A stretch of DNA of 63,645 nucleotides, filler included, from Sluysia triapertura (taxonomy: Eukaryota): the NCBI GenBank assembly GCA_046118255.1. It is 5 parts of 5 records of this genome, joined end to end, with 100 filler letters (N's around TTAATTAATTAA, not from the genome) between each part and the next. Parts side by side here need not be neighbours in the genome. Positions count along the whole stretch, not along the records: positions 1 to 16,532 come from JBJNIA010201707.1; 4 more parts are not named here. One strand, written 5' to 3'. Within the stretch, counting starts at the first letter, position 1, and each line of letters begins with the position of its first letter. The position numbers were made by a program, and so were the translations under genes. This document shows, one piece after another, positions 1 through 63,645 of the stretch. The notes below the pieces were generated by a model. The model worked only from the letters and a program-made list of their open reading frames with translations, searched no databases and was not told the origin of the DNA.

Positions 1-1
1 A

Positions 2-229
2 GATCTAAATTTAATAATTAAAGGAATAAAAATTAATGGGTATATTTGTCAATCAGGACATAAAAATATTGGGAATATTTATCAAAACGAACATCATAAT
101 CACGGCCATGTCATTCAAAACCATCAACAGAATTTAGGGAATGTTATTCAAAGAGATCAACAAAATTTAGGTGAAGTCATTCAAGATTTAAACCCTCGCC
201 TAGAGAAAGAACCAAAAATAGGTTTCTAA
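2..229 (+). CDS. 5'-truncated hypothetical protein with 11-aa Q/N/G repeats, ending DLNPRLEKEPKIGF
   Basis: Frame open from base 2 to TAA 227-229: ...QSGHKNIGNIY QNEHHNHGHVI QNHQQNLGNVI QRDQQNLGEVI QDLNPRLEKEPKIGF*. Confidence 0.7.
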   Translation, partial: DLNLIIKGIKINGYICQSGHKNIGNIYQNEHHNHGHVIQNHQQNLGNVIQRDQQNLGEVIQDLNPRLEKEPKIGF

Positions 230-244
230 AGGAGAATTTATGAA
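185..244 (+). repeat. 60-bp direct repeat, copy 1 (C-terminal tail + stop + RBS + next ATG)
   Basis: gatttaaaccctcgcctagagaaagaaccaaaaataggtttctaaaggagaatttatgaa is identical at 185-244 and 1873-1932. Confidence 0.97.
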
Positions 245-488
245 AATAAATAATATGCAAATAGAATGTTTAAAAAATGTTGAAAATCAACTAGCAGAAA
301 TATATAGCGATCTTATTAATTTAACAAATGAAATTAATAATGTTTATGTTCGTTCACAAGTAAATAGATTACTAAACAACATTAAAAGCACTAAGTGAGT
401 AGTTGAAAAAGTAGAATTAGATATTTCAGAAGAACAATTAATTCGAAATAGAAAAATTTTAGAAATAAAATTTGGTCATAAAAATTAG
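240..488 (+). CDS. Hypothetical helical protein (82 aa, code 4)
   Basis: AAGGAG RBS, ATG 240, one TGA=W, TAG 486-488. One extra A in the A5 run at 480-484 would give the C-terminus ...HKKLEF*. Confidence 0.7.
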
Positions 489-507
489 AATTCTAAAGGA
501 GAAATAT

Positions 508-849
508 ATGAAAACTAAAGAAATTATTAAAGTTGAAAATTTAGAACCAGTAAATGCTATAGATGATAATTATGAATTCAATGCTTATGAAGAATATAAA
601 GAAGCTCAAAATTTAATAAAAAACTATTTTCGCAAAACGAATCCGCACGAAAAAATCAGAGCGGGTGTTATTGCTAAAGAATATATTGTTGATAATTATC
701 CAATTATTAAACAACAAGCCCAAGACAAATGTTTAAATATGAAATGAATTGATAAATTCTACACATGTGAAATAGTTAAAAATACTTACGGAAAGCTATT
801 ATATGTGAAATTCAATGATCGAGAAATATTAAAAGAAATAGGAATATAG
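508..849 (+). CDS. Hypothetical protein (113 aa, code 4), paralog of the 16138 ORF
   Basis: AAGGAG RBS, ATG 508, reads through TGA 745-747 (KWIDKFY) to TAG 847-849; ends LKEIGI. Confidence 0.8.
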
Positions 850-876
850 GCGTAATTAAACCTAAACAAAACTAAA

Positions 877-1917
877 ATGGAAAATTTTAAATTATTAATT
901 TGAAAATATTTAGATGAATATAAAGGTGGCAAAAGATCTTTTATTCATTTTTACCAAGACATCATTCAACTAGAACCGGAAGGTTTTAGTGATTTTTGAA
1001 ATAACAATTTTAAAACAAAATATAATTCAACCAATTTTATTAGAAGATGCATTGGGGAATACGGTCGTAACAATAAAAACATCGTTTATTTCCGGAAAAC
1101 TGATAGCTACATGAAGATATTGCGCACTTACCAATATAAAAATGAAGTCGAATTTATTAATCAAACAAATGAGTCTTTACCTAATAAATATGATCACTCT
1201 GTAGAATATATGATTAAAACAAATTCCTTAAATATTGTGCAAGACCTAGAAAATTCTATTTATAGTTCTGTAACAGAAGGAAACCGAATAGATTCTATCG
1301 AAAAATTCGAACAAGCCCCTAATTCCTCTAGAGATAAAAAAGAAATTTTAAATATTTTAAAAGCTAGAGAATATTTAAATGAGAATAAGTCTAATGAAAA
1401 ATTAACTAAGGAAGATATTATTGTAATTTGAAGTTTAATATATCCTAAAGAATTGCATACATATAGAACTCAAAATGTTTTTATAACTGATGGATATAAG
1501 GCAATTGACCCATTATTGATTCAAAAAGAAATGAACAAATGAATCAAAGCATATAATATTAAACCTAAATCACCATCAGCGGCATTAATTAATTGTATGG
1601 TCCTGCATGCATGGTTTGAAAGCATTCACCCATTCCCTGATGGAAACGGTAGAACCGGAAGATTATTAAATGAATATTACTTTAAAATTCATAGATTAAC
1701 TAAAAATTGTACTTTAGATTACACGACATGAATTAATTTTCCTCCTTTATATAAACAAGAATTAAGAGCATTACAAGAAACAAAAAACATCGAAAATTAT
1801 ATAAAAACTAATATGAAATTTATTCATATAAATATTGAAAAATCTAAACAAATCAACAATACTAAATCAATTGATTTAAACCCTCGCCTAGAGAAAGAAC
1901 CAAAAATAGGTTTCTAA
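877..1917 (+). CDS. fic: Fic-domain protein (AMPylase-type), 346 aa
   Basis: Continuous code-4 ORF with canonical HPFPDGNGRTGR motif (~1627-1662) and an upstream SSVTEGN matching the (S/T)xxxE(G/N) inhibitory helix. Confidence 0.92.
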
Positions 1918-1932
1918 AGGAGAATTTATGAA
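1873..1932 (+). repeat. 60-bp direct repeat, copy 2
   Basis: Identical to 185-244; supplies the Fic C-terminus and the dnaG RBS/start. Confidence 0.97.
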
Positions 1933-3529
1933 TTTAAAATCAATCAATACTAAAGAATTCCTTAAAAAAATAGACATTGTTCAGGTAATAGGAAAGGAAC
2001 ATAACTTAATCAAAAAAGGTAGAAACTATATGTGTTTATGTCCATTCCATGCTGATAAGCACCCAAGTATGACCGTTTCACAATCTAAACAACTATATAA
2101 ATGTTTTTCATGCGGAGCTGGCGGCGATGCAATAAAATTTATTCAAGCTAGTAAAAAAATTTCATTCCCAGAAGCTATCAAATTACTATCTAAACAAAAC
2201 AACATAGATCTATCTAATATATCTTTATCAAAAAATATCAAAACATTCGATTTAAAATCTCAAATTTCATTTAAAGAATTAGAAAGATTTTATGAAATTA
2301 ATAATCAAGCTTTAAATTTCTATAAATATCAATTAAATAATAGCAAGCCTTGCCAAATTTATCTAAGTGAAAGACAAATAAATAATGATTCTATTAATAA
2401 ATATAAATTAGGTTATTCAGGTGAGTCAGAAAAATTTATCAATTATTTACTAGCTAAAGAATTTACAAACGAAGAAATTATTAAATATGGTTTAGGACAT
2501 TTAAATTCAGAAAATAAAATAGTTCCTAATTTTTACAATAGATTAATGTTTCCAATCTTTGATATTAACAATAATTGTGTAGGTTTTTCAGGAAGAGATA
2601 TAAATCAGAATCCACAAATTAAATATTTGAATTCGCCAGAGACACCTTATTACACAAAAGGAGATTATTTATTTAACTTAAACAATTCTAAAGATTTAAT
2701 TAAAAATAATAACCAAATCATAATTGTTGAGGGACCATTAGATTTAATATCTATTGGGCAAACAAAAGTTGAAAACACTGTTTGCTTATTCGGCACTTCG
2801 ATAACAAATCAACATATAAACCAAATTTCTAAATTAACAGAAAACATTGTTTTATCTTTAGACTCAGACAGTGCTGGTCAACTAGCTATAGAAAAATATC
2901 AAACTAAATTAAAAGATAAATTTAATCTCTATCGATTAAACTTAAACAATTCTAAAGATCCTGATGAATGAATAAAACAACATCCTAACAAATCAATATT
3001 AAACCAAATAGATTCTATTTCTGAACGAACGAATATTCAGATAATAGAAAATTCAAAAACAAATAAAGGAAATAATATGCAAATCAATCAATCAATGGAA
3101 GAATTTGAAAAACAAAAACAAGAATTTATTAATCAAATAGATTCTATTGCTAAACAAAACAACATCTCTTATGAGACAAATGATAAAGCTCAATTTGTTA
3201 AATTTACAAAAGATAACAAAACTTATCTAATTTGTACAAAATTTTATCCACGAAAAACAATCCCTAAAACAATTGAGGTCATTCCTCTTTCTAGCAGAAA
3301 TCAAATTGTTAATGAATTTAAGGTAAAATTAGGCCTAATTCAAGCAACTAAGAAAGAAGCAAATAAATCATACTCAAAAACAAAAACCAACGAAAAAACA
3401 ATAACTATTCCTATGGAGGAATACATAAAACTTTCTGAGTATAGATCTAAATATTTTAATTTAATAAAGTCTAAAGAATTCGAAAAAAAGCAAATTAATC
3501 TAGATAATTCACCAAAAATAGAATTCTAG
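1928..3529 (+). CDS. dnaG: DnaG-type DNA primase (CHC2 zinc finger + TOPRIM) with a 150-aa C-terminal extension, 533 aa
   Basis: CPFH..CFSC zinc-binding domain, KYLNSPET, VEGPLD, DSDSAG, KDPDEW. TGA 2969 is Trp and the frame continues without a stop into the 3077-3529 ORF. Confidence 0.92.
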
Positions 3530-3557
3530 ATATAATAAAAATTCAAACTTTAGTTTA

Positions 3558-3586
3558 AATAGTAGAAAAAAAATCTACTATTTTTT
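3558..3586 (+). terminator. Intrinsic terminator after dnaG
   Basis: aatagtaga-(A7)-tctactatt stem followed by a T run. Confidence 0.7.
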
Positions 3587-3784
3587 ATATATAAATTTAA
3601 TAATTACAGTTTTTAAAATATTTAAAATTTTAAGAAAACAACTAGTATAGTAAATATATATACTAATTAAAATTTAATTATATTTAACATTATTATTAAC
3701 ATTAATATAACATTAATATAACATTAGGAATTTTTAAATTCTTTTAAACCCTTTAATAGAACCATTTTTTTATATAATTTTTTT

Positions 3785-3869
3785 TTCAATAAAGGAAAAA
3801 CTATACTTCAATAAAGGAAAAACTATACTTCAATAAAGGAAAAACTATACTTCAATAAAGTAAAACTAT
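3785..3869. repeat. Replication origin iterons (3 perfect 22-bp units + 1 degenerate)
   Basis: ttcaataaaggaaaaactatac at 3785, 3807 and 3829, then ttcaataaagtaaaactat. An AT-rich region with 11-bp taacattaata repeats (~3697-3726) lies upstream, and rep lies immediately downstream. Confidence 0.9.
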
Positions 3870-3933
3870 TAATAAATAAGTAAAAATATATATAAAAATA
3901 CTTTTTAATAAAAATTTAGTATATAATTAAAAC

Positions 3934-4707
3934 ATGGTTAATAATATATATATGTCTAAAAAACTAGAAATGATTTTAAAAGATGAAAAAGTGATTATTA
4001 GTAATAATTTTGCTCAATCACATTTATCACACAATCTAAATAAAATACAGTGAAATATATTTTTCTATGGAATATTAAAAATAAATAAATGCAAAGATAA
4101 TATATGTAAATTTTATGTTCAAGATTTTTGTAATGATAGTGGTTTATTAATAAATAATTTTTATAATTATGCCGAATCTAATTTTAAATTTATTAGAACA
4201 TTAGCCATTACTACTAAAAATCCTAAATATAAAATATATTCAGAAACTAATATTTTTTCAAAAATAAATTATGAAGATGGAGAAATTTCTTTTGTAATAA
4301 ATCCTGATCTCCTAGATGAATTTAAAAATTTATCTAAAAATTGTACATACCAAGATTTTAAAACTTTTATAAGTTTTAATAGTAGTTATTCAAAAAGAAT
4401 ATATATTTATTTTCGAAGTTTATATATTCCTAATAAGGAAATTTCTAAAATTTTTACAATAGAAGAATTTCAATCAATTTTTGATGTTCAAAAAACATAT
4501 AAATCTACTAGTGATATTAAAAAAACAATAATAGATAATTCCTTAAATGATATAAATGAAAATTGTGAAGATTTTTTAATGTCTTATAGTGATATTAAAA
4601 AACCTAACAGTAAAAAAATAATAGGATTTAAATTTAAAGTTATACCGAGGGTTAAAGGTTTATTTGTGCAAGAACAACTAGAAAAAGGAGAAAGTGAATC
4701 CTTATAA
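3934..4707 (+). CDS. rep: Plasmid replication initiator, Rep_3/RepB family (~257 aa; alternative start 3952)
   Basis: Code-4 ORF absent from the ORF track. ISNNFAQS..LNKIQWNIF, SFVINPDL..F.NL, FNSSYSKRIY, IEEFQSIF..Y..IKK.II..L.DIN and KIIGFKF resemble Rep_3 winged-helix initiators; adjacent to iterons. Confidence 0.85.
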
Positions 4708-4717
4708 GGAGAAAGAT

Positions 4718-6589
4718 ATGAAAAAGTGATTAACTAGTTTAGGAATGATAGGAATTTTAAGTTTTGGAACAGGAACAATTACTCAAGCCACTTACAATAT
4801 TGTTTCACAAAATTTAAAGACAATAAATTTTACTTTTGAAAATGTCAATGTAAAAACTACTGCTCAATTTACCGGTATATATCAAGATAAATTTGGGTAT
4901 TTATGGGCTAAAGCTACACCTGATGTACTTAAAAAACCTCTAGTTGGAGGTCTATGAAAATCTACCGATGGAGGAAAAACTTTTACCCAAATAACTAACG
5001 GTATTGGAAGCGATTGAACTATTCTATTTATATTTCAAGACAAAAATGGTGTATATTGAACCGGCGGTTTACTAAAAGGTCTATGAAAATCTACCGATGG
5101 AGTAAATTTTACCCAAATAACTAGTAGCGGAATCGGAACCGATTGAAATATAAATGGTGTATTTCAAGACAAATCAGGAATCATATGAGTTGGTGTGTGT
5201 GGTGGTAATGTTCATCCCTATGAGCTATTAAAATCTACTGATGGAGGGAATACTTTTACCCCAGTGACCGTATCTAATGCATCATATAAAGACGTAACTA
5301 TTTATTTTCAAGATAAAAACGGATATATGTGACTTACTGCAAATGATGGGTTATATAAAACATCTGATGGAATAAATTTTATAAGAATTCCTGACACTCC
5401 CACAGTATCATTTAAATATGTCATTGAGCTTGCCCAAGATAAAGCTGGAAATATATGAGCTGCTATAGATATGAGAGGTCTATGAAAATCTACCGATGGA
5501 GTAAATTTTACAAATACCTGAGTAAATAATAGTTCCATATCGTGCATTCTTCAAGACAAAATAGGCATATATTGAATATCATATGGTGGATTATCTAAAT
5601 CTACCGATGGAGTAAATTTTACAGATATAACTTTTAACCAAGAAATCGGAGTGAATTCAATTTTTCAAGATGATATTGGAAATCTTTGAGTTGCCACCAC
5701 CGGCGGAATATTTAAATCTACTGATGAAAATTTTAATGGTGTAGGATATAAAACCCAAGGTAAAGAAGTGGTTGCCTTTTATCAAGGACAACCTTATAAG
5801 TTTATTAATGCCGATACATTGTTTTACGTTAATGATAGTGCAGTTGACAAAGTAACTATCAATGGGAAAGATTATATTAATACTGGTGAATTTAATTATA
5901 CGTTAACAGCAAAAGAAAATGGAGGAATATTTAATATTGTTGTATCTAAAAAAGACAAAACATCACAAAACTATTATTTTTATATTAAACAAAGTGTTAA
6001 CCCCTCAACTAACCAATTCTCCACAGATAATGCTTATAAATTAACGCAATATCTCGGACAATATAATTGAGGAAAAGAAACAATTAATTTCTTATTCGTT
6101 CAAGGAGATAATGGTTCACCGGATCTAAAATATATTTTAAACGACCCAATTTTAGATTTAACAACTTCTACTTATCAAAGTTGTGATATGGTGAACGGAA
6201 AAATTGTTCTTAAAGGACAAGCAACCAAGTTTCCCCAAAATAACGGGGTCATTTCCGGTTATGGGTTATATTTAATGACTATTCAAGACAAGCTAGGAAA
6301 TAAAATTCAATACTTATTACAAGTAGGTAAAACTACTGAAAAACCTATCGTTCAAAAAGCCGAGGATAAAAAGGCTAGTGGAACTTCGCTAATCCCCGGG
6401 AAACCAATTCCTCCAGCACCAAATAATTCTACAAATGGTTTAAATAATGGAACAATTGCTTTAATAGCTATGGCTTCTGTTGCAATTTTTTTACTAGCAT
6501 GCTCATTAACATATCGTTTTGGAATTGCCCGTAGAAAATATCTCAAAAAATTAAAACAACACAAGGAGGCAGGTGGTAAAGATGATTAG
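4718..6589 (+). CDS. Surface-anchored 7-bladed beta-propeller adhesin-like protein (623 aa)
   Basis: N-terminal MKKWLTSLGMIGILSFG signal; seven QD(K/D)xGxxW...(W/Y/F)KSTDG repeats (BNR/Asp-box and Reg_prop-like); Pro-rich linker; C-terminal TM helix and basic tail. Merges track ORFs 4745, 5768 and 6188. Confidence 0.85.
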
Positions 6590-6845
6590 TCAAATTATAT
6601 TTAATTCTGTAGAAGCACAAGTTTTTCAATGATTTATGTCAAATGTTATGGTTTGAATTTATGTAATCTTAGCAATTGGTGGTTTATGTGGTGTCGGTTG
6701 ACAAATATATCATTTAATTACTAAAGTTGATGAAAGACCAAAATACGTAAAACATTTAGTTTTTACAATAATTATTTTAGCAGTTGCATTAAGTTTATAT
6801 TCAATAATTATTTATGCAATAGTCCCAGCATACATTCAAGGTTAA
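6582..6845 (+). CDS. Small 2-TM pilin/VirB2-like protein (87 aa)
   Basis: GGAGG RBS, overlaps the adhesin stop, two hydrophobic helices, located before the VirB6- and VirB4-like genes. Confidence 0.6.
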
Positions 6846-6849
6846 ATTT

Positions 6850-7869
6850 ATGTCAGGAATCATATTAGACATTTTTAATTATATATTTTGACCTATAGCG
6901 CTAGTTATACTAGGTTTAATATATGGTTTGCAATGAGTGTTTAATTGATTGAGTGGTAGTTGATTATTTAACGGAATTTTAGGGGATTCAGTAATGAATA
7001 CTTTATGAATTGTGTTAATTCTAATAGGAACATGTTTCCTATTATTTGTAATTGCAATATTAATCTTTAAAGCTGTTAATAATCACAATATGACCATTCA
7101 TTTACAAAAAGGTTCTTTTCGCGCTTTTTGCTTATTTTTCTTTTGATTGATTTTACCAATTCTTTTTTTTAATAGCTTAATGGTCTTTGGTGGAATAATC
7201 GATTTAATATTTAAATCAGTTAATATCCAACAATTAAGTTTTGCTAATTTAGTACATCTAATGGGTTATACATCTAATGGTGCTTACAATAGTCACGCTA
7301 GTGAAAATTGAGATACTCCTCCTGTATGAGGGGAATATAATATCTTTGTTACAATAGTTGCCGGAGTTTGTGTAATAAAAATTCTTTTTGAATATTGCAT
7401 AATGTTAATTAAACGAATTTTTGATCTAATGATGCTATGATTTTCTTTTCCTATGGTATCAGCTCCTGTAGTTGCTGAAGAAAACGTTTCTAAATTACTA
7501 GCTTGAAAAGATGCCTTTGTTTCGACCCTTTGAACGGCCATCATTTGCATTATAAGTTTTCTAGTGTTTAGTTCTATAACACCATTAATTTTAAATAAAA
7601 TGCGTGAATCTTTATATGGCATTGCTTTCGGAGGTTGAATTTGATTTGCCTTTGTAATTATTTGGGTTATTGGTGGTGGTAAAGGATCAATCGCTGGAAT
7701 TCAAATGATTGTTCAAATTATGGGCACAAGCAATAATCCATACCATAATATCAATCAAGAAATGGGCAAAGCCGCCAGAATCGGTAAAAAACCATTGAGC
7801 TGAGGCAAAAAAGCAATCATGAATTCAAACCCCGTAACATCCGTTGCAAATAAGGTGATGAAATTATAA
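6850..7869 (+). CDS. Polytopic membrane protein, VirB6/TrbL-like (339 aa)
   Basis: Code-4 ORF with ~7 hydrophobic segments and an IKRIFDLMMLWFSFPMV motif typical of VirB6-like proteins; position in the tra operon. Confidence 0.7.
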
Positions 7870-7872
7870 GAT

Positions 7873-10251
7873 ATGACAAACTATGATAAACAAAAAGTAA
7901 TTATTCCTAAAAGTAGTAAAAAAGTAGGAATCTATTGATTTAAAAACCTTAACAGTTTTGAGCTGTTATGGCTAGTCGGTTTAGTAATTATTGATGTTTT
8001 TATTATCGGCTTCTCATCTGGGATTGCATTCAGAATCATTATCACTATTGTTTTATTCTTAATTGGTTTAATTTCAGTTTTGAATTTTAACGGTAAAAAA
8101 ATTTACCAGATGTTTTATATATACCTAAAATGACTCCATGTTATTAAGCATGATGTGATAGGTTATAAAGAAGTTAAAGATAATAATTATCAAATTAATA
8201 ATCAATATTTTAGTTGTTTTTCCATTAATGCTGAGTCTATTGACTTTCTATCAGAAGAAGATGTTCATAAAGTTTTAGCTAACTTTTGAAATTTAATCAA
8301 ATCTATCCCAAATGGGTGTTTTATCAAAATCCCCCAAACATATAATTTTGATAGTTATCATGAGATGATTAAAAATTTCTCTAAAAACTTTCTTTTAAAA
8401 GAAGAAAAAATAATCAATAACTTTACAAATTCTCAAAATGTTAGTGAAATTTACTTTGTCGTTTATGATTCTAAGCTAGAAAAATTAAACACTTATAAAA
8501 ACAAGTTAATTTCTTTTTTCAATAATAACTTTATTAAGTATTCTCAAACATCATTTGACAAAATAAGAAATTATTTTGGTTCTAATTGAACTTTTGAAAA
8601 TAAAAACTTTATTAAGAAAAATAAAGACAAAGGTTTTATTTGACAAGTTCGCGATATGGCCATTGAGAATAATTCATTCTTTTTAAGGGATTTGTTTAAT
8701 GTTAAAAATTGTTTTACTATTTTAAATTTCAAAGAAATTGAACAACAAACAGCTAAAAAACAATTAGATAATATCATTAATAAAATAAACTATAATCAAA
8801 CAAAATATTCCAAATCATCACAAATGATGGAATCAAACATGATCTTTGATGCAATAAATTTACAATTAAGTTCGATTGTTGATAACACCGATAGTTTTAA
8901 ATTAATCGATTTATATGTAGGATCTATCTCTTCAAATAAATCTGATTTAGTTGCCGCCGATGCGGCTATAAGAAATAGTTGTAAAATTGCCAACTTCTCT
9001 TTAGACACATTTAAAAATGAACAACACCTAATGCTTAAAAAAGCCTTATCATTCCAAAATACTTTAAACCGTAATTCATTAAATATGACAGGTGAAAGTT
9101 TAGCATGTGGTTACTTTTTATCTAAAAACATTTTAAAAGATGAAAAAGGTATGCTAGTTGGCGCTGATAACCAAGGAAACCCCGTATTTTTAAATATCTT
9201 TACAATTAATAATAAACGTAAACATCATAACTGTGTGTTGTTTGGAACGCCGGGGTCTGGCAAAACAACCCTCCTAAAAAAAATGTTAGTTTGAAATAAT
9301 TTAAACAAACATCGTATTTTTTTAATCGATGTCGAAGATGAATATTCCGAATGATTTAAAGAACAACAAGGGAAAATCATTGATTTAGCTGGTGGCAAAA
9401 CAACCATAAATCCTTTAGAAATTTTCCTAGATGAAGGAACTAGTTATAGAGCTAACATATCAACGCAATTGATTATGTTATCTAACTTTTTATTAATGTT
9501 GTATCCAGCAATCGAACAAGCCCCCAAAGAATACATTTTAAAAGTCATTGAAAAATTATATAAAAAACTACTAAAAAATGAAAATTCTAAAAATATAAAA
9601 TGATTCACATTTAGTGATGTGATCAAAGAAGCTAAGAAAGATAAAGAACAATATGAAATTGTTTCTTTCTACTTAGAACCATTAATTCAACGATATGGTG
9701 AATATTGAAACAAACCAACTAATATAACTATAAATTCTAAAGATATGTTGATTTGCGCTAGATTACAAAATAAAGACAATCAAGAAATCGATATGGATTC
9801 TAAAGTATTATCAATTCAAATTTATTTAATAACTAAGTATTTAAATAAAATCATCTACTCTGCTAGAGAAACAAACCAACGTTGCCTAATAATTTTAGAC
9901 GAAGCCCATAAGTTAGTAAGCGACGATAATGAATTCATCCTAACCTATTTATCAAACCTTTCTAAACGTGTAAGAAAATATAATACCGCTCTAATTTTAG
10001 CAACACAAAACATTTCTGATTTTACATCTAGTAAAACCAATGAAAAATATTTCTCAAACATTTTTAAATGTATGCAGTATTTCTTTTATGGTGGCATGCA
10101 TGCCCAAGATATATCTTCTCTAGATTCTTTATTAAAAGATTCTGGAGGGTTAACTGATTCCCAAAAATCTTTTTTAACTATTGCTGAAAAAGGCCAGTTC
10201 ATTTTACAAACAGATAATACTAATTTCATTAGCTTAAAGGTGTTGATATAA
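7873..10251 (+). CDS. virB4: VirB4/TraE conjugation ATPase with N-terminal PrgI/VirB3-like TM domain (792 aa)
   Basis: Continuous in code 4. N-terminal VIIPK.. plus 2 TM; HNCVLFGTPGSGKT Walker A; IILDEAH Walker B; KRVRKYN..LATQ. Confidence 0.92.
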
Positions 10252-10253
10252 CT

Positions 10254-11837
10254 ATGAAAACAAAAATAATTAATTTTTTACTAGATAACAAGTGAAAAAT
10301 ATTTTGAAATATATTAGGAATCATTCTTTTATTCATAATCTTAGGCTTTATATTTAATGCCTTTAGATGAATATCATTAGACCATTTAAAGGGTTCGTTC
10401 ATAAAAGAGATTTACGCTCCCCTATTTGGTTGAGGTTTCTTAGCTGCTATTGTAATAGTTATTGGTGGTAACATCTACTTTTATTTTCATCCATCTAGAA
10501 ATAGATCTATAAAAGCTAAACCTCTTTTGAAAGTAAACATCTTAGAACACGATAAAGACGGTTATGTTGTTACAAGTAAAAAATCTAATGGCAAAATCAC
10601 TTCTGAAATCATTCAAGATACACATGCTTTAATTGTTGGTGGTACACGTAGTGGCAAAACGCAAGGAATTGCTCTTCCATCGATATTTATGAATATTCAT
10701 TCATCTAACCCACCAAGTTTGGTTATAACTGATCCTAAAGGGGAAATATACCAACAAATGAAAGGTTATTTAGCAAAAGAAAATTATAATATTCAATGTT
10801 TGAATTTAACAAATGATTCTACAGACCATGACATTTATTGAAATCCCTTAGAAAAGTTTTATTTAGAATTTAAAAAAGATAAGTCTAATGAAAATTTAAT
10901 GGACATTAGAACTGAAATCGAAGAATATTTAGAAAAAATATTAATCAAAGCAGAAAATGAAAAAGCATCTTTTTTTACCATTTCTGCTAATACATTAATT
11001 AACGATGTAATTATTGAATTCATGAAATTAAAAACAACGACCGTTAAAGATTTTAATATGTCAGCAATTTATAATATTTTTAAAAACGTTACAAATTTTA
11101 CTCAATTTGTTTATTCTCTGCCAGTAAATGAACAATATAAATTCAAAGAATATACTCAAGCCACAGGCCAATTTGACGGTATAAGAGGAACTGCCGCTCA
11201 AAGCTTGAAGTTTTTTTCTAAAGCTAGAATAGAAAAAATAACTTCTAAAAACACTTTAGAATTATCAAAATTTAGAGCCGATAAAAATGTTATCTTTATT
11301 ATCTTTAAAGAAGATGATGAAATTTCCCATTTTTTAGTTTCCGCTTTCATTGCCGAATTATATAAAGTTTTCCGTGAAGACAAAACTCATAGAAAAATAT
11401 ATTTGTTTTTAGATGAATTCGGTAATTTACCAATAATTAATAACTTTGAAAAAGCCTTATCATTGGGTGCTGGTTATGGAATTTACTTTTGTTTTGTATT
11501 GCAAACAATTTCCCAACTAAAACTTTACGCAAGTTTTAACTCTGGAAAAGAACAAATCATTTTAGATAATGTAAATTGTCTATTTTTACTAGATATCAAA
11601 AATAATAAAGATGCTGATTATTTTTCCAAACGTTTAAGAACCAAAAATATTACGGTTACATCATCAACAAGATCTGCTAAAGGAGATATTTCCACACACG
11701 AATCTTCTCGTGAAGTTGCAATTATCTCTAGCAACGATTTATTAAGTTTAGAAAAATGAGAATGTGTTGTTCAAACACCTAAATCATATCCAAGAAAAAT
11801 TAAACTTCTACCTTTCTATCAGTTTGATTTAAAATAA
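10254..11837 (+). CDS. virD4: VirD4/TraG type IV coupling protein (527 aa)
   Basis: 2 N-terminal TM; HALIVGGTRSGKTQ; TDPKGE; WNPL; LDEFGNL; LQTISQL. Confidence 0.93.
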
Positions 11838-11940
11838 TTTTTTAAAATTAAATAGTTAATAGTATAATTATTGTGTGTTCTTAAATATCACCAAACTTAT
11901 ATAAATATAAAAATATACATTTTGGAATAGTATCATTTTT

Positions 11941-11968
11941 AAAAAAACCCTTTTTTAAGGGTTTTTTT
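11941..11968. terminator. Bidirectional intrinsic terminator
   Basis: aaaaaaaccctt-tttt-aagggttttttt between convergent genes. Confidence 0.8.
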
Positions 11969-12053
11969 ATATTTATAGGTAAACATACTATGGTTTATAA
12001 GGAAGTGTCAAAAATAGTAAATAAAACCTATTTAAAAGGAAAAATTATTATCT

Positions 12054-12470
12054 TTAGTAATAATTTTTCCCCATTAGAAAGTTTTTGCCTTTCGAATTCA
12101 AATAATTTTCTTTGATAATTATTTGTTTTAAATAAATTAATCTATTGTTATGAACATTTAATTTTTTATATTCAATAGCCATGAAGATAAAACTAGTTAT
12201 AGCTAATACAAATAGTATAGCTAAAACTATTAAAGGAATATACAATGTGTTTAATGGATTATATGCTGTTATAAACATGTTTTGGTTAAACAGTACAGTA
12301 ACTAAAACTAAATACAAAACATTTGCAATTACAAATCTCTCAAAAATAAACATTCAAACATATTTAAATTTATATTTTTTAAATGGTTTAAGAATTCATT
12401 TAATTAGAAAAACTAAAGGAATAATAAGTAAAATTTTTACTACTATTCAAAATAAATAACCAGTACTCAT
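12054..12470 (-). CDS. Small multi-TM membrane protein (138 aa, code 4)
   Basis: AGGAG RBS. MSTGYLFWIVVKILLIIPLVFLIKW... extends track ORF 12054-12353 through TGAs; three hydrophobic segments. Confidence 0.7.
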
Positions 12471-12472
12471 AT

Positions 12473-12925
12473 CTACTCCTCCCTTCTTTTTTTCAAAAGC
12501 ATTTCTTTTTTCATTCGACGAATTTTAAATGCTCGTTCGATAAAGTTCATTTGAATTAAGTCGTTGAATTCATCTTTTAGTTTTTGATTTTCATCACCTA
12601 ATTTTTCATAAGTTAACAAATTTTGCTCTAGTAATTTTTTACTAGCTTCAATATTCAATCGTGTTTCACGTTCATCTTTTACCGCCTTTTCGGCTTTTTG
12701 AAGGTCAGCTTTAATTTGCTCTAATTCCTCTTTTAGAGATATAACTTGTGTATTAGTTGTAATAATTCTTTTTATAGGATTGGCCTCAATGTCCTTTTTA
12801 AAGATTAAATATTCTTTTTCCGTCATGGCCCCAACGATATTTAATTTTTTCTTTCTATCAACAACAGCCTTATCCGTTAAATGAAATTCCTCTGCTAAAT
12901 TTCTAATTGAATAATTTTTTTTCAT
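12473..12925 (-). CDS. N-terminal HTH + coiled-coil protein (candidate plasmid partition/regulatory protein)
   Basis: GAGGAG RBS; SIRNLAEEFHLTDKAV HTH followed by a long heptad coiled coil, an architecture like staphylococcal pSK1 Par. Confidence 0.6.
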   Translation of the reverse strand: MKKNYSIRNLAEEFHLTDKAVVDRKKKLNIVGAMTEKEYLIFKKDIEANPIKRIITTNTQVISLKEELEQIKADLQKAEKAVKDERETRLNIEASKKLLEQNLLTYEKLGDENQKLKDEFNDLIQMNFIERAFKIRRMKKEMLLKKRREE

Positions 12926-13121
12926 AATGTACTCCTCACAAATATATTATACTACATATGTTAATTAAGCATAATAGTATAACATCAAAGAAACCATTAT
13001 AAAATAAAGATTATTTTTATATATAGTCCTAAAAATGATATAGTAATACACCCACTATAGCACTATAGTAAAGTATATTTACAACCATATTTTTTTCTAC
13101 TAGAAATGGCGCCTAGCTAAT

Positions 13122-13149
13122 AAAAAATCTCAGAGTTTTTCTCTGAGAT
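13122..13149 (-). terminator. Terminator after the ssb-like gene
   Basis: atctcagag-ttttt-ctctgagat stem with a T run on the minus strand. Confidence 0.75.
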
Positions 13150-13175
13150 CTAAATTTAATGAAAATATAAATTAG

Positions 13176-13436
13176 TTAGATAAATGTTTCAAATCGCTCT
13201 GCAAACATATAATATTTATTATCTAATTCAAATATATAACCTTGAATTCCTAATAAACATCCTATATGTAATTCTTTAAAACCTTCAAGTTCTTTCTCTA
13301 GTAAAACTTTAATATCAGAATATTCTTTGAATTTAGCGATTTGATATCTAACTGTTAATAATTTATATTTTTCATTATTTAAATTTACGTAATCTATATC
13401 AAGTAAATTCCCAATTACGATGCAATCATTTAGCAT
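13176..13436 (-). CDS. ssb: Short SSB-like OB-fold protein (86 aa, no acidic tail)
   Basis: MLNxxxxIGNL start, GCLLGIQGYI and AERFETF patterns typical of SSB; AAGGAG RBS. Confidence 0.65.
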   Translation of the reverse strand: MLNDCIVIGNLLDIDYVNLNNEKYKLLTVRYQIAKFKEYSDIKVLLEKELEGFKELHIGCLLGIQGYIFELDNKYYMFAERFETFI

Positions 13437-13558
13437 ATTATTCTCCTTATAAACCTAATTTTTAGGTCCCTTTGAAATAAAATTGCCAGAGCAATTAAAA
13501 TAAAGGTAACTAAAAATTTATAAGAGAATAATCTAATGAATAGAGTAATTGGGAATTT
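13405..13558. promoter_or_regulatory. Long imperfect hairpin A overlapping the ssb RBS/start
   Basis: aaattcccaattac/gtaattgggaattt (14 bp perfect), attattctc.ttataaa/tttataagagaataat, apical aattgc-caga-gcaatt. Confidence 0.75.
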
Positions 13559-13666
13559 TTAGATATTTAATTATTAGCGCGCCATTTACTATTTAGCGAA
13601 AGCTAAATTCAGCAGCCTTTGTTTTTAATAATTTATTAACCTTTTTTCTCAGTGTTTAAAAAAATA

Positions 13667-13689
13667 AACCTGAGAAAAATCTCAGGGTT
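13667..13689 (-). terminator. Terminator after the 13703-14107 gene
   Basis: cctgaga-aaaa-tctcagg stem with a T-rich run on the minus strand. Confidence 0.65.
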
Positions 13690-13702
13690 AATTTATAAAT
13701 TA

Positions 13703-14107
13703 TTATGATTTAATAAGTGATTTTAAAGTTTCTTGAATTGCTAGTGCCTCTTGGTACTCTTCGCCAGTTAAATTTAAAACTGAAAAAGACAACAATTTCT
13801 CAAAAATAGTAATTTCTTTACCTTCAAAGATGCCTTCTTTTTTGATGATTTCAATTATTGCAATATTAACTTCGGCTATTGTTTTATGAATTGAATTTAA
13901 ATCAGCACCTAAGGCATCTTTTAATTTGTTAATGAAATCTACACCTTGATTAGGAGAAAGTTGTTCTTTTTCAACTAAGTTTTGAATTTTTTCGAAAGTA
14001 GCACGAGCACGATTAAGCAAATCATTTCTAAAATTATTCTTTTTAGAAATTTCAAATTCGAAACCTTTAATCACTTTCATTAAATCTTTATTTTCATCTA
14101 GTAACAT
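13703..14107 (-). CDS. Hypothetical helical protein (134 aa)
   Basis: AAGGA RBS, clean ORF, own terminator, upstream hairpin module shared with ssb. Confidence 0.7.
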   Translation of the reverse strand: MLLDENKDLMKVIKGFEFEISKKNNFRNDLLNRARATFEKIQNLVEKEQLSPNQGVDFINKLKDALGADLNSIHKTIAEVNIAIIEIIKKEGIFEGKEITIFEKLLSFSVLNLTGEEYQEALAIQETLKSLIKS

Positions 14108-14220
14108 ATTAATCCTTTTGACCTAATTTTTTAGGTCTCGCAGAGATAAAATTGCCAGAGCAATTAAAATAAGAGACCCTAAAAAATATTCAAGATTAAT
14201 ATGGCTACTGAAAATTAAAA
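14088..14220. promoter_or_regulatory. Long imperfect hairpin B overlapping the start of the 14107 gene
   Basis: catattaatc/gattaatatg, ttttttaggtctc/gagaccctaaaaaa, and the same 27-nt apical core as hairpin A. Confidence 0.75.
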
Positions 14221-14464
14221 TAAAAACAACTGCTGAAAAAGATTATAATAAAGATGTTTACTTTAAATTAATTTGGAGTAAATATTCTAGTAACATCAAA
14301 ATCACTTTTGATCAAAATTTAAGTAGCTGAAAAGCTACTTTTTTTGTATATCAAAACCACAAAAATAACCTAATTTGTTTATATATATTTATATATAAAT
14401 ATATATAACATTTTTTTCTTATCTCGTTTCCCTTTTTACTAGTATAATTAGAGAGTGAATCAAA

Positions 14465-16129
14465 ATGAAATATTTTCAATCTCAAATTTCCGCCCCTGAA
14501 ATCCCTTTCAAGTCTAATATTGAAGAGCAGCTTCAATCTCAGCTTGAAAATTTGGGCGAACGCGCCGCGAAAAAACGCGGCGAAAAAATTCCTGACGGAA
14601 TTTTTTTAAAGTTTAATAATCTTATAGAAAAAATTTTTGCGGTGTGTACTACTGAGATTCCGCCAGTGGCGCAATTGGGTTTGTTTACCTCAGGCAATGA
14701 AAATGAACTTAAAAATAAAATAGAAACTAAATTTAAAACTATCTTAAAACAAAATAATATTAAAAAATCTAATTACAAAATTAAAACAAAATTTAATAAA
14801 AAAGAAAACAAATATGAAACAATAGCTTACTGAAATAAAAATGCTAGTAACAAATCTAAAACAAATAGAATTCATATTAAATCAGAATTCAAAACTAGAA
14901 ATACTTTTTATAAATCAGAAAACGTTTCTAAATTACTAGCTAGTAAAGAAATTTTAAATAATCCACTATTAAAAATCACTAAAGAAAAAATATCTCTAGA
15001 AGATAATGTCTTAATAAGAGCAAAATTTGTAGACATAAATACAAAAAACTATAAATTTTACACATCATCTACTAAAGACGATAGCTATCTAGATTACATT
15101 TTAAGAAAACAAGCAATCTCTAAAGAAAATAATAATATAATTGAAATTCCAAACAGCACTGAAAAAGAAAATTATCTAGATTATATGGTCAATCGAACAA
15201 AAACTGAGGGCTGCTTTGATAAACATGGAAACTATTATGATTCCCAAAAATTGAAAAGCGAAAGCATTCAACTAGAAAAAAATTCTAAAAATGGTGTTTT
15301 TGTTTGAGATATAGTTATAAATTTTAAACAAGACTTTTCTAATGAATATGATCTATATGAACCAGATAAATATTTAAGAAAAATTATCGCTGAAGAAGTA
15401 ACTAACATTTATAAGAATTCAAATATAGATCCTAAAAATCTCCAAATGAAATTTGTCTTTCACACTAATACAGAAAATCCCCACTTTCATTGTTTCGTTA
15501 ATGAAATTAGACACTTAAATAAAAAAGCTAAACTACAAAATGATATGGGGGATATATTTATTCATGCCAAACAAAATATTATTTCAAGAATTATTAGTTG
15601 TGAAGAAAGAAATATTGAACTTAAAAATAAACCAAAAATAAACTATTATTATTCGGTAGCTTATAAAAAAACTCATAACCATGAAGTTGCATTAAAATAC
15701 TCAGAATTAAAAATTTATGAATTAAATTTAGATAAAGAATTAAATTTAAATTCTAAAAAAATAGAAATTTTAGGAAGTTATGAACAATTAAAAGCAGAAT
15801 ATTTAAAAACTTTAAAAAACAAAATCATCTTAGCTAAAGACGATGATATGCAAATTTGTTTTACAAAATTAAAACCTCAACAAAAACAAACTCTATCTCC
15901 TTTAGAAAGAAAACAAAAACAAATAAATGATTCCCTATATTTAGAGCTGATAAAAATGAGATCACTAAATGAAATGAAGGCCAACATTAAATTAACAAAA
16001 GAAATAATCAAACATAGTTATGATATTCAACACAACATCGATATCAATAAAACTTTATCTACTAAAAACCAACTATCAAAAACATCTAAAACTCATTCAA
16101 AAGAGAATGATTTAGATATTTCTTATTAG
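14465..16129 (+). CDS. mobL: MobL-family relaxase (up to 554 aa; true start uncertain)
   Basis: Continuous in code 4. YLDYILR, YLDYMVNR..EGCFD, VWDIVINF and FHTNTENPHFH (HxNTxNxHxH) are MOBL motifs. Confidence 0.85.
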
Positions 16130-16137
16130 GAGTAATT

Positions 16138-16532
16138 ATGGATGACGAATTAAAAAATTACAACAAGGCATGTGAATTTATATCTAAATATTTTTTAGAA
16201 AAAAATTCTCAACAAAAACTATCTCTAGCTATCAAAGCTATAAAATTCATAAGATCTAACTACGATGAAATTATGGATGAAGTTAGTTATCAAGAAAAAA
16301 ATTACAGTACTAAGTGAATTGATAAATTCTATAATGCAAAAATAGCTACAAATCAACAAACAAAACAAAAATATTTATCTTTTGCTGTTAAGTCTTTAAG
16401 TGGAACGCACATTTCACCTGAACAAAAAATAGCTAGAATAGATAAATTTATTAACCAAATAGATTCTATTGCTAAACAAAACAACATCTCTTATGAGACA
16501 AATGATAAAGCTCAATTTGTTAAATTTACAAA
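16138..16532 (+). CDS. 3'-truncated chimeric hypothetical protein
   Basis: AGGAG RBS. N-part is homologous to 508-849 (..YF..N..K....NY..I....KWIDKFY); last 77 bp are identical to 3134-3210 in the DnaG extension. Confidence 0.8.
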
Positions 16533-16632
16533 NNNNNNNNNNNNNNNNNNNNNNNNNNNNNNNNNNNNNNNNNNNNTTAATTAATTAANNNNNNNNNNNN
16601 NNNNNNNNNNNNNNNNNNNNNNNNNNNNNNNN
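16533..16632. other. Artificial contig linker
   Basis: N-run + TTAATTAATTAA + N-run, 100 nt. Confidence 0.99.
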
Positions 16633-17002
16633 TTTTCTTCCCATGGGGGGAGGGAGTAAAATTACCCCCCAGGTTGACTGACAAAGGTTAATCACGTATT
16701 TAGTTTTCTCTGAAAATTTAATTATTTAATTTACAACTCTTCGACAACGTTTATTTAATGAAATGAAATTAGATTATAATTTTTATTTCATACAATACTA
16801 AATAAATGAACACGTTAACACCAAGGATCAGATAAAACACTATAAGAAAATAAAAATCACAATTTAAAATTTAAAATTAAAATTGCATGCATAATATAAG
16901 CTTACCAAAACATGGGGATCATATAATGTTGAGTTGCTAATGATGAGTGAATAATTTGAATTTTTCAAAATTTCTAAAATGGCGCTTATGATTGAACTTA
17001 TA

Positions 17003-17170
17003 CTAGTTTATGTACTAGTCATCAGCCATGAGGAATCGATTGAATGTTCTGAAATGTTCTAGTTCATTCTAGAAGCTTCTTTCCTATTTTTAGAAAGAAA
17101 ATTTCTTTTTTCGAAAAATAAATTTCTTTTTTTGAAAATAATTTCCGTTTTGAAAAAATAAGATTATTGA
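17003..17170. repeat. Dispersed host repeat (related copy ~24396-24500)
   Basis: ctagttta(t/c)gtactagtcatc(a/g)gcca..ga..at.ga.t.aat.gt..tgaaa..ttctag shared between copies. Confidence 0.6.
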
Positions 17171-17635
17171 AATGATTTTAAAGATTGGTAATTTTAAATG
17201 ATTTAGAGGTTTGTGAAAGCAACCTAACGCTAATAAAATGATGGGATTGCTGGTCATAAATCCAATTATCTTTGTGCAATTATTAATTAATAAAATTGGT
17301 CGGCTTATAACCGACTTAAAAGAATAAGAAATTACTTCAAGTGATTACTTCCAAATTCTAATTATTAATCTCATCAGCAATTATCTAACTACTTTATAAT
17401 CAATCGATTTTTGTTAAATATTCAGACCACATAAGTAACAGAAAAGCGATTAAAGTAGTAAAAATGGTGCCTGAAGTTTAATCTTCAGTAACTGATTAAA
17501 TTCTATAGTGATATTTTAATTGCTATTGTTGTGGTTGGTTAATCCAAGTTTTGTTATATTTGTTTTGTTAAATATGGGCATTAACAATTTATGTGTTGTG
17601 TTGTAACTGAGAGTATGGAGACTATCTTATGATTA

Positions 17636-17685
<50 letters not shown>

Positions 17686-17701
17686 TAATAATAATAATAA
17701 T
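17636..17701. repeat. (AAT)n microsatellite
   Basis: Tandem aat run. Confidence 0.95.
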
Positions 17702-17924
17702 TCGATCAATTAAATAATCTTAGCTATCAATTAAAAAATTGTGTAAAAAATTTAAATTAAATAAATTAACCTAAAATGTAAAAATATCGTTTAAAATTTA
17801 AAATAATTGAAAATTACGCAAACCATATAATCTCCCCATTACAACAATGTATACTCCTAAAACACAAACAACGATCAAACTATCATCCGTAAAGAAACAG
17901 CAAACAGTAATTACACCGAGCATA

Positions 17925-18155
17925 AGAAAAATTACTGTTTCAGCCGATGACAGGGAAAAAGTAATCCAAAAACACTTGAAGGATATTCTACTAAGTCAAT
18001 CAGTTTAATGTTTGATAATCTGTACTAAACAGTGAATACAATAGTACAAAGATATTTAAAAACAGAGAAAATGTGGAGGTGATAGAAGATCTAAACTTAC
18101 GCTCAAAATGAAAGAGAAAATATTAACAAAAGTGGATCAAGAGTGGACATTGAGA
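17925..18155 (+). mobile_element. Decayed Tc1/IS630-like transposase N-terminal fragment
   Basis: DREKVIQKH/LEGYSTKSIS..TVNTIVQRYLKT..GGDRRSKLT..KEKIL, with frameshifts and stops. Confidence 0.5.
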
Positions 18156-19343
18156 AGGCCTTTTCTTTGTGAAACGAGGGGTTGCTAAAAATGAACGGTT
18201 GTGATGACAACCTAAAAGTTTATTATATGAACAATTATCATTTTCAAAATGAAATTATGTATATAATACATTAAATGATGACATCTGAAATATGTATTTT
18301 TGCTATATTTCTTTTGAAAACTATATTGTAATGTAATATTTTTTACACTTGATTATTTTAGTCAAATATTAGGATAAAAGTATTAGAAAATTTGTGACAT
18401 AATGTGCAATTATTAAAACACATTATGTTTTAACAAAGCATATTAATAAAAATAATTCAAATATGTATTATTTTAAAAATTTTAGTATACAACGCAAACC
18501 TTTGTTGAAATTTTACATTTCACTGACTTTTGTGTTTGATGTTACAATTATATTTAATTATTTAACTCACATGGGTTAATTGATAACTACCTTTGCGAAT
18601 AAGTATTAGCGGATCTAAGATAGGGTATTTCATTTGCTTTTTTTATTTCATTGTTTTAGTGTTATTAATACGGGTGTCAACGTTTTATATATTTAAGTTG
18701 ATATTAAAAGAATAATTAATTTTATTTATATATTAGAGGTGTACTCTTATAATTGTATAATTGTGAAATTTTAGAGAATATAACGAGATACCGAACCTTT
18801 TTTAGTTATTGGGTTATAATTTAAAAAAAAGTAAGAAAGACACAACAGTTTAATTTTAAAGAAAGAGTTATTAAGCTTTAGTAAAGAATAAGATTAAAGA
18901 CAATAAGTCTAAATTAAACACAAAATAAACGGACAATAAGTTTTTAATTTTAAATAATAAAATTCCATACTCATTAATATTATACAAATAATAAAGTTTT
19001 GTAAATTAAAATTAAAAAATCCAACCAAAAATGATAATTTTAATAATAAGTAACATGGATAAAAATGTATCTACCTCACAGCTATATGTTAATCACTAAT
19101 GACAAATGATATTAAATATAAAATTATAAATAAGTTTTATAAAATTAAATTGCTTTTACAAAAAATAAAATTAAGTTTTAAATAATAATAAAAATATTAA
19201 ATTATTATTTTTATTTTACTAATTGAATTTGTTTGTATAAATACATTTCTGTAATTAATTTAATTATATATTTAATATCATTTAATAAAACATTTATTGA
19301 ATTAATTTTTATTATTTTAATTTCCACAATAATAATAATAACA

Positions 19344-19382
<39 letters not shown>

Positions 19383-19400
19383 TATTATTATTATTATTAT
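19344..19400. repeat. (ATT)n microsatellite
   Basis: Tandem att run. Confidence 0.95.
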
Positions 19401-22400
19401 CGTAAATTGTGTAATATTAAAATGTAATATGTATTTATTGTAATAGAATGTTATACATAATGCTCATTCTTCATTTTAAAATAAACTCATTCTTAATAAA
19501 ATAATTGTTAAAATATAATATTTAAAATATTGGTTAAAAAATATTAAGATTATAATGCTTTAGTATCAATTTAAAATGAGATTTTATATAGTTAATATAA
19601 ATTCAAAATTCAATAACAAACAACAATTAAATTTAAAGTAAAAATGTAGAAATAATTATTTTAAAGTAAGATTCTATAAAGACAATATGAAATTAAAATA
19701 TATAAATATTAAACCTTATTAATGTAGTCAATAAATCACTTTAAATTAAGAATCAATAAAAGTAATATGAAATCAAACTTTAGGAACATAAAATCCGATC
19801 AAAATTATCTTAAAACATGATTTAGAATATTATAATATATAATCTGAAATTATATTAAATCAAAGTTTAAAAGCATTATAATCGAATAAAATCATAATAT
19901 TGAATAGAACTAGTATGTAATTAAAAATTAACAACGCTATACCCGATCAAAATTAAGTTAAATTAAAGATGTAATAGAACATACAAAATTACTTCATAAT
20001 TAATGATAATAATAATAATAAAATTATATTACATGTTGATAATATTAACAAAATTAATAAATTAATATAGATTATAATATTAACTCGGATGGATTGAAAG
20101 ATTAAATTGTACTGAATTATCATAAACAATTATTATAATATTTTGAACAATTATTTGAATACATTCTGCTGAATTATTGTTGTAAAAATTATTATCAGTA
20201 ATTATTGTAATAAATATATTAACAATCTTGTTACGAATTGGTATAAATATTCGGATCTAATAACACTATCATTATTGCATTTGAAGAAGAGAAGAAACAT
20301 TTCGTGATTTAATCAAAGGCCAAAGAATTAATATTATTTCATTTAATAAGGTATTATTTTGTTTTTCAATTCATCCTAATTAACCAATATTTAAATATAT
20401 ATTTATATAAAACAATTAAATTGATATTAAATAAATTTATTAATATATGCCAATAAAAATACTTTTATATCATCAATAGTTCAAAATCTGATTAATAAAT
20501 ATTTATTATTTTGTGTAATTTTTCCTTAAAGTAGAATAAAAGGAGGTTGACAATAGAACTCAGCTCATCTAGTAATTCATTCGATAATATTAGCATTGCG
20601 ACTATAAGTTAGTATTGAGAATTAAGCACATAATTAGCACTTTTAACCTGAATAACTATGACGAGTATACGAACTTATACCTCCAGATGATTGGTTTAAT
20701 TACTTAAGAGTTAAAAAGAAAAATTAAAGGATATAAATATTAGATAAATGTTGAGTAGAGTTGAAATAATAAAAGAGTAATAATTTTAAGATTTACATTG
20801 TAATTAAAAGTGAGAATATCATTGAAGCAATCTAAGTTATTAAGTAGAAAGAAATTTGGATTATTAATAAAGGACAAACCTCCATTGCAAGTACATACGA
20901 GATCTATAAAATATATAACAGCACTCAGTCACATTTAAATTTTACAAAAGTTCAGTAAAGTAATCAAAAGGCAAAAACATAATACATAATTTTTAAAGAT
21001 TTAATCATTCACTAAAAAAATTTCACTGTTTTTTACCAGAAGCATTTAATTTACAAAGCTAATTTTTTACATTATTATTATTATTATTATTATTGCATAA
21101 TTAGTTGACATAATATTAAATTAACAAATTCTTATATTTATTTTGTTATATCCGAAAGTATAAATTTTTATTAAAATTAAAATACTGTAATAAGTTTCTT
21201 ATAAATTAAATTAAAAATTCTTTATTTTGTTACTAAAAATTATTATAATGGACAATTAATTGAATTCATGCTACTTTTAAAATCTAAATGGAAAATTTAG
21301 TTATATAACAAATGTGATTTATGCATTTATTATTTATTATTAATATGATTTATTATTTAATTTTAATAAATAATGCTAACAATAATTAAACTGACTTTAT
21401 GCATGTAATGAAAAATTATTATTACCTTATATGATTAGAAAAATGTTTATGTTTTACATGATTTTGTTCATCAAATTCACAATTCATATTATCTTAAATA
21501 CTTTTTATATTTAATGTTAATTTGTCACTGCTCATAGAAATAGAAATGTAAGATTTTAAAAATACAAAATTTATTCAATATCTTCAATTTACTACACTTT
21601 TCTATAGGAAATTACTGAAGTATATTTATTAAAAATGATTTAATAAAGCCACACATGATAAAGTCATTATCGTTCCAACTGTACTTGCTCAAATCGGTAT
21701 CTTGCTGGATAACGTTTTGCTTTATCATAATTTATTATGGTTAATAATTTTTTTGAATTTTATTCTATACCATTTCTATAATCGAAATCTCTCTACGATT
21801 AATTTCTTTTTATTGTTAATTTCTAATGTATACATTTTAGTAATAATATGACCAATTTTTTCTATATATTAGTTAATTTTTGACCGTGTAAATAATTACC
21901 TTATACAATTATTTTGTATTTGTTTTTACTTTTTAATATTCATTAGTTCATTTGTTTATTTCCATTTAATCCGTTGCTTTTCTACTTGCTATTAAATATG
22001 ATGAGTTCTATTCAATATTCTTATTACTATTTTTTTCTTTCTTTCTTTTGAGTTAGAAATGTTCCTAGAAATATTTCTCTGAAATTACTGAAAATATGTT
22101 GTTCCTTTTAGTTTATTAAGTTTTAATTAAATTATTCATTAAAATTTAAATTCATTTTCTCATATTATTTTTTTATTATTGTTATACATTTCTTTACAAT
22201 TTGTAATCATCTTTTACCAATTTAAACAATTGAAAAATATGGCACAATCCTGAAAAACAGCGTTTTAATACTAAACATTTGCACCCAATGTTTAATTTTT
22301 CTTAATAATCTCATTTTTTTAATTTTTGTACTTATCATTAATCAATCTTTTCTCTGTATCTTCGATTACAACATTTATTTGTCCCTCATTGAAATTTTAT

Positions 22401-22741
22401 AATACATATATAAAACATTATATTATTTTTATGAATATTATCACGACCACTTTTATTTTTAATTAAAGCATAATACATAAAGTAATAAATCGTAATTTCA
22501 AATCCAATCCCCTATTTCACAGTAAAATATTAATAAAAATTTATTGGTTGTTTTTAAACATTGGTTATTTATAGAGTTATCCATAATTTCTTTTACTGTT
22601 GTTTAAATCATATAAACACAAAAGTAGTATAAATTCGTAATTTAATTTGAAAAAAATAGATTTATTTTGTTTTAAAGAAAACCAACAATTATGCTAGTTA
22701 GTTTCATTTCAGTCTGCATTGTGTTTATTCATATAATAAAA

Positions 22742-22838
22742 ATGGAAAATACTAATGCAGAACGTATTCTTCGTGAAATTTGTATGCCTCCTATGTTGAA
22801 AGATGTAATGAAAACGATCAACAATTCCGGTGTAGATG
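22742..22838 (+). CDS. Possible first coding exon of an unidentified host gene
   Basis: Less AT-rich island MENTNAERILREICMPPMLKDVMKTINNSGVD followed by a GTTAGT donor. Confidence 0.3.
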
Positions 22839-25464
22839 GTTAGTTTTTTAATTATTTAAACTGTAAGTATATTTTTGGAATAAAATTATTTTTCCTTGAT
22901 AATAATAATAAATATAATAATTTATGTAACGTTAAAATCTGCTATAAATTTGGTAATATATATCATTCATTACATAATATATAAAGAACGTTGACTTATT
23001 AAATATTTCAAAGTCTTTCAATGATTATGATGGTTTCAGATTATTGAAACAAGAATGACATAATTTATCATGCTTATTATTAGTATATTTTAAGGACTAA
23101 TTTTGGTTTCCGCATTTTTTAAATTATTTGAGAGATAATTACTTCCATAACGTAAGCATTTTCAGATAAGGGTCATAATTTTTAATTAAAATTTTGTTTT
23201 TATTCGCTAAGATAATGTGTTATATGAGATCTCTTTCATACTTGAAGAATTAATTTTGATTCAGTAGTAATTACAATTTTCTAGAATTGAGTACAATATA
23301 TGATTATTAAAATCTATATTATTTATTATATACCTACATATTGTGTACTATCCATTTTTAATTCTATATTATATATTTTATAAATATTGTCATTAGAATG
23401 TAAAGTGTAAAATCTTTAATATTACTAAAATCTTTTAATATAAATATGGTCAAATTTTTATGAAAATTGTCAAGTACGAAATTTAACTAAGATTATATCT
23501 ATTGTGTTAAGATGGAAGCTTCTTTTATTTGACAAATTAGCATTGCTGTGATATTTTGAATTGATTTTTGTCTATTCTAAAAAAAGCTAAAGTTATCTCA
23601 AATTCAAAGATTATTTGCAAAATGCATTTTATAATTTGTATGATTAAATTTTTAACTAAAATTTTTATTTCAGTTTTACGTTTTAGTCAAAAAATCTTAA
23701 CTAAAATGAAATAGCAAATTTAATACGAGTGCTGCGGTTTTCTTAGCTCTTAACCTATGGCAAAATGAAAGTGAATAGGGTCCTCTTACAATAAACGACT
23801 AATGACGTAGAGTGGGCGGCGTTTCTGTAACTAAATTGACAATCTTAATATAAAGTTTAATGTAAAATCTTTGAATTAATGAGTATTATTCTCTATTACA
23901 ATCGTTAGAGTCAAATCCACTGTAATCTTTATATTTACAATATCAACTCGATACTACTTTAATATTTAATTTTGTCAGATATAAATAATAATAAAGACAA
24001 AACTTATAGCAGGTCGATAATAATATAGTAAGATAAAAACGATGATAAAAAGTGATAGTTTTTAATTAATATGTTTTAAGATATTTAATTCTAAATGTAA
24101 TGATTTTAAGTATAAAATTTTCCCCTCATTAAATCGGGATAGGAAAAATGAAATAAATGGAATTTTAAGTTAGATTTCAATATCTCAATGTTTTGTTGAA
24201 TACGATAAAATTGATCACTGTTGATAATTTTGTCTACAAAATCAACAGACAGTCTTGTATCGGTAATTTGTAATTGATTACTAAAATTTTTATACTAAAG
24301 TTTTGCTAATTATTGGTATAAATTCCATGTTGATCCTTTGGAAAACAAATTTTTAAATCGTGTTATTTACATTGTGTCAAGAAATTAGATTGATGCTAGT
24401 TTACGTACTAGTCATCGGCCAATGAGAATTGAGTCAATTGTCTTGAAAATTCTAGAATTTACGATTAGTTTTTTTTAGAAAATAATTTTCTCTTAAAGAA
24501 TTTAATGATTTTAATTGCTTTTTTGTATTAATTATTGATTTAAAGGATTTTGATAAAAACCTAACAAAAATAATTGAAAATTTTTAAATATTGAATAGTA
24601 TTAAAACTAATATTATAATGATTGACTTCAAGTAATTAATAAAATTAAAAAATAAAAAATTGGATAGTCGGAGCAACGAAATGTCGGGCCATTAAGCCAC
24701 GGTAATTGGGATCAAGAAAGTATGGTCTGAAAACATACAATATAAGAATTATGCTGTGGTTAATTCTTAATTCTTAACATAAATTTTTGCATGACTCGGT
24801 TATAGTAAACGGCTTTTGTCGTAGAGTTGGTGTTCTTGTAGCTAAAATAATCGTGCTTAATCTGAATAATATATATTTCTTTAGTAGTTATTCTTATTCT
24901 ATAGTTATTAAAGGGTCTTTATGCTTGCAAACTTAAATCCATAACATAATATAATCAACTCCAAATTATATTTTTGGTATTTTTCTAACTGAATTCAATT
25001 AATAACAAAGAATATAAAACACAAAACTCAAAAATCATATAAGAAAGGTAAATAATTATAGTTAATATTTTATAATTAAAACTTTTTCAGGTATTTAATT
25101 TTAATTATTTTGATTTTAAATATAAATCATTCCCCTCACTAAATCTGGGTGGGAAAATTAAACTAAAAAAGATTTTCATTGTGATTTTAATACTTTCACC
25201 TCGAGAGCCCAAATAAACTTACAAAAATAGCTTATTGAAAATTAACTAATTAATTAATGAATTTTAGTATTTTCGATTTATTTTTTAGAAAATGTTATTT
25301 TCTTTTTCGAAAATAATCTTTTATGAAAATTGATAATTCTAAAGGGTTGTGATTACTTGCAACCGTTTCCAACAGATCAGCCAATCAATTTAGTTTGACA
25401 TGTGCGAAAAAAATAAAAATGACAAACTATACAATACCTGATCATGTAGTAAATGACATGTAGT

Positions 25465-26058
25465 GGTAGATGCAAATTTTTATTTGAATTCCATCGAAGC
25501 CAAGCAAATATAGGAAAAAATTGGGTTCACTCTGATGCATATATGTAAAAAGCTAAAGTGTGTATTGGCAAGATAAACGGCAAACCAAGGTGGGAATATT
25601 GTGAAGCGGTTGTCCTAATAGATTTTCAATAAAGGACGCGATATCACAATGGACCATTTTCTTACGATTCTCGATCTAGCAAAACATCTGCTCAAAAGAA
25701 GAATTAGGAAAACTTTTTTGCAGGTCAAATTAAATTTCATTTTGGCAGCAAATTTGCTTTAGGTGGTACAACGGTAAATTTATTGAGCAGTTTGCATCTC
25801 GATAAGGTAATATATACGACATCTTAGATCAACTAATAAGGTACTACTCCCTGAATCGAACACGCAAAGTTAGTCAGTTGTTCTCTTTTACTCAAAGATG
25901 AGCCAAATTCAAATTGTAATCTAAATGACGATTCACTTCAGTGAAAAAAAATTCGTAATATTAAACGATGAAGATCACTTATTCGCCATAAGTAGAATAA
26001 ATGCACAAAACAATTATTTATAGAAATTGTTTTTATAAAAAATGTTTTTGAGGGTTAA
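25465..26058 (+). mobile_element. Decayed piggyBac transposon
   Basis: GRCKF..PSKPSKY, GRDITMDHFLT..LAKHLLKR and VNLLSSLH fragments; AGGG-TTAA terminus at 26051-26058. Confidence 0.75.
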
Positions 26059-26350
26059 ATAACAAATTTAAACAATAATGGAATATAAAATAATTACTTT
26101 GGATATTATTTTAGGATTACGAAATCAATTCATCGATAACTATTAATGATTTTTAAATTAAAACATAATTTTGAAAGCCGATTATCTTTTTTAACAATTT
26201 ATATTTTCATAATTATATTTAATAATTATATAAAATATATATAAACTATTTATAATGCATTATGAACTACTACTAACAATTATAACTAAGCGTCTTGAAT
26301 AACTAAAATAATGTAAAAATATGAAAAATAAAATAATAGCAATAATACAC

Positions 26351-26351
<1 letters not shown>

Positions 26352-26410
<59 letters not shown>

Positions 26411-26430
26411 TTAATAATAATAATAATAAT
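26352..26430. repeat. (AAT)n microsatellite
   Basis: Tandem aat run. Confidence 0.95.
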
Positions 26431-28170
26431 TTTAGTGATTTAATAAATAATATGATTTTATTTAATAATAATAAGTATTTTAATAAATTTTACATTATTA
26501 TGCAAATTATAAATTTCTACATTTATTTCTGCATTTCTAAATGTATACATTAATTATATATTTTTATAATATTTTACATTTTACAATTACTTTTATACAA
26601 TTACTATTTTACATAACTAATCTTAATCATAATATAACTAAGCTTAGAAAGAAATTGGTCATATGATACAATCAACTATAGAGAAATTAACAATAGAATT
26701 GTTATTATAGAATGGTTATTAATTATGATTATTATTTTTTGTTATTATTTATAATTCAAGACAGACTCATTGAGTGAGAGTAATTCATTTCATTTTCGAT
26801 ACTTGATATAGTGTTTTATGCTAAAAGGAACAAGAATGTTTATTACAAGTCAAATAGTAGTGATTTAAATGTAATAAAAATTAAACGAAAACTTACATAA
26901 ATATATATTGCTACCTACAGAATAAGTTTATTAAACGTGTACGTTTATATCTGCAAGACTAAAGAGCTATTTAGTTTTATGGAATCTTGGAGTTTATTGG
27001 TGTCAAATAGTCAAGATTTAATTTAAATTTTCATCAATTGTGTAATAAATTAAATATGCAAACAAAATCTTTTTTAATACCACTTTTCTTATATTAGAAT
27101 TTATTATTGTTCTTTTACTTTAATTGATGTTATCTTAAAACTTTTTATTTTATTATTTTTTGTAAAGAATTAAATAACTTAAATTCGGAGTCAAAGTTTC
27201 TATTCGTCCTTAGTCTTAGGATAGAAGTGAAAATTTAAAAACACGAATGATGAATTCAAAGATTTATTAGACACATAGTATGCAATACTGAAAATAAGTG
27301 ATACAATATTTCAACTCAAACTTAGTATTAATTAAATTTTAACTTAAAATAAGTTATAATGATTTATTGATGCTAATATTTAATATACAAAATTACAATC
27401 ATATAGACGATAATGCATAATAATGAGCTATTTGTTTAATTTAGCTATAAACTATTTTTTTTGATTTTATATGAACTATAAACTGTTTTTATGTGGATTA
27501 TCTGGAATTAATTTATTAAATTTTATACGAATCAGGAATTAAAAATTAATGCAAGTTGTTTTATTAATTGAAATAAATTATTTGTTAAAGTAATAAAAAG
27601 AAGTTAAAACTTGCAAACAGTTATTAAATTAAAATATTATATAATATTTGCTTATTTAAGCTAAATATTTATGTATGTCAAGATAATAACAAATTTCAGT
27701 ATATAAACATAAACGTTTTCACCAACAACACACATAACAATTACAATTCTATTTAAAAGTTTTTTAAAGTTCGATAGGATCAGTTTTTTAAAGAAGATTT
27801 GGTTTTTTAGAAAATCCATTTTTTTTGGGAAAATCCATTACAAAACTTTAATATTTGTTTTAATAAATTTTGAGCAATATTTTTACATTGCAAAATAAAA
27901 TGCACGTAAATTATTTAACATTTAAATTGTTAACGAAGAAAAATATTTTTTAAAAATCCAATTCATATAAAATTATTAATATACAATAATCTTGACAAAA
28001 TTACAAGTTATTATCATAGTTTTGTGAGAAATGTAGAATAAAGTAAGTTAAAGATGTGAGTCCACCAACGTACTGGACTTACCTGCTAGGACCAGCCGTT
28101 GGATTTTTAAAGATAAATTTAAAGAGTAAGTCTCTGGAGTACCTTTTTATCTAGAGGTGAATATTCTTTA

Positions 28171-28270
28171 NNNNNNNNNNNNNNNNNNNNNNNNNNNNNN
28201 NNNNNNNNNNNNNNTTAATTAATTAANNNNNNNNNNNNNNNNNNNNNNNNNNNNNNNNNNNNNNNNNNNN
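28171..28270. other. Artificial contig linker
   Basis: N-run + TTAATTAATTAA + N-run. Confidence 0.99.
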
Positions 28271-30866
28271 GAGGAAAGCCTCTATATTGAGCAAAGTCGA
28301 ATTTTAATTAATTTTTAATTTAAAATGATGAAATTAACATGTTTAGATTGATGAAGAGATTATGAATGATTTCTATGAAATAGGAGAATCCGAAATGAGG
28401 TTGAAATGTTTGTGAAATGATTCGGTTGGGAATGAGAACCTTAAACATTTTCCATTAAGAAATTGAATGTGAGGAATTGAAAATTAATTAACATGTAAAA
28501 GCTAAAGTTAAATTCATTATTTTAAGTATGTAAATAATAATAATAATTGTTATTTTTATGTAAGAAGTGATTCATGAAAAACTAGATCGAGTAGAGCAGA
28601 AGAAAAAATGAGAGTTGATTGTTAATTGAATTATTTTGTTTTGCTTGACAGGTCTTACCATGTAAGTGTCAAAGTCGTTTTACTCGGTTTAATCTTTAAA
28701 AGAGGTTTTGATGATTTGTGTAAGAGTAATTCCTGTTTGCGAATGTCGAAATGATTGGATGACAAAAGGTATAAAATAGAAAACTTAGAAATTTTTAGTC
28801 ACACGTAAAAATTGAAATTATTCGCTGCTGATTGCAAACACGAAGATCCATGCTACTATTAACTTTTTATTTTATTTTATTTTGCTTTAAAATATTAATA
28901 TTTCATTAAGAATATTTTATTAGAATCATTTGCAATTAATTTAATTGTTTAATTATTTTTCGCACGACTTAATAAAGATTTGTAGTAAGATTAATTTGTA
29001 ATTAATTTAATTGTTTTTAAGTATTTTTTCAATAAAGATTTTTAGTAAGATTAATTGGTAATTGATCTAATAATTTTTAGTGCTAATATTAATTTGTAAT
29101 AACGTTGATTTGTAATCGATCTAATCATTTTTATAGTGTAACATTAATTTGTGTTAATAATATTTTACAATCATACTGATTTGTGAGTAACATAATAACT
29201 TTTAGTAGTGCCTAATATTAGTTCGTAATGGCGTTGAGCCGTAATTGTTTTAATCGTTAATTTGTTAATATATTAAGTTGTAGTCAATTTAATCATTTTT
29301 AGTAGTACTTGATATTAATTTGTAATAATACGAATCTGTATCTGATATTTTGTTTTTTTTAATTTGATTTTCTTTTTAAAACATTTAATTTTAGGAAGAA
29401 TAATTATTATTACTATTAAGTAAGAAAATTGTTGATAATTAATATTTGAATATAATAGATTTATTTTTTGCAGTTAATTAAATTAATATCTACTTAATTT
29501 AAATAATATTTTGAAAGACTACACAACAACATCACCACTAGCAACACAAATGACAACAATACTAAAAACAACAAATAAACAAATATCATAAACACCGCAC
29601 AATAATATTTTAAATATACCAAGAGTTGTAGTTGCTCTTTGTCCTTCATTAAACTATAATCTTCTCAAAAGGTTTTTTATCCACGATCTTCCAATACTTA
29701 AATCTCGTTTCAATTATGAACTTTAATCACCATCTAAGAACTCATTTCACGACGTAAATCAATTATCATATCTTGAAACGTTAACTACACTTATCAATTC
29801 ATTCAAAACAATTTTTACTTTAGTTCCAAACACATTTTAAATTTATTGCACTATGTTAGAAATCTTTAAGAATTAAAGGAAGATTGTGTATAGTTTTAAA
29901 GAATTCAATTTTATGCAATGCAATAACAACAATAACTTGAACATTGTGAACCTTGTTATTGATGTTATTGCATCCAATTTTATCAATTTTTATTTCATTT
30001 TAATTTATAATATTTTGAGAAGAAAGAGTAGAAGAAAGTAAGCTCGTGTATAATTATTAAAAAGAAATTTGTGAATTTTTCTCCATTTTTCTTTCTTAAT
30101 AATAATAATAACAATATTATTATTATCAAATTATTAAATTATCTGTTAATTAAATTTTTACAAACTAGTACAATTTGTGAATACCATTACCATTGTTGAC
30201 ATGGTTTATCACAATCATCATTATCGTGTCAACACTGATGATGGTCAATCATTGCTAATTATTATTTTTATAATTCAACCCATGCTTTTATAACTGTCAT
30301 CCAAACATTAAGCTATACTCTAAAGAATCCTGATTGGATGACCAACCACAGGTCAGAAACTAAATAGAAAAATTCTAAAAATGAAAAACATGACAATTTT
30401 TTAATAAATCTATGAATGAAAAGAGTATTACAAAATTATAATTTCGCACATTTTAAATCAAATATTGAAGTCTAAATCAGAAATGCAATTCACAAATTAT
30501 CCACATTCAACAAATAATAAATTACTATTTGGTGCTCCTGATTGTGATAATTTTATGAACAACCGCCATCGTTAGGAGAATTCGAAATTTATTTTTCTCA
30601 TATTCGGAAAAAGATGATCCTGATGACAATTGATGAATTTATAATCGAGTCTATATTAATGAATGAACATCGACGACAATCGAGAATTACCTATGATAAA
30701 ATTATTGTTAATTCGTCACATTTACTATCAAGTATTATTTCAAGATTATACAAAAGTTTGATATCTACTTTAAGCTTAAAGTTATACGATAGAGGTCTAT
30801 GGCATAAACCGAATCCTTCAAATTAAATCAATAAATGGAATCAATGCTAGATCAAAAAATGACCTA

Positions 30867-31110
30867 GTGATGTATCAAGTGCAAATAAAATGTTTGATAG
30901 AAAGAAATCCTGAAGTTGGTCATATTTCAAATAATCCAGGAGGTATGAATCATCTCACTCGACTTTATCGAGATGTTCAAGAATCATTAGTGGAAGCTAC
31001 TACTGGTTCTAATCCTTTTGCTAATCTAGGAAGTCGAAGATCTAATATTACAAACTCAATAAATAATCGCTCTGAAAATAACGGGCCATTATCAAATCCT
31101 TGGTCAACTA
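30867..31110 (+). pseudogene. Ubiquilin-like fragment
   Basis: LIERNPEVGHISNNP/GGMNHLTRLYRDVQE..NPFANL..ENNGPLSNPW matches the ubiquilin STI1 region with an internal deletion; no UBL or UBA domain seen. Confidence 0.65.
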
Positions 31111-31809
31111 CAAGTAATAATAGAAATACCAATATAATTGATTCTACAAATACATTTGCCAATTTTGTTCAAATTTTTATCATTAATGTTTGTATTAACG
31201 ATACCATATGTCACTTAAATACGTTGCAAACAAATTCCAAATTTAAGACACGTATTCATCCACAAGTGAAAGTTTTAGATACTGATAGATTCTGTGCTAC
31301 AGAAAGAAGATGGATGATTATCAAATTTCTCCAGAATAAAGTCAAGGATAGTCGTCATGAAACAATACTGACAGTGAAATTTTATTTTATTTATCTAAAT
31401 CCTTATTTTCATCTTTTAATTTTTTAGAATTTGATTCCAGAGTGAGGTCTACTGACGTACAGCCAGATGCAACAGAAAAATCATTAGATAAAACTTTAAA
31501 AATTATTAGTTATAATTTCATTATATTGTACAATTTAATAAATAATAGTTTTCCTATATTTTTTGAATAAAGATTTAAAATTTAAGTTCCTTGAGTTAAA
31601 AAACAAGTTAATGTATCATATGTTATCAATTTTCTACTACTAAGTGACAAACTTGGTAATGATCTACTTATCAAAATTCAGTATCGTAATTTTACAGCAA
31701 GTTATAAATTATTATCACTCGGACATAATGATCTTAATGTAACCCTATTAAGTTATCATAAAATAACATCTAACACTCTTAATTGGTCTTATCATATAAA
31801 TCCAATAAT

Positions 31810-32668
31810 TCCCTAAATTGGCATCTATCTTACAAAATCTCAAAATCCCTAAAACAATGTTCAACTATCACTGAAGTCGGACATACTTGGCGACGACCCA
31901 ATCATCATTAGCCACTACCACAAGAACAAAGTCGGCAAATACCTGCACGAGTTGATCAGCACTTACAATACCAATATCTGGAAGTCTCTATGCCAGGGTA
32001 TCTATGTCGACTCTCTGATGCAGTACCCACTTTCCAAAATATCCTTGTCACTTGAACTGGAAAATAATGCATGGATGCTTATGATCAAGGCCCGGGACAA
32101 CATCCTTAGTCTTAATTTCAGTCCACAGAACATAGGTCTTCATCTGCCAGTATCATGTCGATGGTGTGCCTTCGAATCTGAATTCCTTCTACACGTGCTA
32201 TGTCTACGTTCTCACACAAACACAGCCAGAACAGTTCGGTACAACAAAATCCGGCACGACAAAATGACCCCGAAGGGATTCTTGGTCATCAAGGATTCGC
32301 ATACACCAATTATCGGAAACACTCGACGACCTGACATACAGGCCCGCGGTACTTCCTCATCGCAATTGTTCTTGATTGATGTCAAAACTCTCATGAACCT
32401 GAAGAAAAATTTCGAAATAGCCCGAACCACCAATATTGTTAAGTATTCTGATCTCCAGGGCAAACTGCAGGAACAACTGAAGTTCAAGGTGTCTCTGGAT
32501 ACATTCGTCGTTGGAACCTCGGGCTTATGGGATCCCGAGAATGACAAGTTTCTCACGGCACTTGGCTTCCACAGGACCGAAATCAAGATCCTGGTACGAC
32601 AGTGTGTACGACTAGCTGTGGAGTCCTCGAATAACGCATACCGCCACCATGTCTTACAAGGTCCCTGA
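31810..32668 (+). mobile_element. 5'-truncated non-LTR retrotransposon (R2/NeSL/Utopia-type, RLE endonuclease)
   Basis: CRWC..E..HVLC zinc knuckle, RRPDI..LIDVK..KY..FVVGTSGLW restriction-like endonuclease motifs; GC-richer than flanks. Confidence 0.85.
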
Positions 32669-32750
32669 GTAGAAGAAAGAAGATTACCTTCCTTATCTAA
32701 ACAAGAGAAAGAAGAGACTATTATATTAATACACGTTTTGAAATCACCGA

Positions 32751-32808
32751 ACTGCACAGCGAGAGGTCCGGTTCGATTCCCAATCAGTCCATTTTATAAA
32801 GTCTAACA
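32751..32808 (+). mobile_element. Truncated tRNA-derived SINE
   Basis: GGTTCGATTCC B-box and a tcagtccatttta..aagtctaaca tail shared with 51157-51247. Confidence 0.65.
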
Positions 32809-35800
32809 GAGGTTAGAAGATTTATGAGGAAATTTGATTAATAATTTTTCGTACAGATGACAAAGTGATAATTTTTAAAAATTCGAAGAATGAATTACTT
32901 TATTTTTCTTGTGTAATTTAAACGAACTACAGAGTTGCTTCTAGAATGCTGCTCTGATGAAAATATTTTTAAAGAAATATATATGTTTTTAAAGGTTACA
33001 TCTTAACTCTTTTGTTATAAAAATGGGTATCTAAAATTTTTTTTTAATTAAAGTAAAAAATTTGGAAAAAATTATACATCTCACTTTCTGGGTGAAATCC
33101 GACGTAGAAGAAAATCATTTCAAAATATTTGTCACATTGATTAGTTTATATATAATTATCCAAAAAATTCGATTTAAGTTTTACAGAATTTTTTTATTTC
33201 TAAACATTTTAAAGTAAAAGAAATGATACTATGTTTATTAAATAATGAAGTTATGGATCTCTAATTTTGTTTTTCTATTTGTTTAAAATTTTAATTTAAT
33301 TGGAATAGTTTTAAAATTTGCTACTCAGTTTTCTAGTATGTATGAGTAATTTGATAATTTAATATTAACATTCATTTATTGTATTAAAATTTTACCTTTT
33401 TTAATGTTTTAGCTTAATTTGAGATTTTATTTAATATAAATTTATAATTTTTTATTTCCATTTGCACGTTTAATTAGAAATCTTAATTTATTCAGAAACC
33501 AATTAAGGTAACTTTTGAAAATAATGGTCAAGCATTTATTTTTATAATTATATTTTATTTTTAATATAATTATAGATTGAAATATATTTTGTGTTGAGAA
33601 AGTACTTTATATGTACGTAAAAATGTGATTAGGTTTATTCTTAAAAACTTATCAGTTTTTATTGATACGTAATAAATTTAGAATTTTTTAAATAGTGCCT
33701 TTATTAGTCAACCGTGACCAGATTACATTTTATTTGCTCTATTTACAAAAGAATTTGACTTTAAGCTGTTGAATTGTTAAATAATTAGAATATCTAAAAT
33801 AAGGAACTATCAGATTCTATAAAGATTGTTTATTTTAAATATTTGTGATAATGAACCAACTTTACAATGATACTATATTTTCTAGAGAATACAACCCAAA
33901 AGTCTCATTTGGTAATTATTAATTTTATGAGTTAAATTATCAAGAAGCATCGAAGTGTATATAGAAAATGCTTGATTTCAATTCACATTTACAGTGGTTT
34001 CAAACAAAAGTATGTTTTTATATAGAAATTTTATCGGAATTAGATTGGTGGCTATGATCAACAAAATTGGGAAGCGAGCGTTGAACAACGAATTTTACAT
34101 GTAAGTATATTGTGTTTGCATAAAATTGATATGAAGAAATTATAAATTTTGGTCGTTGTGGCTTTATTTTGCAATGTATTTAATTTTATAATCAAAATTT
34201 TAATGTAAATGAATTAAATTATTTCATTTCGACAAATAATGATTATTGTGATATAATTGTTTCTAATTAAGCTTCTAACATGCACTTCTGTTTTCATTTT
34301 TGTGTGTATGTTCAACTTCCAATAAAACTTACAAAATGAAGAATTGATAGTTACATTAAAGAATTAATTTAATAAATGTACAAAATAAAGCAAATTTAAG
34401 AAATTAAACTAATGAATAACTAAAATTACGATATTAACAATTAACTATGTTTCATCTATAATAAGTGATTTTAATAGTTATAAATTCTTATAAATAATTG
34501 GGCTTTTTAGAAGATACAAAAGTTTAGAAATGAAACCAAAGCAAAAATAAATTATTGGAAATTTTGACTAATTAGTAAAAACTTTAGCGATTAAATCGTT
34601 TACGCACTTTTCTAACAAACCTTTAAGCATAACCGGAAAAGTAAAGTCAGTTAGGAATAGACTTTTAAGCGCTATACAAAAAAGGAATCATTGAGAAAAT
34701 CGACTATTACAGGATATTTTTTTTAATGCATTAACAAGGAAAGAAAACTTTGAAATGAAGCTATGTATATAAGTCAAATATGAAACCGTTTATTTTTATG
34801 TTCTGCATACATAAATATAGATTTATTTCATATTGTTAATCAAGCGGACCAAACTGTTACTTTTGTTATGTGTGTTTTAAACCGAGTTCGTATTGGTTTA
34901 TTTTATTTTTAGATGAGAAACTCTTAAAACAATAAAGTAACAAATTTATGGTAAGTTATGATTTTCGGGATTAAGTTTATTTTATTTATACTGATATCCA
35001 TGTTAGTCACTTATCAGCTATTCTATATGATTGTTCTTACTAGCAACGCTATTTGTTTTAAATATTGCTAGCAATCATCTATACGTTATTAAAATTCAAT
35101 GCATTGATTTATAATGTGTAAACGTTTAGAAAATGATATGTATAGATGAAAATCGAAATATGCACTGTGATTAATGAATAAATTGAGGACGGTTGTATAT
35201 TTTTTTAATTGCTTGAATGAAATGTTTGAATAATGCGAATGAAAAATTATTTAAATAGAAAAAAATAAAGTTATTTTAAAGTATGCACAATTCAAGAAAC
35301 ATATGTAATCGATTATTAGATAATGAAAACACAAATAAAATGATCATGAATTAAAATCAAACAAAAACGTAAATACGTACGAAATAAAAGCATAAGTTAT
35401 CATTTTAGTTTAGGAGGTTTTCGATTAATGCGGTCCATTTATGGAAAAGACATTTATAGGCATTCTGATATAATGAACGTTTAGCTTATTTATTTTTCAT
35501 TTACTCATTTCTTGTGTTGGATTAAGTAATCGTGTTACGCAAGAGGCTCCTGTACTTAACCTTGAATATGATTAGTATGCACACATTTTCGTATAACACA
35601 ATTAAGCTATTGATCAAACTATTAAAATTTTCACAAATAAGCGACAGATTTATTGTTTTATTTACACAGTCACAATGCATCTTTAATATTAAATTCGAAT
35701 AATTAACAGAAAACCAACTACAATCATTAAGATTACAATATCTTTGTAAAATCACTTAATCAAAAAGAGATAATAGTTAGCTGTAAGTGATTAGTTGCAA

Positions 35801-37279
35801 GAATGAACTTTACAATTGTTGAATTGATTAGATAACTTTCACTAAAGATTCCTTGTGGTTCATGCAACAGAAAATCAAAATTTTATGAAAACGAAATTTA
35901 ATTTGAAAGAGAAATTTGCAAGGTCTTCAAAATAACTCTCGTGACATAGAATTTAAAACAATTAAATATTTTAATAATTAGTTAATTTAATGTAATGATC
36001 CTGTATTACATTACAATTACGCAAAAAGAGCCACCAGAGAATTCACAAGTGATCTAGAAAATGTCTGTTTTCAAAGAACAACTTATTAAAAATTAAAGAA
36101 TATTTACACAAAGATTGTAAATTTGTCTGATACAAGACGTGTTAATGTCTTGTGTCGAATGGACAGTACTGTGAAATGACGAAAGAAATTAGTCTTTAAT
36201 GTCAAACAGGACATCGTTAAAGGTTTAGAAATAATTTCTAAGAAAATATCAGATTGAGAATTTTTCTTCATTAATGAGTTGAAGCAAGGACTTTTAAAAG
36301 AATCCTTATATGTTTCTAACTATCAGTATTGCGGTCGTATTTATCATTAAGGTTTTTTGTCTCTTTAAATCGCAATATTCAAATATTCGATGCCTTTTGC
36401 GTCGAACAACTTTAAGAGCAGCAGGATTACTCCATTCACTTTTGAAACAATGTTCCTATGAAAATTTTACTGCACATTACACTTTTACCTTTGGTTTTTC
36501 ATCACATACTAACACCTTACATTCATTATGTAGAACCGAAGATGACAAATTTAAACCGAAGACTACGAACTTCCTATTGAAATAACTATCACACAATTGA
36601 TCATCAGCATAACAATTTATGAAAAGTGATAAATTTTTTGAAAATACACCTTGTGTAGTAATTATGTTAAAAATAATAAACTGATATTAAAGCAACATTA
36701 AAAATAAAATTACATTAGGCGATGATAATAGAAATAATACCGGTTTTTTGATCTATTACGTAAATTTTACATTAATAACATAAACCTTGCAATCAATTAA
36801 GTAATATATAAATATATTTGAAAAACATTGAATTTGTTGAAAAAAATACAAATATAGTACTTTATTCTATGATTATTTGTCTTTTTACAGCTTTATCTAA
36901 ATATGAAGTTATTTTCCTATAAAAACAGTGTTATCGAGTAATTTCTCCAAATTTATCAGATATGAATCTTTTCAAGTTAGTTTCAGTTTTTGCGCCACCT
37001 TGGATAACTAAATTTTTCGTAATCAAAAAAGGACAATACGTTGGCAAGTATTTCAAATTAAGTCTCGAAAACTCATCATTATCTTTTAATGCTCGGTAAT
37101 TATCCATTATAAAAATATGATCATGTACACTTTTTATCGTACATGCTGATTTTATTTCTTTAATAGTTGTTTTGTAATCTTCTTTACTAGCAACTGATTT
37201 ATCAAATATTTAATGATAGATAATGCTGAATTTTTAAACTAATTCAATATTTTTATTTTTCAAATACAAACTTAATTGA

Positions 37280-37800
37280 AAAGTAGATATCAAAAATGAC
37301 AAATTTAATAGATATATTTAGTATTTACAAATGATCAAAATGTCTACCTTGAACGTTTGGTTCCATTCGTGCTGAATACTTTGTTTTAGTTGATCAATTG
37401 TCCTAGGCTTTTTAGTATAAACTGCGTTCCTTAGAACTCCCCATAGAAAAAATCAGATCCGGGATCTGCAGGTCATTCGATTTGGTCCTCAGCGTCCAAT
37501 CCATTGTCGACCATCTTTGGTGTAGTGCTTAATCTTGTTGAAAATGAAGATCACCGAAATGGGAGAACTCATTAACATTAGGTTACACTTTAGTCTTCAT
37601 CATATCAAGGTAACGTTCTCCATTAACAGTTCCTTCGAAGAAGAATGGGCCAATTAGGCCAATGCTACCGATTTCAGCCACACTGTGACTCCAGGAATAT
37701 TGACTTCCGTTTCAATAATACGATAACAAAAAATGACAAAAGAAGAAATTACATTTGATATCTAATTTTTATTTAAGTTTGAGGTTCGGTTGCAAGGATA
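37280..37800 (-). mobile_element. Decayed Tc1/mariner (maT/rosa-like) element, copy 1
   Basis: Minus strand gives IGPFFFEGTVNGERYLDM, WIGR and DFF..WGVL.NAVY.KKPRTIDQLK fragments; highly similar to 39539-40199. Confidence 0.8.
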
Positions 37801-39182
37801 ACATTGTTCATTCAAAACTTACGTACTAGATCGAAAACCCTATAATAATGTAACAATAATTTAACAAAACATTTGTTGGAATATTCATCACATTAAATTT
37901 TAGTGAATTTTAGACCATTGGCTTACTGCAGTGAATTGAGTTAATACAATCCCGATAATCCATAAAAGGTGCATTTCATTTTTGTTATCGAAGATCTATT
38001 TTTAATCACTAAGACAAACATGCACGCATTATATTGATCACAGAGAACATAAGGTATCCTAAAGTCTTGCTCAACAGTAATTCTTAATAACAAACAAAAT
38101 CAATAATTCGAAAGATTTTTATTGAAAAAAATCATTTGTGGAGATGAAATGGAAATTACATGATGTGTTGGATCTTGGGAGGTTCGGATTATGAAAATGT
38201 TTTGGTAATTAATTGAGGATAGTTAGAAAGGGTAATGTACTACTTTAGAATGAATTTGAAATTATTCTAACATCAAATGCTTTCATTTTTAACCTGTACG
38301 AGTGTTTGGAGACGCTGACATTTCTAAATATATTGTCGATATCATTATACATTTGAATTCAGAACTCCAATATAATGCTGAATCAATTCTTTACGAATAT
38401 TGAAGTAGTGCATAGTACTCAAAATATCTATGCAAATGACTTGTTTTCTAAATAAGACTTCTACGAATGTTTCATTATCTCCAAGCGCAACCATCAAGTT
38501 CGTATTAGAACCAAAATACATTTCTGTAAATAAATTTACGAATTTAGTTTTTTACTTTAGAAGCTCGAGATAAATGTTCTTTTCGATAATTTATTTTTAT
38601 TAACACCACTTATACTTATATAAAATTTATTTATATATTTAGGGGTTAGAAAATCGTCCGAAACGTCAAGGCAGTTTAAATAAGGAATTAATTGATATAG
38701 ATTTAGTTCGGGGTTTGTTTTATATACATTTATAAATTATGAGAAATATATACAAACTTTCGAAATGTCTTATATTATTGTAATGTACTACAAAAGAAAT
38801 AGTGGTGAAAACAATAGCGATGTTTTTTCTTGTTTTTTGTGCTTGTGCTATTTTCTGTTTTTTATTCAAAATTTAACTACTTGATCAGTTTGTAGTAGTG
38901 TTTTAAGAGAAATTGAACAGTGTTTTATATTAAAATTAAATTACTTTGATGTCTGCCGATTGTATATACATATATTAAAGTCAGCCATCACAATGTTCAT
39001 CGCAGAAAATATCGTTTTTCATGTTTGTTTTAAATATACTTTTCATTATTTGTTAGGACGACATAGTTTCTAGAAACAATTAATCAAAAAGATTATACAA
39101 ATTCATTTCTAATTTGATAATCAGTCGCCAATTCAATATGTATTTCTACTTGATAAATGATTGGGAATAATAATTATATTAC

Positions 39183-39246
<64 letters not shown>
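39183..39246. repeat. (ATT)n microsatellite
   Basis: Tandem att run. Confidence 0.95.
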
Positions 39247-39538
39247 TAATGTCAAAAGAGATATTTTAAAAGAATCTGAACTGAAAAATGAATGATTGAA
39301 AATAAAAAATGGCACACAATAAACACAGATCTAAACTTGTCGACCTTATTGGACAAGTCGAAAATACCGAAAATAAAATGCGATTTTACTAAAATGGAAA
39401 TGAAAAAAATGAATACTAAAATAACACAAAGTAGTAATAACGAGAAAGTAGATAAATATAAATATTTGTATAGCCAAACAAATTTTATAGCAGAAAATTA
39501 AATAATATATGAATGAAATTAGCCATTTTATCACTTCA

Positions 39539-40199
39539 ACATTTGATTAGTATATAACTGTAACCGAACCGCAAACTTAAATAAAAATTAGATATAAAAA
39601 GCGACAAATTTAATATGTATATTTAGTATTTACAAATGTTCAAAATGTCCACAGTAACGATATCTTTTGACAACACTGCGACACACTTTCTGACAAGTTT
39701 CCTCTGAAATTTGGTTCCATTCGTGCTGAATACTTTGTTTTAGTTGATCGATTGTCCTAGGCTTTTTAGTATAAACTGCGTTCTTTAGAACTCCTCATAG
39801 AAAAAAATCACGTGGTGTCAAATCCGGGGATCTGTCAGGTCATTCGATTTGGTCCTCAGCGTCCAATCCATTGTCGAACATCTGTGGTGTAGTGCTTAAT
39901 CTTGCTGAAAATGAAGATCACCGAAATGGGAGAACTCATTAACAATAGGAAACACTTTAATCTTCATAATATCAAGGTAACGTTCTCCATTAACAGTTCC
40001 TTCATAGAAGAATGAACCAACTGTGACTCGATACTATGACTCCAGGAACATTGACTTCCGTTTCAATAATACGATGGGCAAATGAATAGAAGCGAAGATA
40101 ACAAAAATGACATAAAAGAAGAAATTACATTTGTCGTTTTTGATATCTAATTTTTATTTAAGTTTGCGATTCGGTTACAGTTATATACTAATCAAATGT
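39539..40199 (-). mobile_element. Non-autonomous Tc1/mariner element with ~70-bp terminal inverted repeats, copy 2
   Basis: acatttgattagtatataactgtaaccgaa..gcaaacttaaataaaaattagatat and its inverse at ~40127-40199 enclose a deleted transposase. Confidence 0.85.
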
Positions 40200-40569
40200 A
40201 GAAATAAATTGATCATATAATAATACGTTTATATAATAAGGAGAAATTAAAAATAATAACAATAGAATATACTGTAAATTGACAACACAATAAAGCTCGT
40301 AGGAATTGTATCTAATTTAGACGTCTTGTCATTTATTCCCATTCAATTCTAACGAGTATCGAAATATGAATCGATTTAGCTCTATATATTTGAGTTTGAA
40401 TTGATTGTGGAATTTCAAAAAATACTTATTAGAATAAATGGTAGGACATTTTTTAAATTGCAGTTTCATATATTTACAAAATCATTATAATTTTTCAATA
40501 AATAATTAATCAGCCTTCACGTTACATATATTATCAGCGAGACCGACTGAGCATTTGATATAAAACCCA

Positions 40570-40669
40570 NNNNNNNNNNNNNNNNNNNNNNNNNNNNNNN
40601 NNNNNNNNNNNNNTTAATTAATTAANNNNNNNNNNNNNNNNNNNNNNNNNNNNNNNNNNNNNNNNNNNN
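40570..40669. other. Artificial contig linker
   Basis: N-run + TTAATTAATTAA + N-run. Confidence 0.99.
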
Positions 40670-42080
40670 TTGTTAGGATCATTATAAATGTTTTCTCTAT
40701 CATGATTCTTATTTCAACAATGTTTATAATGTTTAATCCATCACTTATACCAGTTTTTCCCTCATTTTATGATTTTACTTATGTTCATTCCTCTCCAGAT
40801 CCTCAGTTGGCCAATCCCAACAAATGTACAAATAAATTTTATATTCTAAAATTAATATTACACATATAATTGTAGTTGGAGTTTGAAATTTAGAAGTTAA
40901 AACTAAACAAGAGCTTTTCCAAGAGGAAATTAATAATTTGCATTCAATGAGAATTAGAACAACATTAATAAAAAGATTTTGAATGAAAGCTTAAGATTTA
41001 AAAGATTTTAGTATTGGTAAAGTGATTAAGCCAAGTACATATTAGAATTGTAGAAATAATTTCCAATAAATTAAGAGAGTTTATTCATAAGTCACCCCGA
41101 GAGCGACATAAGTTAAGAAAACTTTAAATTACCGAATTTTATTAAAATCCTATAGGAACGTCTTCAATAGAGATATAAACCGTTTACTATAGGCGTCCCC
41201 TAGTCTAAATTTTAGAGAAAGTACTTGCATTGTTACTATTTTATTATTATTATTATTGTTGTTTTTGTTTTTGTTATCCTAATCATTTTCATAAATTTTA
41301 CATCATAACAATACTCTTTACCATAAATACTCTTACGAAGTATTCAAAATTTTTATTGGATATAATAAAACTGTGATATACCTTCAACAAATAAAAGTTA
41401 TTAAATTCTGTTACATCTTATAATTTTACTCAGAATTTAAAAATATAAAGCAGCCTTTAATATCATTATAATAAATACATCTAAACATCAAATTTTGATG
41501 AAAATTAAGTGAGAAATTGAAGTGGACTCTCCTCAATTTTTTTGTATCCATTTATTTATAAATATTGCATTTATTTGAATTCTTTTGCTAATAAATAAAA
41601 CAATCCAACATTATTAAAGTTGATAGTAAAGGAACAAATTCACTAATATCATTATAACAAACACCACAAAAATGTATTGTAATGATTCAGTTAAAAATGA
41701 ACCAAAATGAAATGCAACATTTATAAAATTTCTTAAAACAGATTGAGCCAAGTCCGCTCCATCGTAAGTCAAAGTTGAAGTGATTCAGTAATAGTTATTG
41801 TAAGTGATAATCCCAAAACATGTATTATCAAGAATGCAGAAATATGAAGATTTGATATCGGGGAGTGAGTAGAATGCCGTGAAATTAAATAATGCTGAAT
41901 TGCTTGTATTAACTTTTTGAGATAAAGTAACTGTAACAGAATGAAAAAATTGCAAGATATATAGACCTGAACTTGCAATACTTAATTAGCAAATCAAAAA
42001 GATTTATAAAATAATTATTATACAATAAAATCTCATTATCTTGTAATTACATAATGAAATAATTACTAAAATCAATAATT

Positions 42081-44538
42081 ATGAATTATCTTGAATCACA
42101 AGGTGACGAAAGTTTAAATCATAGTTTAGACAGTTTAGTATTACCGCCACCACCGTTATCAATATATGGTGATGTTCCTATTAATACGAACAAAACTGAT
42201 ACTTCAATTGATCCGACTGAATACAATTTTAAACATTCTCATGACGATTACGTTTTAAAACCACCGGTTTTTTTCTTAACAGATAAAGATATCTTAGACT
42301 ATTACAATTTTTTACAAAATTTAACGATTTTAAAAGAACAAAATGATAATAAAGTTGACTATGATGAATTTTTAAATAATAAATCATTGCCAGATAAAAA
42401 ATGGCGTTTGTTTATTAGTTTTCAACGTCTTTATGATGATTATTCAGAAATTTTTGAACAACTTCAAATAAAACTAAAAATTATTGAACATTATGAAATG
42501 GAATATTCAAATTTTAAAGTTAAAAAATCACAAAAAGATGTATCTATTCAAACGCATTATGAAAGACAAGCGAATAAATTAACTGAAACAGTAAAAAAAA
42601 ACAAAAGAATGTAAATCAAAAATGAAGATAAAAAAATCGTTATTTAATTTTGGAGTTTGTTTAAAGAAAACTCCAAAAAAGAAAATACCAAAATTCATTA
42701 TCACTAACACAAACTCTAATGAACATTTAGAAGTATATGAATCAATGTTTACAAAACGAAATCAAATTTTTCATGAAATATTCATTGATGAAAATTCAAC
42801 CAAATTGCCTATTACTATTCCAATAGCGTTAGAATTATTGATACCAAAAATTCAAAGTGATATTGAAAAAATATTTAAATGTTGCCCATTTTTATGTGAC
42901 CCTTTGGAAATTGTTGCTGAACTACGTAATTGTGATTATGATTATAAAAAGTGTATTAATTATTTTCAAGGTACAAAACAGTTGCGATCTTATTATATCA
43001 ACAATTTAAAATTATCGGAATCTATTGAAGAAAATCATGAAATAGAAAATATAATACTGAAAGAAAAATCTAAAAGTGCTATTTTCACAGCAGATATTAC
43101 TAGATTACAAATTAATACAAATGAAGATGACCAATTTTTGTCAACAAATAATAATAAATGTGAAAAAAACATAAATACTTATGTTCAAACTGAAAATAAA
43201 GATATATTAAAGCTTTATTTTAATATTAATAAAAAAATTAAAACTACAAAGCAGTTAAATAGTAATTTATATGAAGATATTCGTTATTTTAGTAATCAAT
43301 TAAATAAAGTATTCGAATCATTAAAAATTCATATGATTACCGTTATTAATCAATGCAGTGAACGTTTGGTAACAAATGAACAAAAATTACGTTTGTTAGC
43401 GTTATCTCGTCAAAATGATGAATTAAAGTTAAAATTGAAAGAAGAAGAAAAACGTCGTCGGCAAGTTTATAATCGTATGCAAGAACAGTTAGGTAATATT
43501 CGTGTTTATTGTCGTTGTCGAAAATTAAATGATGAAGAAAATGTATTTGAATATGTTGCTGATGATACATTGATTTTAACAACAATATCTGGTGAACGAT
43601 TTGAATTTGACAAATTATTTCAACCAGGAATTTCACAAGGTGAATTATATGATGAATTCCGTCCATTAGTTATGTCATTTATTGATGGATATAATGTATG
43701 TTTTATTACATATGGTGGGGAAGCAAGTGGCAAAACATATACATTAATCGGTGAAAATAAGGATCCTAGTCAACAAGGAATTATGCAACGTTCGTTGACC
43801 ACCATTTTAAAAGAACAGCGTGTCCGTCAACGTGACTGGGATTATAAAATAACGGCTTGTTTAGTTGAAATATATAATGATAATTGCATTGATGTATTAA
43901 GTGGAGAAGTTGGTGTTCAGTTATACGTGGATAGTGGAATGGAAGTTGCCTACCAAAAATTGAAAAGTGTACCAATTACTAATGAAGCTGATGCAGATGC
44001 TTTGATACAAGTGTGTACAGTAAAACGTAAAATTGCTCGCACAGCACTGAATCCAGCTTCCTCCAGATCTCATTTGATCATTTTGATTCGATTGCAAGGT
44101 ACCTCAAAAATTCACGGTGAACAAATTTGTAGTTTTCTTTGTTTATGTGACTTAGCTGGATTTGAAGACATAATAAAAGCAGAAACACAAACAAACAAAG
44201 TATTAAGTAAAGAAGCTGGTTATATTAATCGTTCTTTAACTGCTTTCAATCGTGTATTTGTAAGTTTAAAGCGTCAAGACCCAAATACAGTTTGTTATCG
44301 GGAAACTAAATTAACTCATTTACTGAAACCTTTTTTAACTAATTCAGGGAAATGTGCTTTAATTGTTACAGTTAGAAATGATAAGCGTAGTATTGGTTCT
44401 ACGCATAATACTTTGAGATTTGGAAAAGAAACTAGAGGAGTAACATTGGGTAAAGCAAGACGGCAAGTCAACATGAATAATACGTGTTATACTTCCAGCA
44501 CTTGTACTCAATTCAATAGTCATGCTTCAATTAATTAA
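42081..44538 (+). CDS. Kinesin-14 (C-terminal motor, KIFC-like), intronless; split by a 1-nt frameshift at the A-run 42593-42601
   Basis: Coiled coil + RRQVYNRMQEQLGNIRVYCR neck, GGEASGKT P-loop, EIYN, NPASSRSH, DLAGFE, INRSL, YRETKLTHLL, TLRFG. Confidence 0.88.
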
Positions 44539-47500
44539 TGATATAGATAGATGCATTAAATATTCATAAAATAATTTAACAAATGAACTGTAGTTTTAAA
44601 TAAAATTTCTAATACTTCAATGATTGATTTCGATGATTATTTTCGAATTTATTTAACACTATTCCTATCACGATTTTGTGTATACCTATTTCGACCAAAA
44701 AGTGTATATTTAGATCTAGGATGAGCTGAATGAAAATTATACCGCTAAATAAATTTAATAATTATTATACGAAAAGTCAAAACATGATTTGATAAAAAAT
44801 GGTTAAACTTAAAAAACAATTTCAAATTAAAATGTTAAAATGTGTCATTTGAAACATTTGGTAGAAATAGTGTTAAAAGTTTTACAATCTAAATTTCAGC
44901 TTAAGTAAAGTTTGTTTTACATAATGTAAAGTTAAAAACTTTTAAATAGCTACATGATATGGTTTTTTATACAAGTATTAAGAAATAAATCCAATTTTAA
45001 TCAGTTCCTAAGATTACACTAATTTTTATATAAATGACTTAAGTATTAAATGTATAGTTTGAGTAATACCAATTGAAATATTAAAATGGAAAGTTCATGC
45101 AATAATTGTTTTTCAACATAAAAATTTAAAACATTCTCTATTGAGGTTTACCGATAAATAAAATATCTATGTTAAGATAACAAAATTTTTTAAACTATGG
45201 ATCGCAATATCTAGCAAGAAATACAACTAACTAATAATTGTGAAATTAATGGAAATACATAAAAGCTGTTTGGATTATGTTGAATTTGTTGTGTCTTTTA
45301 ATACTTTTATTTTCCCAAATTATTAAATTAAAACTAAATAACTAAGTAATTCTAAATCTCGATATATTCGTTGTACTATCACAAAACTACAACTAGAATA
45401 TATATAAATTATGACAATACAAATTACTCTTTATAAGAAGGTAAATTATTCTTTAAAGACAAATTACAACCAGGATTGACACAACTTATTTAAACTTTAG
45501 CATCCGTATCAATACAAAATATAATCAGTAAGAAATGTCTTACTAATCCTTGCTTTAAAAAAAATGAATTATTTTAGTCAATTGCTAAAGAAATGACTTT
45601 GGTTTCACCGTTATCCAATGATGAACCAAAGCAGTTTCCCTACAGTTAAAAAGTTTTCTTAATATGATTTATCTTGATTCTGTCCTATTGTCGCTTTTAC
45701 TTCTGTTTTAATTGTAGAAATGTAACTGCTTATATAGTAGTTTTATGGTAATTAGTGAAATTAGAAAATCAGAAATCTAATAAGCCGGAAATCAAAGCTG
45801 TCGATTTTCTTTTAGTCGGCAATAAACCGACTAATTTCGCTGATTAAATGTCGACAGAAATTTCGGCTTTGTTCAATTTTATTTTCATTCCAATTATCTA
45901 AAAATAATGGGATTTATGGAAAACAATCCCCATATCTTCTTAATATCACCTAATCAAAATTTAAAATTATTGTTACAAAGCTATTATACCAATAACGTAA
46001 TTTGTCAACTTAATTTAAAAATAAAGTTTATGAAATAATAAATCTATTTCTTACAGGAGTATTGTGCCTTAATACGTTGTGAGTCAACCGTACGTCATGT
46101 TTAATAAAATATTTGAATTAGTATCTCTAAAAGCATTAATTTGATATATACTTTATTAATACTTAGACATCGGAACATATTAAACTTTAGTTTTAAATTA
46201 TAAAAATTAATTAAAATAACTAATTTTACGTTATTTACGTTGACGTGCTTCGCAATACTTCACCATTATAATCAATAATAAAACTCAACATTATATACTA
46301 AATTTAATATCATTATATCATTATAGCATTTTAATTAAACAAATTTTAATTAAGTTAATTAAGTTAATGTACTTTAATATTTTAACAAATGAAACCTTTT
46401 AAAGGGTTATTTCTTCGTATTTCTCATTATTTTTGTGGTGACCAACCCAATAATTAGGAATTTTATTACTATAACATATAACAAAATCACTATCTAAAAC
46501 CTTATCAAAACGTCTTAAAACATTTCCATTTCATACTCCACAACATTAAAATTACATAACACCAAATTCACATTCAATACCGAAAATCACCAAAGACCTA
46601 CTTAAAAAATTTTACTCAAAACACCGCAAACTTAAGTCAACATAATTTACACAAATTCACATTCCATAAGTTTCCATTCACCTTTCCACATTTTATCTCT
46701 TTATACCAACTAGAACCATTCTCATTTTTATACATCTTTAAGTACAAATTTATTATATCAAAGAAACCTTTACATTCAAAATCATCAATATATTAAAAAT
46801 TCAGTTAAAAAATTTCATTCATTATTACAATTAAAATTACACCTTCAAATTAAGTCAAAACATTTCAAATTTATAATCTAGCCACTTTCAAAATTAACAA
46901 TCTACTTTTAAAAAGTTCATTAAAAACATTTTATTCAAAGTCACATAACATTACAGTCATAAGCACATCCGTTAATATTCTATAACTATCCTTTTAAAAT
47001 ATATCAAAACTGTCGCTATACCTTACTCCTTTCATATCCACCAAATTAGTCTCATTTCCAAACCATCAATATACATTAAACCTTGTCCGAAACATTCATA
47101 AATAAATTGTCAACATTCAAATTAGAATTCCTTACAAAACCTTTAACGCATATTTTAAAGTTCGTTTCAAAGAAACATTTTATTTTACTTTCTCACAGCA
47201 CTAGAATTTTAACTGCACACATTTATCAACCTTCAGCCACATTTGACCTCTTACCAACTTACTAACATTTTAAAATATGTTAAGAAAATATCTAAAATTT
47301 AAAGAAAGATTGTGTTTTTTTTATTCATAAAAGAATTTATGCTTTTAATTTAATAATTACTCTGTACTTTTGCGAATTTTATCATTATCATTACTTCTCA
47401 TTATTATTACTGTTATTTTATCATTAACATTAAATAAAACAGTCACACCTCACAGTGACTATGTATCGATCTAAATTGTGATGTTTGTCACCATTTTTAA

Positions 47501-47878
47501 TTATCATTTTTGTCAGCTTTTAAGCTTAATGGTGACAAGTACACTAATTGTAATAATATATTAAACTTTGCTTTTGTGATTGGAGAGTCAATCAAATTCA
47601 GTCATTATGTTGCACTTTCAGTGACTGTCCAATCAGCAGTTTCTTCACATATCGCACACTGGAAGTTTGTTGGCTTGTGTTTAGTTGGTGTTGTGTGCGT
47701 GCTATAACTACTACTATATTGTGAGAACTCAAAAAAATTTTACTAAATAATAGTTGAATACATTTTTACTCAATTTTTGTTGAATATTACTTAATTTTTA
47801 TTGAAGATATAGTTAAAAAATCTGTGTCACACGTAACAATATAATTTATATTATTTATTATCTTTTCAAAAAATAAAA

Positions 47879-48818
47879 ATGGACAGGTCAGGTAATGATG
47901 TAAAAACTAATGATTTAGACTTTGAAATAATCAAAACGAATTACAAACCTAATGAATTTGATACAATTTTCAACTTGATTAATTCTGATAATAAGACTTT
48001 CAATAAAGTATTGTTGTTTTACCCATTATGTATACTGAATTTGCCAAAAGCAACTCATGTTAAATTTTTATCAGCTTCGTCGTTTTATGGTAAACGTAAA
48101 GAATTAAAAAATAATGAATCGTTATATGCTGGTGTCATGATCGTTGAGTCTATGCCTACGTCGAATAATATAATGAGTTACATTAATCGCGTGAATGTAA
48201 TCATAAAAAATATGATACAATTTGCTGGATTGTACACAAATCAAGTGATGCATCTTAGTGATGCATCTAATTAAGTTCAGCGGCTATATTTAAATCAATG
48301 TCATCCTTGTTTTTTGTTCTGACATCATTTGATGTTATTATAACAAATGCTACCATGTTTTTAGATTACTGGAAATCATCTAAGAGGATCGTAAACTATA
48401 CTAAACAGGATACAGAAAGATATGGTTTAAATATAGAAAAGATTCTATAGAAGAGATTTTATTGATGAATTTAGAAGTAAAACTAATGAAAGATAAAATT
48501 ATACTAAATCTAGCATCTGAGTCAAGCATTGGTGATGAAGATAAGCATAAAAGGCGTTTCGAAAATTCTCAAGTATTTAATTATACCAAATTAAGTAATG
48601 AAAGAAGTACAAAAATTATGTTTAGCAATTTGATTAAGGATCAGTCAAGAAATTACAATTCATTGAATTTCGAAGCATGTTATAAATTGGCTCTCTGTCC
48701 TTATGAAGCTGCTCAAGAAGATAAATGCTCCAAGTTCGGAACCAAATGTAAGTATCTACATTCAATCAATGAACTACAAGAACGTAACATCGACTATATG
48801 ATCCGATCGACACAGTAG
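47879..48818 (+). pseudogene. Disrupted gene with a CCCH zinc finger
   Basis: YKLALCPYEAAQEDKCSKFGTKCKYLHS resembles YKTELC-type CCCH fingers; upstream ORF interrupted by stop/frameshift. Confidence 0.5.
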
Positions 48819-51156
48819 ATTAAACTACAGTAGACTAAACAATTTGTTGGCAAGTGTTGGCATTCAAATTACAAAGACCACTGATGACACTACTATAACG
48901 CTATTTCAAGGGATTAATGTTGTTAGTAACAATAAAATAATAATTTATAGTGTTTTAACTGAACATATTTTATTTTTATATTTTTATTTAGACGAAGAAA
49001 CATGCTCTCAAACAAGGTGGCATAAATCGGGATGTATTATAATCAATATTTTAAATTTGAATTCTATAAATAAAATTAGTTATTTGAACGCCTTATATTT
49101 TATTTTTTTAAAGTAATGATGATTCTCCTAATTAATTTAATAAAGAAATGTTGTAAATACAATGAAGTTTTAATGACGAATTTTAAAGAACCAAATTTAA
49201 CAATCAATTTTAGTTTAATAATTTCAGATGATTATAATCCTTTATTATTAATAAATCATTACAATTTTATTTCGATTTAAATATTTTATATGCTTATCCT
49301 ACCGTTACAGTTCATCATAATGCCTAATATTAATTCTTTAATAATGCTGAACTTATTCTGTTATCCTTAGTCTTGGCCCTTATAATTCCTTCACCAATTC
49401 CAGCAAATTAAAGTACTTACAGGTAAAATCATATATCAAGTCTGGATCTAAAAATTAAATTTAATATAAAAATAAATTTAATATTGAAAATTAAATTAAT
49501 AAATGCAGCGATTCCAAACTTTAAGACGTCATTTCAAACACAGTAATACAAATTTTATTTACTTATTCACTGCTTCACTTTCATCTTTACACTTTTATAA
49601 TTGTATTTCAAAAAATTTCAAGTGGTAATTTTTGCGTTAAGACTGAAATTGAACATAATGAATTATCGAATATTAATCAAAATTTTTCATTAAATTTTAG
49701 GTTTAATGGAGCAATGTTTTTCAAATTCTGACAACTTCGAGATAGCTGGAGCTATCAAATCATATCCGGCATTGTTTATATTTGATTGTGATTATAAGGA
49801 ATTTTTCGAAACTTATCCAGGCTTATGTACTCAGTCACTCATATAAATTCAAGTTTTTTCTAATTTATTTCTTTTCTTAAATACAAATGTCTTATTTTTC
49901 TTAGGATTCGCGTATAGTCTACGATTTAAACTAACTTATACATTCAATAGAATTTAAGTACTAAATATTATTCCTCATGTCAATAATGTAGACCTTATAT
50001 AAATGAAACTCATGAATTTAATTGATTAGAAGATGGATCTCTTGGGACTCTTCTTAAAATTAACCTAGTAATAATTCTGAAAAACTTTAATACTTATCGG
50101 TTGAAACTGATCTCGAAACTATTTAAAATGTACTAAATACTAAATGAAATACTAAAAAAACATTTCAAACGATAGTAACGATATTCTCATATAATTCTCG
50201 TTAAATACATTTGAAATGATTTAGTAAATGTTACTATATTTTTGTACATTTTAAAATGTGTTTAGATGAAGCATTAATTTTCCTTAGAGTTTCAGATGAT
50301 AAAGTATAAAAGTAAAATGATTTGGTGTTCTGACTTTTGATTTACGTAACATTAGGTTAATTAAAGATATTAGAGATTTTAAAGTTACCAAACACATTCA
50401 TAATATTACATTAATTAGAGATTTTTTGGATGATCTAATCTTTTCAATGGTAATAAAGAATAATTTGAAAGGCATTTTAGAAAATTATCAAATTAAATGA
50501 ATGATTAATTTAAGTGATACCAAATACATTCATAATGTTAAGTCATTCAAACATATTTGGTTAACTTATTAGATCCGATTGTAATAAATAATTTTTTCAA
50601 GCTATTATTTTAGATTCAAGATTTAGGATTTCACGAAATAATAGGTTTTGGAGAACAATAACTTTGCATTCAGATATCACTGTTTGAACTTAAAGGAAGT
50701 ATTTATGCTATTCTTATTTGATTTTGTGATGTTAAATTTCAGTTTTAATAAAGTTTCAATTTGTTTCTATCGTTACGATTTGAGCATCCAAAACTGTGAA
50801 TTAATATTCATATTTTTCAAAGTAATCAACCACTTTAAGTCAAATCTTAATAACTATTTTTTGTTATATTCATATTCTAACTACAAACATTTTATTTCAA
50901 GCAAACTTAATTATGATTACATCGGATTTGATAAATTAAAATTTTACCAAAATAAAAATAAAAATTAATTCAATTATGAAATTAATTTAGAAATAAAATT
51001 AACAAGATTTATAGAAATTATGAAATTAATAATTAAAATTATTAGCAGAATTGTTGGGATACATGCTTAAAGTGCCATAGAATAATGATAAAATAACTGT
51101 CATAATGATATATTGATATAATGATTTAATGACTATAAAAAACAAAATTGTTAGAC

Positions 51157-51247
51157 GGGGTTGATAACTCAGTGGGTAGGGTATCGAACTGCGCAGTGAG
51201 AGGGTCCGGGTTCGATTCCTTGTCAGTCCATTTTATGAAGTCTAACA
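51157..51247 (+). mobile_element. tRNA-derived SINE / tRNA pseudogene
   Basis: taactcagtgggtag A-box-like segment, GGTTCGATTCC B-box, non-tRNA 3' tail shared with the 32751 copy. Confidence 0.7.
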
Positions 51248-51652
51248 TAATTAATAACTGAAAATTAATAATGATAATAATATAAATAATAATGATAAAC
51301 AGATAAATGAGTTGATAAAACAGTATCATTTATGTTTAGATAGAACGTTGAAAAAGCTGTAAAATCTTTAAATGTTTTTAAGGTCTATAATTGATAAAAA
51401 TTCATATGATAATTAACTTAATTAAAATGCACTTTGTAAATTAACTTTGGATTGAAATGTGACATTATTCGAAAAGCTATACGTTGAATGAAAAATATAA
51501 TACGTAATTCATAGAAAATTAGAGTCTTACGATTTAAATTAACAGAGGTAACACAATTATTATTACTTGAATTAAGTCCAACAGTGTTAACAAAGTATTA
51601 TGCATCACTGAATAAGCGCATATGCTAGAAACACATGTATGTTGATTTCTTG

Positions 51653-51729
51653 TTAACCCTTTCAGCCCCGGGACCGCCATATGGCGTCAATGGCGATTTT
51701 TTCTCTTACACAACTGCTATGCAAGATCC
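51653..51729 (+). mobile_element. piggyBac-like terminus at contig end
   Basis: TTAA-CCCTTT start followed by GC-rich sequence; similar GGTTAA ends near 16690 and 51935 at other contig edges. Confidence 0.5.
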
Positions 51730-51829
51730 NNNNNNNNNNNNNNNNNNNNNNNNNNNNNNNNNNNNNNNNNNNNTTAATTAATTAANNNNNNNNNNNNNNN
51801 NNNNNNNNNNNNNNNNNNNNNNNNNNNNN
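51730..51829. other. Artificial contig linker
   Basis: N-run + TTAATTAATTAA + N-run. Confidence 0.99.
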
Positions 51830-54548
51830 TAGTTATAAGACGCTTACACTAAAATATAGTTTAGTAAATAATGCAGCAATAAAAAAATGAGTTTTTTTGG
51901 ACGTTTTTTTGAAAAAAAATTGAACGTTAAGGGGTTAATTTGGAATCTTTCAAAAACTGCGTTCTAAATATAGTTCGTTATTTTTCTGGTTACTAGTTAT
52001 ATCTACATTTTGTATTGTAAAACCGGTCCAACCTGGCTTTTGCTTGGTTGTAGAAATTAACGATTTCTGACTGTTCAGTTTTGTGTTCCCAAAAGCAGTA
52101 TATATTTGTTTGGCTTATCACAGTATTTTTCTTAATTTACTAGCTTATATTCTTTTTGAAAGACTTACCTATTGGATTTATTAAAGTATATTTGTAGGAT
52201 CTTTATGTCAATTTTATTCTTACTGTTGCGAATTATTTCTTATTTATCTTTATGTCACTCAAATTATGTATTTATTATCTTTTACAAAAAACCAAAAAAA
52301 AATTTAAATATTTATTACTCAAATAAGACTATCAAAATGTAAATATACGCAAAATCAAGTTTAATTTACGAAAATAGATTATAATAAATTGACATATTAA
52401 GTGTAATAATTAATTATATTTTAAACCTAGATTTTAACTAGGTGCAAAAATGTTATAGTTACCTGGATTTTAAACCTTCGTTTAAAGAAAATGAAAGCCT
52501 AACAAATAAAGCTTACTGCTTAATATAAGCAAGACAAATAGGATAAGTTTCACAGGTAATATTTATTTGAGTGTTATAACATATCAACCAAAAACCATAT
52601 GATTAGTTTTTACCAGTATAATGTATTGAGCGAAACAAATTAAGTACTCGTGCCAAATCGACGGTTTATTGATCTTGCTTATACACTTTTAATCATATTA
52701 TTTTGAAACTAAAGCAATTTAGGTATAACTTTTTAGTTTTGGTAAGTAGAAGCACTTCGTATAAATATTGACGTTACTTAATTAAATAAATTATTTATTT
52801 AGTTTTTGCTTACTTTGTTTCACAATTTAAATATTTCAATATGTCAATTAATTTTTAAAGTAAACATTTAAATAAATATTTAATTACTTTCCATAAATAT
52901 ACTCATTTGAATTATAATTATTTCACATTATTTGAATTTTGAACTTCGAGGGTAATACAAAAAAACATGAGCCAGTCTTTCTGATTTTATATGGTATATT
53001 TGAATTGTAAGAATCTTCTTGATTTTTGAACAATTTCCATTATTACAGAATGTTCTACTTCTGAAGCTCTTTGCTATATTCATTTTAATGAAGAAGGTAA
53101 TTATCTAGAAAAAGCTCGCTTAGATCTGCATTTTCCACTTGAGTTTGAACATTGAGAAGATAACTTATTTCTGTAAGTCGTGAAAGAAACTCACTCTCTC
53201 AAAAATTTAATTTTCAAAATACAAATTCCGGATATGTGCGTTGATGTCTCTAATTGCTCTAGTCAAATCTGATATTTAAGCAGATAGTTTTGAATATAAA
53301 GCATGATAATATTATAAAAAAGAATTGAAAACAACATCTTTATCACTGAAACATATTTTGAACGAGATACAGATCAACACATCAATCTACAGTCACAATT
53401 ATTCTTCGCTTTTCAACGTATCTGAGAAAGACTTTAAGACTTTATAGTTTCCGTTAGGGAGGTTCTCATAATATTTGAATTGCTTGGATTCTTAAGATCA
53501 CCCAAAAAGAGATTCGGATTCATCTGGATATAGTTAAAACATATATATCATATTCTACACTGGCAATTTTTATTCATTTTCGTATTTTCCATTTATCAAT
53601 TTATTTGCAGCCTCTTCAAGAGAAAACATTTATTGATTTGATGCCTTCTATTCTGATTAGTTTGCATTATATACTAAAAATGTTCATCAGATTGAATTTC
53701 CCATATAAACACACACACACACACACACATGTTTTTATAGACTTCAACGAACACAAAAAATTCAGAATTTAAAAATGATCACTATATTCAATGTAGGACA
53801 TAATAGACAAATAATGCTGCACATTAATAATAAAATTAACTATCTGAATTATACAGATTATTTTTGAAATAAACTTATATTGAACATTTGTCAAAATGAC
53901 CATATTCGTACAAATGATTAACAAATTGTATTTAATTTTTTAAAAATTCAATATTCCTCATTTATTATTACTCTATGAAACACAAAATATACTAGAAAAT
54001 TGAAATATACATAATGAAATATAATCATTTATTTATGGATTCATTTACCAACATCGGAAAAATTTACATTATGTTAGACCGTACAATGGACTGATGGGGT
54101 TTCAAATGTAGCGACTTTTCTCAGCCAATGTTCTATCAACCAAAGCTAATCATTGATTTGTATTATTTTCAACTAACAGCTCTTTTGCAAACCAAATGCA
54201 ATCAAAAGAGAAATAGCATCCAAACTACTTATTTTAATACAACACAACTATCATTTAAAAAATACATAATTTATTTTACAATATAGATATTTATTAATAC
54301 ATTATATATTTATTTATTTATTATTATGATTTATTATTATTTTTATATTTATTATTTTTAACATTTTTGTTCTAAATTTAGATTTTAGAATTTTTTATCT
54401 GATAAAATATAATACGAAGTTTTTAGCTTAAGAACTTCTGGTCTGAAATACAAAAAAACAAGATTTTAAAATCATTTTATTCACAAAAACAAAAACAACA
54501 GAATTAGATTAATGATTTCTGTCTATTCGTGTGTACAAGAAAAATAAC

Positions 54549-57500
54549 CTCTGGATCTTCTAGACTAGTAAAATTTGGAGTAATAAATTGTACCACACCA
54601 TCACCAGAGCCTGGAAGCAAAAGTCCATTTACAAGCAATATGAACAAAATGACATATGGTAACAACACAGTTACGTATACAACCTACAATTATTATTATA
54701 ATTATTATTGTGAGAATTAAATCATATATTATAATTATAAATTACAATAAAATAAAAATCTAATTAAAAAACTTACTAAACTTAAAATAATATAAATAAA
54801 ATAAATCTAAATTACTTTGTAATGTTAAAGGAATATCTCAGAAAAAATATTTTTAAATGCCTTTAAATAAGCATATACATAAAATCACTATTTAGTAGTT
54901 AATTTTAATTCAAAAATTAAATCAATACATAAACGAAAATCGAACAATATTTTTATTTTAATGAAATATTAACATTTATTTATTGTACTCATAAATTAAA
55001 ATTAAATTTATTTTCTATTTATTGTTCATTGGATCAAATCATTTATAAAAATCAATTTTAAATCAGTTCAAGATAATGTAGTTTTTATACAGTTTTTGTT
55101 TTTTCTATTTTTTATGTAATGCAGAATAGGTATTTTCTATCAATAATATTTCCTCTGGGAAATACACATTTCCTCAAATTTTTATAGTGGGGAAATGTTA
55201 GCATTTTTTAAAAAGTTATTTTCCTTCAATAAGTTTTTATAAACTAAGTATCAAATATGTTTTATTCATCGAGAATATCAGATTCCGTTACAGAACCAGA
55301 GTTAAAAACTTCGATCCAACTGTTGGGTCCTTTCCAACGTTTAGCTTCTCGAAAGTACCAATGAGCTCTCTAAAATTTTTTATAATTAGAAGTTAGAAAA
55401 TGGTAGAAGATGGAAAAATAAAAGACTAATTATAACTAATTAATTTTCTATTATAATATGTTACGCGTTTAGTTGATGTTGTCACAAATTCAGAAGATCA
55501 CTGTCATGTATGTTGGCTATGTCAAACTCAAAATGGTAGTTTGGATATGAAAATATGAAGAGAATTTAGACCTACAGTCTGGGATTGGAGGTCGTACTGG
55601 GACTAGAGAACTTTGTTCAACTTTAACTTTTACATCTTTTTGAAATTTATTAGAACTGTGTACATTTAACTTCCTCTAAATGTACGACAATGTAAAATAA
55701 GTACACTTTATTTTATGATTCCTCATTCCAGAACAAAAAAGACAATTTGGAATTTATTGTTTATAAACATAAAACAAAATCAGAAATTGTAGCTATTAAA
55801 AATTAAAAGTATTTATCTTTAGGTTACAAAACGGAAATTTTTTTTGGAACAGGTGGATAATCAGACACGGAAACTTTTCCATTTTTCTTCGATTTGCAAA
55901 TTTTAAATAGTTAAATACTTGCCAGTACTGTTGAATGTTAACAGTATTATAATTTTATTATAATCATATTATAATTTTAACCATATATGTCATTGAATTA
56001 TATCAGTATTGCTAATCAGTATTTGTTTTTTTTAGCAGGCTTTCTATTTTTTATTGATATCTGTGTTCTCTTCATCATGCTTGTTAGATGCTAATTTAAT
56101 GTGAGATTTTTTGCTTCCTCGTTTCATATTTTTGGCTAATTTTTGCTAATTTGTCTTTTTGAGTTTTTAGTTGTTTTATGTTAACTTTAAGTCACAGTTT
56201 TAAGTTCTCATGAATTTTTAATATTGCAATATAATTTTCGTCATTTTTTATTATAATTTTAGAAAATTTTTATAGGTTTAAAAATTTAAAAGTGAGGTTA
56301 TTTAATATAATTTTATTGCCATGGCCGCAGAAACTTAACAGCAATATAATAATATAATATAATATAATGCATTATATTGCTTTAGTGCGTAACGTCCATA
56401 TTTTGTAATCAAAAGTTTATCCATGCATGCTAAAATATTATAATTACTTAAAGATAAACATCCATTTTATAAAATTTCGCTATAAAATTGTATCGAATAC
56501 TCTTAGAATAATCTTAGAAGTCAAACTCACGAAAAAACTAGTGATTGTAAAAGGCACTTCGAAAATTATTCAACAATTCAATTCAATATATCACATAACG
56601 AGTTATCACTCAATATAAAGCATACTGATTCATCAACTGTTCGAGTTATTGGAACAGAATATCTATCACCAAATTACCTATCAAAAAATTAGATTTTTAT
56701 AGGAATATCATCGATTACAAATTATTTATTCTGATTCAGTGTATTATAAGTTTATTTTCTTGCTTAAGCACAAATAAAATATGCATAAATATATAAAACA
56801 TTTTAAAATACGACTAATATTATAAACATTTATGAAGGATTGTTGTAATTTAATATTTAATAGCATTTTTTTGTAAATTTCATCTATAAAACTTTATTTA
56901 TTTGTCTGTTCAGTATACTCGAAAATTATTATTTGCATAATTTTTGTCTATAAAAAAGACCAAATATTTAGTATTACAAATTTAAATAATTTAATATAGC
57001 TTTGAAACATTGTTTAGTACTTTATTTTGTTTAATAATTTATAAACTTGAGTCATGACTTTAGTACAAATTCAACACGTAGTATAGTAAATTATTTAGTG
57101 TAATACTAGAGATGACTAGTAATATTTTGAGTATGACCCACTTTAAGGAATAACAGGGTACCAAAAAGTAGAATAATTATTAGTACATCGTGATATTATA
57201 TTCATAAGAGCTTAGAAAATTCCTTGAGAAGAATCTTAAGACTCTTTCAAGCTAACAATTAAAAGGAAATTCTTATATGGTTGCCTTCCAGAGGATTTAA
57301 GTCGTTTACTATAGGAAAAACATATGCATTATTATTATAAATATTTTAGTATCATTAATACATAATATCATAAATATAACCTTGCCGGAGCTTTTAACTC
57401 CTCTTCTTATAGCCAAGAAAAGTGTTATAAAGACAATTAATGTGCAGAAAACTAGCTGCCATCTTGGAGGACCAATATCGCTAATTCCATTACTAAGATG

Positions 57501-60500
57501 AACTCCTAGTACAACTCTTCTGAATTTATAATTTAATAATATGCTAAATTGAATATGAATAAGTTATGTGAAATAGTTGTTTAAATATTTTAGGATTATT
57601 AAACAATTTAATTGAGTTTTTATTTTCATGAGTTTGAATCTAAGAGTTTTTCGATGTCAAATTATGAACAATGCTGTAATAAATAATAATAATAATAATG
57701 TGATAACTAGTGCACTATTTTGTGAAACAAATTATCCAGAAATCCTTCTCAACTGTTAAGAAGTTTGATGATTGTTTAGAAAATATCGTCTGCAATAGGA
57801 ATGAGTTGCACTTGTAACCGATTGCAATACGTGAACGTAATGCGCAAACGCAACAGTATGCTTATAGTTATGACTCGTAGTGAAATAGGATGTATAAACA
57901 TTGAATGTATGTCACATGTCGATCGTGACACATTTTCAAGATAAAAATAGATCTTACATACACAAAATTGGATATCCCTGGCCAAAACATAAATGTGGCA
58001 TTGACTTTTAATCACCATTTTATTACAATTTTATTAATCATTAATATGTTCATGTAATGATAGAAAACAGTTTTTTATTCAATACTTATAAAGCTTGTAC
58101 TAACGAGATTAAACTTTGGCATACAAAGTTTTACGCGGTGTTACATATTATTCATGTTGATATAGATTTTAGACAGTAATGAGAAATGTGCTGTGTTTTC
58201 TTGTAGTACTTCTGCATATATCATTTTATCGTCAATATTTATTGTCCGTATGAATAAAGACGAGCACGAAATCAATGTTGCAGTAATCAATAATAAATTG
58301 TTAATTTTTTTACTTTGATCAGATCAAATAAACGATTATATATTTCGCATTACGCCTTTACACTTTGCTTTACAAAAATAACTTAGTGGTAATAGGATTA
58401 ATAATGAAAATGCTTCATGCGTTGAATTTTTGGAATTATCCAATTTTCAGATAAAGAATGAATAAAAGTAGATCTATAAATGGGATAAAGGCACGAAGAC
58501 TTAACATAAAATAAGGTATTATTGAATGAAGAATTGTGAATATAAAACTAAGACAATCTTTTAATATAAACATTAAAGAATACCTCAGAGTTTTCAAAGA
58601 CCATTACTGCATTTTAAGATTCTTGAAGAACCTTAAAAATATCTTGAAGTACCTTTGAAATTGTGAAACTTTGGAACTATATGGGACCTTATAAAAATTT
58701 AAGAAATCTTTAGAACTGTAATAAGTTTTTGAAATCATTGAATAATCTTATGGAATATCCAAAATCTTTAAAATATTTGCGATAACAAAAATAAATTTGA
58801 TAAGTAGATAAGTAGACAGATAATGTTGACAGTGAAAATAACTAGAACTTTAGAACGATATATAACCTTTAAATATAAAATAGGATAAATTCTAAAGAAA
58901 GATTAATTAATTAAATTCTTAATTAACTTTAATATGTGAAAATAAGTTTTTATAAAATAACTTTAGAATGAGGAATAAATGATAAAATAATGATTGCGTG
59001 TAAATTCGTTTTTGTTAGACCCTTTGATAGAGATATTATTCATTATTGAGCAAAGTTAAATTTTAATTAATTCTGAAAACTAAAACATTAAATTCTTCAT
59101 ATTTAAAATGATATAATGAGATAACTGGTATACATGGGAATAGTTTGGTAATAAGCTTCAAATATTTACGAAATGGTTTGTTTGACAAAATATTAAACGT
59201 TTTCATTAAAAAAATTGGCCACGAACAACTAAATATTAAATAAATTCTAAAAACTAAATTTAAAATCATTATTTTCAAATAGACCTTGTTAGTAATGATA
59301 ATTAATTCCCAGTTTTCATATTATCTAAAACAAATGAACTATACAACGTATTCTAATTCTAATAAAATGTAATTCAGTTGGTATTCACTTTTCCAAAGCA
59401 TTTTATAAATAGTACAACCTGACATTGAAATAAAATGGTGTTTTAAAGTTTTTAAAAAATATATGATATTGATCAAAAATTATTAAGCATCATTTTACAA
59501 TTTTGTAAGCAATATTTTAGCATAAAAATTCATCTTCGTATATATTTAATGCAGCTTCTTATTAATATCAAAAAAATTATTTCTTTAAATCCAAGAATTT
59601 GATAAAAGTTCAATATTCAAAATTGCAAATTTTGAAAATATTCTATTATTCCTGAATAAAGCTCTAGATTCTGATAGTGAAACTAGGAAAATAATGGAAA
59701 AACTTCTTTAGAACTCTCACCCTAATTATATATTTATAAATAATTTGGCTATAATTATTTATTTTTAATTTATTCGTATGTAAATAATGATCTCCAAGTT
59801 CTGGGTGCATATGTCCAACAATTTGATTTCTTAAGTCATATCACTTTGTCCCATTATTGACTGAACAGATCACAGATGATCACGGACAAGAACAAATAAA
59901 TCCTAAAATGGTATCCGATTATTGTTTACTCATAGCACTGAGATACATATACTAATGTTTTTCGACCCTCGTTTTTACACTTTCTTAAAATGGAGGATTC
60001 GTTAAAACAAAAATGCTAGAGGATGATTATTAAATTAATGCTTAGAATCACATTCTCCCGATAGACATTTTCGAAATTTGATAGTAGCATACATACTTGC
60101 TATTTATCTATGTGAATAAAAACTTATTGCATATTTAATATTTAAAATTAATAATATCAATAAATATAATTACTCGAAATATTCAAGACTGGATATTGAT
60201 AAATTTTGATTCTTAACTTTAATAGAATCATTAAGTTGTTTTGTTAAATTCAGATAATCAGACATTTCGATACAATTGACAGTACTGATGTTATTATGGC
60301 AATACATCCATGGTAATAAAGACGTAAATGATGCAAATAGAAAATAAATACCCCATCCATTAATGACATTGTAATACAAAGCAACAATGAATGAAATTAA
60401 ATTTTGAGCAACTCCAACACCTACAAAAAATCGATTTATTAATTATTAATTATTAATTATTAATATTGAACCATAAAATAAAGGACAGATATTCCAAATA

Positions 60501-60603
60501 GCAATGGCTCCTTTTTGATGAAACTGACCTAATATTAATTCCATGTAAAACAAAGGTACAGCTCCAATAATGAGCATCAGAAAATATGGTATTAGAAATG
60601 CAC
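54549..60603 (-). CDS. SLC6 sodium:neurotransmitter symporter (monoamine-transporter-like), internal exons 60603-60472, 60420-60174, 57519-57381, 54683-54549
   Basis: [28 protein letters not shown]; [18 protein letters not shown]; [19 protein letters not shown]; [23 protein letters not shown] boundaries are phase-compatible. Confidence 0.92.
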
Positions 60604-62334
60604 CTGAATGGAAAATACATCGATTATTCATATTATATATCAACGTAAGCAAACTCCGGCCCACGAAATCTTTAGAAATTATGAATAAATATTAAGAACG
60701 TTCATAATTTAGAAGATGTAATAAAATGAACATATCCAAGGGACAAAAAAGATAATAATATTAATGTACAATAATAATCATTATCATAATAAAAATAGCA
60801 ATATTCTGTAATATTGATACTAGAGTCCTAGAAGTGTACTTAATTGTTGAAAATGCGTAGTTAAATAAAAAACTTTGTCAATTTTGTTAATATTAATAAT
60901 ATTTATTAAAACTAATAGTAACATCAATTAGTAATAAATAATAATAATAGTAATCAATTGTTGATAATAAATAAAATAAGTTATAACAATGATAACGAAA
61001 ACAATTAGTTAATGATTTAATTTAATATTTATTAAAATTAATGGTTTGTTTTCGTTATCAGTCACTATATAAAGGATGCTGATCCATTCTAAACAATGTT
61101 ACTCGAATGAATCAATTACTGATGACCATTGTGGAGTAAGTAATTAGTTTTCATGTATTTAAATCAGTAGAACAGGTTTTTCGTAAAAAAAACTTCGACA
61201 GATCGTTTTTGGGATTCATTCGGAATTTCGATTTTTATTAACAGTAAGATTTATTTATGCTTTTACCTTTTTTAAGTGGAACTTTAAAATTTGCGTAAAT
61301 TCTCATATTTTTTGTATCTAGTTTAAAACTAGATTTAAAATCAGAAATCAAATTACATTTCTATATTAAGCAATGCGCTTCATATAATAATCCTTCATAT
61401 GTGATTATATTACTCCAGCAACATCACACATATCCATAAAATTTATAGTGTACACACCAAAAATTACTCTGCATAAATCACCACACCATACTATATAAAT
61501 TCCTATATTTCTATAATCAAAATTTAACTTTTAAAATAATAAATTCATAAAATTGTTAAATAAACTTAAACTAATCTTTTCACTTACTAACATTATCAAA
61601 ACATTGCAATTATGATTGTCATCATAATTATTATTACCACCACAGACATCATTAACCCTTAAATAAACTTCGACTACAAATTCAATATTGTAAAACATTA
61701 TCGCCACTGTATTATTCTTTCTATCCTACTATTTTTTCATTTTTATTTTATTTTTATCTTTCTACTTTGTTATAATACGATTGTTTCCTTTCGATTTACA
61801 AGAACAATTATCTTGATAATGCCTATTGTGATTCTCCATGCTACATAAATCCGACAAATTATTTATCTAATTAAAATATTTTGTATCATGAGAAAATAGT
61901 TGAAATATTTTGTAACAGGAATTGATGTTACAAAAAGCAACGAACAGTCTGGGAAAAATTATTTTGCTTAAAGTTAATATTACTTCTATCAGTTTTAAAG
62001 CATAACTAAATTGTTTATCTGAAAAATGTTTAGAAATTATTGGTACTGCGAATGCAGCTTTAACTTTATACTCTTTTATAAATGAAATTTGTTTATAGGT
62101 CAATCAAACAATTTAGTAGACTCTTTATTTGGCAAAGAAATATATGTAGAATTAATAAGACAATTAATTAAATAAATAAATAAATATTAATTAGTATTAA
62201 GTAAATAAATAATTAAATATTAATTAAAAATAAATAAAAACATTAAACTAATACGAAATCTCAATAAATTCTCAAATATCACAATAAATTTTCAATTACA
62301 AATTCAAAATTATAAAGCTCAGTATATTCTAAAT

Positions 62335-63645
62335 CAGTGTTGTTAAACTCGCATACGCACGAGGACAAAACATTTAGTTCAGAAAATTTGAAGAACGAAA
62401 ATGGGGCATTGAAGAACCAAAATTCTTAATCACACGCTTAAAAACTGTGAAATCTTATTTCAAATCCTAACAAAAGATCGTCAAAATATGAAGTTTATTT
62501 GACAAAATTACAATTAAAATACAATTCTTTATAACTTTTATAAGTGGGAAAATGAACCAAATCACAATTTTTGAGTTGTTTTTTCCAAATTGTGAGTTTT
62601 AATTTAAATGCCTTAATAAACTCCCACTTCTGTGTGATAGCTTTATTTCGACCCTGAAGTTTTAAATCTAACTCATTTAAATGTCGTGTAATATTGATTA
62701 GAAAGGTTAAATCCTGGATCCAATTTTTATCTTTAAACTGTTCAACTAACTGATCTTTCATTTCAAAGAACGTTTTGATTTCTTTACGAAGTTCCCGAAA
62801 CAGCATCAAAATTTTGTGGCAAGAAAGCCAACGCACTTCTCCAAATAAATTAAGTCATCATGTTTATTTTCAATTTCTGACAGTAAAGATGAAAATTGTC
62901 GTTGATTCAAACCTCGAGATCGCATAAAATTTTTTTACAAATTGAAGAACGTTTTCCATTTTTATTACTCTGGTACACAGTATCTCTTCATGTATGATGC
63001 GGTAAACTGGGTTAAATTGGTTATCGAGAGAAATATCGTGTTGTTTAGCTAATAATTTAGCTATAAATCCATTTTTTTCATGTCATTGCTTTTGTACCGT
63101 CTGTAGCTACCCATACTAATTTAGATAAGAGAAGAATATATTTACTTAATAGCTCGTCGATTGATTTTAAGAGATAAAATGTTGAGGAGTTCTTCAGTCA
63201 CAATAAAAGCTTTGTTTCAAGCACGAATAAAGACAGCAAGTTGCGCTTGGTCAATGATATCTGTAGTTTCATCGATTGCACTTGAAAAATGTAGAATATT
63301 TCTCAAAATATTTTCAAGATTTTGACTAATATTAGTAGCGATATCATTAATTCACTCAGTAACACAATTTCTTGATAGTGAAATGCCTTGAATAGTATTT
63401 ACTTTTTCAGGAAAGAGTACTTCTGCAACTTTCAATATGCACTCCTTAACAAAATCAACGTCTGTGAAACATTTTGCACGTTTGGCTATAAGTTCCGAAA
63501 TAATGAAACTAGTTTGAAGTCGACCTTCGGAGTTTTCGAAAGATTTTTAAAAAATGATTGTTGTGACTTAAGTTCACTTTTTAATTTTTTTAACTTGTCT
63601 TCTCTTATTTTTCCCGTATATTGCTTATATTCTGAATGCATTTCA
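62335..63645 (-). mobile_element. Decayed hAT transposon (Buster/SPIN/GTF2IRD2-like)
   Basis: IDETTDIIDQAQLAVFIR, ATDG, IIHEEILC, VRWLS and HLNELDLKLQG fragments with frameshifts; CAG-starting terminus at 62335. Confidence 0.85.

Follow-up and report, generated by a model that had tools for sequence, protein, structure and literature searches.

The first 16,532 positions of the window (the whole 63,645-nucleotide stretch that was analysed, joined from five parts of the Sluysia triapertura assembly GCA_046118255.1) are, judging from gene content and coding, a Mollicute conjugative plasmid that uses genetic code 4 and possesses Rep3, VirB4, VirD4 and MOBL. Its host is an unsampled wall-less bacterium. 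The features of this part are as follows:

2..229 (+): small ORF, 5'-open or with its start at ATT 32 behind an RBS (20-25); has five N-x-G-x-V/I-x-Q repeats of 11 residues each and ends in the common tail (sequence)
185..244 (+): 60-bp exact repeat, copy 1: 14 tail codons, stop, RBS and ORF240 start (repeat search, Logan contigs)
240..488 (+): ORF240, 82 aa, no family; ends GHKN, with tail-like DNA out of frame at 479-503 (sequence, Pfam, Logan)
508..849 (+): ORF508, 113 aa; ends EIGI, a weak tail match; paralogue of the N-half of ORF16138 (35% over 75 aa)
877..1917 (+): Fic-domain protein with full active-site motif, inhibitory-type motif at residues 130-135, and the common tail (Pfam Fic, E 1.4e-12)
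1873..1932 (+): 60-bp exact repeat, copy 2: Fic tail, stop, RBS and dnaG start (repeat search, Logan contigs)
1928..3529 (+): DnaG-type primase (zinc finger, catalytic core, Toprim) reading into a 150-aa C-terminal region with a related tail (TIGR01391, 343.7 bits, cut-off 283.6)
3077..3529 (+): DnaG C-terminal region, which has an RBS-like site and an ATG of its own; no family (sequence)
3123..3210 (+): 88-bp repeat (99%) common to the DnaG C-terminal region and the broken end of ORF16138 (repeat search)
3785..3865 (+): iteron-like 22-bp repeats upstream of rep (repeat search)
3934..4707 (+): Rep3 initiator (profile match)
4694..6589 (+): membrane-anchored beta-propeller repeat protein, putative adhesin (Reg_prop match; repeats)
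6850..7869 (+): Mbov_0396-like (VirB6-like) membrane protein (E 2.6e-18, slightly under cut-off)
7873..10251 (+): VirB4-like ATPase, Mbov_0397-like (E 1.6e-111, under cut-off; best plasmid match 29%)
10254..11837 (+): VirD4-like coupling protein (profile matches)
14465..16129 (+): MOBL relaxase with a ~175-aa N-terminal extension; ends DISY, a weak tail match (Pfam MobL, E 1.4e-14; alignment)
16138..16532 (+): ORF16138, with an N-half like ORF508 joined to the beginning of the DnaG C-terminal region; truncated by the gap, tail unseen (sequence, repeats)

TGA is read as Trp: long frames that contain this codon in frame stay open under table 4 and have matches to known families. VirB4, VirD4, a VirB6-like protein and a relaxase were all recovered by Pfam and NCBIfam profile searches, and the Mollicute conjugation machine of the original prediction is thus present; Pfam exceeds its cut-off for T4SS-DNA_transf and MobL, whereas the NCBIfam Mbov models match but stay under theirs. 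Rep3 is accompanied by iteron-like repeats, and both contig ends lie at or near repeats: the contig breaks within the 88-bp repeat at 16445-16532, and the window's first 15 nt equal the end of a terminator-like hairpin at 13146 (a second match of at least 14 nt is expected at about 4% of random positions). With the contig breaking there, the placement of the tagged genes behind the relaxase on a circular map was not borne out. ORF16138 would carry the same tail as DnaG.

The plasmid part is linked to eukaryotic DNA through an N gap only. The plasmid is probably not an old insertion into the eukaryotic genome, given its intact frames, the gap at the join and a Logan depth of 6-10 for its pieces. 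The stretch is present in one sequencing run (Logan), and no RNA run is listed as containing it; an Rfam search of the plasmid gave no match and a promoter scan stayed at chance level. Close relatives were not found, the best VirB4 and VirD4 matches being at 29-33%. Homologue searches returned 16 distant matches for Fic, across the catalytic region, 77 for MobL (23-39%) and 34 for VirB4 (21-32%). The DNA of the 60-bp repeat was absent from the viral and metagenome contigs searched, and scans of viral contigs for VirD4 and MobL were empty, while the MobL scan of metagenome contigs yielded 13 distant loci.

Among the presumed cargo genes, ORF 2-229 has four of seven listed variant letters synonymous in its frame, compared with none and one in the other two frames. 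It has no Pfam match, matches CsgB weakly (E 8e-5, 22 bits vs a cut-off of 165) and clusters with curlin at 0.81 in the Atlas, which is a lead only; its single-sequence structure model is one helix. In Pfam the Fic protein matches Fic alone, and no BID domain was found. VbhT-like FicT effectors have a separate upstream antitoxin with an (S/T)xxxE(G/N) motif; this motif is absent from ORF 2-229, ORF240 and ORF508, and lies instead inside the Fic protein, at residues 130-135. A Logan contig spanning 1903-3163 covers dnaG up to that point without any difference. Its C-terminal region (3077-3529), which may also be produced as a separate protein, gave a structure model with a pLDDT of 40 and zero homologues in a search limited to near lengths.

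The gene ends quoted in the original prediction for ORF 2-229, Fic, DnaG, ORF508, MobL and the structural genes proved correct to the letter. Of the six genes said to be tagged, however, the tail is solid on only three (ORF 2-229, Fic and DnaG), and these go back to two events. Positions 185-244 and 1873-1932 form an exact 60-bp direct repeat that takes in the final 14 codons with their stop, then the RBS and the first five bases of the gene that follows; in the Logan contigs it is a 60-nt unit entered by two paths and left by two. Since the tails of ORF 2-229 and Fic are one exact repeat, they represent one event and not two independent cases. The DnaG tail (S-P-K-I-E-F) has a BLOSUM score of 20 against Fic over the last six residues, a value reached by 0.035% of chromosomal gene pairs; the residues in common have the same codons, the less frequent TTC and CTA among them, a sign that the DnaG tail is an older copy of this DNA. 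No gene lies behind this copy, and the DnaG tail is therefore not an RBS by-product. The tail thus spread when the end of a gene was copied along with the stop and the RBS that follows, as seen in the 60-bp repeat and, in an older copy, on the C-terminal region of DnaG.

The remaining candidates fared less well. Against the Fic tail ORF508 scores 7 and MobL 5; both matches are weak, as 5.7% of control pairs reach a score of 6 and 9.8% one of 4. A common tag on MobL is not supported. ORF240 had been given a tail by restoring one A in a homopolymer; as the Logan contig 215-926 contains 0 other letters and 0 gaps, the missing base is not supported, and an assembly error was rejected as far as the contigs of one run, which may be the window's own assembly source, can show. 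A non-coding stretch resembling the tail DNA precedes an RBS at 13461 (- strand), and a chance match inside virD4 scores equally. The tail is common to unrelated soluble proteins of the element, three genes here, and absent from machine parts, with VirB4 (KVLI) fitting a loose form of the pattern, the partial exception that had been foreseen. Net charge over the last 25 residues runs from -1 to +3 in the window tails, with one Arg in the tail; the Arg cluster and strong positive charge of Agrobacterium-type signals were not found in them.

For comparison, 60 of 90 listed MOBL matches in other elements were analysed together with 36 control loci, after removal of ORFs under 80 aa, ORFs containing N and pairs with homologous bodies. 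About a dozen of these 60 loci have element-specific tails (such as xEMTM, PKLKM and EEPTR) on unrelated soluble proteins. Tails were shared by 89 of 4,025 non-homologous soluble pairs within MOBL loci, versus 491 of 60,000 between loci and 21 of 2,174 in the control loci; counted by locus the contrast is weak (three or more similar tail pairs in 12/60 MOBL vs 3/36 control loci). The general K-[IL]-[GE]-F motif that had been proposed occurs in none of 1,280 other proteins, and the window's own pattern, [KED][IL]x[FIY], is not enriched (2/417 vs 4/394). What did hold up is a broader pattern, charged-hydrophobic-x-hydrophobic, which was widened after the loci had been inspected and is partly post hoc: it ends 31 of 417 soluble genes co-oriented with the relaxase, one of 198 membrane or Vir genes and nine of 394 chromosomal soluble genes, or, by family, 16/248, 0/87 and 6/281 (p=0.016 and 0.015). 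The narrower P-K-hydrophobic-x-hydrophobic end was seen in 3 of 1,124 proteins of MOBL-associated loci (L075, L102, L142) and 0 of 611 controls.

In 11 tail sets chosen by hand for codon and SD analyses, 63 of 202 identical non-Met residues are encoded by different codons, the DNA past the stop mostly diverges immediately, and an SD-like word is confined to the tail in 3 of 51 genes. An exact tail-stop-RBS repeat on unrelated genes, of the kind seen in the window plasmid, is found in L066. Carriers elsewhere include SSB (L066, L067), DnaG (L073, L075, L077) and a weak DnaC-like loader. Further carriers of such tails are an LRR protein and a curli-like peptide, besides numerous orphans. The pattern is absent from the ends of 30 other Mollicute Fic proteins and two chromosomal DnaGs, and four of the seven element DnaGs in other loci do not fit it. 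Relaxases mostly lack the tail of their own element (5 of 59 other relaxases fit the pattern), several tails in L073 overlap terminator hairpins, and in 17 stretches around the nearest VirD4 genes a tail family, acidic, was seen in L194 only. We take the comparison to show that other Mollicute MOBL elements keep charged-hydrophobic-x-hydrophobic tails of their own, in frame, on unrelated soluble proteins. Of the proposed dedicated set of tagged proteins, what stands is the recurrence of common tails on unrelated soluble proteins such as primase and SSB, their retention at the protein level and their near absence from membrane and Vir genes; six tagged genes here and one general motif do not.

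Our best explanation, in which belief and doubt are about equally balanced, is that the P-K-I-x-F end of ORF 2-229, Fic and DnaG is a C-terminal peptide signal for co-transfer with DNA into a recipient bacterium, spread by terminal reassortment. A gene end with its stop and the next RBS would be copied onto unrelated genes, taking the tail with it; the VirD4/VirB4 machine would read the tail, with VirD4 as its probable receptor; the primase would prime second-strand synthesis in the recipient and Fic would act inside it, while ORF508 and MobL would carry a decayed or different form. A recipient bacterium is the more likely destination, and delivery to host cells, which had also been suggested, is unsupported.

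One may also consider that the shared end is a DNA junction and nothing else: the 60-bp stop and RBS module would have been duplicated when a 1,688-bp ORF240-ORF508-Fic block arrived, as a recombination or translation-coupling site whose peptide is incidental. Such a junction would fit the 100% DNA identity that extends beyond the stop, the identical rare codons of the DnaG copy, the out-of-frame copy at ORF240, the similar non-coding stretch at 13461, the other mosaic genes (88-bp repeat, ORF508/ORF16138) and the weak folding of the repeat over the RBS (z -1.3 to -1.6). However, of the four copies in coding regions three keep the frame and stop at the same residue, neither an RBS nor a gene lies behind the one in DnaG, and elsewhere tails keep their residues while codons and downstream DNA change, and we regard this explanation as quite unlikely.

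The peptide could, on the other hand, matter for reasons other than export. According to one study (PMC7246954), a hydrophobic or aromatic last residue reduces the level of a protein in Mycoplasma pneumoniae, in part by degradation. Such ends, uncommon on chromosomal genes, would be apt for proteins that are transient or toxic; the tail might then be a degron that makes establishment proteins (primase, Fic, SSB) short-lived, a property spread by gene-end copying. Yet the tmRNA tags of four Mollicute genomes carrying such elements end xFA or LAA, unlike the element tails, and these are element-specific, some ending in Arg or Glu, whereas a signal for a host protease should be host-wide, which makes a degron unlikely in our opinion. 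SSB is also known for an acidic-hydrophobic tail. The presence of SSB, primase and a helicase-loader-like protein among the carriers, and the many tails that are acidic and then hydrophobic, could accordingly suggest a docking peptide for an intracellular partner (replisome, relaxosome or an element-encoded adaptor). We consider this very doubtful, since carriers also include the LRR protein, the curli-like peptide and many orphans, the tails of L046 and L102 are basic, and the window tails range from -1 to +3 in net charge.

For the co-transfer signal that we prefer there are precedents. Co-transferred substrates include primase, SSB and Fic toxin, and their signals include charged or hydrophobic C-terminal motifs, in the accessible portions of several papers (PMC11288057, PMC5675462, PMC10025392, PMC8406263). 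Bartonella VbhT, encoded with TraA on pVbh, is likewise a conjugative-plasmid Fic that gained a C-terminal piece by terminal reassortment; in contrast to the present case, as far as the available account goes, VbhT acquired an entire BID domain that came from the relaxase, whereas the piece here is 14 residues long and shared with a small repeat protein and a primase rather than the relaxase, and the Fic here has its own inhibitory-type motif (PMC5675462). Sog (IncI1), TraC (RP4) and the F-plasmid SSB, ParA and PsiB are similarly element-encoded primase or establishment proteins, charged or hydrophobic C-terminal signals being shown for some, but in the text available these are Gram-negative systems without a shared duplicated tail (PMC11288057, PMC5512222, PMC8406263); the plasmid primase differs from Sog and TraC in that it is a DnaG of the chromosomal type, has a new C-terminal region and belongs to a wall-less host. 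The Legionella Dot/Icm signal with its E-block is also short and terminal, resembling the acidic run and hydrophobic end of the tails in L066 and L086-L088, although the accessible part of the source describes a type IVB host-targeting system with extra adaptors (PMC10025392), and the window tail is not Glu-rich. Mycoplasma ICEs and Spiroplasma pSci-type plasmids share the minimal VirB4, VirB6-like and VirD4 module, and the available sections of that literature contained no report of protein substrates or a C-terminal signal (PMC6030558, PMC12857230). In NZ_LR214953.1 MOBL adjoins dnaG. Unlike those elements, the window holds a Rep3-iteron plasmid about 30% identical to anything compared.

More broadly, it is possible, though here we lean towards doubt, that Mollicute conjugative elements export a dedicated protein set via an element-specific C-terminal code of 4-8 residues read by their own VirD4, that copying of tail-stop-RBS cassettes hands this code to new genes, and that the present plasmid delivers a primase, a Fic enzyme and a curli-like repeat peptide to recipients. 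Type IV secretion C-terminal signals are hard to predict, and in the accessible portions of the literature searched no report of them in wall-less bacteria was found. If the idea is true, a short element-specific tail would list candidate co-transferred proteins directly from sequence, substrate recognition by a minimal mycoplasma conjugation machine could be tested with few deletions and tail swaps, and the tail could serve as a tag for protein delivery into mycoplasmas. The window captures terminal reassortment while the DNA copy is still identical.

Read with table 4, positions 1-16532 have a high gene density and encode the following.

Components encoded within window 1-16532
Rep3 initiator, preceded by 22-bp repeats
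Propeller-repeat surface protein
Mbov_0396-like and Mbov_0397-like transfer proteins
VirD4-like coupling protein
MOBL relaxase

Judged by its sequence, this plasmid is far from those known: its VirB4 shares 29% identity with Spiroplasma plasmid proteins, the best VirD4 matches from 398 Mycoplasmatales genomes reach 27-33% identity, and among 1.84 billion representatives no relative of its relaxase, MobL, had an E-value better than 2e-11. The N-terminus of MobL is about 175 residues longer (14465-14989), an extension missing from nearly all aligned relatives and lacking a PHROG match. An N gap follows the plasmid, and then eukaryote-like DNA that includes a kinesin gene (42622-44538); since the remainder of the window looks eukaryotic (a ubiquilin-like gene lies at 30867-31427), the plasmid is probably a contig from a co-sequenced symbiont. 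Scaffold joins are marked at 16533-16632, 28171-28270, 40570-40669 and 51730-51829, where N runs come in pairs separated by a 12-nt linker.

The short C-terminal peptide ("tail") shared by genes of the plasmid is a real feature, although smaller than the original prediction claimed. The tails of ORF 2-229 and Fic (877-1917) are a single exact 60-bp repeat (185-244 and 1873-1932) spanning the tail, the stop, the RBS and the start of the next gene; in Logan contigs, which are assembled from sequencing runs, the single run that contains the stretch shows it as a unit of 60 nt that two paths enter and two paths leave. The DnaG primase (1928-3529) has P-K-I-x-F in common with these tails, in identical codons, and its last six residues score 20, which only 0.035% of control pairs reach. 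The same scores are 7 for ORF508 and 5 for MobL, and 5-10% of control pairs score as much. Of six genes predicted to be tagged, three are therefore solid (ORF 2-229, Fic and DnaG, from two events), whereas ORF508 and MobL are weak. ORF240 had been given its tail by restoring one base; its frame ends in GHKN, and since a contig covering 215-926 is identical to the window, the DNA resembling the tail lies outside that frame. ORF16138, in which a paralogue of ORF508 is joined to the beginning of the DnaG C-terminal region (88 bp, 99%), is cut by the gap and may end in the same tail. From the window alone, before the wider survey, plain duplication explained the shared tails. ORF 2-229, on this Mollicute plasmid, has five 11-residue repeats rich in Q/N/H with a weak likeness to curlin.

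In order to decide whether tails are selected as peptides, we built a MOBL profile, which matched in 64 of 398 Mycoplasmatales genomes, and compared 60 stretches of at most 20 kb around relaxases with 36 arbitrary chromosomal stretches from MOBL-bearing genomes. ORF calling relied on a simple script, membrane proteins were flagged by hydropathy, and stretches were used without mapped element borders. In about a dozen of the 60 MOBL loci, a tail family peculiar to the locus is obvious.

Tail families (L numbers denote fetched Mollicute stretches around relaxase or VirD4 genes)
L066: D/E-E-M-E-M
L086-L088: E-M-T-L/M
L102: P-K-L/M-K-M
L075: K-L-I/T-M
L046: K-x-L-K-M
L073 and L077: E-E-x-x-R

With no motif chosen, non-homologous soluble proteins shared tails in 89 of 4,025 same-locus pairs, 491 of 60,000 pairs between loci and 21 of 2,174 control pairs, and the same-locus signal drops to 23 pairs at 30 residues inward of the C-terminus; per locus the contrast is weak (12/60 MOBL versus 3/36 control loci). 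A charged-hydrophobic-x-hydrophobic end, a pattern widened after the loci were seen, occurs in 31/417 relaxase-co-oriented soluble genes, 1/198 membrane/Vir genes and 9/394 soluble genes of the chromosome (family counts: 16/248, 0/87 and 6/281). The strict window pattern was not enriched (2/417 versus 4/394), and K-[IL]-[GE]-F, the signal originally proposed, matched none of 1,280 other proteins. The P-K-hydrophobic-x-hydrophobic form of the window recurs in L075, L102 and L142 (3/1,124 versus 0/611). The trait is patchy, as only one (L194) of 17 stretches that surround the most similar VirD4 genes has a tail family.

On their soluble cargo, related elements maintain such tails at the peptide level. 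In 11 hand-picked tail sets (51 genes, 50 of which entered the codon comparison), different codons encode 63 of the 202 identical residues other than Met, all tails are in frame, and the DNA mostly diverges immediately past the stop; an SD-like word is confined to the tail in 3/51 genes. A purely peptide reading is nevertheless opposed by the out-of-frame copy at ORF240, by a non-coding stretch of similar sequence that precedes the RBS at 13461 (score 26, where a chance match scores 28), and by terminator hairpins over several L073 tails. In L073, the E-E-x-x-R tails of genes ending near 2988, 5125, 5800, 9062 and 9459 overlap terminator-like hairpins with co-varying stems, and other genes have the same Arg ending via different codons, with the hairpin absent. 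Exact tail-stop-RBS repeats of 40-50 nt, like that of the window, lie on unrelated L066 genes; copying the end of a gene together with the stop and the RBS that follows gives new genes the tail and leaves the operon unbroken.

Most tail carriers belong to no family; the others include two SSBs, a weak DnaC-like loader and a BspA-type leucine-rich-repeat protein (L046:6951-8051), the only carrier suggestive of a host-facing role. Nothing in the analysis points to the delivery to host cells that had been proposed for the window. The tail-bearing ORFs of L075, L087 and L088 are small and very acidic, have no family matches, and may resemble DNA-mimic anti-restriction proteins. DnaG bears its own element's tail in L073, L075 and L077 but lacks it in L002 and L050-L052. 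Among 30 other Mollicute Fic proteins, none has an end like that of the window Fic, which indicates that the latter gained its tail. Its catalytic motif is complete and an inhibitory-type motif lies within the protein itself, so that self-regulation appears more likely than a VbhT-type toxin.

The tail would be recognised at the coupling protein and tailed cargo co-transferred, in which case the primase would support second-strand synthesis; since most relaxases lack the tail pattern (it is present in 5/59), the relaxase would need a different signal. Neither C-terminal signals for T4SS nor terminal reassortment is new: in the portions of the sources available, co-transfer is described for Sog primase, ParM and VbhT, with charged or hydrophobic C-terminal signals (PMC11288057), VbhT acquired its signal through terminal reassortment (PMC5675462), and an E-block signal exists while a general consensus is lacking (PMC10025392). 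No report on Mollicute elements was found in the accessible portions of the open literature, including PMC6030558, PMC12205969 and PMC12857230. The main rival is that the tail is a degron, as in M. pneumoniae a hydrophobic end reduces the amount of a protein (PMC7246954, available portion), but four tmRNA tags are unlike the element tails.

An 86-aa ORF (13176-13436, minus strand) looks by eye like a truncated SSB, with no match in Pfam, NCBIfam or PHROG. A 73-bp repeat (13444-13516 and 14113-14185, minus strand; 78% identity; no Rfam match) lies upstream of the RBS of two genes directed away from mobL. Folding gives a long stem-loop for both copies (z -3.2 and -2.7), with stem differences that look compensatory by eye, and the repeat may act as a single-strand promoter or as a priming signal of the leading region. 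Sequencing run X1 also holds a variant copy of 2-229 with mostly synonymous changes, and low-depth contigs with substitutions at 1-147, 4020-4140 and 8307-8356 suggest that the run includes another plasmid or strain related to this one.

What the first reader, a model, noticed from the sequence alone, without database searches (positions are those of the whole stretch)
185..1932. Portable 60-bp 'tail+stop+RBS+ATG' joint bracketing a three-gene Fic cassette
An exact 60-bp repeat encodes the last 14 aa of one gene and the RBS/start of the next. Degenerate versions occur at ~480-512 (aaaaattagaattctaaaggagaaatatatgaa) and ~3512-3529 (ccaaaaatagaattctag). Recombination between the copies would excise, duplicate or insert ORF240-ORF508-fic while leaving both flanking genes intact. 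Any ORF captured in frame in front of the repeat would gain the tail. Inference: a recombinase-free cassette or terminal-reassortment mechanism for building cargo arrays.
Basis: partly seen in the sequence, partly recalled or inferred. Interest (0 to 1): 0.75.

Follow-up and report, generated by a model that had tools for sequence, protein, structure and literature searches.

The report
Duplicated 60-bp gene junction on plasmid
Two identical 60-base gene-to-gene junctions bracket a three-gene Fic block on a mycoplasma-like conjugative plasmid; they are real and look like the scar of one recent recombination between similar junction sequences, a known way mobile DNA becomes mosaic, not a new cassette system.

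Summary
Window 185-244 and 1873-1932 are 100% identical. Each copy supplies 14 codons (DLNPRLEKEPKIGF), TAA, AGGAG and ATGAA, and the flanks are unrelated. Read with TGA=Trp, the copies bracket ORF1, ORF2 and an intact class-II-type Fic gene, upstream of a DnaG-type primase. The contig is a 16.5-kb Mollicute conjugative-plasmid-like sequence inside a 619-Mb eukaryote assembly.

The degenerate copies at 481-503 and 3500-3528 are also real (core: 4 hits against 0.07 expected). One is out of frame with its gene. A fifth copy on another contig lies in non-coding DNA. So the conserved unit is DNA or RNA, not the peptide tail.

Paralogues of ORF0 and of Fic elsewhere in the assembly lack the tail, so the 60-mer was grafted onto at least ORF0. 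ORF0-like and ORF2-like genes are neighbours in three other loci, so the left copy is not a cassette edge.

The 60-mer occurs only twice in the assembly. Reads could not be examined.

Best reading: a recent recombination scar between members of a small junction-element family, matching the "short conserved boundary sequence" model of phage mosaicism. A dedicated cassette mechanism is not supported.

The parts
2..229 (+). ORF0, cut by the contig start. It has 11-residue repeats (33-bp tandem units) and its last 14 codons plus stop come from repeat copy 1.
   Evidence: (D2). Paralogues of 145-167 aa on C254872, C22472 and C12379 carry more repeat units and a different ~35-aa C-end.
185..244 (+). 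Repeat copy 1 (R): 14 codons, TAA, AGGAG, ATGAA of ORF1. Probably the derived copy.
   Evidence: The flanks are unrelated to those of copy 2.
240..488 (+). ORF1, 82 aa (code 4), an orphan with no family.
   Evidence: No other copy in the assembly.
481..503 (+). J1, a degenerate junction element between ORF1 and ORF2 (AAAATTAGAATTCTAAAGGAGAA). The ORF1 stop TAG lies inside it, in a different frame from the tail.
   Evidence: D15; 0 of 300 shuffles reach the score against R.
508..849 (+). ORF2, 113 aa. It belongs to a small family (85-aa paralogues next to ORF0-like genes, and the N part of gene 16138).
877..1917 (+). Fic gene, 346 aa, intact under code 4. It has HPFPDGNGR at residue 251 and SSVTEG at residue 130. 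Its last 14 codons plus stop come from repeat copy 2.
   Evidence: The paralogue on C56370 (83% nt, 80% aa) ends NNTKI* without the tail. Homology runs from the start codon to 1866, then ATTTAAACC after a 7-nt gap.
1873..1932 (+). Repeat copy 2 (R) at the Fic-primase junction. Probably the source copy.
   Evidence: Its left end matches the 3' end of the Fic paralogue. Its similarity to the C190794 element continues past its right end into ATGAATTTAAAA.
1928..3529 (+). DnaG-type primase (zinc ribbon, DNAG_N, Toprim) with an extra orphan C-domain from about 3077. It ends ...LDNSPKIEF*.
   Evidence: The C-domain has no relatives by word search.
3485..3547 (+). J4, the junction-family element at the primase end. 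It is an inverted repeat and holds a promoter-like TTCACC-17-TATAAT at 3508-3536.
   Evidence: D13; fold z=-5.1. It is 81% identical to non-coding C190794:18-80(-).
3123..3210 (+). First copy of the 88-bp repeat (99%) whose second copy ends the contig.
   Evidence: (D5).
16138..16532 (+). Chimeric gene (ORF2-like N part plus primase C-domain), cut by the contig end. 16456-16532 is an exact 77-nt copy of 3134-3210.

Best explanation
R is the youngest pair in a small family of gene-end/junction elements of about 30-45 nt. The shared part is CTAGA..(A)CC-AAAAATAG-RW-TTCTA-R. It is followed either by AAGGAGAA-N4-5-ATGAA (RBS type: ORF0>ORF1, ORF1>ORF2, Fic>primase) or by ATATAAT (promoter-like type: primase end and contig C190794). 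All copies lie on the coding strand of one operon of a Mollicute conjugative-plasmid-like replicon.

The two identical copies come from one recent DNA-level copy event, with no substitution in 60 nt while paralogous genes differ by 17-25%. Most likely the Fic>primase junction was copied onto the ORF0>ORF1 junction. The right-hand join would lie in the RBS/ATGAA stretch that all these junctions already share. The left-hand join would be an illegitimate one inside the ORF0 repeats. The alternative route is unequal crossing-over at the shared junctions followed by a deletion.

The event overwrote the native 3' end of ORF0, which now reads 14 codons into the element and stops at its TAA. The element supplies the Shine-Dalgarno sequence and start codon for the next gene. 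The peptide tail is a by-product of reading into a DNA/RNA-level element.

While the copies stay identical they are a substrate for homologous or slipped-strand deletion of the 1628-bp ORF1-ORF2-Fic block, or for its duplication in multimers. That would leave ORF0-R-primase intact, but it is the generic behaviour of direct repeats.

Shown: the repeat, the element family, the tail-less paralogues, the conserved ORF0-like/ORF2-like neighbourhood. Inferred: the direction of copying, the recombination route, any present-day excision, and what the core does.
For: Repeat and flanks:
- The repeat is exact and has unrelated flanks.

Element family:
- The core is over-represented: 4 hits against 0.07 expected.
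- R against J1, J4 and the C190794 element each exceed 299-300 of 300 dinucleotide shuffles.
- An nhmmer profile finds exactly these copies and no others in 67 kb of this organism's sequence.
- J1 is out of frame with ORF1 and the C190794 copy has no ORF, so the conserved unit is nucleic acid.

Tail-less paralogues:
- ORF0 paralogues (4 genes on 3 contigs) have more repeat units and a different C-end.
- The Fic paralogue ends NNTKI* with different flanks.
- ORF0-like genes are followed by ORF2-like genes in C254872, C22472 and C12379. The left copy therefore sits inside an old gene neighbourhood.

Direction of copying:
- ATTTAAACC at the 3' end of the Fic paralogue matches the left end of R.
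- The similarity of copy 2 to the C190794 element runs on into the first primase codons.

Precedent:
- In mycobacteriophage Island3, gene 68 is flanked by ~50-bp repeats that encode the shared 18 C-terminal residues of two adjacent genes. This was explained by recombination at short boundary sequences (PMC3029335).
- Direct repeats on plasmids are prone to RecA-independent loss (PMC7063769, abstract only).
Against:
- The history cannot be reconstructed uniquely, and every route needs at least one illegitimate join at 184/185.
- The evidence for direction rests on 9 nt and about 12 AT-rich nt.
- The function of the core is unknown. R itself does not fold better than shuffles (z=-1.1), and RNAalifold finds no shared structure across four members.
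- No relatives exist in any collection searched. The claim that there is no variable content therefore rests on an absence of comparators, not on conserved comparators.
Confidence: 0.55

Rival explanations
1. R is a dedicated, portable joint, a recombinase-free functional analogue of an integron attC. Recombination between joints routinely inserts, excises and reorders promoterless ORFs, building cargo arrays and giving captured ORFs a common tail.
For: - R is grafted onto two unrelated genes.
- Related joints lie at four junctions of one operon.
- The Fic gene behaves as a module whose homology with its paralogue starts at the start codon and ends at the edge of R.
- The same contig shows a second in-frame 3' swap.
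Against: - There are only 2 copies of R in the assembly and no extra family members in 67 kb of this organism's sequence.
- The core was not found in 401 Mycoplasmatales genomes, PLSDB or metagenome and viral contigs.
- The left copy lies inside a conserved ORF0-like/ORF2-like neighbourhood.
- The family members differ by 13-21%, too much for efficient homologous exchange except between the one identical pair.
Confidence: 0.12
2. Assembly artefact. Two plasmid variants, or a collapsed repeat, were threaded into one path, so the two R copies are not on one molecule in this order.
For: - The contig re-enters itself at its 3' end: a 77-nt exact repeat, 16456-16532 = 3134-3210.
- The Mollicute part of the assembly is highly fragmented.
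- Reads could not be checked.
Against: - The contig stops exactly 77 nt into a repeat, which points to k of about 77. A 60-nt repeat is shorter than that, so each copy with both flanks must lie within single k-mers (inference).
- The segment 245-1872 between the copies is unique in the assembly, so the path ORF0-R-ORF1...Fic-R-primase has no alternative.
- Both fusions are in frame.
Confidence: 0.1
3. The core is kept by selection as a working site. It could be a palindromic operator or promoter spacer (TAGAATTCTA), or an RNA hairpin before the RBS, for example for translational coupling or transcript stability. The identical pair would then reflect gene conversion between two old functional sites rather than a new graft.
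For: - J4 forms a hairpin far more stable than shuffles (z=-5.1) and overlaps the best promoter-like site of 1-4200.
- The same element lies in a non-coding divergent-promoter region on C190794.
- AATAG-N1-2-TTCTA occurs 7 times, all on the + strand, against 0.32 expected.
- Hairpin-plus-RBS leaders precede two minus-strand genes.
Against: - R and J1 do not fold better than shuffles and there is no consensus structure.
- ORF0 paralogues have no R-like sequence after their stops, so an old site at ORF0>ORF1 is not supported.
- No binding protein has been identified.
Confidence: 0.15
4. The peptide tail (…PKIGF / …PKIEF) is a functional C-terminal signal. It could, for example, mark Fic, primase and ORF0 for export through the plasmid's type IV secretion system into recipient cells.
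For: - Three proteins of one operon end in PKI[GE]F in the same frame.
- The contig encodes a VirD4-type coupling protein and a VirB4-like ATPase.
- Transfer of primases and Fic proteins through conjugative systems is known from other plasmids (background knowledge, not tested here).
Against: - The J1 copy is out of frame and the C190794 copy is non-coding.
- The Fic and ORF0 paralogues lack the tail.
- Identity includes the untranslated RBS and the start codon, which points to DNA-level copying.
Confidence: 0.05

Closest known systems
Short conserved boundary (linker) sequences at module junctions in mosaic phage genomes. Worked example: mycobacteriophage Island3 gene 68 against Brujita (PMC3029335).
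   Same: The repeats are tens of bp long and lie at gene ends. They encode the shared C-terminal residues of two adjacent, otherwise unrelated genes and bracket an inserted or deletable gene block. General recombination enzymes suffice and no site-specific recombinase is needed.
   Different: Here the element is on a Mollicute plasmid-like replicon. The repeat also carries the RBS and start codon of the next gene, and it belongs to a small family with a non-coding member. No sister genome with the alternative arrangement is available.
Integron gene cassettes with attC (59-base elements)
   Same: An element of about 60 bp follows each promoterless ORF and overlaps gene ends, and the idea is of an array of exchangeable ORFs.
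   Different: R has no GTTRRRY or RYYYAAC core sites. No integrase was detected on the contig. There are only two identical copies, and there is no shared inverted-repeat structure.
Deletion or duplication between short direct repeats on plasmids (RecA-dependent or slipped-strand)
   Same: Two identical 60-bp direct repeats 1.7 kb apart on a multicopy replicon are a standard substrate for this.
   Different: This is a property that follows from the structure. No deletion product was observed here.
Homology-facilitated illegitimate recombination (one short homologous anchor, one illegitimate join)
   Same: The right edge of R lies in the RBS/ATGAA stretch shared by the junctions. The left edge is a sharp join inside the ORF0 repeats with no homology.
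   Different: This process is known from natural transformation experiments (background knowledge). Here it is only an inferred route.

Membership tests
Integron cassette / attC site | Inverse core RYYYAAC and core GTTRRRY at the two ends of the element | tested here: not met
   A regex on both strands of R found no match for either.
Integron cassette / attC site | An adjacent IntI-type tyrosine recombinase and an attI site | tested here: not met
   Pfam scans of 20 ORF pieces on the contig gave Rep3, DnaG/Toprim, Fic, T4CP, VirB4-like and weak relaxase matches, but no integrase. The membrane-protein ORFs and some short pieces were not scanned, and the contig may be incomplete.
Integron cassette / attC site | A conserved imperfect inverted-repeat structure across sites | tested here: not met
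   RNAalifold predicted 0 pairs for four family members. Only J4 folds better than shuffles.
Boundary-sequence mosaic junction (phage/plasmid module exchange) | A short sequence shared at the junctions of otherwise unrelated genes, located at gene ends | tested here: met
Boundary-sequence mosaic junction (phage/plasmid module exchange) | Alternative modules found between the same boundaries in related genomes | tested here: inconclusive
   No related replicon was found in any collection. Within the assembly, the Fic paralogue has different flanks and no R.
Transposable element with target-site duplication | A transposase and terminal inverted repeats inside the duplicated flanks; a short duplication | tested here: not met
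   The ends of 245-1872 match in only 16 of 40 positions as inverted repeats. The insert encodes ORF1, ORF2 and Fic only. A 60-bp duplication is far longer than usual target-site duplications (background knowledge).
Fic/Doc family (the middle gene) | A Fic domain with the motif HPFx[D/E]GN[G/K]R | tested here: met
   PF02661 at E=5.3e-10 on piece 1543-1728; HPFPDGNGR at residue 251.
Fic/Doc family (the middle gene) | Class II arrangement: an inhibitory [ST]xxxE[GN] helix N-terminal to the core in the same chain | tested here: inconclusive
   SSVTEG is present at residue 130. No structure or Fic_N match was obtained, and the N part has no relatives.
Translational-coupling hairpin that masks the next RBS | A stable stem that pairs the upstream gene's last codons with the SD of the next gene | tested here: inconclusive
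   The minimum-energy fold of R pairs CCU with AGG of the SD at -8.8 kcal/mol, but z is only -1.1 against shuffles.

The most novel reading that the evidence does not exclude
The junction family is a purpose-built linker set. Each promoterless gene of the plasmid's accessory operon ends in the same stop-RBS-start element. Short-homology recombination between these elements, within and between co-resident plasmids, reshuffles, deletes and duplicates single genes without any site-specific recombinase. This would be an integron-like cargo system in wall-less bacteria, where integrons are not known (background knowledge). The 60-bp pair would be the freshest exchange.
Probability: 0.1. Interest if true: 0.7.

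Novelty: new member of a known kind. Interest (0 to 1): 0.3.

Why it matters
If the best reading is right, this is a clean example on a Mollicute plasmid of how short shared junction sequences let genes be grafted and lost with reading frames and translation signals preserved. That adds an instance to a known principle and little beyond it. It would matter more if population or long-read data showed the Fic block coming and going at these joints. Fic enzymes modify target proteins, and such turnover would show that a symbiont's plasmid swaps such cargo by a simple repeat-driven route. The host replicon is of some independent interest. It carries Rep3 with iterons and a Firmicute-type conjugation set, and the four proteins searched (the N part of Fic, Rep, the primase C-domain and the coupling protein) have no relatives, or only distant ones, in the collections searched.

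Tried and rejected
- **Reads.** Junction, circle and coverage tests were not done.
- **Related replicons.** None found.
  - PLSDB megablast and blastn gave no match.
  - An exact-protein look-up for the primase was not on record.
  - A genome-contig scan with the primase returned only chromosomal dnaG at about 35% identity.
  - The Fic N part had only two marginal hits (E about 1e-4 to 1e-3, 20-28% identity) in 401 Mycoplasmatales genomes and 0 hits in 1.84 billion representatives.
  - The primase C-domain and Rep had no hits by word search.
  - The coupling protein is at most 29% identical to those of Firmicute plasmids.
- **Core pattern elsewhere.**
  - 0 hits in 401 Mycoplasmatales genomes at up to 1 mismatch.
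  - 0 hits in metagenome contigs with two patterns and 0 in viral contigs.
  - At 2 mismatches in the own assembly, hits equal the control and belong to an AT-rich host repeat.
- **R after ORF0 paralogues.** The idea that R is native downstream of ORF0 paralogues was rejected: the similarity is no better than shuffles.
- **R after the Fic paralogue.** The idea that R continues downstream of the Fic paralogue beyond ATTTAAACC is not significant (232 of 500 shuffles reach the score).
- **Shared hairpin.** RNAalifold finds no pairs. A covariation argument from two members was judged too thin.
- **Function of ORF0, ORF1, ORF2.** Pfam, PHROGs and the Atlas gave nothing.
- **Naming the Mollicute.** Not possible.
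Full report
**What the sequence is**

The piece is a whole contig, G000:C201707, 16,532 bp, of a 619-Mb assembly in 263,945 contigs, which is a eukaryote-sized assembly. Long reading frames appear only when TGA is read as Trp (against 4, 5). GC is 26%. It is therefore DNA of a Mollicute-type bacterium carried in the host assembly.

Under code 4 the gene order is as follows (domain calls):
- ORF0, 2-229, cut by the contig start, with 11-residue repeats
- ORF1, 240-488
- ORF2, 508-849
- Fic, 877-1917
- A DnaG-type primase with an extra C-domain, 1928-3529
- Three and a half 22-bp iterons, 3785-3865
- A Rep3 initiator, 3934-4707
- A lipoprotein-like gene with Asp-box-type repeats (by eye; no Pfam family), 4718-6589, followed by membrane proteins
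- A VirB4-like ATPase, 7873-10251
- A VirD4-type coupling protein, 10254-11837
- Four minus-strand small genes
- A weakly relaxase-like gene, 14465-16129
- A gene cut by the contig end, 16138-16530

This is a conjugative-plasmid-like replicon.

**The observation**

The 60-mer at 185-244 is identical to 1873-1932. In frame 0 it reads DLNPRLEKEPKIGF and TAA. AGGAGAATTT and ATGAA follow, and that ATG is the start of ORF1 in one copy and of the primase in the other. The 120 nt on each side of the copies are no more alike than shuffled sequence, so this is a sharp island of identity.

- 481-503 is 87% identical over 23 nt and 3500-3528 is 79% over 29 nt.
- The 16-nt core hits four times, all on the + strand, against 0.07 expected.
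- Local alignments of R against both exceed 299-300 of 300 dinucleotide shuffles.

**The conserved unit is nucleic acid, not peptide**

Three points support this:
- The copy at 481 is in a different frame from ORF1, whose TAG stop lies inside it.
- A fifth member on contig C190794 (18-80, minus strand) is 81% identical to 3485-3547. It has no ORF in front of it, only 18 codons between stops.
- That fifth member lies 25 nt from a 96% copy of window 14372-14447, the palindromic region upstream of the relaxase-like gene. It therefore sits in a divergent promoter region.

The primase-end member and the C190794 member end in ATATAAT. Together with TTCACC or TTCACA 17 nt upstream, this makes the best promoter-like site of 1-4200. 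R and the 481 copy end instead in AAGGAGAA plus ATGAA. The primase-end member folds far better than shuffles (z=-5.1), but R and the 481 copy do not. RNAalifold finds no shared structure. What the core does remains open.

**How R relates to the genes it touches**

Other contigs of the same assembly carry paralogues.
- ORF0-like genes on C254872 (two copies), C22472 and C12379 are 111-167 aa long; three of the four (145-167 aa) share a common ~35-residue C-end unlike the R tail, the 111-aa copy ends earlier, and two have more 11-residue units than ORF0. None has an R-like sequence after the stop. ORF0 has therefore lost its native 3' end and reads into R.
- In all three contigs the ORF0-like gene is followed, directly or after one small ORF, by an 85-aa homologue of ORF2. 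The neighbourhood ORF0...ORF2 is therefore old. The left copy of R lies inside it and not at the edge of an inserted ORF1-ORF2-Fic unit.
- A Fic paralogue on C56370 is 83% identical in DNA from its start codon to window position 1866 and has unrelated flanks. After a 7-nt gap it matches ATTTAAACC at the left end of R and stops there (NNTKI*), without the tail. Further downstream similarity is not significant.
- The similarity between R and the C190794 element runs past the right end of R into the first primase codons (ATGAATTTAAAA), but not into ORF1.

Taken together, these points suggest weakly that the Fic-primase copy is the source and the ORF0-ORF1 copy is derived.

**Is it portable?**

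- The 60-mer occurs only twice in the 619-Mb assembly.
- A profile of the family finds only the five known members in 67 kb of this organism's sequence.
- The 21-nt core-plus-RBS with up to one mismatch is absent from 401 Mycoplasmatales species genomes, where the control pattern hit once.
- Patterns for both element types are absent from metagenome contigs, and the RBS-type pattern is absent from viral contigs.
- PLSDB has no DNA match.
- Looser matches in the host assembly equal the control and belong to a host repeat.
- No related replicon could be found by protein either.
- No contig shows an empty site or a circle junction.
- The read test could not be run.

**Is it an artefact?**

The contig ends exactly 77 nt into an exact copy of 3134-3210. 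This is what a de Bruijn contig at k of about 77 does when it re-enters itself. A 60-nt repeat is shorter than that, so each copy with both flanks should have been seen in single k-mers. The segment between the copies is unique in the assembly. I take the structure as real, with about 10% reserved for a chimera. This is inference, not read evidence.

**Mechanism**

The simplest account has two steps.
1. The operon's junctions already shared a stop-RBS-start element.
2. One recent event copied the Fic-primase junction onto the ORF0-ORF1 junction. The right join lies in the shared RBS/ATGAA stretch. The left join is an illegitimate one at 184/185, at the end of an 11-residue unit and in frame.

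A two-step alternative gives the same product: unequal crossing-over at the shared junctions, followed by a deletion from ORF0 into the first Fic copy. Either way the tail on ORF0 is a by-product.

The same contig shows a second in-frame 3' swap. Gene 16138 joins an ORF2-like N part to the primase C-domain at 99% DNA identity. Such grafts therefore recur in this replicon.

The identical pair can now mediate deletion or duplication of the 1628-bp block. This is the generic behaviour of direct repeats on plasmids (PMC7063769, abstract only).

**Comparison with known systems**

The closest known case is the boundary-sequence model of phage mosaicism. In its worked example, mycobacteriophage Island3 gene 68 is flanked by ~50-bp repeats that encode the shared 18 C-terminal residues of two adjacent genes, and this was attributed to general recombination (PMC3029335).

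R is not an integron attC:
- It has no core sites.
- No integrase was found among the ORF pieces scanned.
- The family members share no predicted structure.

It is also not a transposon target duplication.

**Verdict**

The repeat is real and is a neat example of a known kind of recombination footprint. The cassette-system reading is not excluded (about 10%) but has no positive support. Interest is modest.

Noticed in passing
window 16445-16532 and 3123-3210: An 88-bp repeat at 99%, of which the last 77 nt are exact, ends the contig. The path re-enters itself, which gives a 13,322-bp cycle (Rep3, iterons, T4SS, relaxase) plus a 3.1-kb entering arm (ORF0 to the N part of primase). No other contig offers an exit. 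There may be two plasmid forms, or one larger molecule with a collapsed repeat.
   Followed up: partly
window 16138-16530: A chimeric gene joins an ORF2-like N domain (KWIDKFY motif) in frame to the orphan C-domain of the primase. This is a second 3'-end graft on the contig.
   Followed up: partly
window 217, 1287, 1905, 3007, 3136, 3517, 16458: The near-palindromic motif AATAG-N1-2-TTCTA occurs 7 times, all on the + strand, against 0.32 expected. Several hits lie inside coding sequence, where they read N[QR]IDSI. It could be a protein-binding site or a repeated peptide motif.
   Followed up: partly
window 3508-3588: A promoter-like TTCACC-17-TATAAT lies inside the primase-end element. About 20 nt later comes a hairpin with a T run (3559-3588), just before the iterons and rep. 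It could make a short RNA or act as the operon terminator.
   Followed up: no
window 3785-3865 and 3934-4707: Three and a half 22-bp direct repeats (iterons) lie upstream of a Rep3-type initiator. This is a theta-type plasmid origin in a TGA=Trp organism. The Rep has no relatives by word search.
   Followed up: partly
window 14372-14447; C190794:106-181: A 30-nt perfect AT palindrome (14379-14408) lies upstream of the relaxase-like gene and is 96% conserved on another contig, next to a GIY-YIG-like gene (by eye). It is a candidate oriT or divergent promoter.
   Followed up: no
window 13444-13516 and 14113-14185 (minus-strand genes): A 73-nt leader repeat (78% identical) sits in front of two small genes. 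Each has a hairpin, ACCTAAAAATTAGGT or GACCTAAAAAATTAGGTC, just before the RBS, with folds at z about -2.3 to -2.5.
   Followed up: partly
window 4707-6345; more than 15 other contigs (L126-L148): The lipoprotein-like gene with Asp-box-type repeats belongs to a large paralogue family (64-91% DNA identity) scattered over many short contigs. On C33584 its 3' end abuts the 3' end of the VirB4-like gene, which is a deletion variant.
   Followed up: no
C254872, C22472, C12379 (L006, L007, L116): These contigs hold a family of 145-167-aa proteins with 11-residue repeats (xHxNxGxIxQx), each next to an 85-aa ORF2-like gene. No database family matches.
   Followed up: partly
C44349 (L119): This contig holds the glycyl-tRNA synthetase and dnaG pair of what appears to be the same TGA=Trp organism. 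Its chromosomal DnaG is 47% identical to the plasmid primase.
   Followed up: no

What the first reader, a model, noticed from the sequence alone, without database searches (positions are those of the whole stretch)
13405..14220. Twin long hairpins with a conserved apex and compensated stems over the starts of ssb and its neighbour
Both minus-strand genes are preceded by a module with an identical 27-nt core, ataaaattgccagagcaattaaaataa (13477-13503; 14146-14172), at the apex of a 130-150-nt hairpin. The lower stems differ between copies, yet each pairs with its own gene's RBS, start codon region and first codons, so structure rather than sequence is conserved. Each also has a competing small palindrome, accta-a(t)n-taggt. 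Established: leading-region genes such as ssb are expressed early from single-stranded hairpin promoters (Frpo/ssi), and Bacillus pLS20-family establishment genes share upstream regulatory repeats. Inference: either ssDNA promoters (requiring the + strand to be transferred) or 5'-UTR switches silencing establishment genes in the donor. I know of no such element described in Mollicutes.
Basis: partly seen in the sequence, partly recalled or inferred. Interest (0 to 1): 0.8.

Follow-up and report, generated by a model that had tools for sequence, protein, structure and literature searches.

The report
Twin hairpin leaders, Mollicute conjugative plasmid
Two small neighbouring genes next to the transfer origin of an unsampled Mollicute conjugative plasmid each carry the same 27-base motif at the tip of a ~180-base hairpin that buries the gene's own ribosome-binding site and start codon, most likely a silencing leader for genes that act on arrival in a new cell, though no experiment or relative yet shows how it works.

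Summary
The contig is a code-4 (Mollicute) conjugative plasmid inside a 619-Mb eukaryote assembly. It carries Rep_3, DnaG, VirB4, a T4CP and a MobL-like relaxase. Two tandem minus-strand cassettes, each made of module, small ORF and terminator, share a 73-nt repeat with a 27-nt identical core. The arms are gene-specific: swapping arms between copies drops the folding energy to -22.1 and -30.5 kcal/mol, against -44.8 and -37.8 for the native pairs. SD and AUG are about 81% paired when the whole leader is present. They are 50-70% free if the RNA starts in or after the core.

No relatives exist in any collection searched, there is no Rfam match, and no RNA data are available, so n = 2. The "ssb" label is not supported by Pfam, NCBIfam, PHROGs or PDB.

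Best reading (0.4): a promoter/operator-like core embedded in a fold-back leader that blocks translation of any transcript carrying both arms. This resembles IS200/IS10 and pLS20 EGeRS1. A Frpo-type ssDNA promoter is not excluded, but three things count against it: the pLS20 analogy for which strand is transferred, the wobble asymmetry, and the lack of consensus hexamers in the stem. It is a new variant of a known kind, of moderate interest.

The parts
13390..13573 (-). Hairpin A (184 nt). The 5' arm lies upstream. The 3' arm carries the SD, the ATG and the first 15 codons of the 86-aa gene.
   Evidence: RNA z -6.33, DNA z -8.35. Includes a 14-bp perfect outer helix, 13545-13558 / 13405-13418.
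13477..13503 (-). Core A: 27 nt identical to core B. Holds a 6-bp apex mini-hairpin (AATTGC-N4-GCAATT) flanked by unpaired T-rich runs on the sense strand. -10-like hexamers occur on both strands: TATTTT on the sense strand, TAAAAT twice on the + strand.
13453..13467 (-). Conserved small palindrome A (ACCTAA-N3-TTAGGT) between the core and the SD. Its 5' half pairs alternatively with the conserved upstream TTTTTAG (13510-13516).
13443..13448 (-). Shine-Dalgarno sequence of gene A (AAGGAG), paired with 13524-13532 in the long hairpin.
13176..13436 (-). Gene A, 86 aa, an orphan.
13125..13151 (-). Intrinsic terminator after gene A.
14068..14245 (-). Hairpin B (178 nt). The 3' arm carries the SD, the ATG and the first 13 codons of the 134-aa gene.
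   Evidence: RNA z -4.88, DNA z -5.41.
14146..14172 (-). Core B, identical to core A.
14120..14137 (-). Conserved small palindrome B (GACCTAA-N4-TTAGGTC). It competes with pairing to 14178-14187.
14113..14117 (-). Shine-Dalgarno sequence of gene B (AAGGA), paired with 14193-14202 in the long hairpin.
13703..14107 (-). Gene B, 134 aa, an all-helical orphan.
13669..13686 (-). Intrinsic terminator after gene B. It separates cassette B from module A.
14321..14340 (.). Hairpin upstream of module B. It has a strong T-tail on the + strand only. It may insulate the module, terminate a possible + strand transcript arising in module B, or form part of oriT.

Best explanation
Each module is the expression-control leader of a self-contained cassette (leader, small ORF, terminator) in the region flanking oriT of a MobL-type Mollicute conjugative plasmid. 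The 27-nt core plus the second palindrome is the shared, sequence-specific part. It most likely holds a weak -10/-35-type promoter (TTGAAT or TTATAA, 16 nt, TATTTT on the sense strand) overlapped by palindromic binding sites for a common regulator. The gene-specific arms form a fold-back. Any RNA that carries both arms, whether read-through from upstream or started at the -10-like boxes at the hairpin base, buries SD, AUG and the first 13-15 codons in an ~85-bp stem and is not translated. RNA started at the core lacks the 5' arm, forms only the small ACCTAA/TTAGGT hairpin, and exposes the SD. The genes would therefore stay silent in an established plasmid and be made only when the core promoter fires, for example before a plasmid-encoded repressor has accumulated in a new recipient. 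Shown: the repeat, the hairpins, the copy-specific arms, the computed SD/AUG occlusion and the cassette layout. Inferred: the position of the promoter, the existence of a regulator, and the timing of expression.
For: - The identical 27-nt core and the conserved second palindrome sit at a fixed distance from the start codon, 40 and 38 nt.
- The hairpins are far beyond shuffled controls on both copies.
- The arms are copy-specific: swapped-arm chimeras fall to -22.1 and -30.5 kcal/mol, against -44.8 and -37.8 for the native pairs.
- The variable segments between fully conserved blocks still pair within each copy: CCUUU/AAAGG in A, GGUCUC/GAGACC in B.
- The mean unpaired probability of SD..AUG is 0.18-0.19 with the full leader and 0.5-0.7 when the RNA starts in or after the core.
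- Among 16 gene starts on the contig, only the three minus-strand first genes have SD/AUG occluded by partners 61-96 nt upstream. In both modules the partners lie at the same distance, -96 to -83.
- A third, unrelated fold-back covers the start of the next minus-strand gene, with z -3.7.
- -35-like hexamers sit at homologous alignment columns 16 nt upstream of TATTTT (read from sequence).
- Each cassette has its own terminator.
- Precedents: the IS200 tnpA 5'UTR hairpin sequesters the SD behind an upstream terminator (PMC4513863). pLS20 EGeRS1 is a structured region just upstream of the RBS that lacks a constitutive promoter and blocks expression from upstream promoters (PMC8708921). p576 establishment promoters share an operator (PMC6294495).
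Against: - There are only two copies and no homologues, so there is no phylogenetic covariation.
- No transcript data exist, so no TSS is known.
- The consensus promoter scan did not call the proposed sense-strand promoter. The better -10 hexamers (TAAAAT, twice) are on the opposite strand.
- -10-like boxes also lie at the 5' base of both hairpins: TATAAT at 14243-14248 and AATAAT near 13567-13572. That would place the whole hairpin in the native mRNA.
- Stems reaching 40-46 nt into the CDS are longer than SD sequestration requires and would suit a DNA-level hairpin.
- No repressor has been identified.
- The arms could have grown by template switching at the central palindrome without any selection.
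Confidence: 0.4

Rival explanations
1. A 5'-UTR switch with the promoter upstream. The native mRNA starts at the hairpin base and is made translationally silent. A trans-acting factor recognises the conserved apex and opens or cleaves the stem. That factor could be an RNA-binding protein, RNase III, or an antisense RNA made from the TAAAAT boxes on the opposite strand of the core.
For: - -10-like boxes sit right at the 5' base of both extended hairpins: TATAAT at 14243-14248 and AATAAT near 13567-13572.
- SD/AUG are about 81% paired in such RNAs.
- A 27-nt identical apex would let one factor act on both genes.
- Two TAAAAT hexamers lie on the + strand in the core. In copy A there is a TTGAAA-18-TAAAAT site scoring 10/12.
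- A strong + strand terminator lies at 14321-14340, about 150 nt beyond core B, with no + strand gene to serve.
- Sense-strand wobble bias, 5 G.U against 1 A.C.
- The IS200 art200/tnpA precedent: loop-loop antisense pairing on an SD-sequestering hairpin (PMC4513863).
Against: - The upstream -10-like boxes are not in a conserved block.
- Copy B lacks a -35 for the + strand promoter, and copy A lacks a good + strand terminator.
- No RNA data exist.
- No candidate RNA-binding protein has been identified.
Confidence: 0.2
2. A Frpo/ssi-type single-stranded DNA promoter. The hairpin forms on the incoming + strand, which is the template of both genes, and host RNA polymerase transcribes the genes before the complementary strand is made.
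For: - Long imperfect hairpins lie upstream of small ORFs beside oriT and a relaxase gene.
- The stems are much longer than SD occlusion needs.
- The core places a TAAAAT hexamer of the + strand in an unpaired internal loop that resembles an open -10 region. In copy B the 5' arm of the + strand offers TTGACC.
- Frpo elements precede ssb and anti-defence genes in many plasmids (PMC11541004).
Against: - The + strand would have to be transferred. [quoted passage not shown] The gene layout here is the same.
- TTGACC to TAAAAT spacing is 23 nt, and copy A lacks the -35 (read).
- The wobble asymmetry favours the other strand.
- There is no Rfam or sequence relation to known elements.
- The conserved small palindrome has no role in this model.
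Confidence: 0.15
3. The arms have no function. A promoter/operator core with a perfect central palindrome has provoked template-switch ('quasi-palindrome') repair that copied each gene's 5' end in inverted form upstream. The hairpins would then be a mutational by-product.
For: - Each 5' arm is an inverted, decayed copy of the gene's own start (84-86% identity, with indels), including a mirrored pseudo-SD, ATG and codons such as V-I-G-N.
- A further direct 11-nt copy of gene B's start lies at 14286-14296.
- The plasmid is rich in short duplicated junctions.
Against: - The same outcome occurs in both copies, with nearly equal spans (184 and 178 nt) and the same register relative to AUG.
- A third gene with an unrelated apex also has a fold-back over SD/AUG.
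- Pairing is kept despite indels.
- Variable segments between conserved blocks still pair.
Confidence: 0.12
4. A priming signal (ssi/sso-like) on the transferred sense strand. The hairpin recruits RNA polymerase or the plasmid's own DnaG-type primase to start complementary-strand synthesis in the recipient.
For: - The plasmid encodes a CHC2-zinc-finger/Toprim primase.
- Long hairpins lie in the probable leading region.
- The sense strand folds slightly better.
- The apex loop on the sense strand reads TCTG, which contains the CTG initiation triplet known for E. coli DnaG (own knowledge).
- Frpo was first described as a primer-RNA promoter (PMC11541004).
Against: - A priming signal has no need to sit in fixed register with SD/AUG or to use each gene's own start as an arm.
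- Synthesis would run away from the gene that the module precedes.
- No ssoA-type motifs and no Rfam hit.
Confidence: 0.08

Closest known systems
[quoted passage not shown]
   Same: An upstream terminator is followed by an inverted repeat whose 3' arm holds the SD and start codon. Translation is blocked by an intramolecular stem. The upper stem-loop may be a contact point for an antisense RNA, and -10-like boxes lie on the opposite strand.
   Different: The stems here are about 85 bp rather than about 30 bp, and they run 13-15 codons into the CDS. The context is a plasmid cassette, not a transposase. There are two copies with an identical apex and different arms. No antisense RNA has been shown.
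EGeRS1 of pLS20-family plasmids (PMC8708921)
   Same: A repeated, highly structured region lies immediately upstream of the RBS of putative establishment operons in a MobL / CD1115-T4CP conjugation system. It blocks expression from upstream promoters in an orientation-dependent way. The genes probably enter the recipient as the non-template strand. The mechanism is unknown.
   Different: EGeRS1 is 400-600 bp, GC-rich relative to its plasmid, and multi-branched. Here the conserved part is about 75 nt and forms one hairpin of about 180 nt, with GC equal to the plasmid's (0.23-0.25 against 0.257). No sequence similarity was tested, because no reference sequence was at hand.
EGeRS2 / Reg576-controlled promoters of p576 (PMC6294495)
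   Same: Several establishment genes each carry the same short promoter-plus-operator block and short 5' hairpins. The zygotic-induction logic matches.
   Different: The TTATCCC heptamer is absent from the contig. No RHH repressor gene was recognised. p576 has no long fold-back over the start codon.
Frpo/ssi single-stranded DNA promoters of F, ColIb-P9 and relatives (PMC11541004)
   Same: A long imperfect hairpin lies upstream of small leading-region ORFs, with promoter-like hexamers near or in the hairpin.
   Different: No properly spaced -35/-10 pair lies in the paired stem. The hairpin overlaps the gene's own SD, AUG and codons. The likely transferred strand is the wrong one. There is no sequence relation.

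Membership tests
Frpo/ssi ssDNA promoter | A long imperfect hairpin in the non-coding region upstream of a leading-region ORF | tested here: met
   Unlike Frpo, however, the hairpins extend into the ORF.
Frpo/ssi ssDNA promoter | -35 and -10 (and UP) consensus elements with their complements in the stem, 16-18 nt apart | tested here: not met
   On the sense strand only TTGAAT or TTATAA, 16 nt, TATTTT, with the -10 in an unpaired apex region. On the + strand arm, TTGACC (copy B only) lies 23 nt from TAAAAT.
Frpo/ssi ssDNA promoter | The transferred strand is the template of the downstream genes | not testable with these tools
   The nick site is unknown. The pLS20 analogy and the wobble bias point the other way.
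Frpo/ssi ssDNA promoter | Sequence similarity to known Frpo/ssi elements | tested here: inconclusive
   No Rfam hit. No Frpo reference sequence was available for direct comparison.
SD-sequestering fold-back leader (IS200/IS10 type) | An upstream segment complementary to SD/AUG forms a stable stem | tested here: met
   P(unpaired) is 0.18-0.19.
SD-sequestering fold-back leader (IS200/IS10 type) | The native or external transcripts actually contain both arms, and translation is repressed | not testable with these tools
   No RNA run holds the sequence.
EGeRS1 (pLS20 family) | A 400-600-bp conserved region with GC well above the plasmid mean and multiple inverted repeats | tested here: not met
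   About 75 nt conserved. Hairpins of 178-184 nt. GC 0.23-0.25 against 0.257 for the contig.
EGeRS1 (pLS20 family) | Lies immediately upstream of the RBS of several operons near a MobL conjugation system | tested here: met
   Two cassettes. Weak MobL/MobP2 relaxase hits and a CD1115-type T4CP.
EGeRS2 / Reg576 regulon | A dual TTATCCC operator overlapping a sigma-A promoter, with an RHH repressor among the regulated genes | tested here: not met
   The heptamer is absent from the contig. Neither product matches any DNA-binding family.
SSB (PF00436), for the 86-aa gene | A significant match to the SSB OB-fold profile | tested here: not met
   No hit even at E of 10 in Pfam. None in NCBIfam, PHROGs or PDB. 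Only an ESM-atlas neighbourhood hint. The AF2 model has pLDDT 52.
Intrinsic terminator / attenuator | A G+C-rich stem followed by a U-tract | tested here: not met
   The terminator scan finds the gene-end terminators but nothing inside the modules.

The most novel reading that the evidence does not exclude
The hairpins act in the single-stranded DNA that enters the recipient. They work as a strand-state sensor that starts transcription, or primase/RNAP priming, only while the plasmid is single-stranded. This would be the first ssDNA-dependent establishment signal in a Mollicute and in a MobL-type (pLS20-like) system, and a 180-nt minimal model for the unexplained EGeRS1 regions.
Probability: 0.2. 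Interest if true: 0.8.

Novelty: new variant of a known kind. Interest (0 to 1): 0.55.

Why it matters
How Gram-positive-type conjugative plasmids switch establishment genes on briefly in a new host is largely unknown. The structured EGeRS1 regions of pLS20 have no mechanism, and ssDNA promoters are documented mainly in proteobacterial plasmids. This module is very compact and has separable parts: a shared core, a competing small hairpin, and gene-specific arms. All of these could be tested by simple stem and compensatory mutations. It also comes from a conjugative plasmid lineage of insect- or eukaryote-associated Mollicutes that public data have essentially not sampled. If the module works at the RNA level, it is a clean example of insulating costly genes from read-through. 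If it works at the DNA level, it extends ssDNA-dependent signalling to Mollicutes.

Tried and rejected
- **Search for relatives of the module.**
  - The exact 22-mer gave nothing in viral contigs.
  - In genome contigs it gave two hits inside unrelated coding sequences of a Rickettsiales and an Ignavibacteriaceae MAG, both chance.
  - The looser core pattern in metagenome and viral contigs gave 204 matches. All are chance: their flanks do not align with the module, and most sit in coding sequences where the motif would read as L-I-A-x-A-I-L.
  - BLAST and pattern search of the whole 619-Mb assembly found only the two copies. A third hit with 3 mismatches is AT-rich host DNA.
  - PLSDB blastn found nothing.
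- **Search through proteins.**
  - Neither small protein has a homologue by word search or by tblastn to plasmids.
  - The relaxase piece has only 4 weak MobL hits among 1.84 billion representatives. The three loci fetched for two of them (L008-L010) lack the module.
- **GTDB genome search.** Mollicute genomes could not be reached, because the window's genome has no relatives in that collection.
- **RNA and earlier notes.** No Rfam family matched.
- **Structure prediction.** Both models were too poor to use, pLDDT 52, so no fold search was run.
- **Ideas rejected.**
  - Integron attC-like sites: the conserved part is at the apex, not the base.
  - A transcription attenuator: no U-tract.
  - A MITE with target duplication: the 11-nt direct repeat does not abut the hairpin ends.
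  - Enrichment of the ACCTAATTT half-site across the contig: 17 matches observed against 15 expected.
- **Not done.** No covariance model was built. With two sequences and no reachable Mollicute collection, it would have added nothing beyond the BLAST and pattern searches.

Full report
**What the contig is.** The piece (1-16532, GC 25.7%) reads properly only in genetic code 4. It is contig C201707 of a 619-Mb, 263,945-contig eukaryote assembly, so it belongs to a Mollicute associated with that organism.

It encodes:
- a DnaG-type primase (1928-3529);
- a Rep_3 initiator (3934-4707);
- a VirB4 of the mycoplasma-ICE type (7873-10251);
- a CD1115-type coupling protein (10254-11837);
- on the + strand at 14465-16129, a protein with weak but consistent MobL/MobP2/MobP3 relaxase matches, including the H-x-H motif.

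It is therefore a conjugative plasmid with a pLS20-like (MobL) DNA-processing module. Four genes run the other way, between the coupling-protein gene and the relaxase gene: 12054-12470, 12473-12925, 13176-13436 and 13703-14107. The last two carry the finding.

**The observation.**
- The 27-nt core occurs exactly twice in the window and in the whole assembly, with none expected by chance.
- It lies in a 73-nt direct repeat of 78% identity.
- Both copies fold into long hairpins with the core at the tip, on either strand and with RNA or DNA parameters: z -6.3 and -4.9; z -8.4 and -5.4.
- With wider flanks the hairpins span 13390-13573 and 14068-14245, that is 184 and 178 nt. They reach 46 and 39 nt into the coding sequences.
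- Each 5' arm is a decayed inverted copy of its own gene's SD, ATG and first codons: 61/71 and 58/69 matched positions, with several indels.
- Exchanging arms between copies drops the energy from -44.8 and -37.8 to -22.1 and -30.5 kcal/mol.
- The short segments that differ between the fully conserved blocks also pair within each copy: CCUUU/AAAGG in A and GGUCUC/GAGACC in B. They do so in slightly different register.
- The small palindromes ACCTAA-N3/4-TTAGGT are conserved. They share their 5' half with the long stem, so the two structures are mutually exclusive.
- A Logan unitig of the only run that holds the sequence covers 13132-14336 without a difference. The imperfect arms rule out a snap-back artefact.

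The hairpins are simply larger than stated.

**What is not confirmed.** The 86-aa product is not demonstrably an SSB. It has no match in Pfam (even at E = 10), NCBIfam, PHROGs or PDB sequences. It has no homologue by word search. The single-sequence AF2 model has pLDDT 52. The only hint is an ESM-atlas neighbourhood in which one cluster has 13% SSB-annotated members. The 134-aa product is an all-helical orphan.

**Relatives.** None were found.
- Pattern scans of viral, genome and metagenome collections returned only chance matches inside unrelated coding sequences.
- PLSDB has nothing similar.
- The coupling protein is only about 28% identical to Bacillus plasmid proteins.
- The relaxase piece finds four weak MobL hits among 1.84 billion representative proteins. 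The AT-rich loci fetched for two of them (L008-L010) lack the module.
- Rfam has no match, and no RNA-seq run holds the sequence.

Every functional statement therefore rests on two copies and on analogy.

**Anatomy that bears on mechanism.**
- Each gene is a closed cassette: module, ORF, intrinsic terminator (13125-13151 and 13669-13686).
- The core is 40 and 38 nt from the ATG.
- In the full-length leader, SD..AUG are on average 18-19% unpaired. If the RNA begins within or just after the core, they are 50-70% unpaired and the small palindrome forms a 5' hairpin instead.
- Among all 16 gene starts of the contig, only the three minus-strand first genes have SD/AUG occluded by partners far upstream. 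In both modules the partners sit at -96 to -83.
- The third gene (start 12925) has an unrelated 95-nt fold-back, z -3.7. Occluding the start site therefore looks like a theme of this block of genes.
- On the sense strand, -35-like hexamers (TTATAA, TTGAAT) lie at homologous columns 16 nt upstream of TATTTT at the 5' edge of the core.
- On the opposite strand the core holds two TAAAAT hexamers.
- -10-like boxes also sit at the 5' base of each extended hairpin.
- In DNA this AT-rich, none of these can be called a promoter without data.

**Which strand is single-stranded?**
- The most structured stretch of the contig is a cluster of three hairpins at 14491-14606. It includes the only GC-rich inverted repeat and lies in the 5' part of the relaxase ORF. 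The DNA fold gives z -6.7 on the minus strand and -5.3 on the + strand. This is the likely oriT.
[quoted passage not shown] The divergent establishment genes therefore enter as the non-template strand (PMC8708921).
- The same layout here would make the minus strand, which is the sense strand of both cassettes, the transferred one. The two cassettes would then be the first genes to enter.
- Wobble mismatches in the arms also favour folding of the sense strand, 5 G.U against 1 A.C. That count is too small to be significant.
- Both points count against a Frpo-type promoter, which needs the template strand to be transferred (PMC11541004). Neither excludes it.

**Interpretation.**
- **Most likely (0.4):** a shared promoter/operator-like core embedded in a gene-specific fold-back. 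The fold-back makes any transcript carrying both arms untranslatable. This gives tight silencing in the established plasmid and expression only from the core promoter. It combines the logic of the IS200/IS10 leaders (PMC4513863) with that of the pLS20-family establishment regulons (PMC6294495, PMC8708921).
- **Close variant (0.2):** the promoter sits upstream, and a trans-acting factor or an antisense RNA acts on the conserved apex.
- **ssDNA promoter:** 0.15.
- **Arms as a non-adaptive product of template switching at the central palindrome:** 0.12.
- **Priming signal on the incoming strand:** 0.08.

**Verdict.** The feature is real, statistically robust and specific to two cassettes beside oriT. 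It has no described counterpart in Mollicutes and no detectable relatives. It fits known kinds of regulation rather than demanding a new one, and the mechanism cannot be settled by computation. I rate it a new variant of a known kind, interest 0.55.

Noticed in passing
window 14491-14606 (and 14659-14673): A cluster of three adjacent hairpins inside the 5' part of the relaxase ORF, including the GC-only repeat CGCCGCG-A6-CGCGGCG. It is the most structured stretch of the contig (DNA z -6.7 on the minus strand). It is a likely oriT and resembles the GC-rich stretch plus inverted repeat at the pLS20 nick site.
   Followed up: partly
window 12908-13012: A third fold-back hairpin with an unrelated apex pairs the SD and AUG of the 150-aa HTH-like gene (12473-12925) with an upstream segment that contains TATAAT (z -3.7).
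   Followed up: partly
window 185-244 = 1873-1932; 16445-16532 ~ 3123-3210: Exact or near-exact internal duplications: 60 nt at 100% identity covering a gene end plus an RBS junction, and 88 nt at 98.9%. The contig ends inside the second repeat, so the assembly probably broke there and the plasmid may be larger or circularise at that point.
   Followed up: partly
window 13104-13118 and 13575-13589: A GC-rich motif (AAATGGCGC...CTAAT) in inverted orientation flanks cassette A. Next to the second copy lies a small hairpin, TTTAGC-GAAA-GCTAAA (13592-13607). Its function is unknown; it could be a recombination or protein-binding site.
   Followed up: no
window 14286-14296: An 11-nt direct copy of gene B's first codons (ATGTTACTAGA on the minus strand) lies 189 nt upstream of the real start. 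It heads a 12-codon mini-ORF.
   Followed up: partly
window 14321-14340: A hairpin with a strong T-tail on the + strand only, although no + strand gene lies upstream of it. It could end a small + strand RNA starting in module B or at the palindromic ATTATAAT box (14243-14250).
   Followed up: no
L008 960-1032, 12872-12944, 18684-18756: A distantly related AT-rich MobL element from an ENA MAG has its own three-copy intergenic module: a TATAAT box followed by a perfect 17-bp hairpin with a T-tail. This is another repeated regulatory unit in such elements.
   Followed up: no
L219 1174-1330 and L220 400-557 (other contigs of the same assembly): Two further AT-rich code-4 contigs encode 122-124-aa paralogues (about 30% identity) of the 150-aa HTH-like protein. 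Each is preceded by two copies of the 14-bp palindrome AAGGTATATACCTT, a probable operator. The symbiont therefore carries other mobile elements.
   Followed up: partly
window 14465-15030: The relaxase-domain matches begin only at about residue 195 of the 554-aa code-4 ORF. The N-terminal ~190 residues overlap the oriT-like hairpins and have no family match.
   Followed up: no
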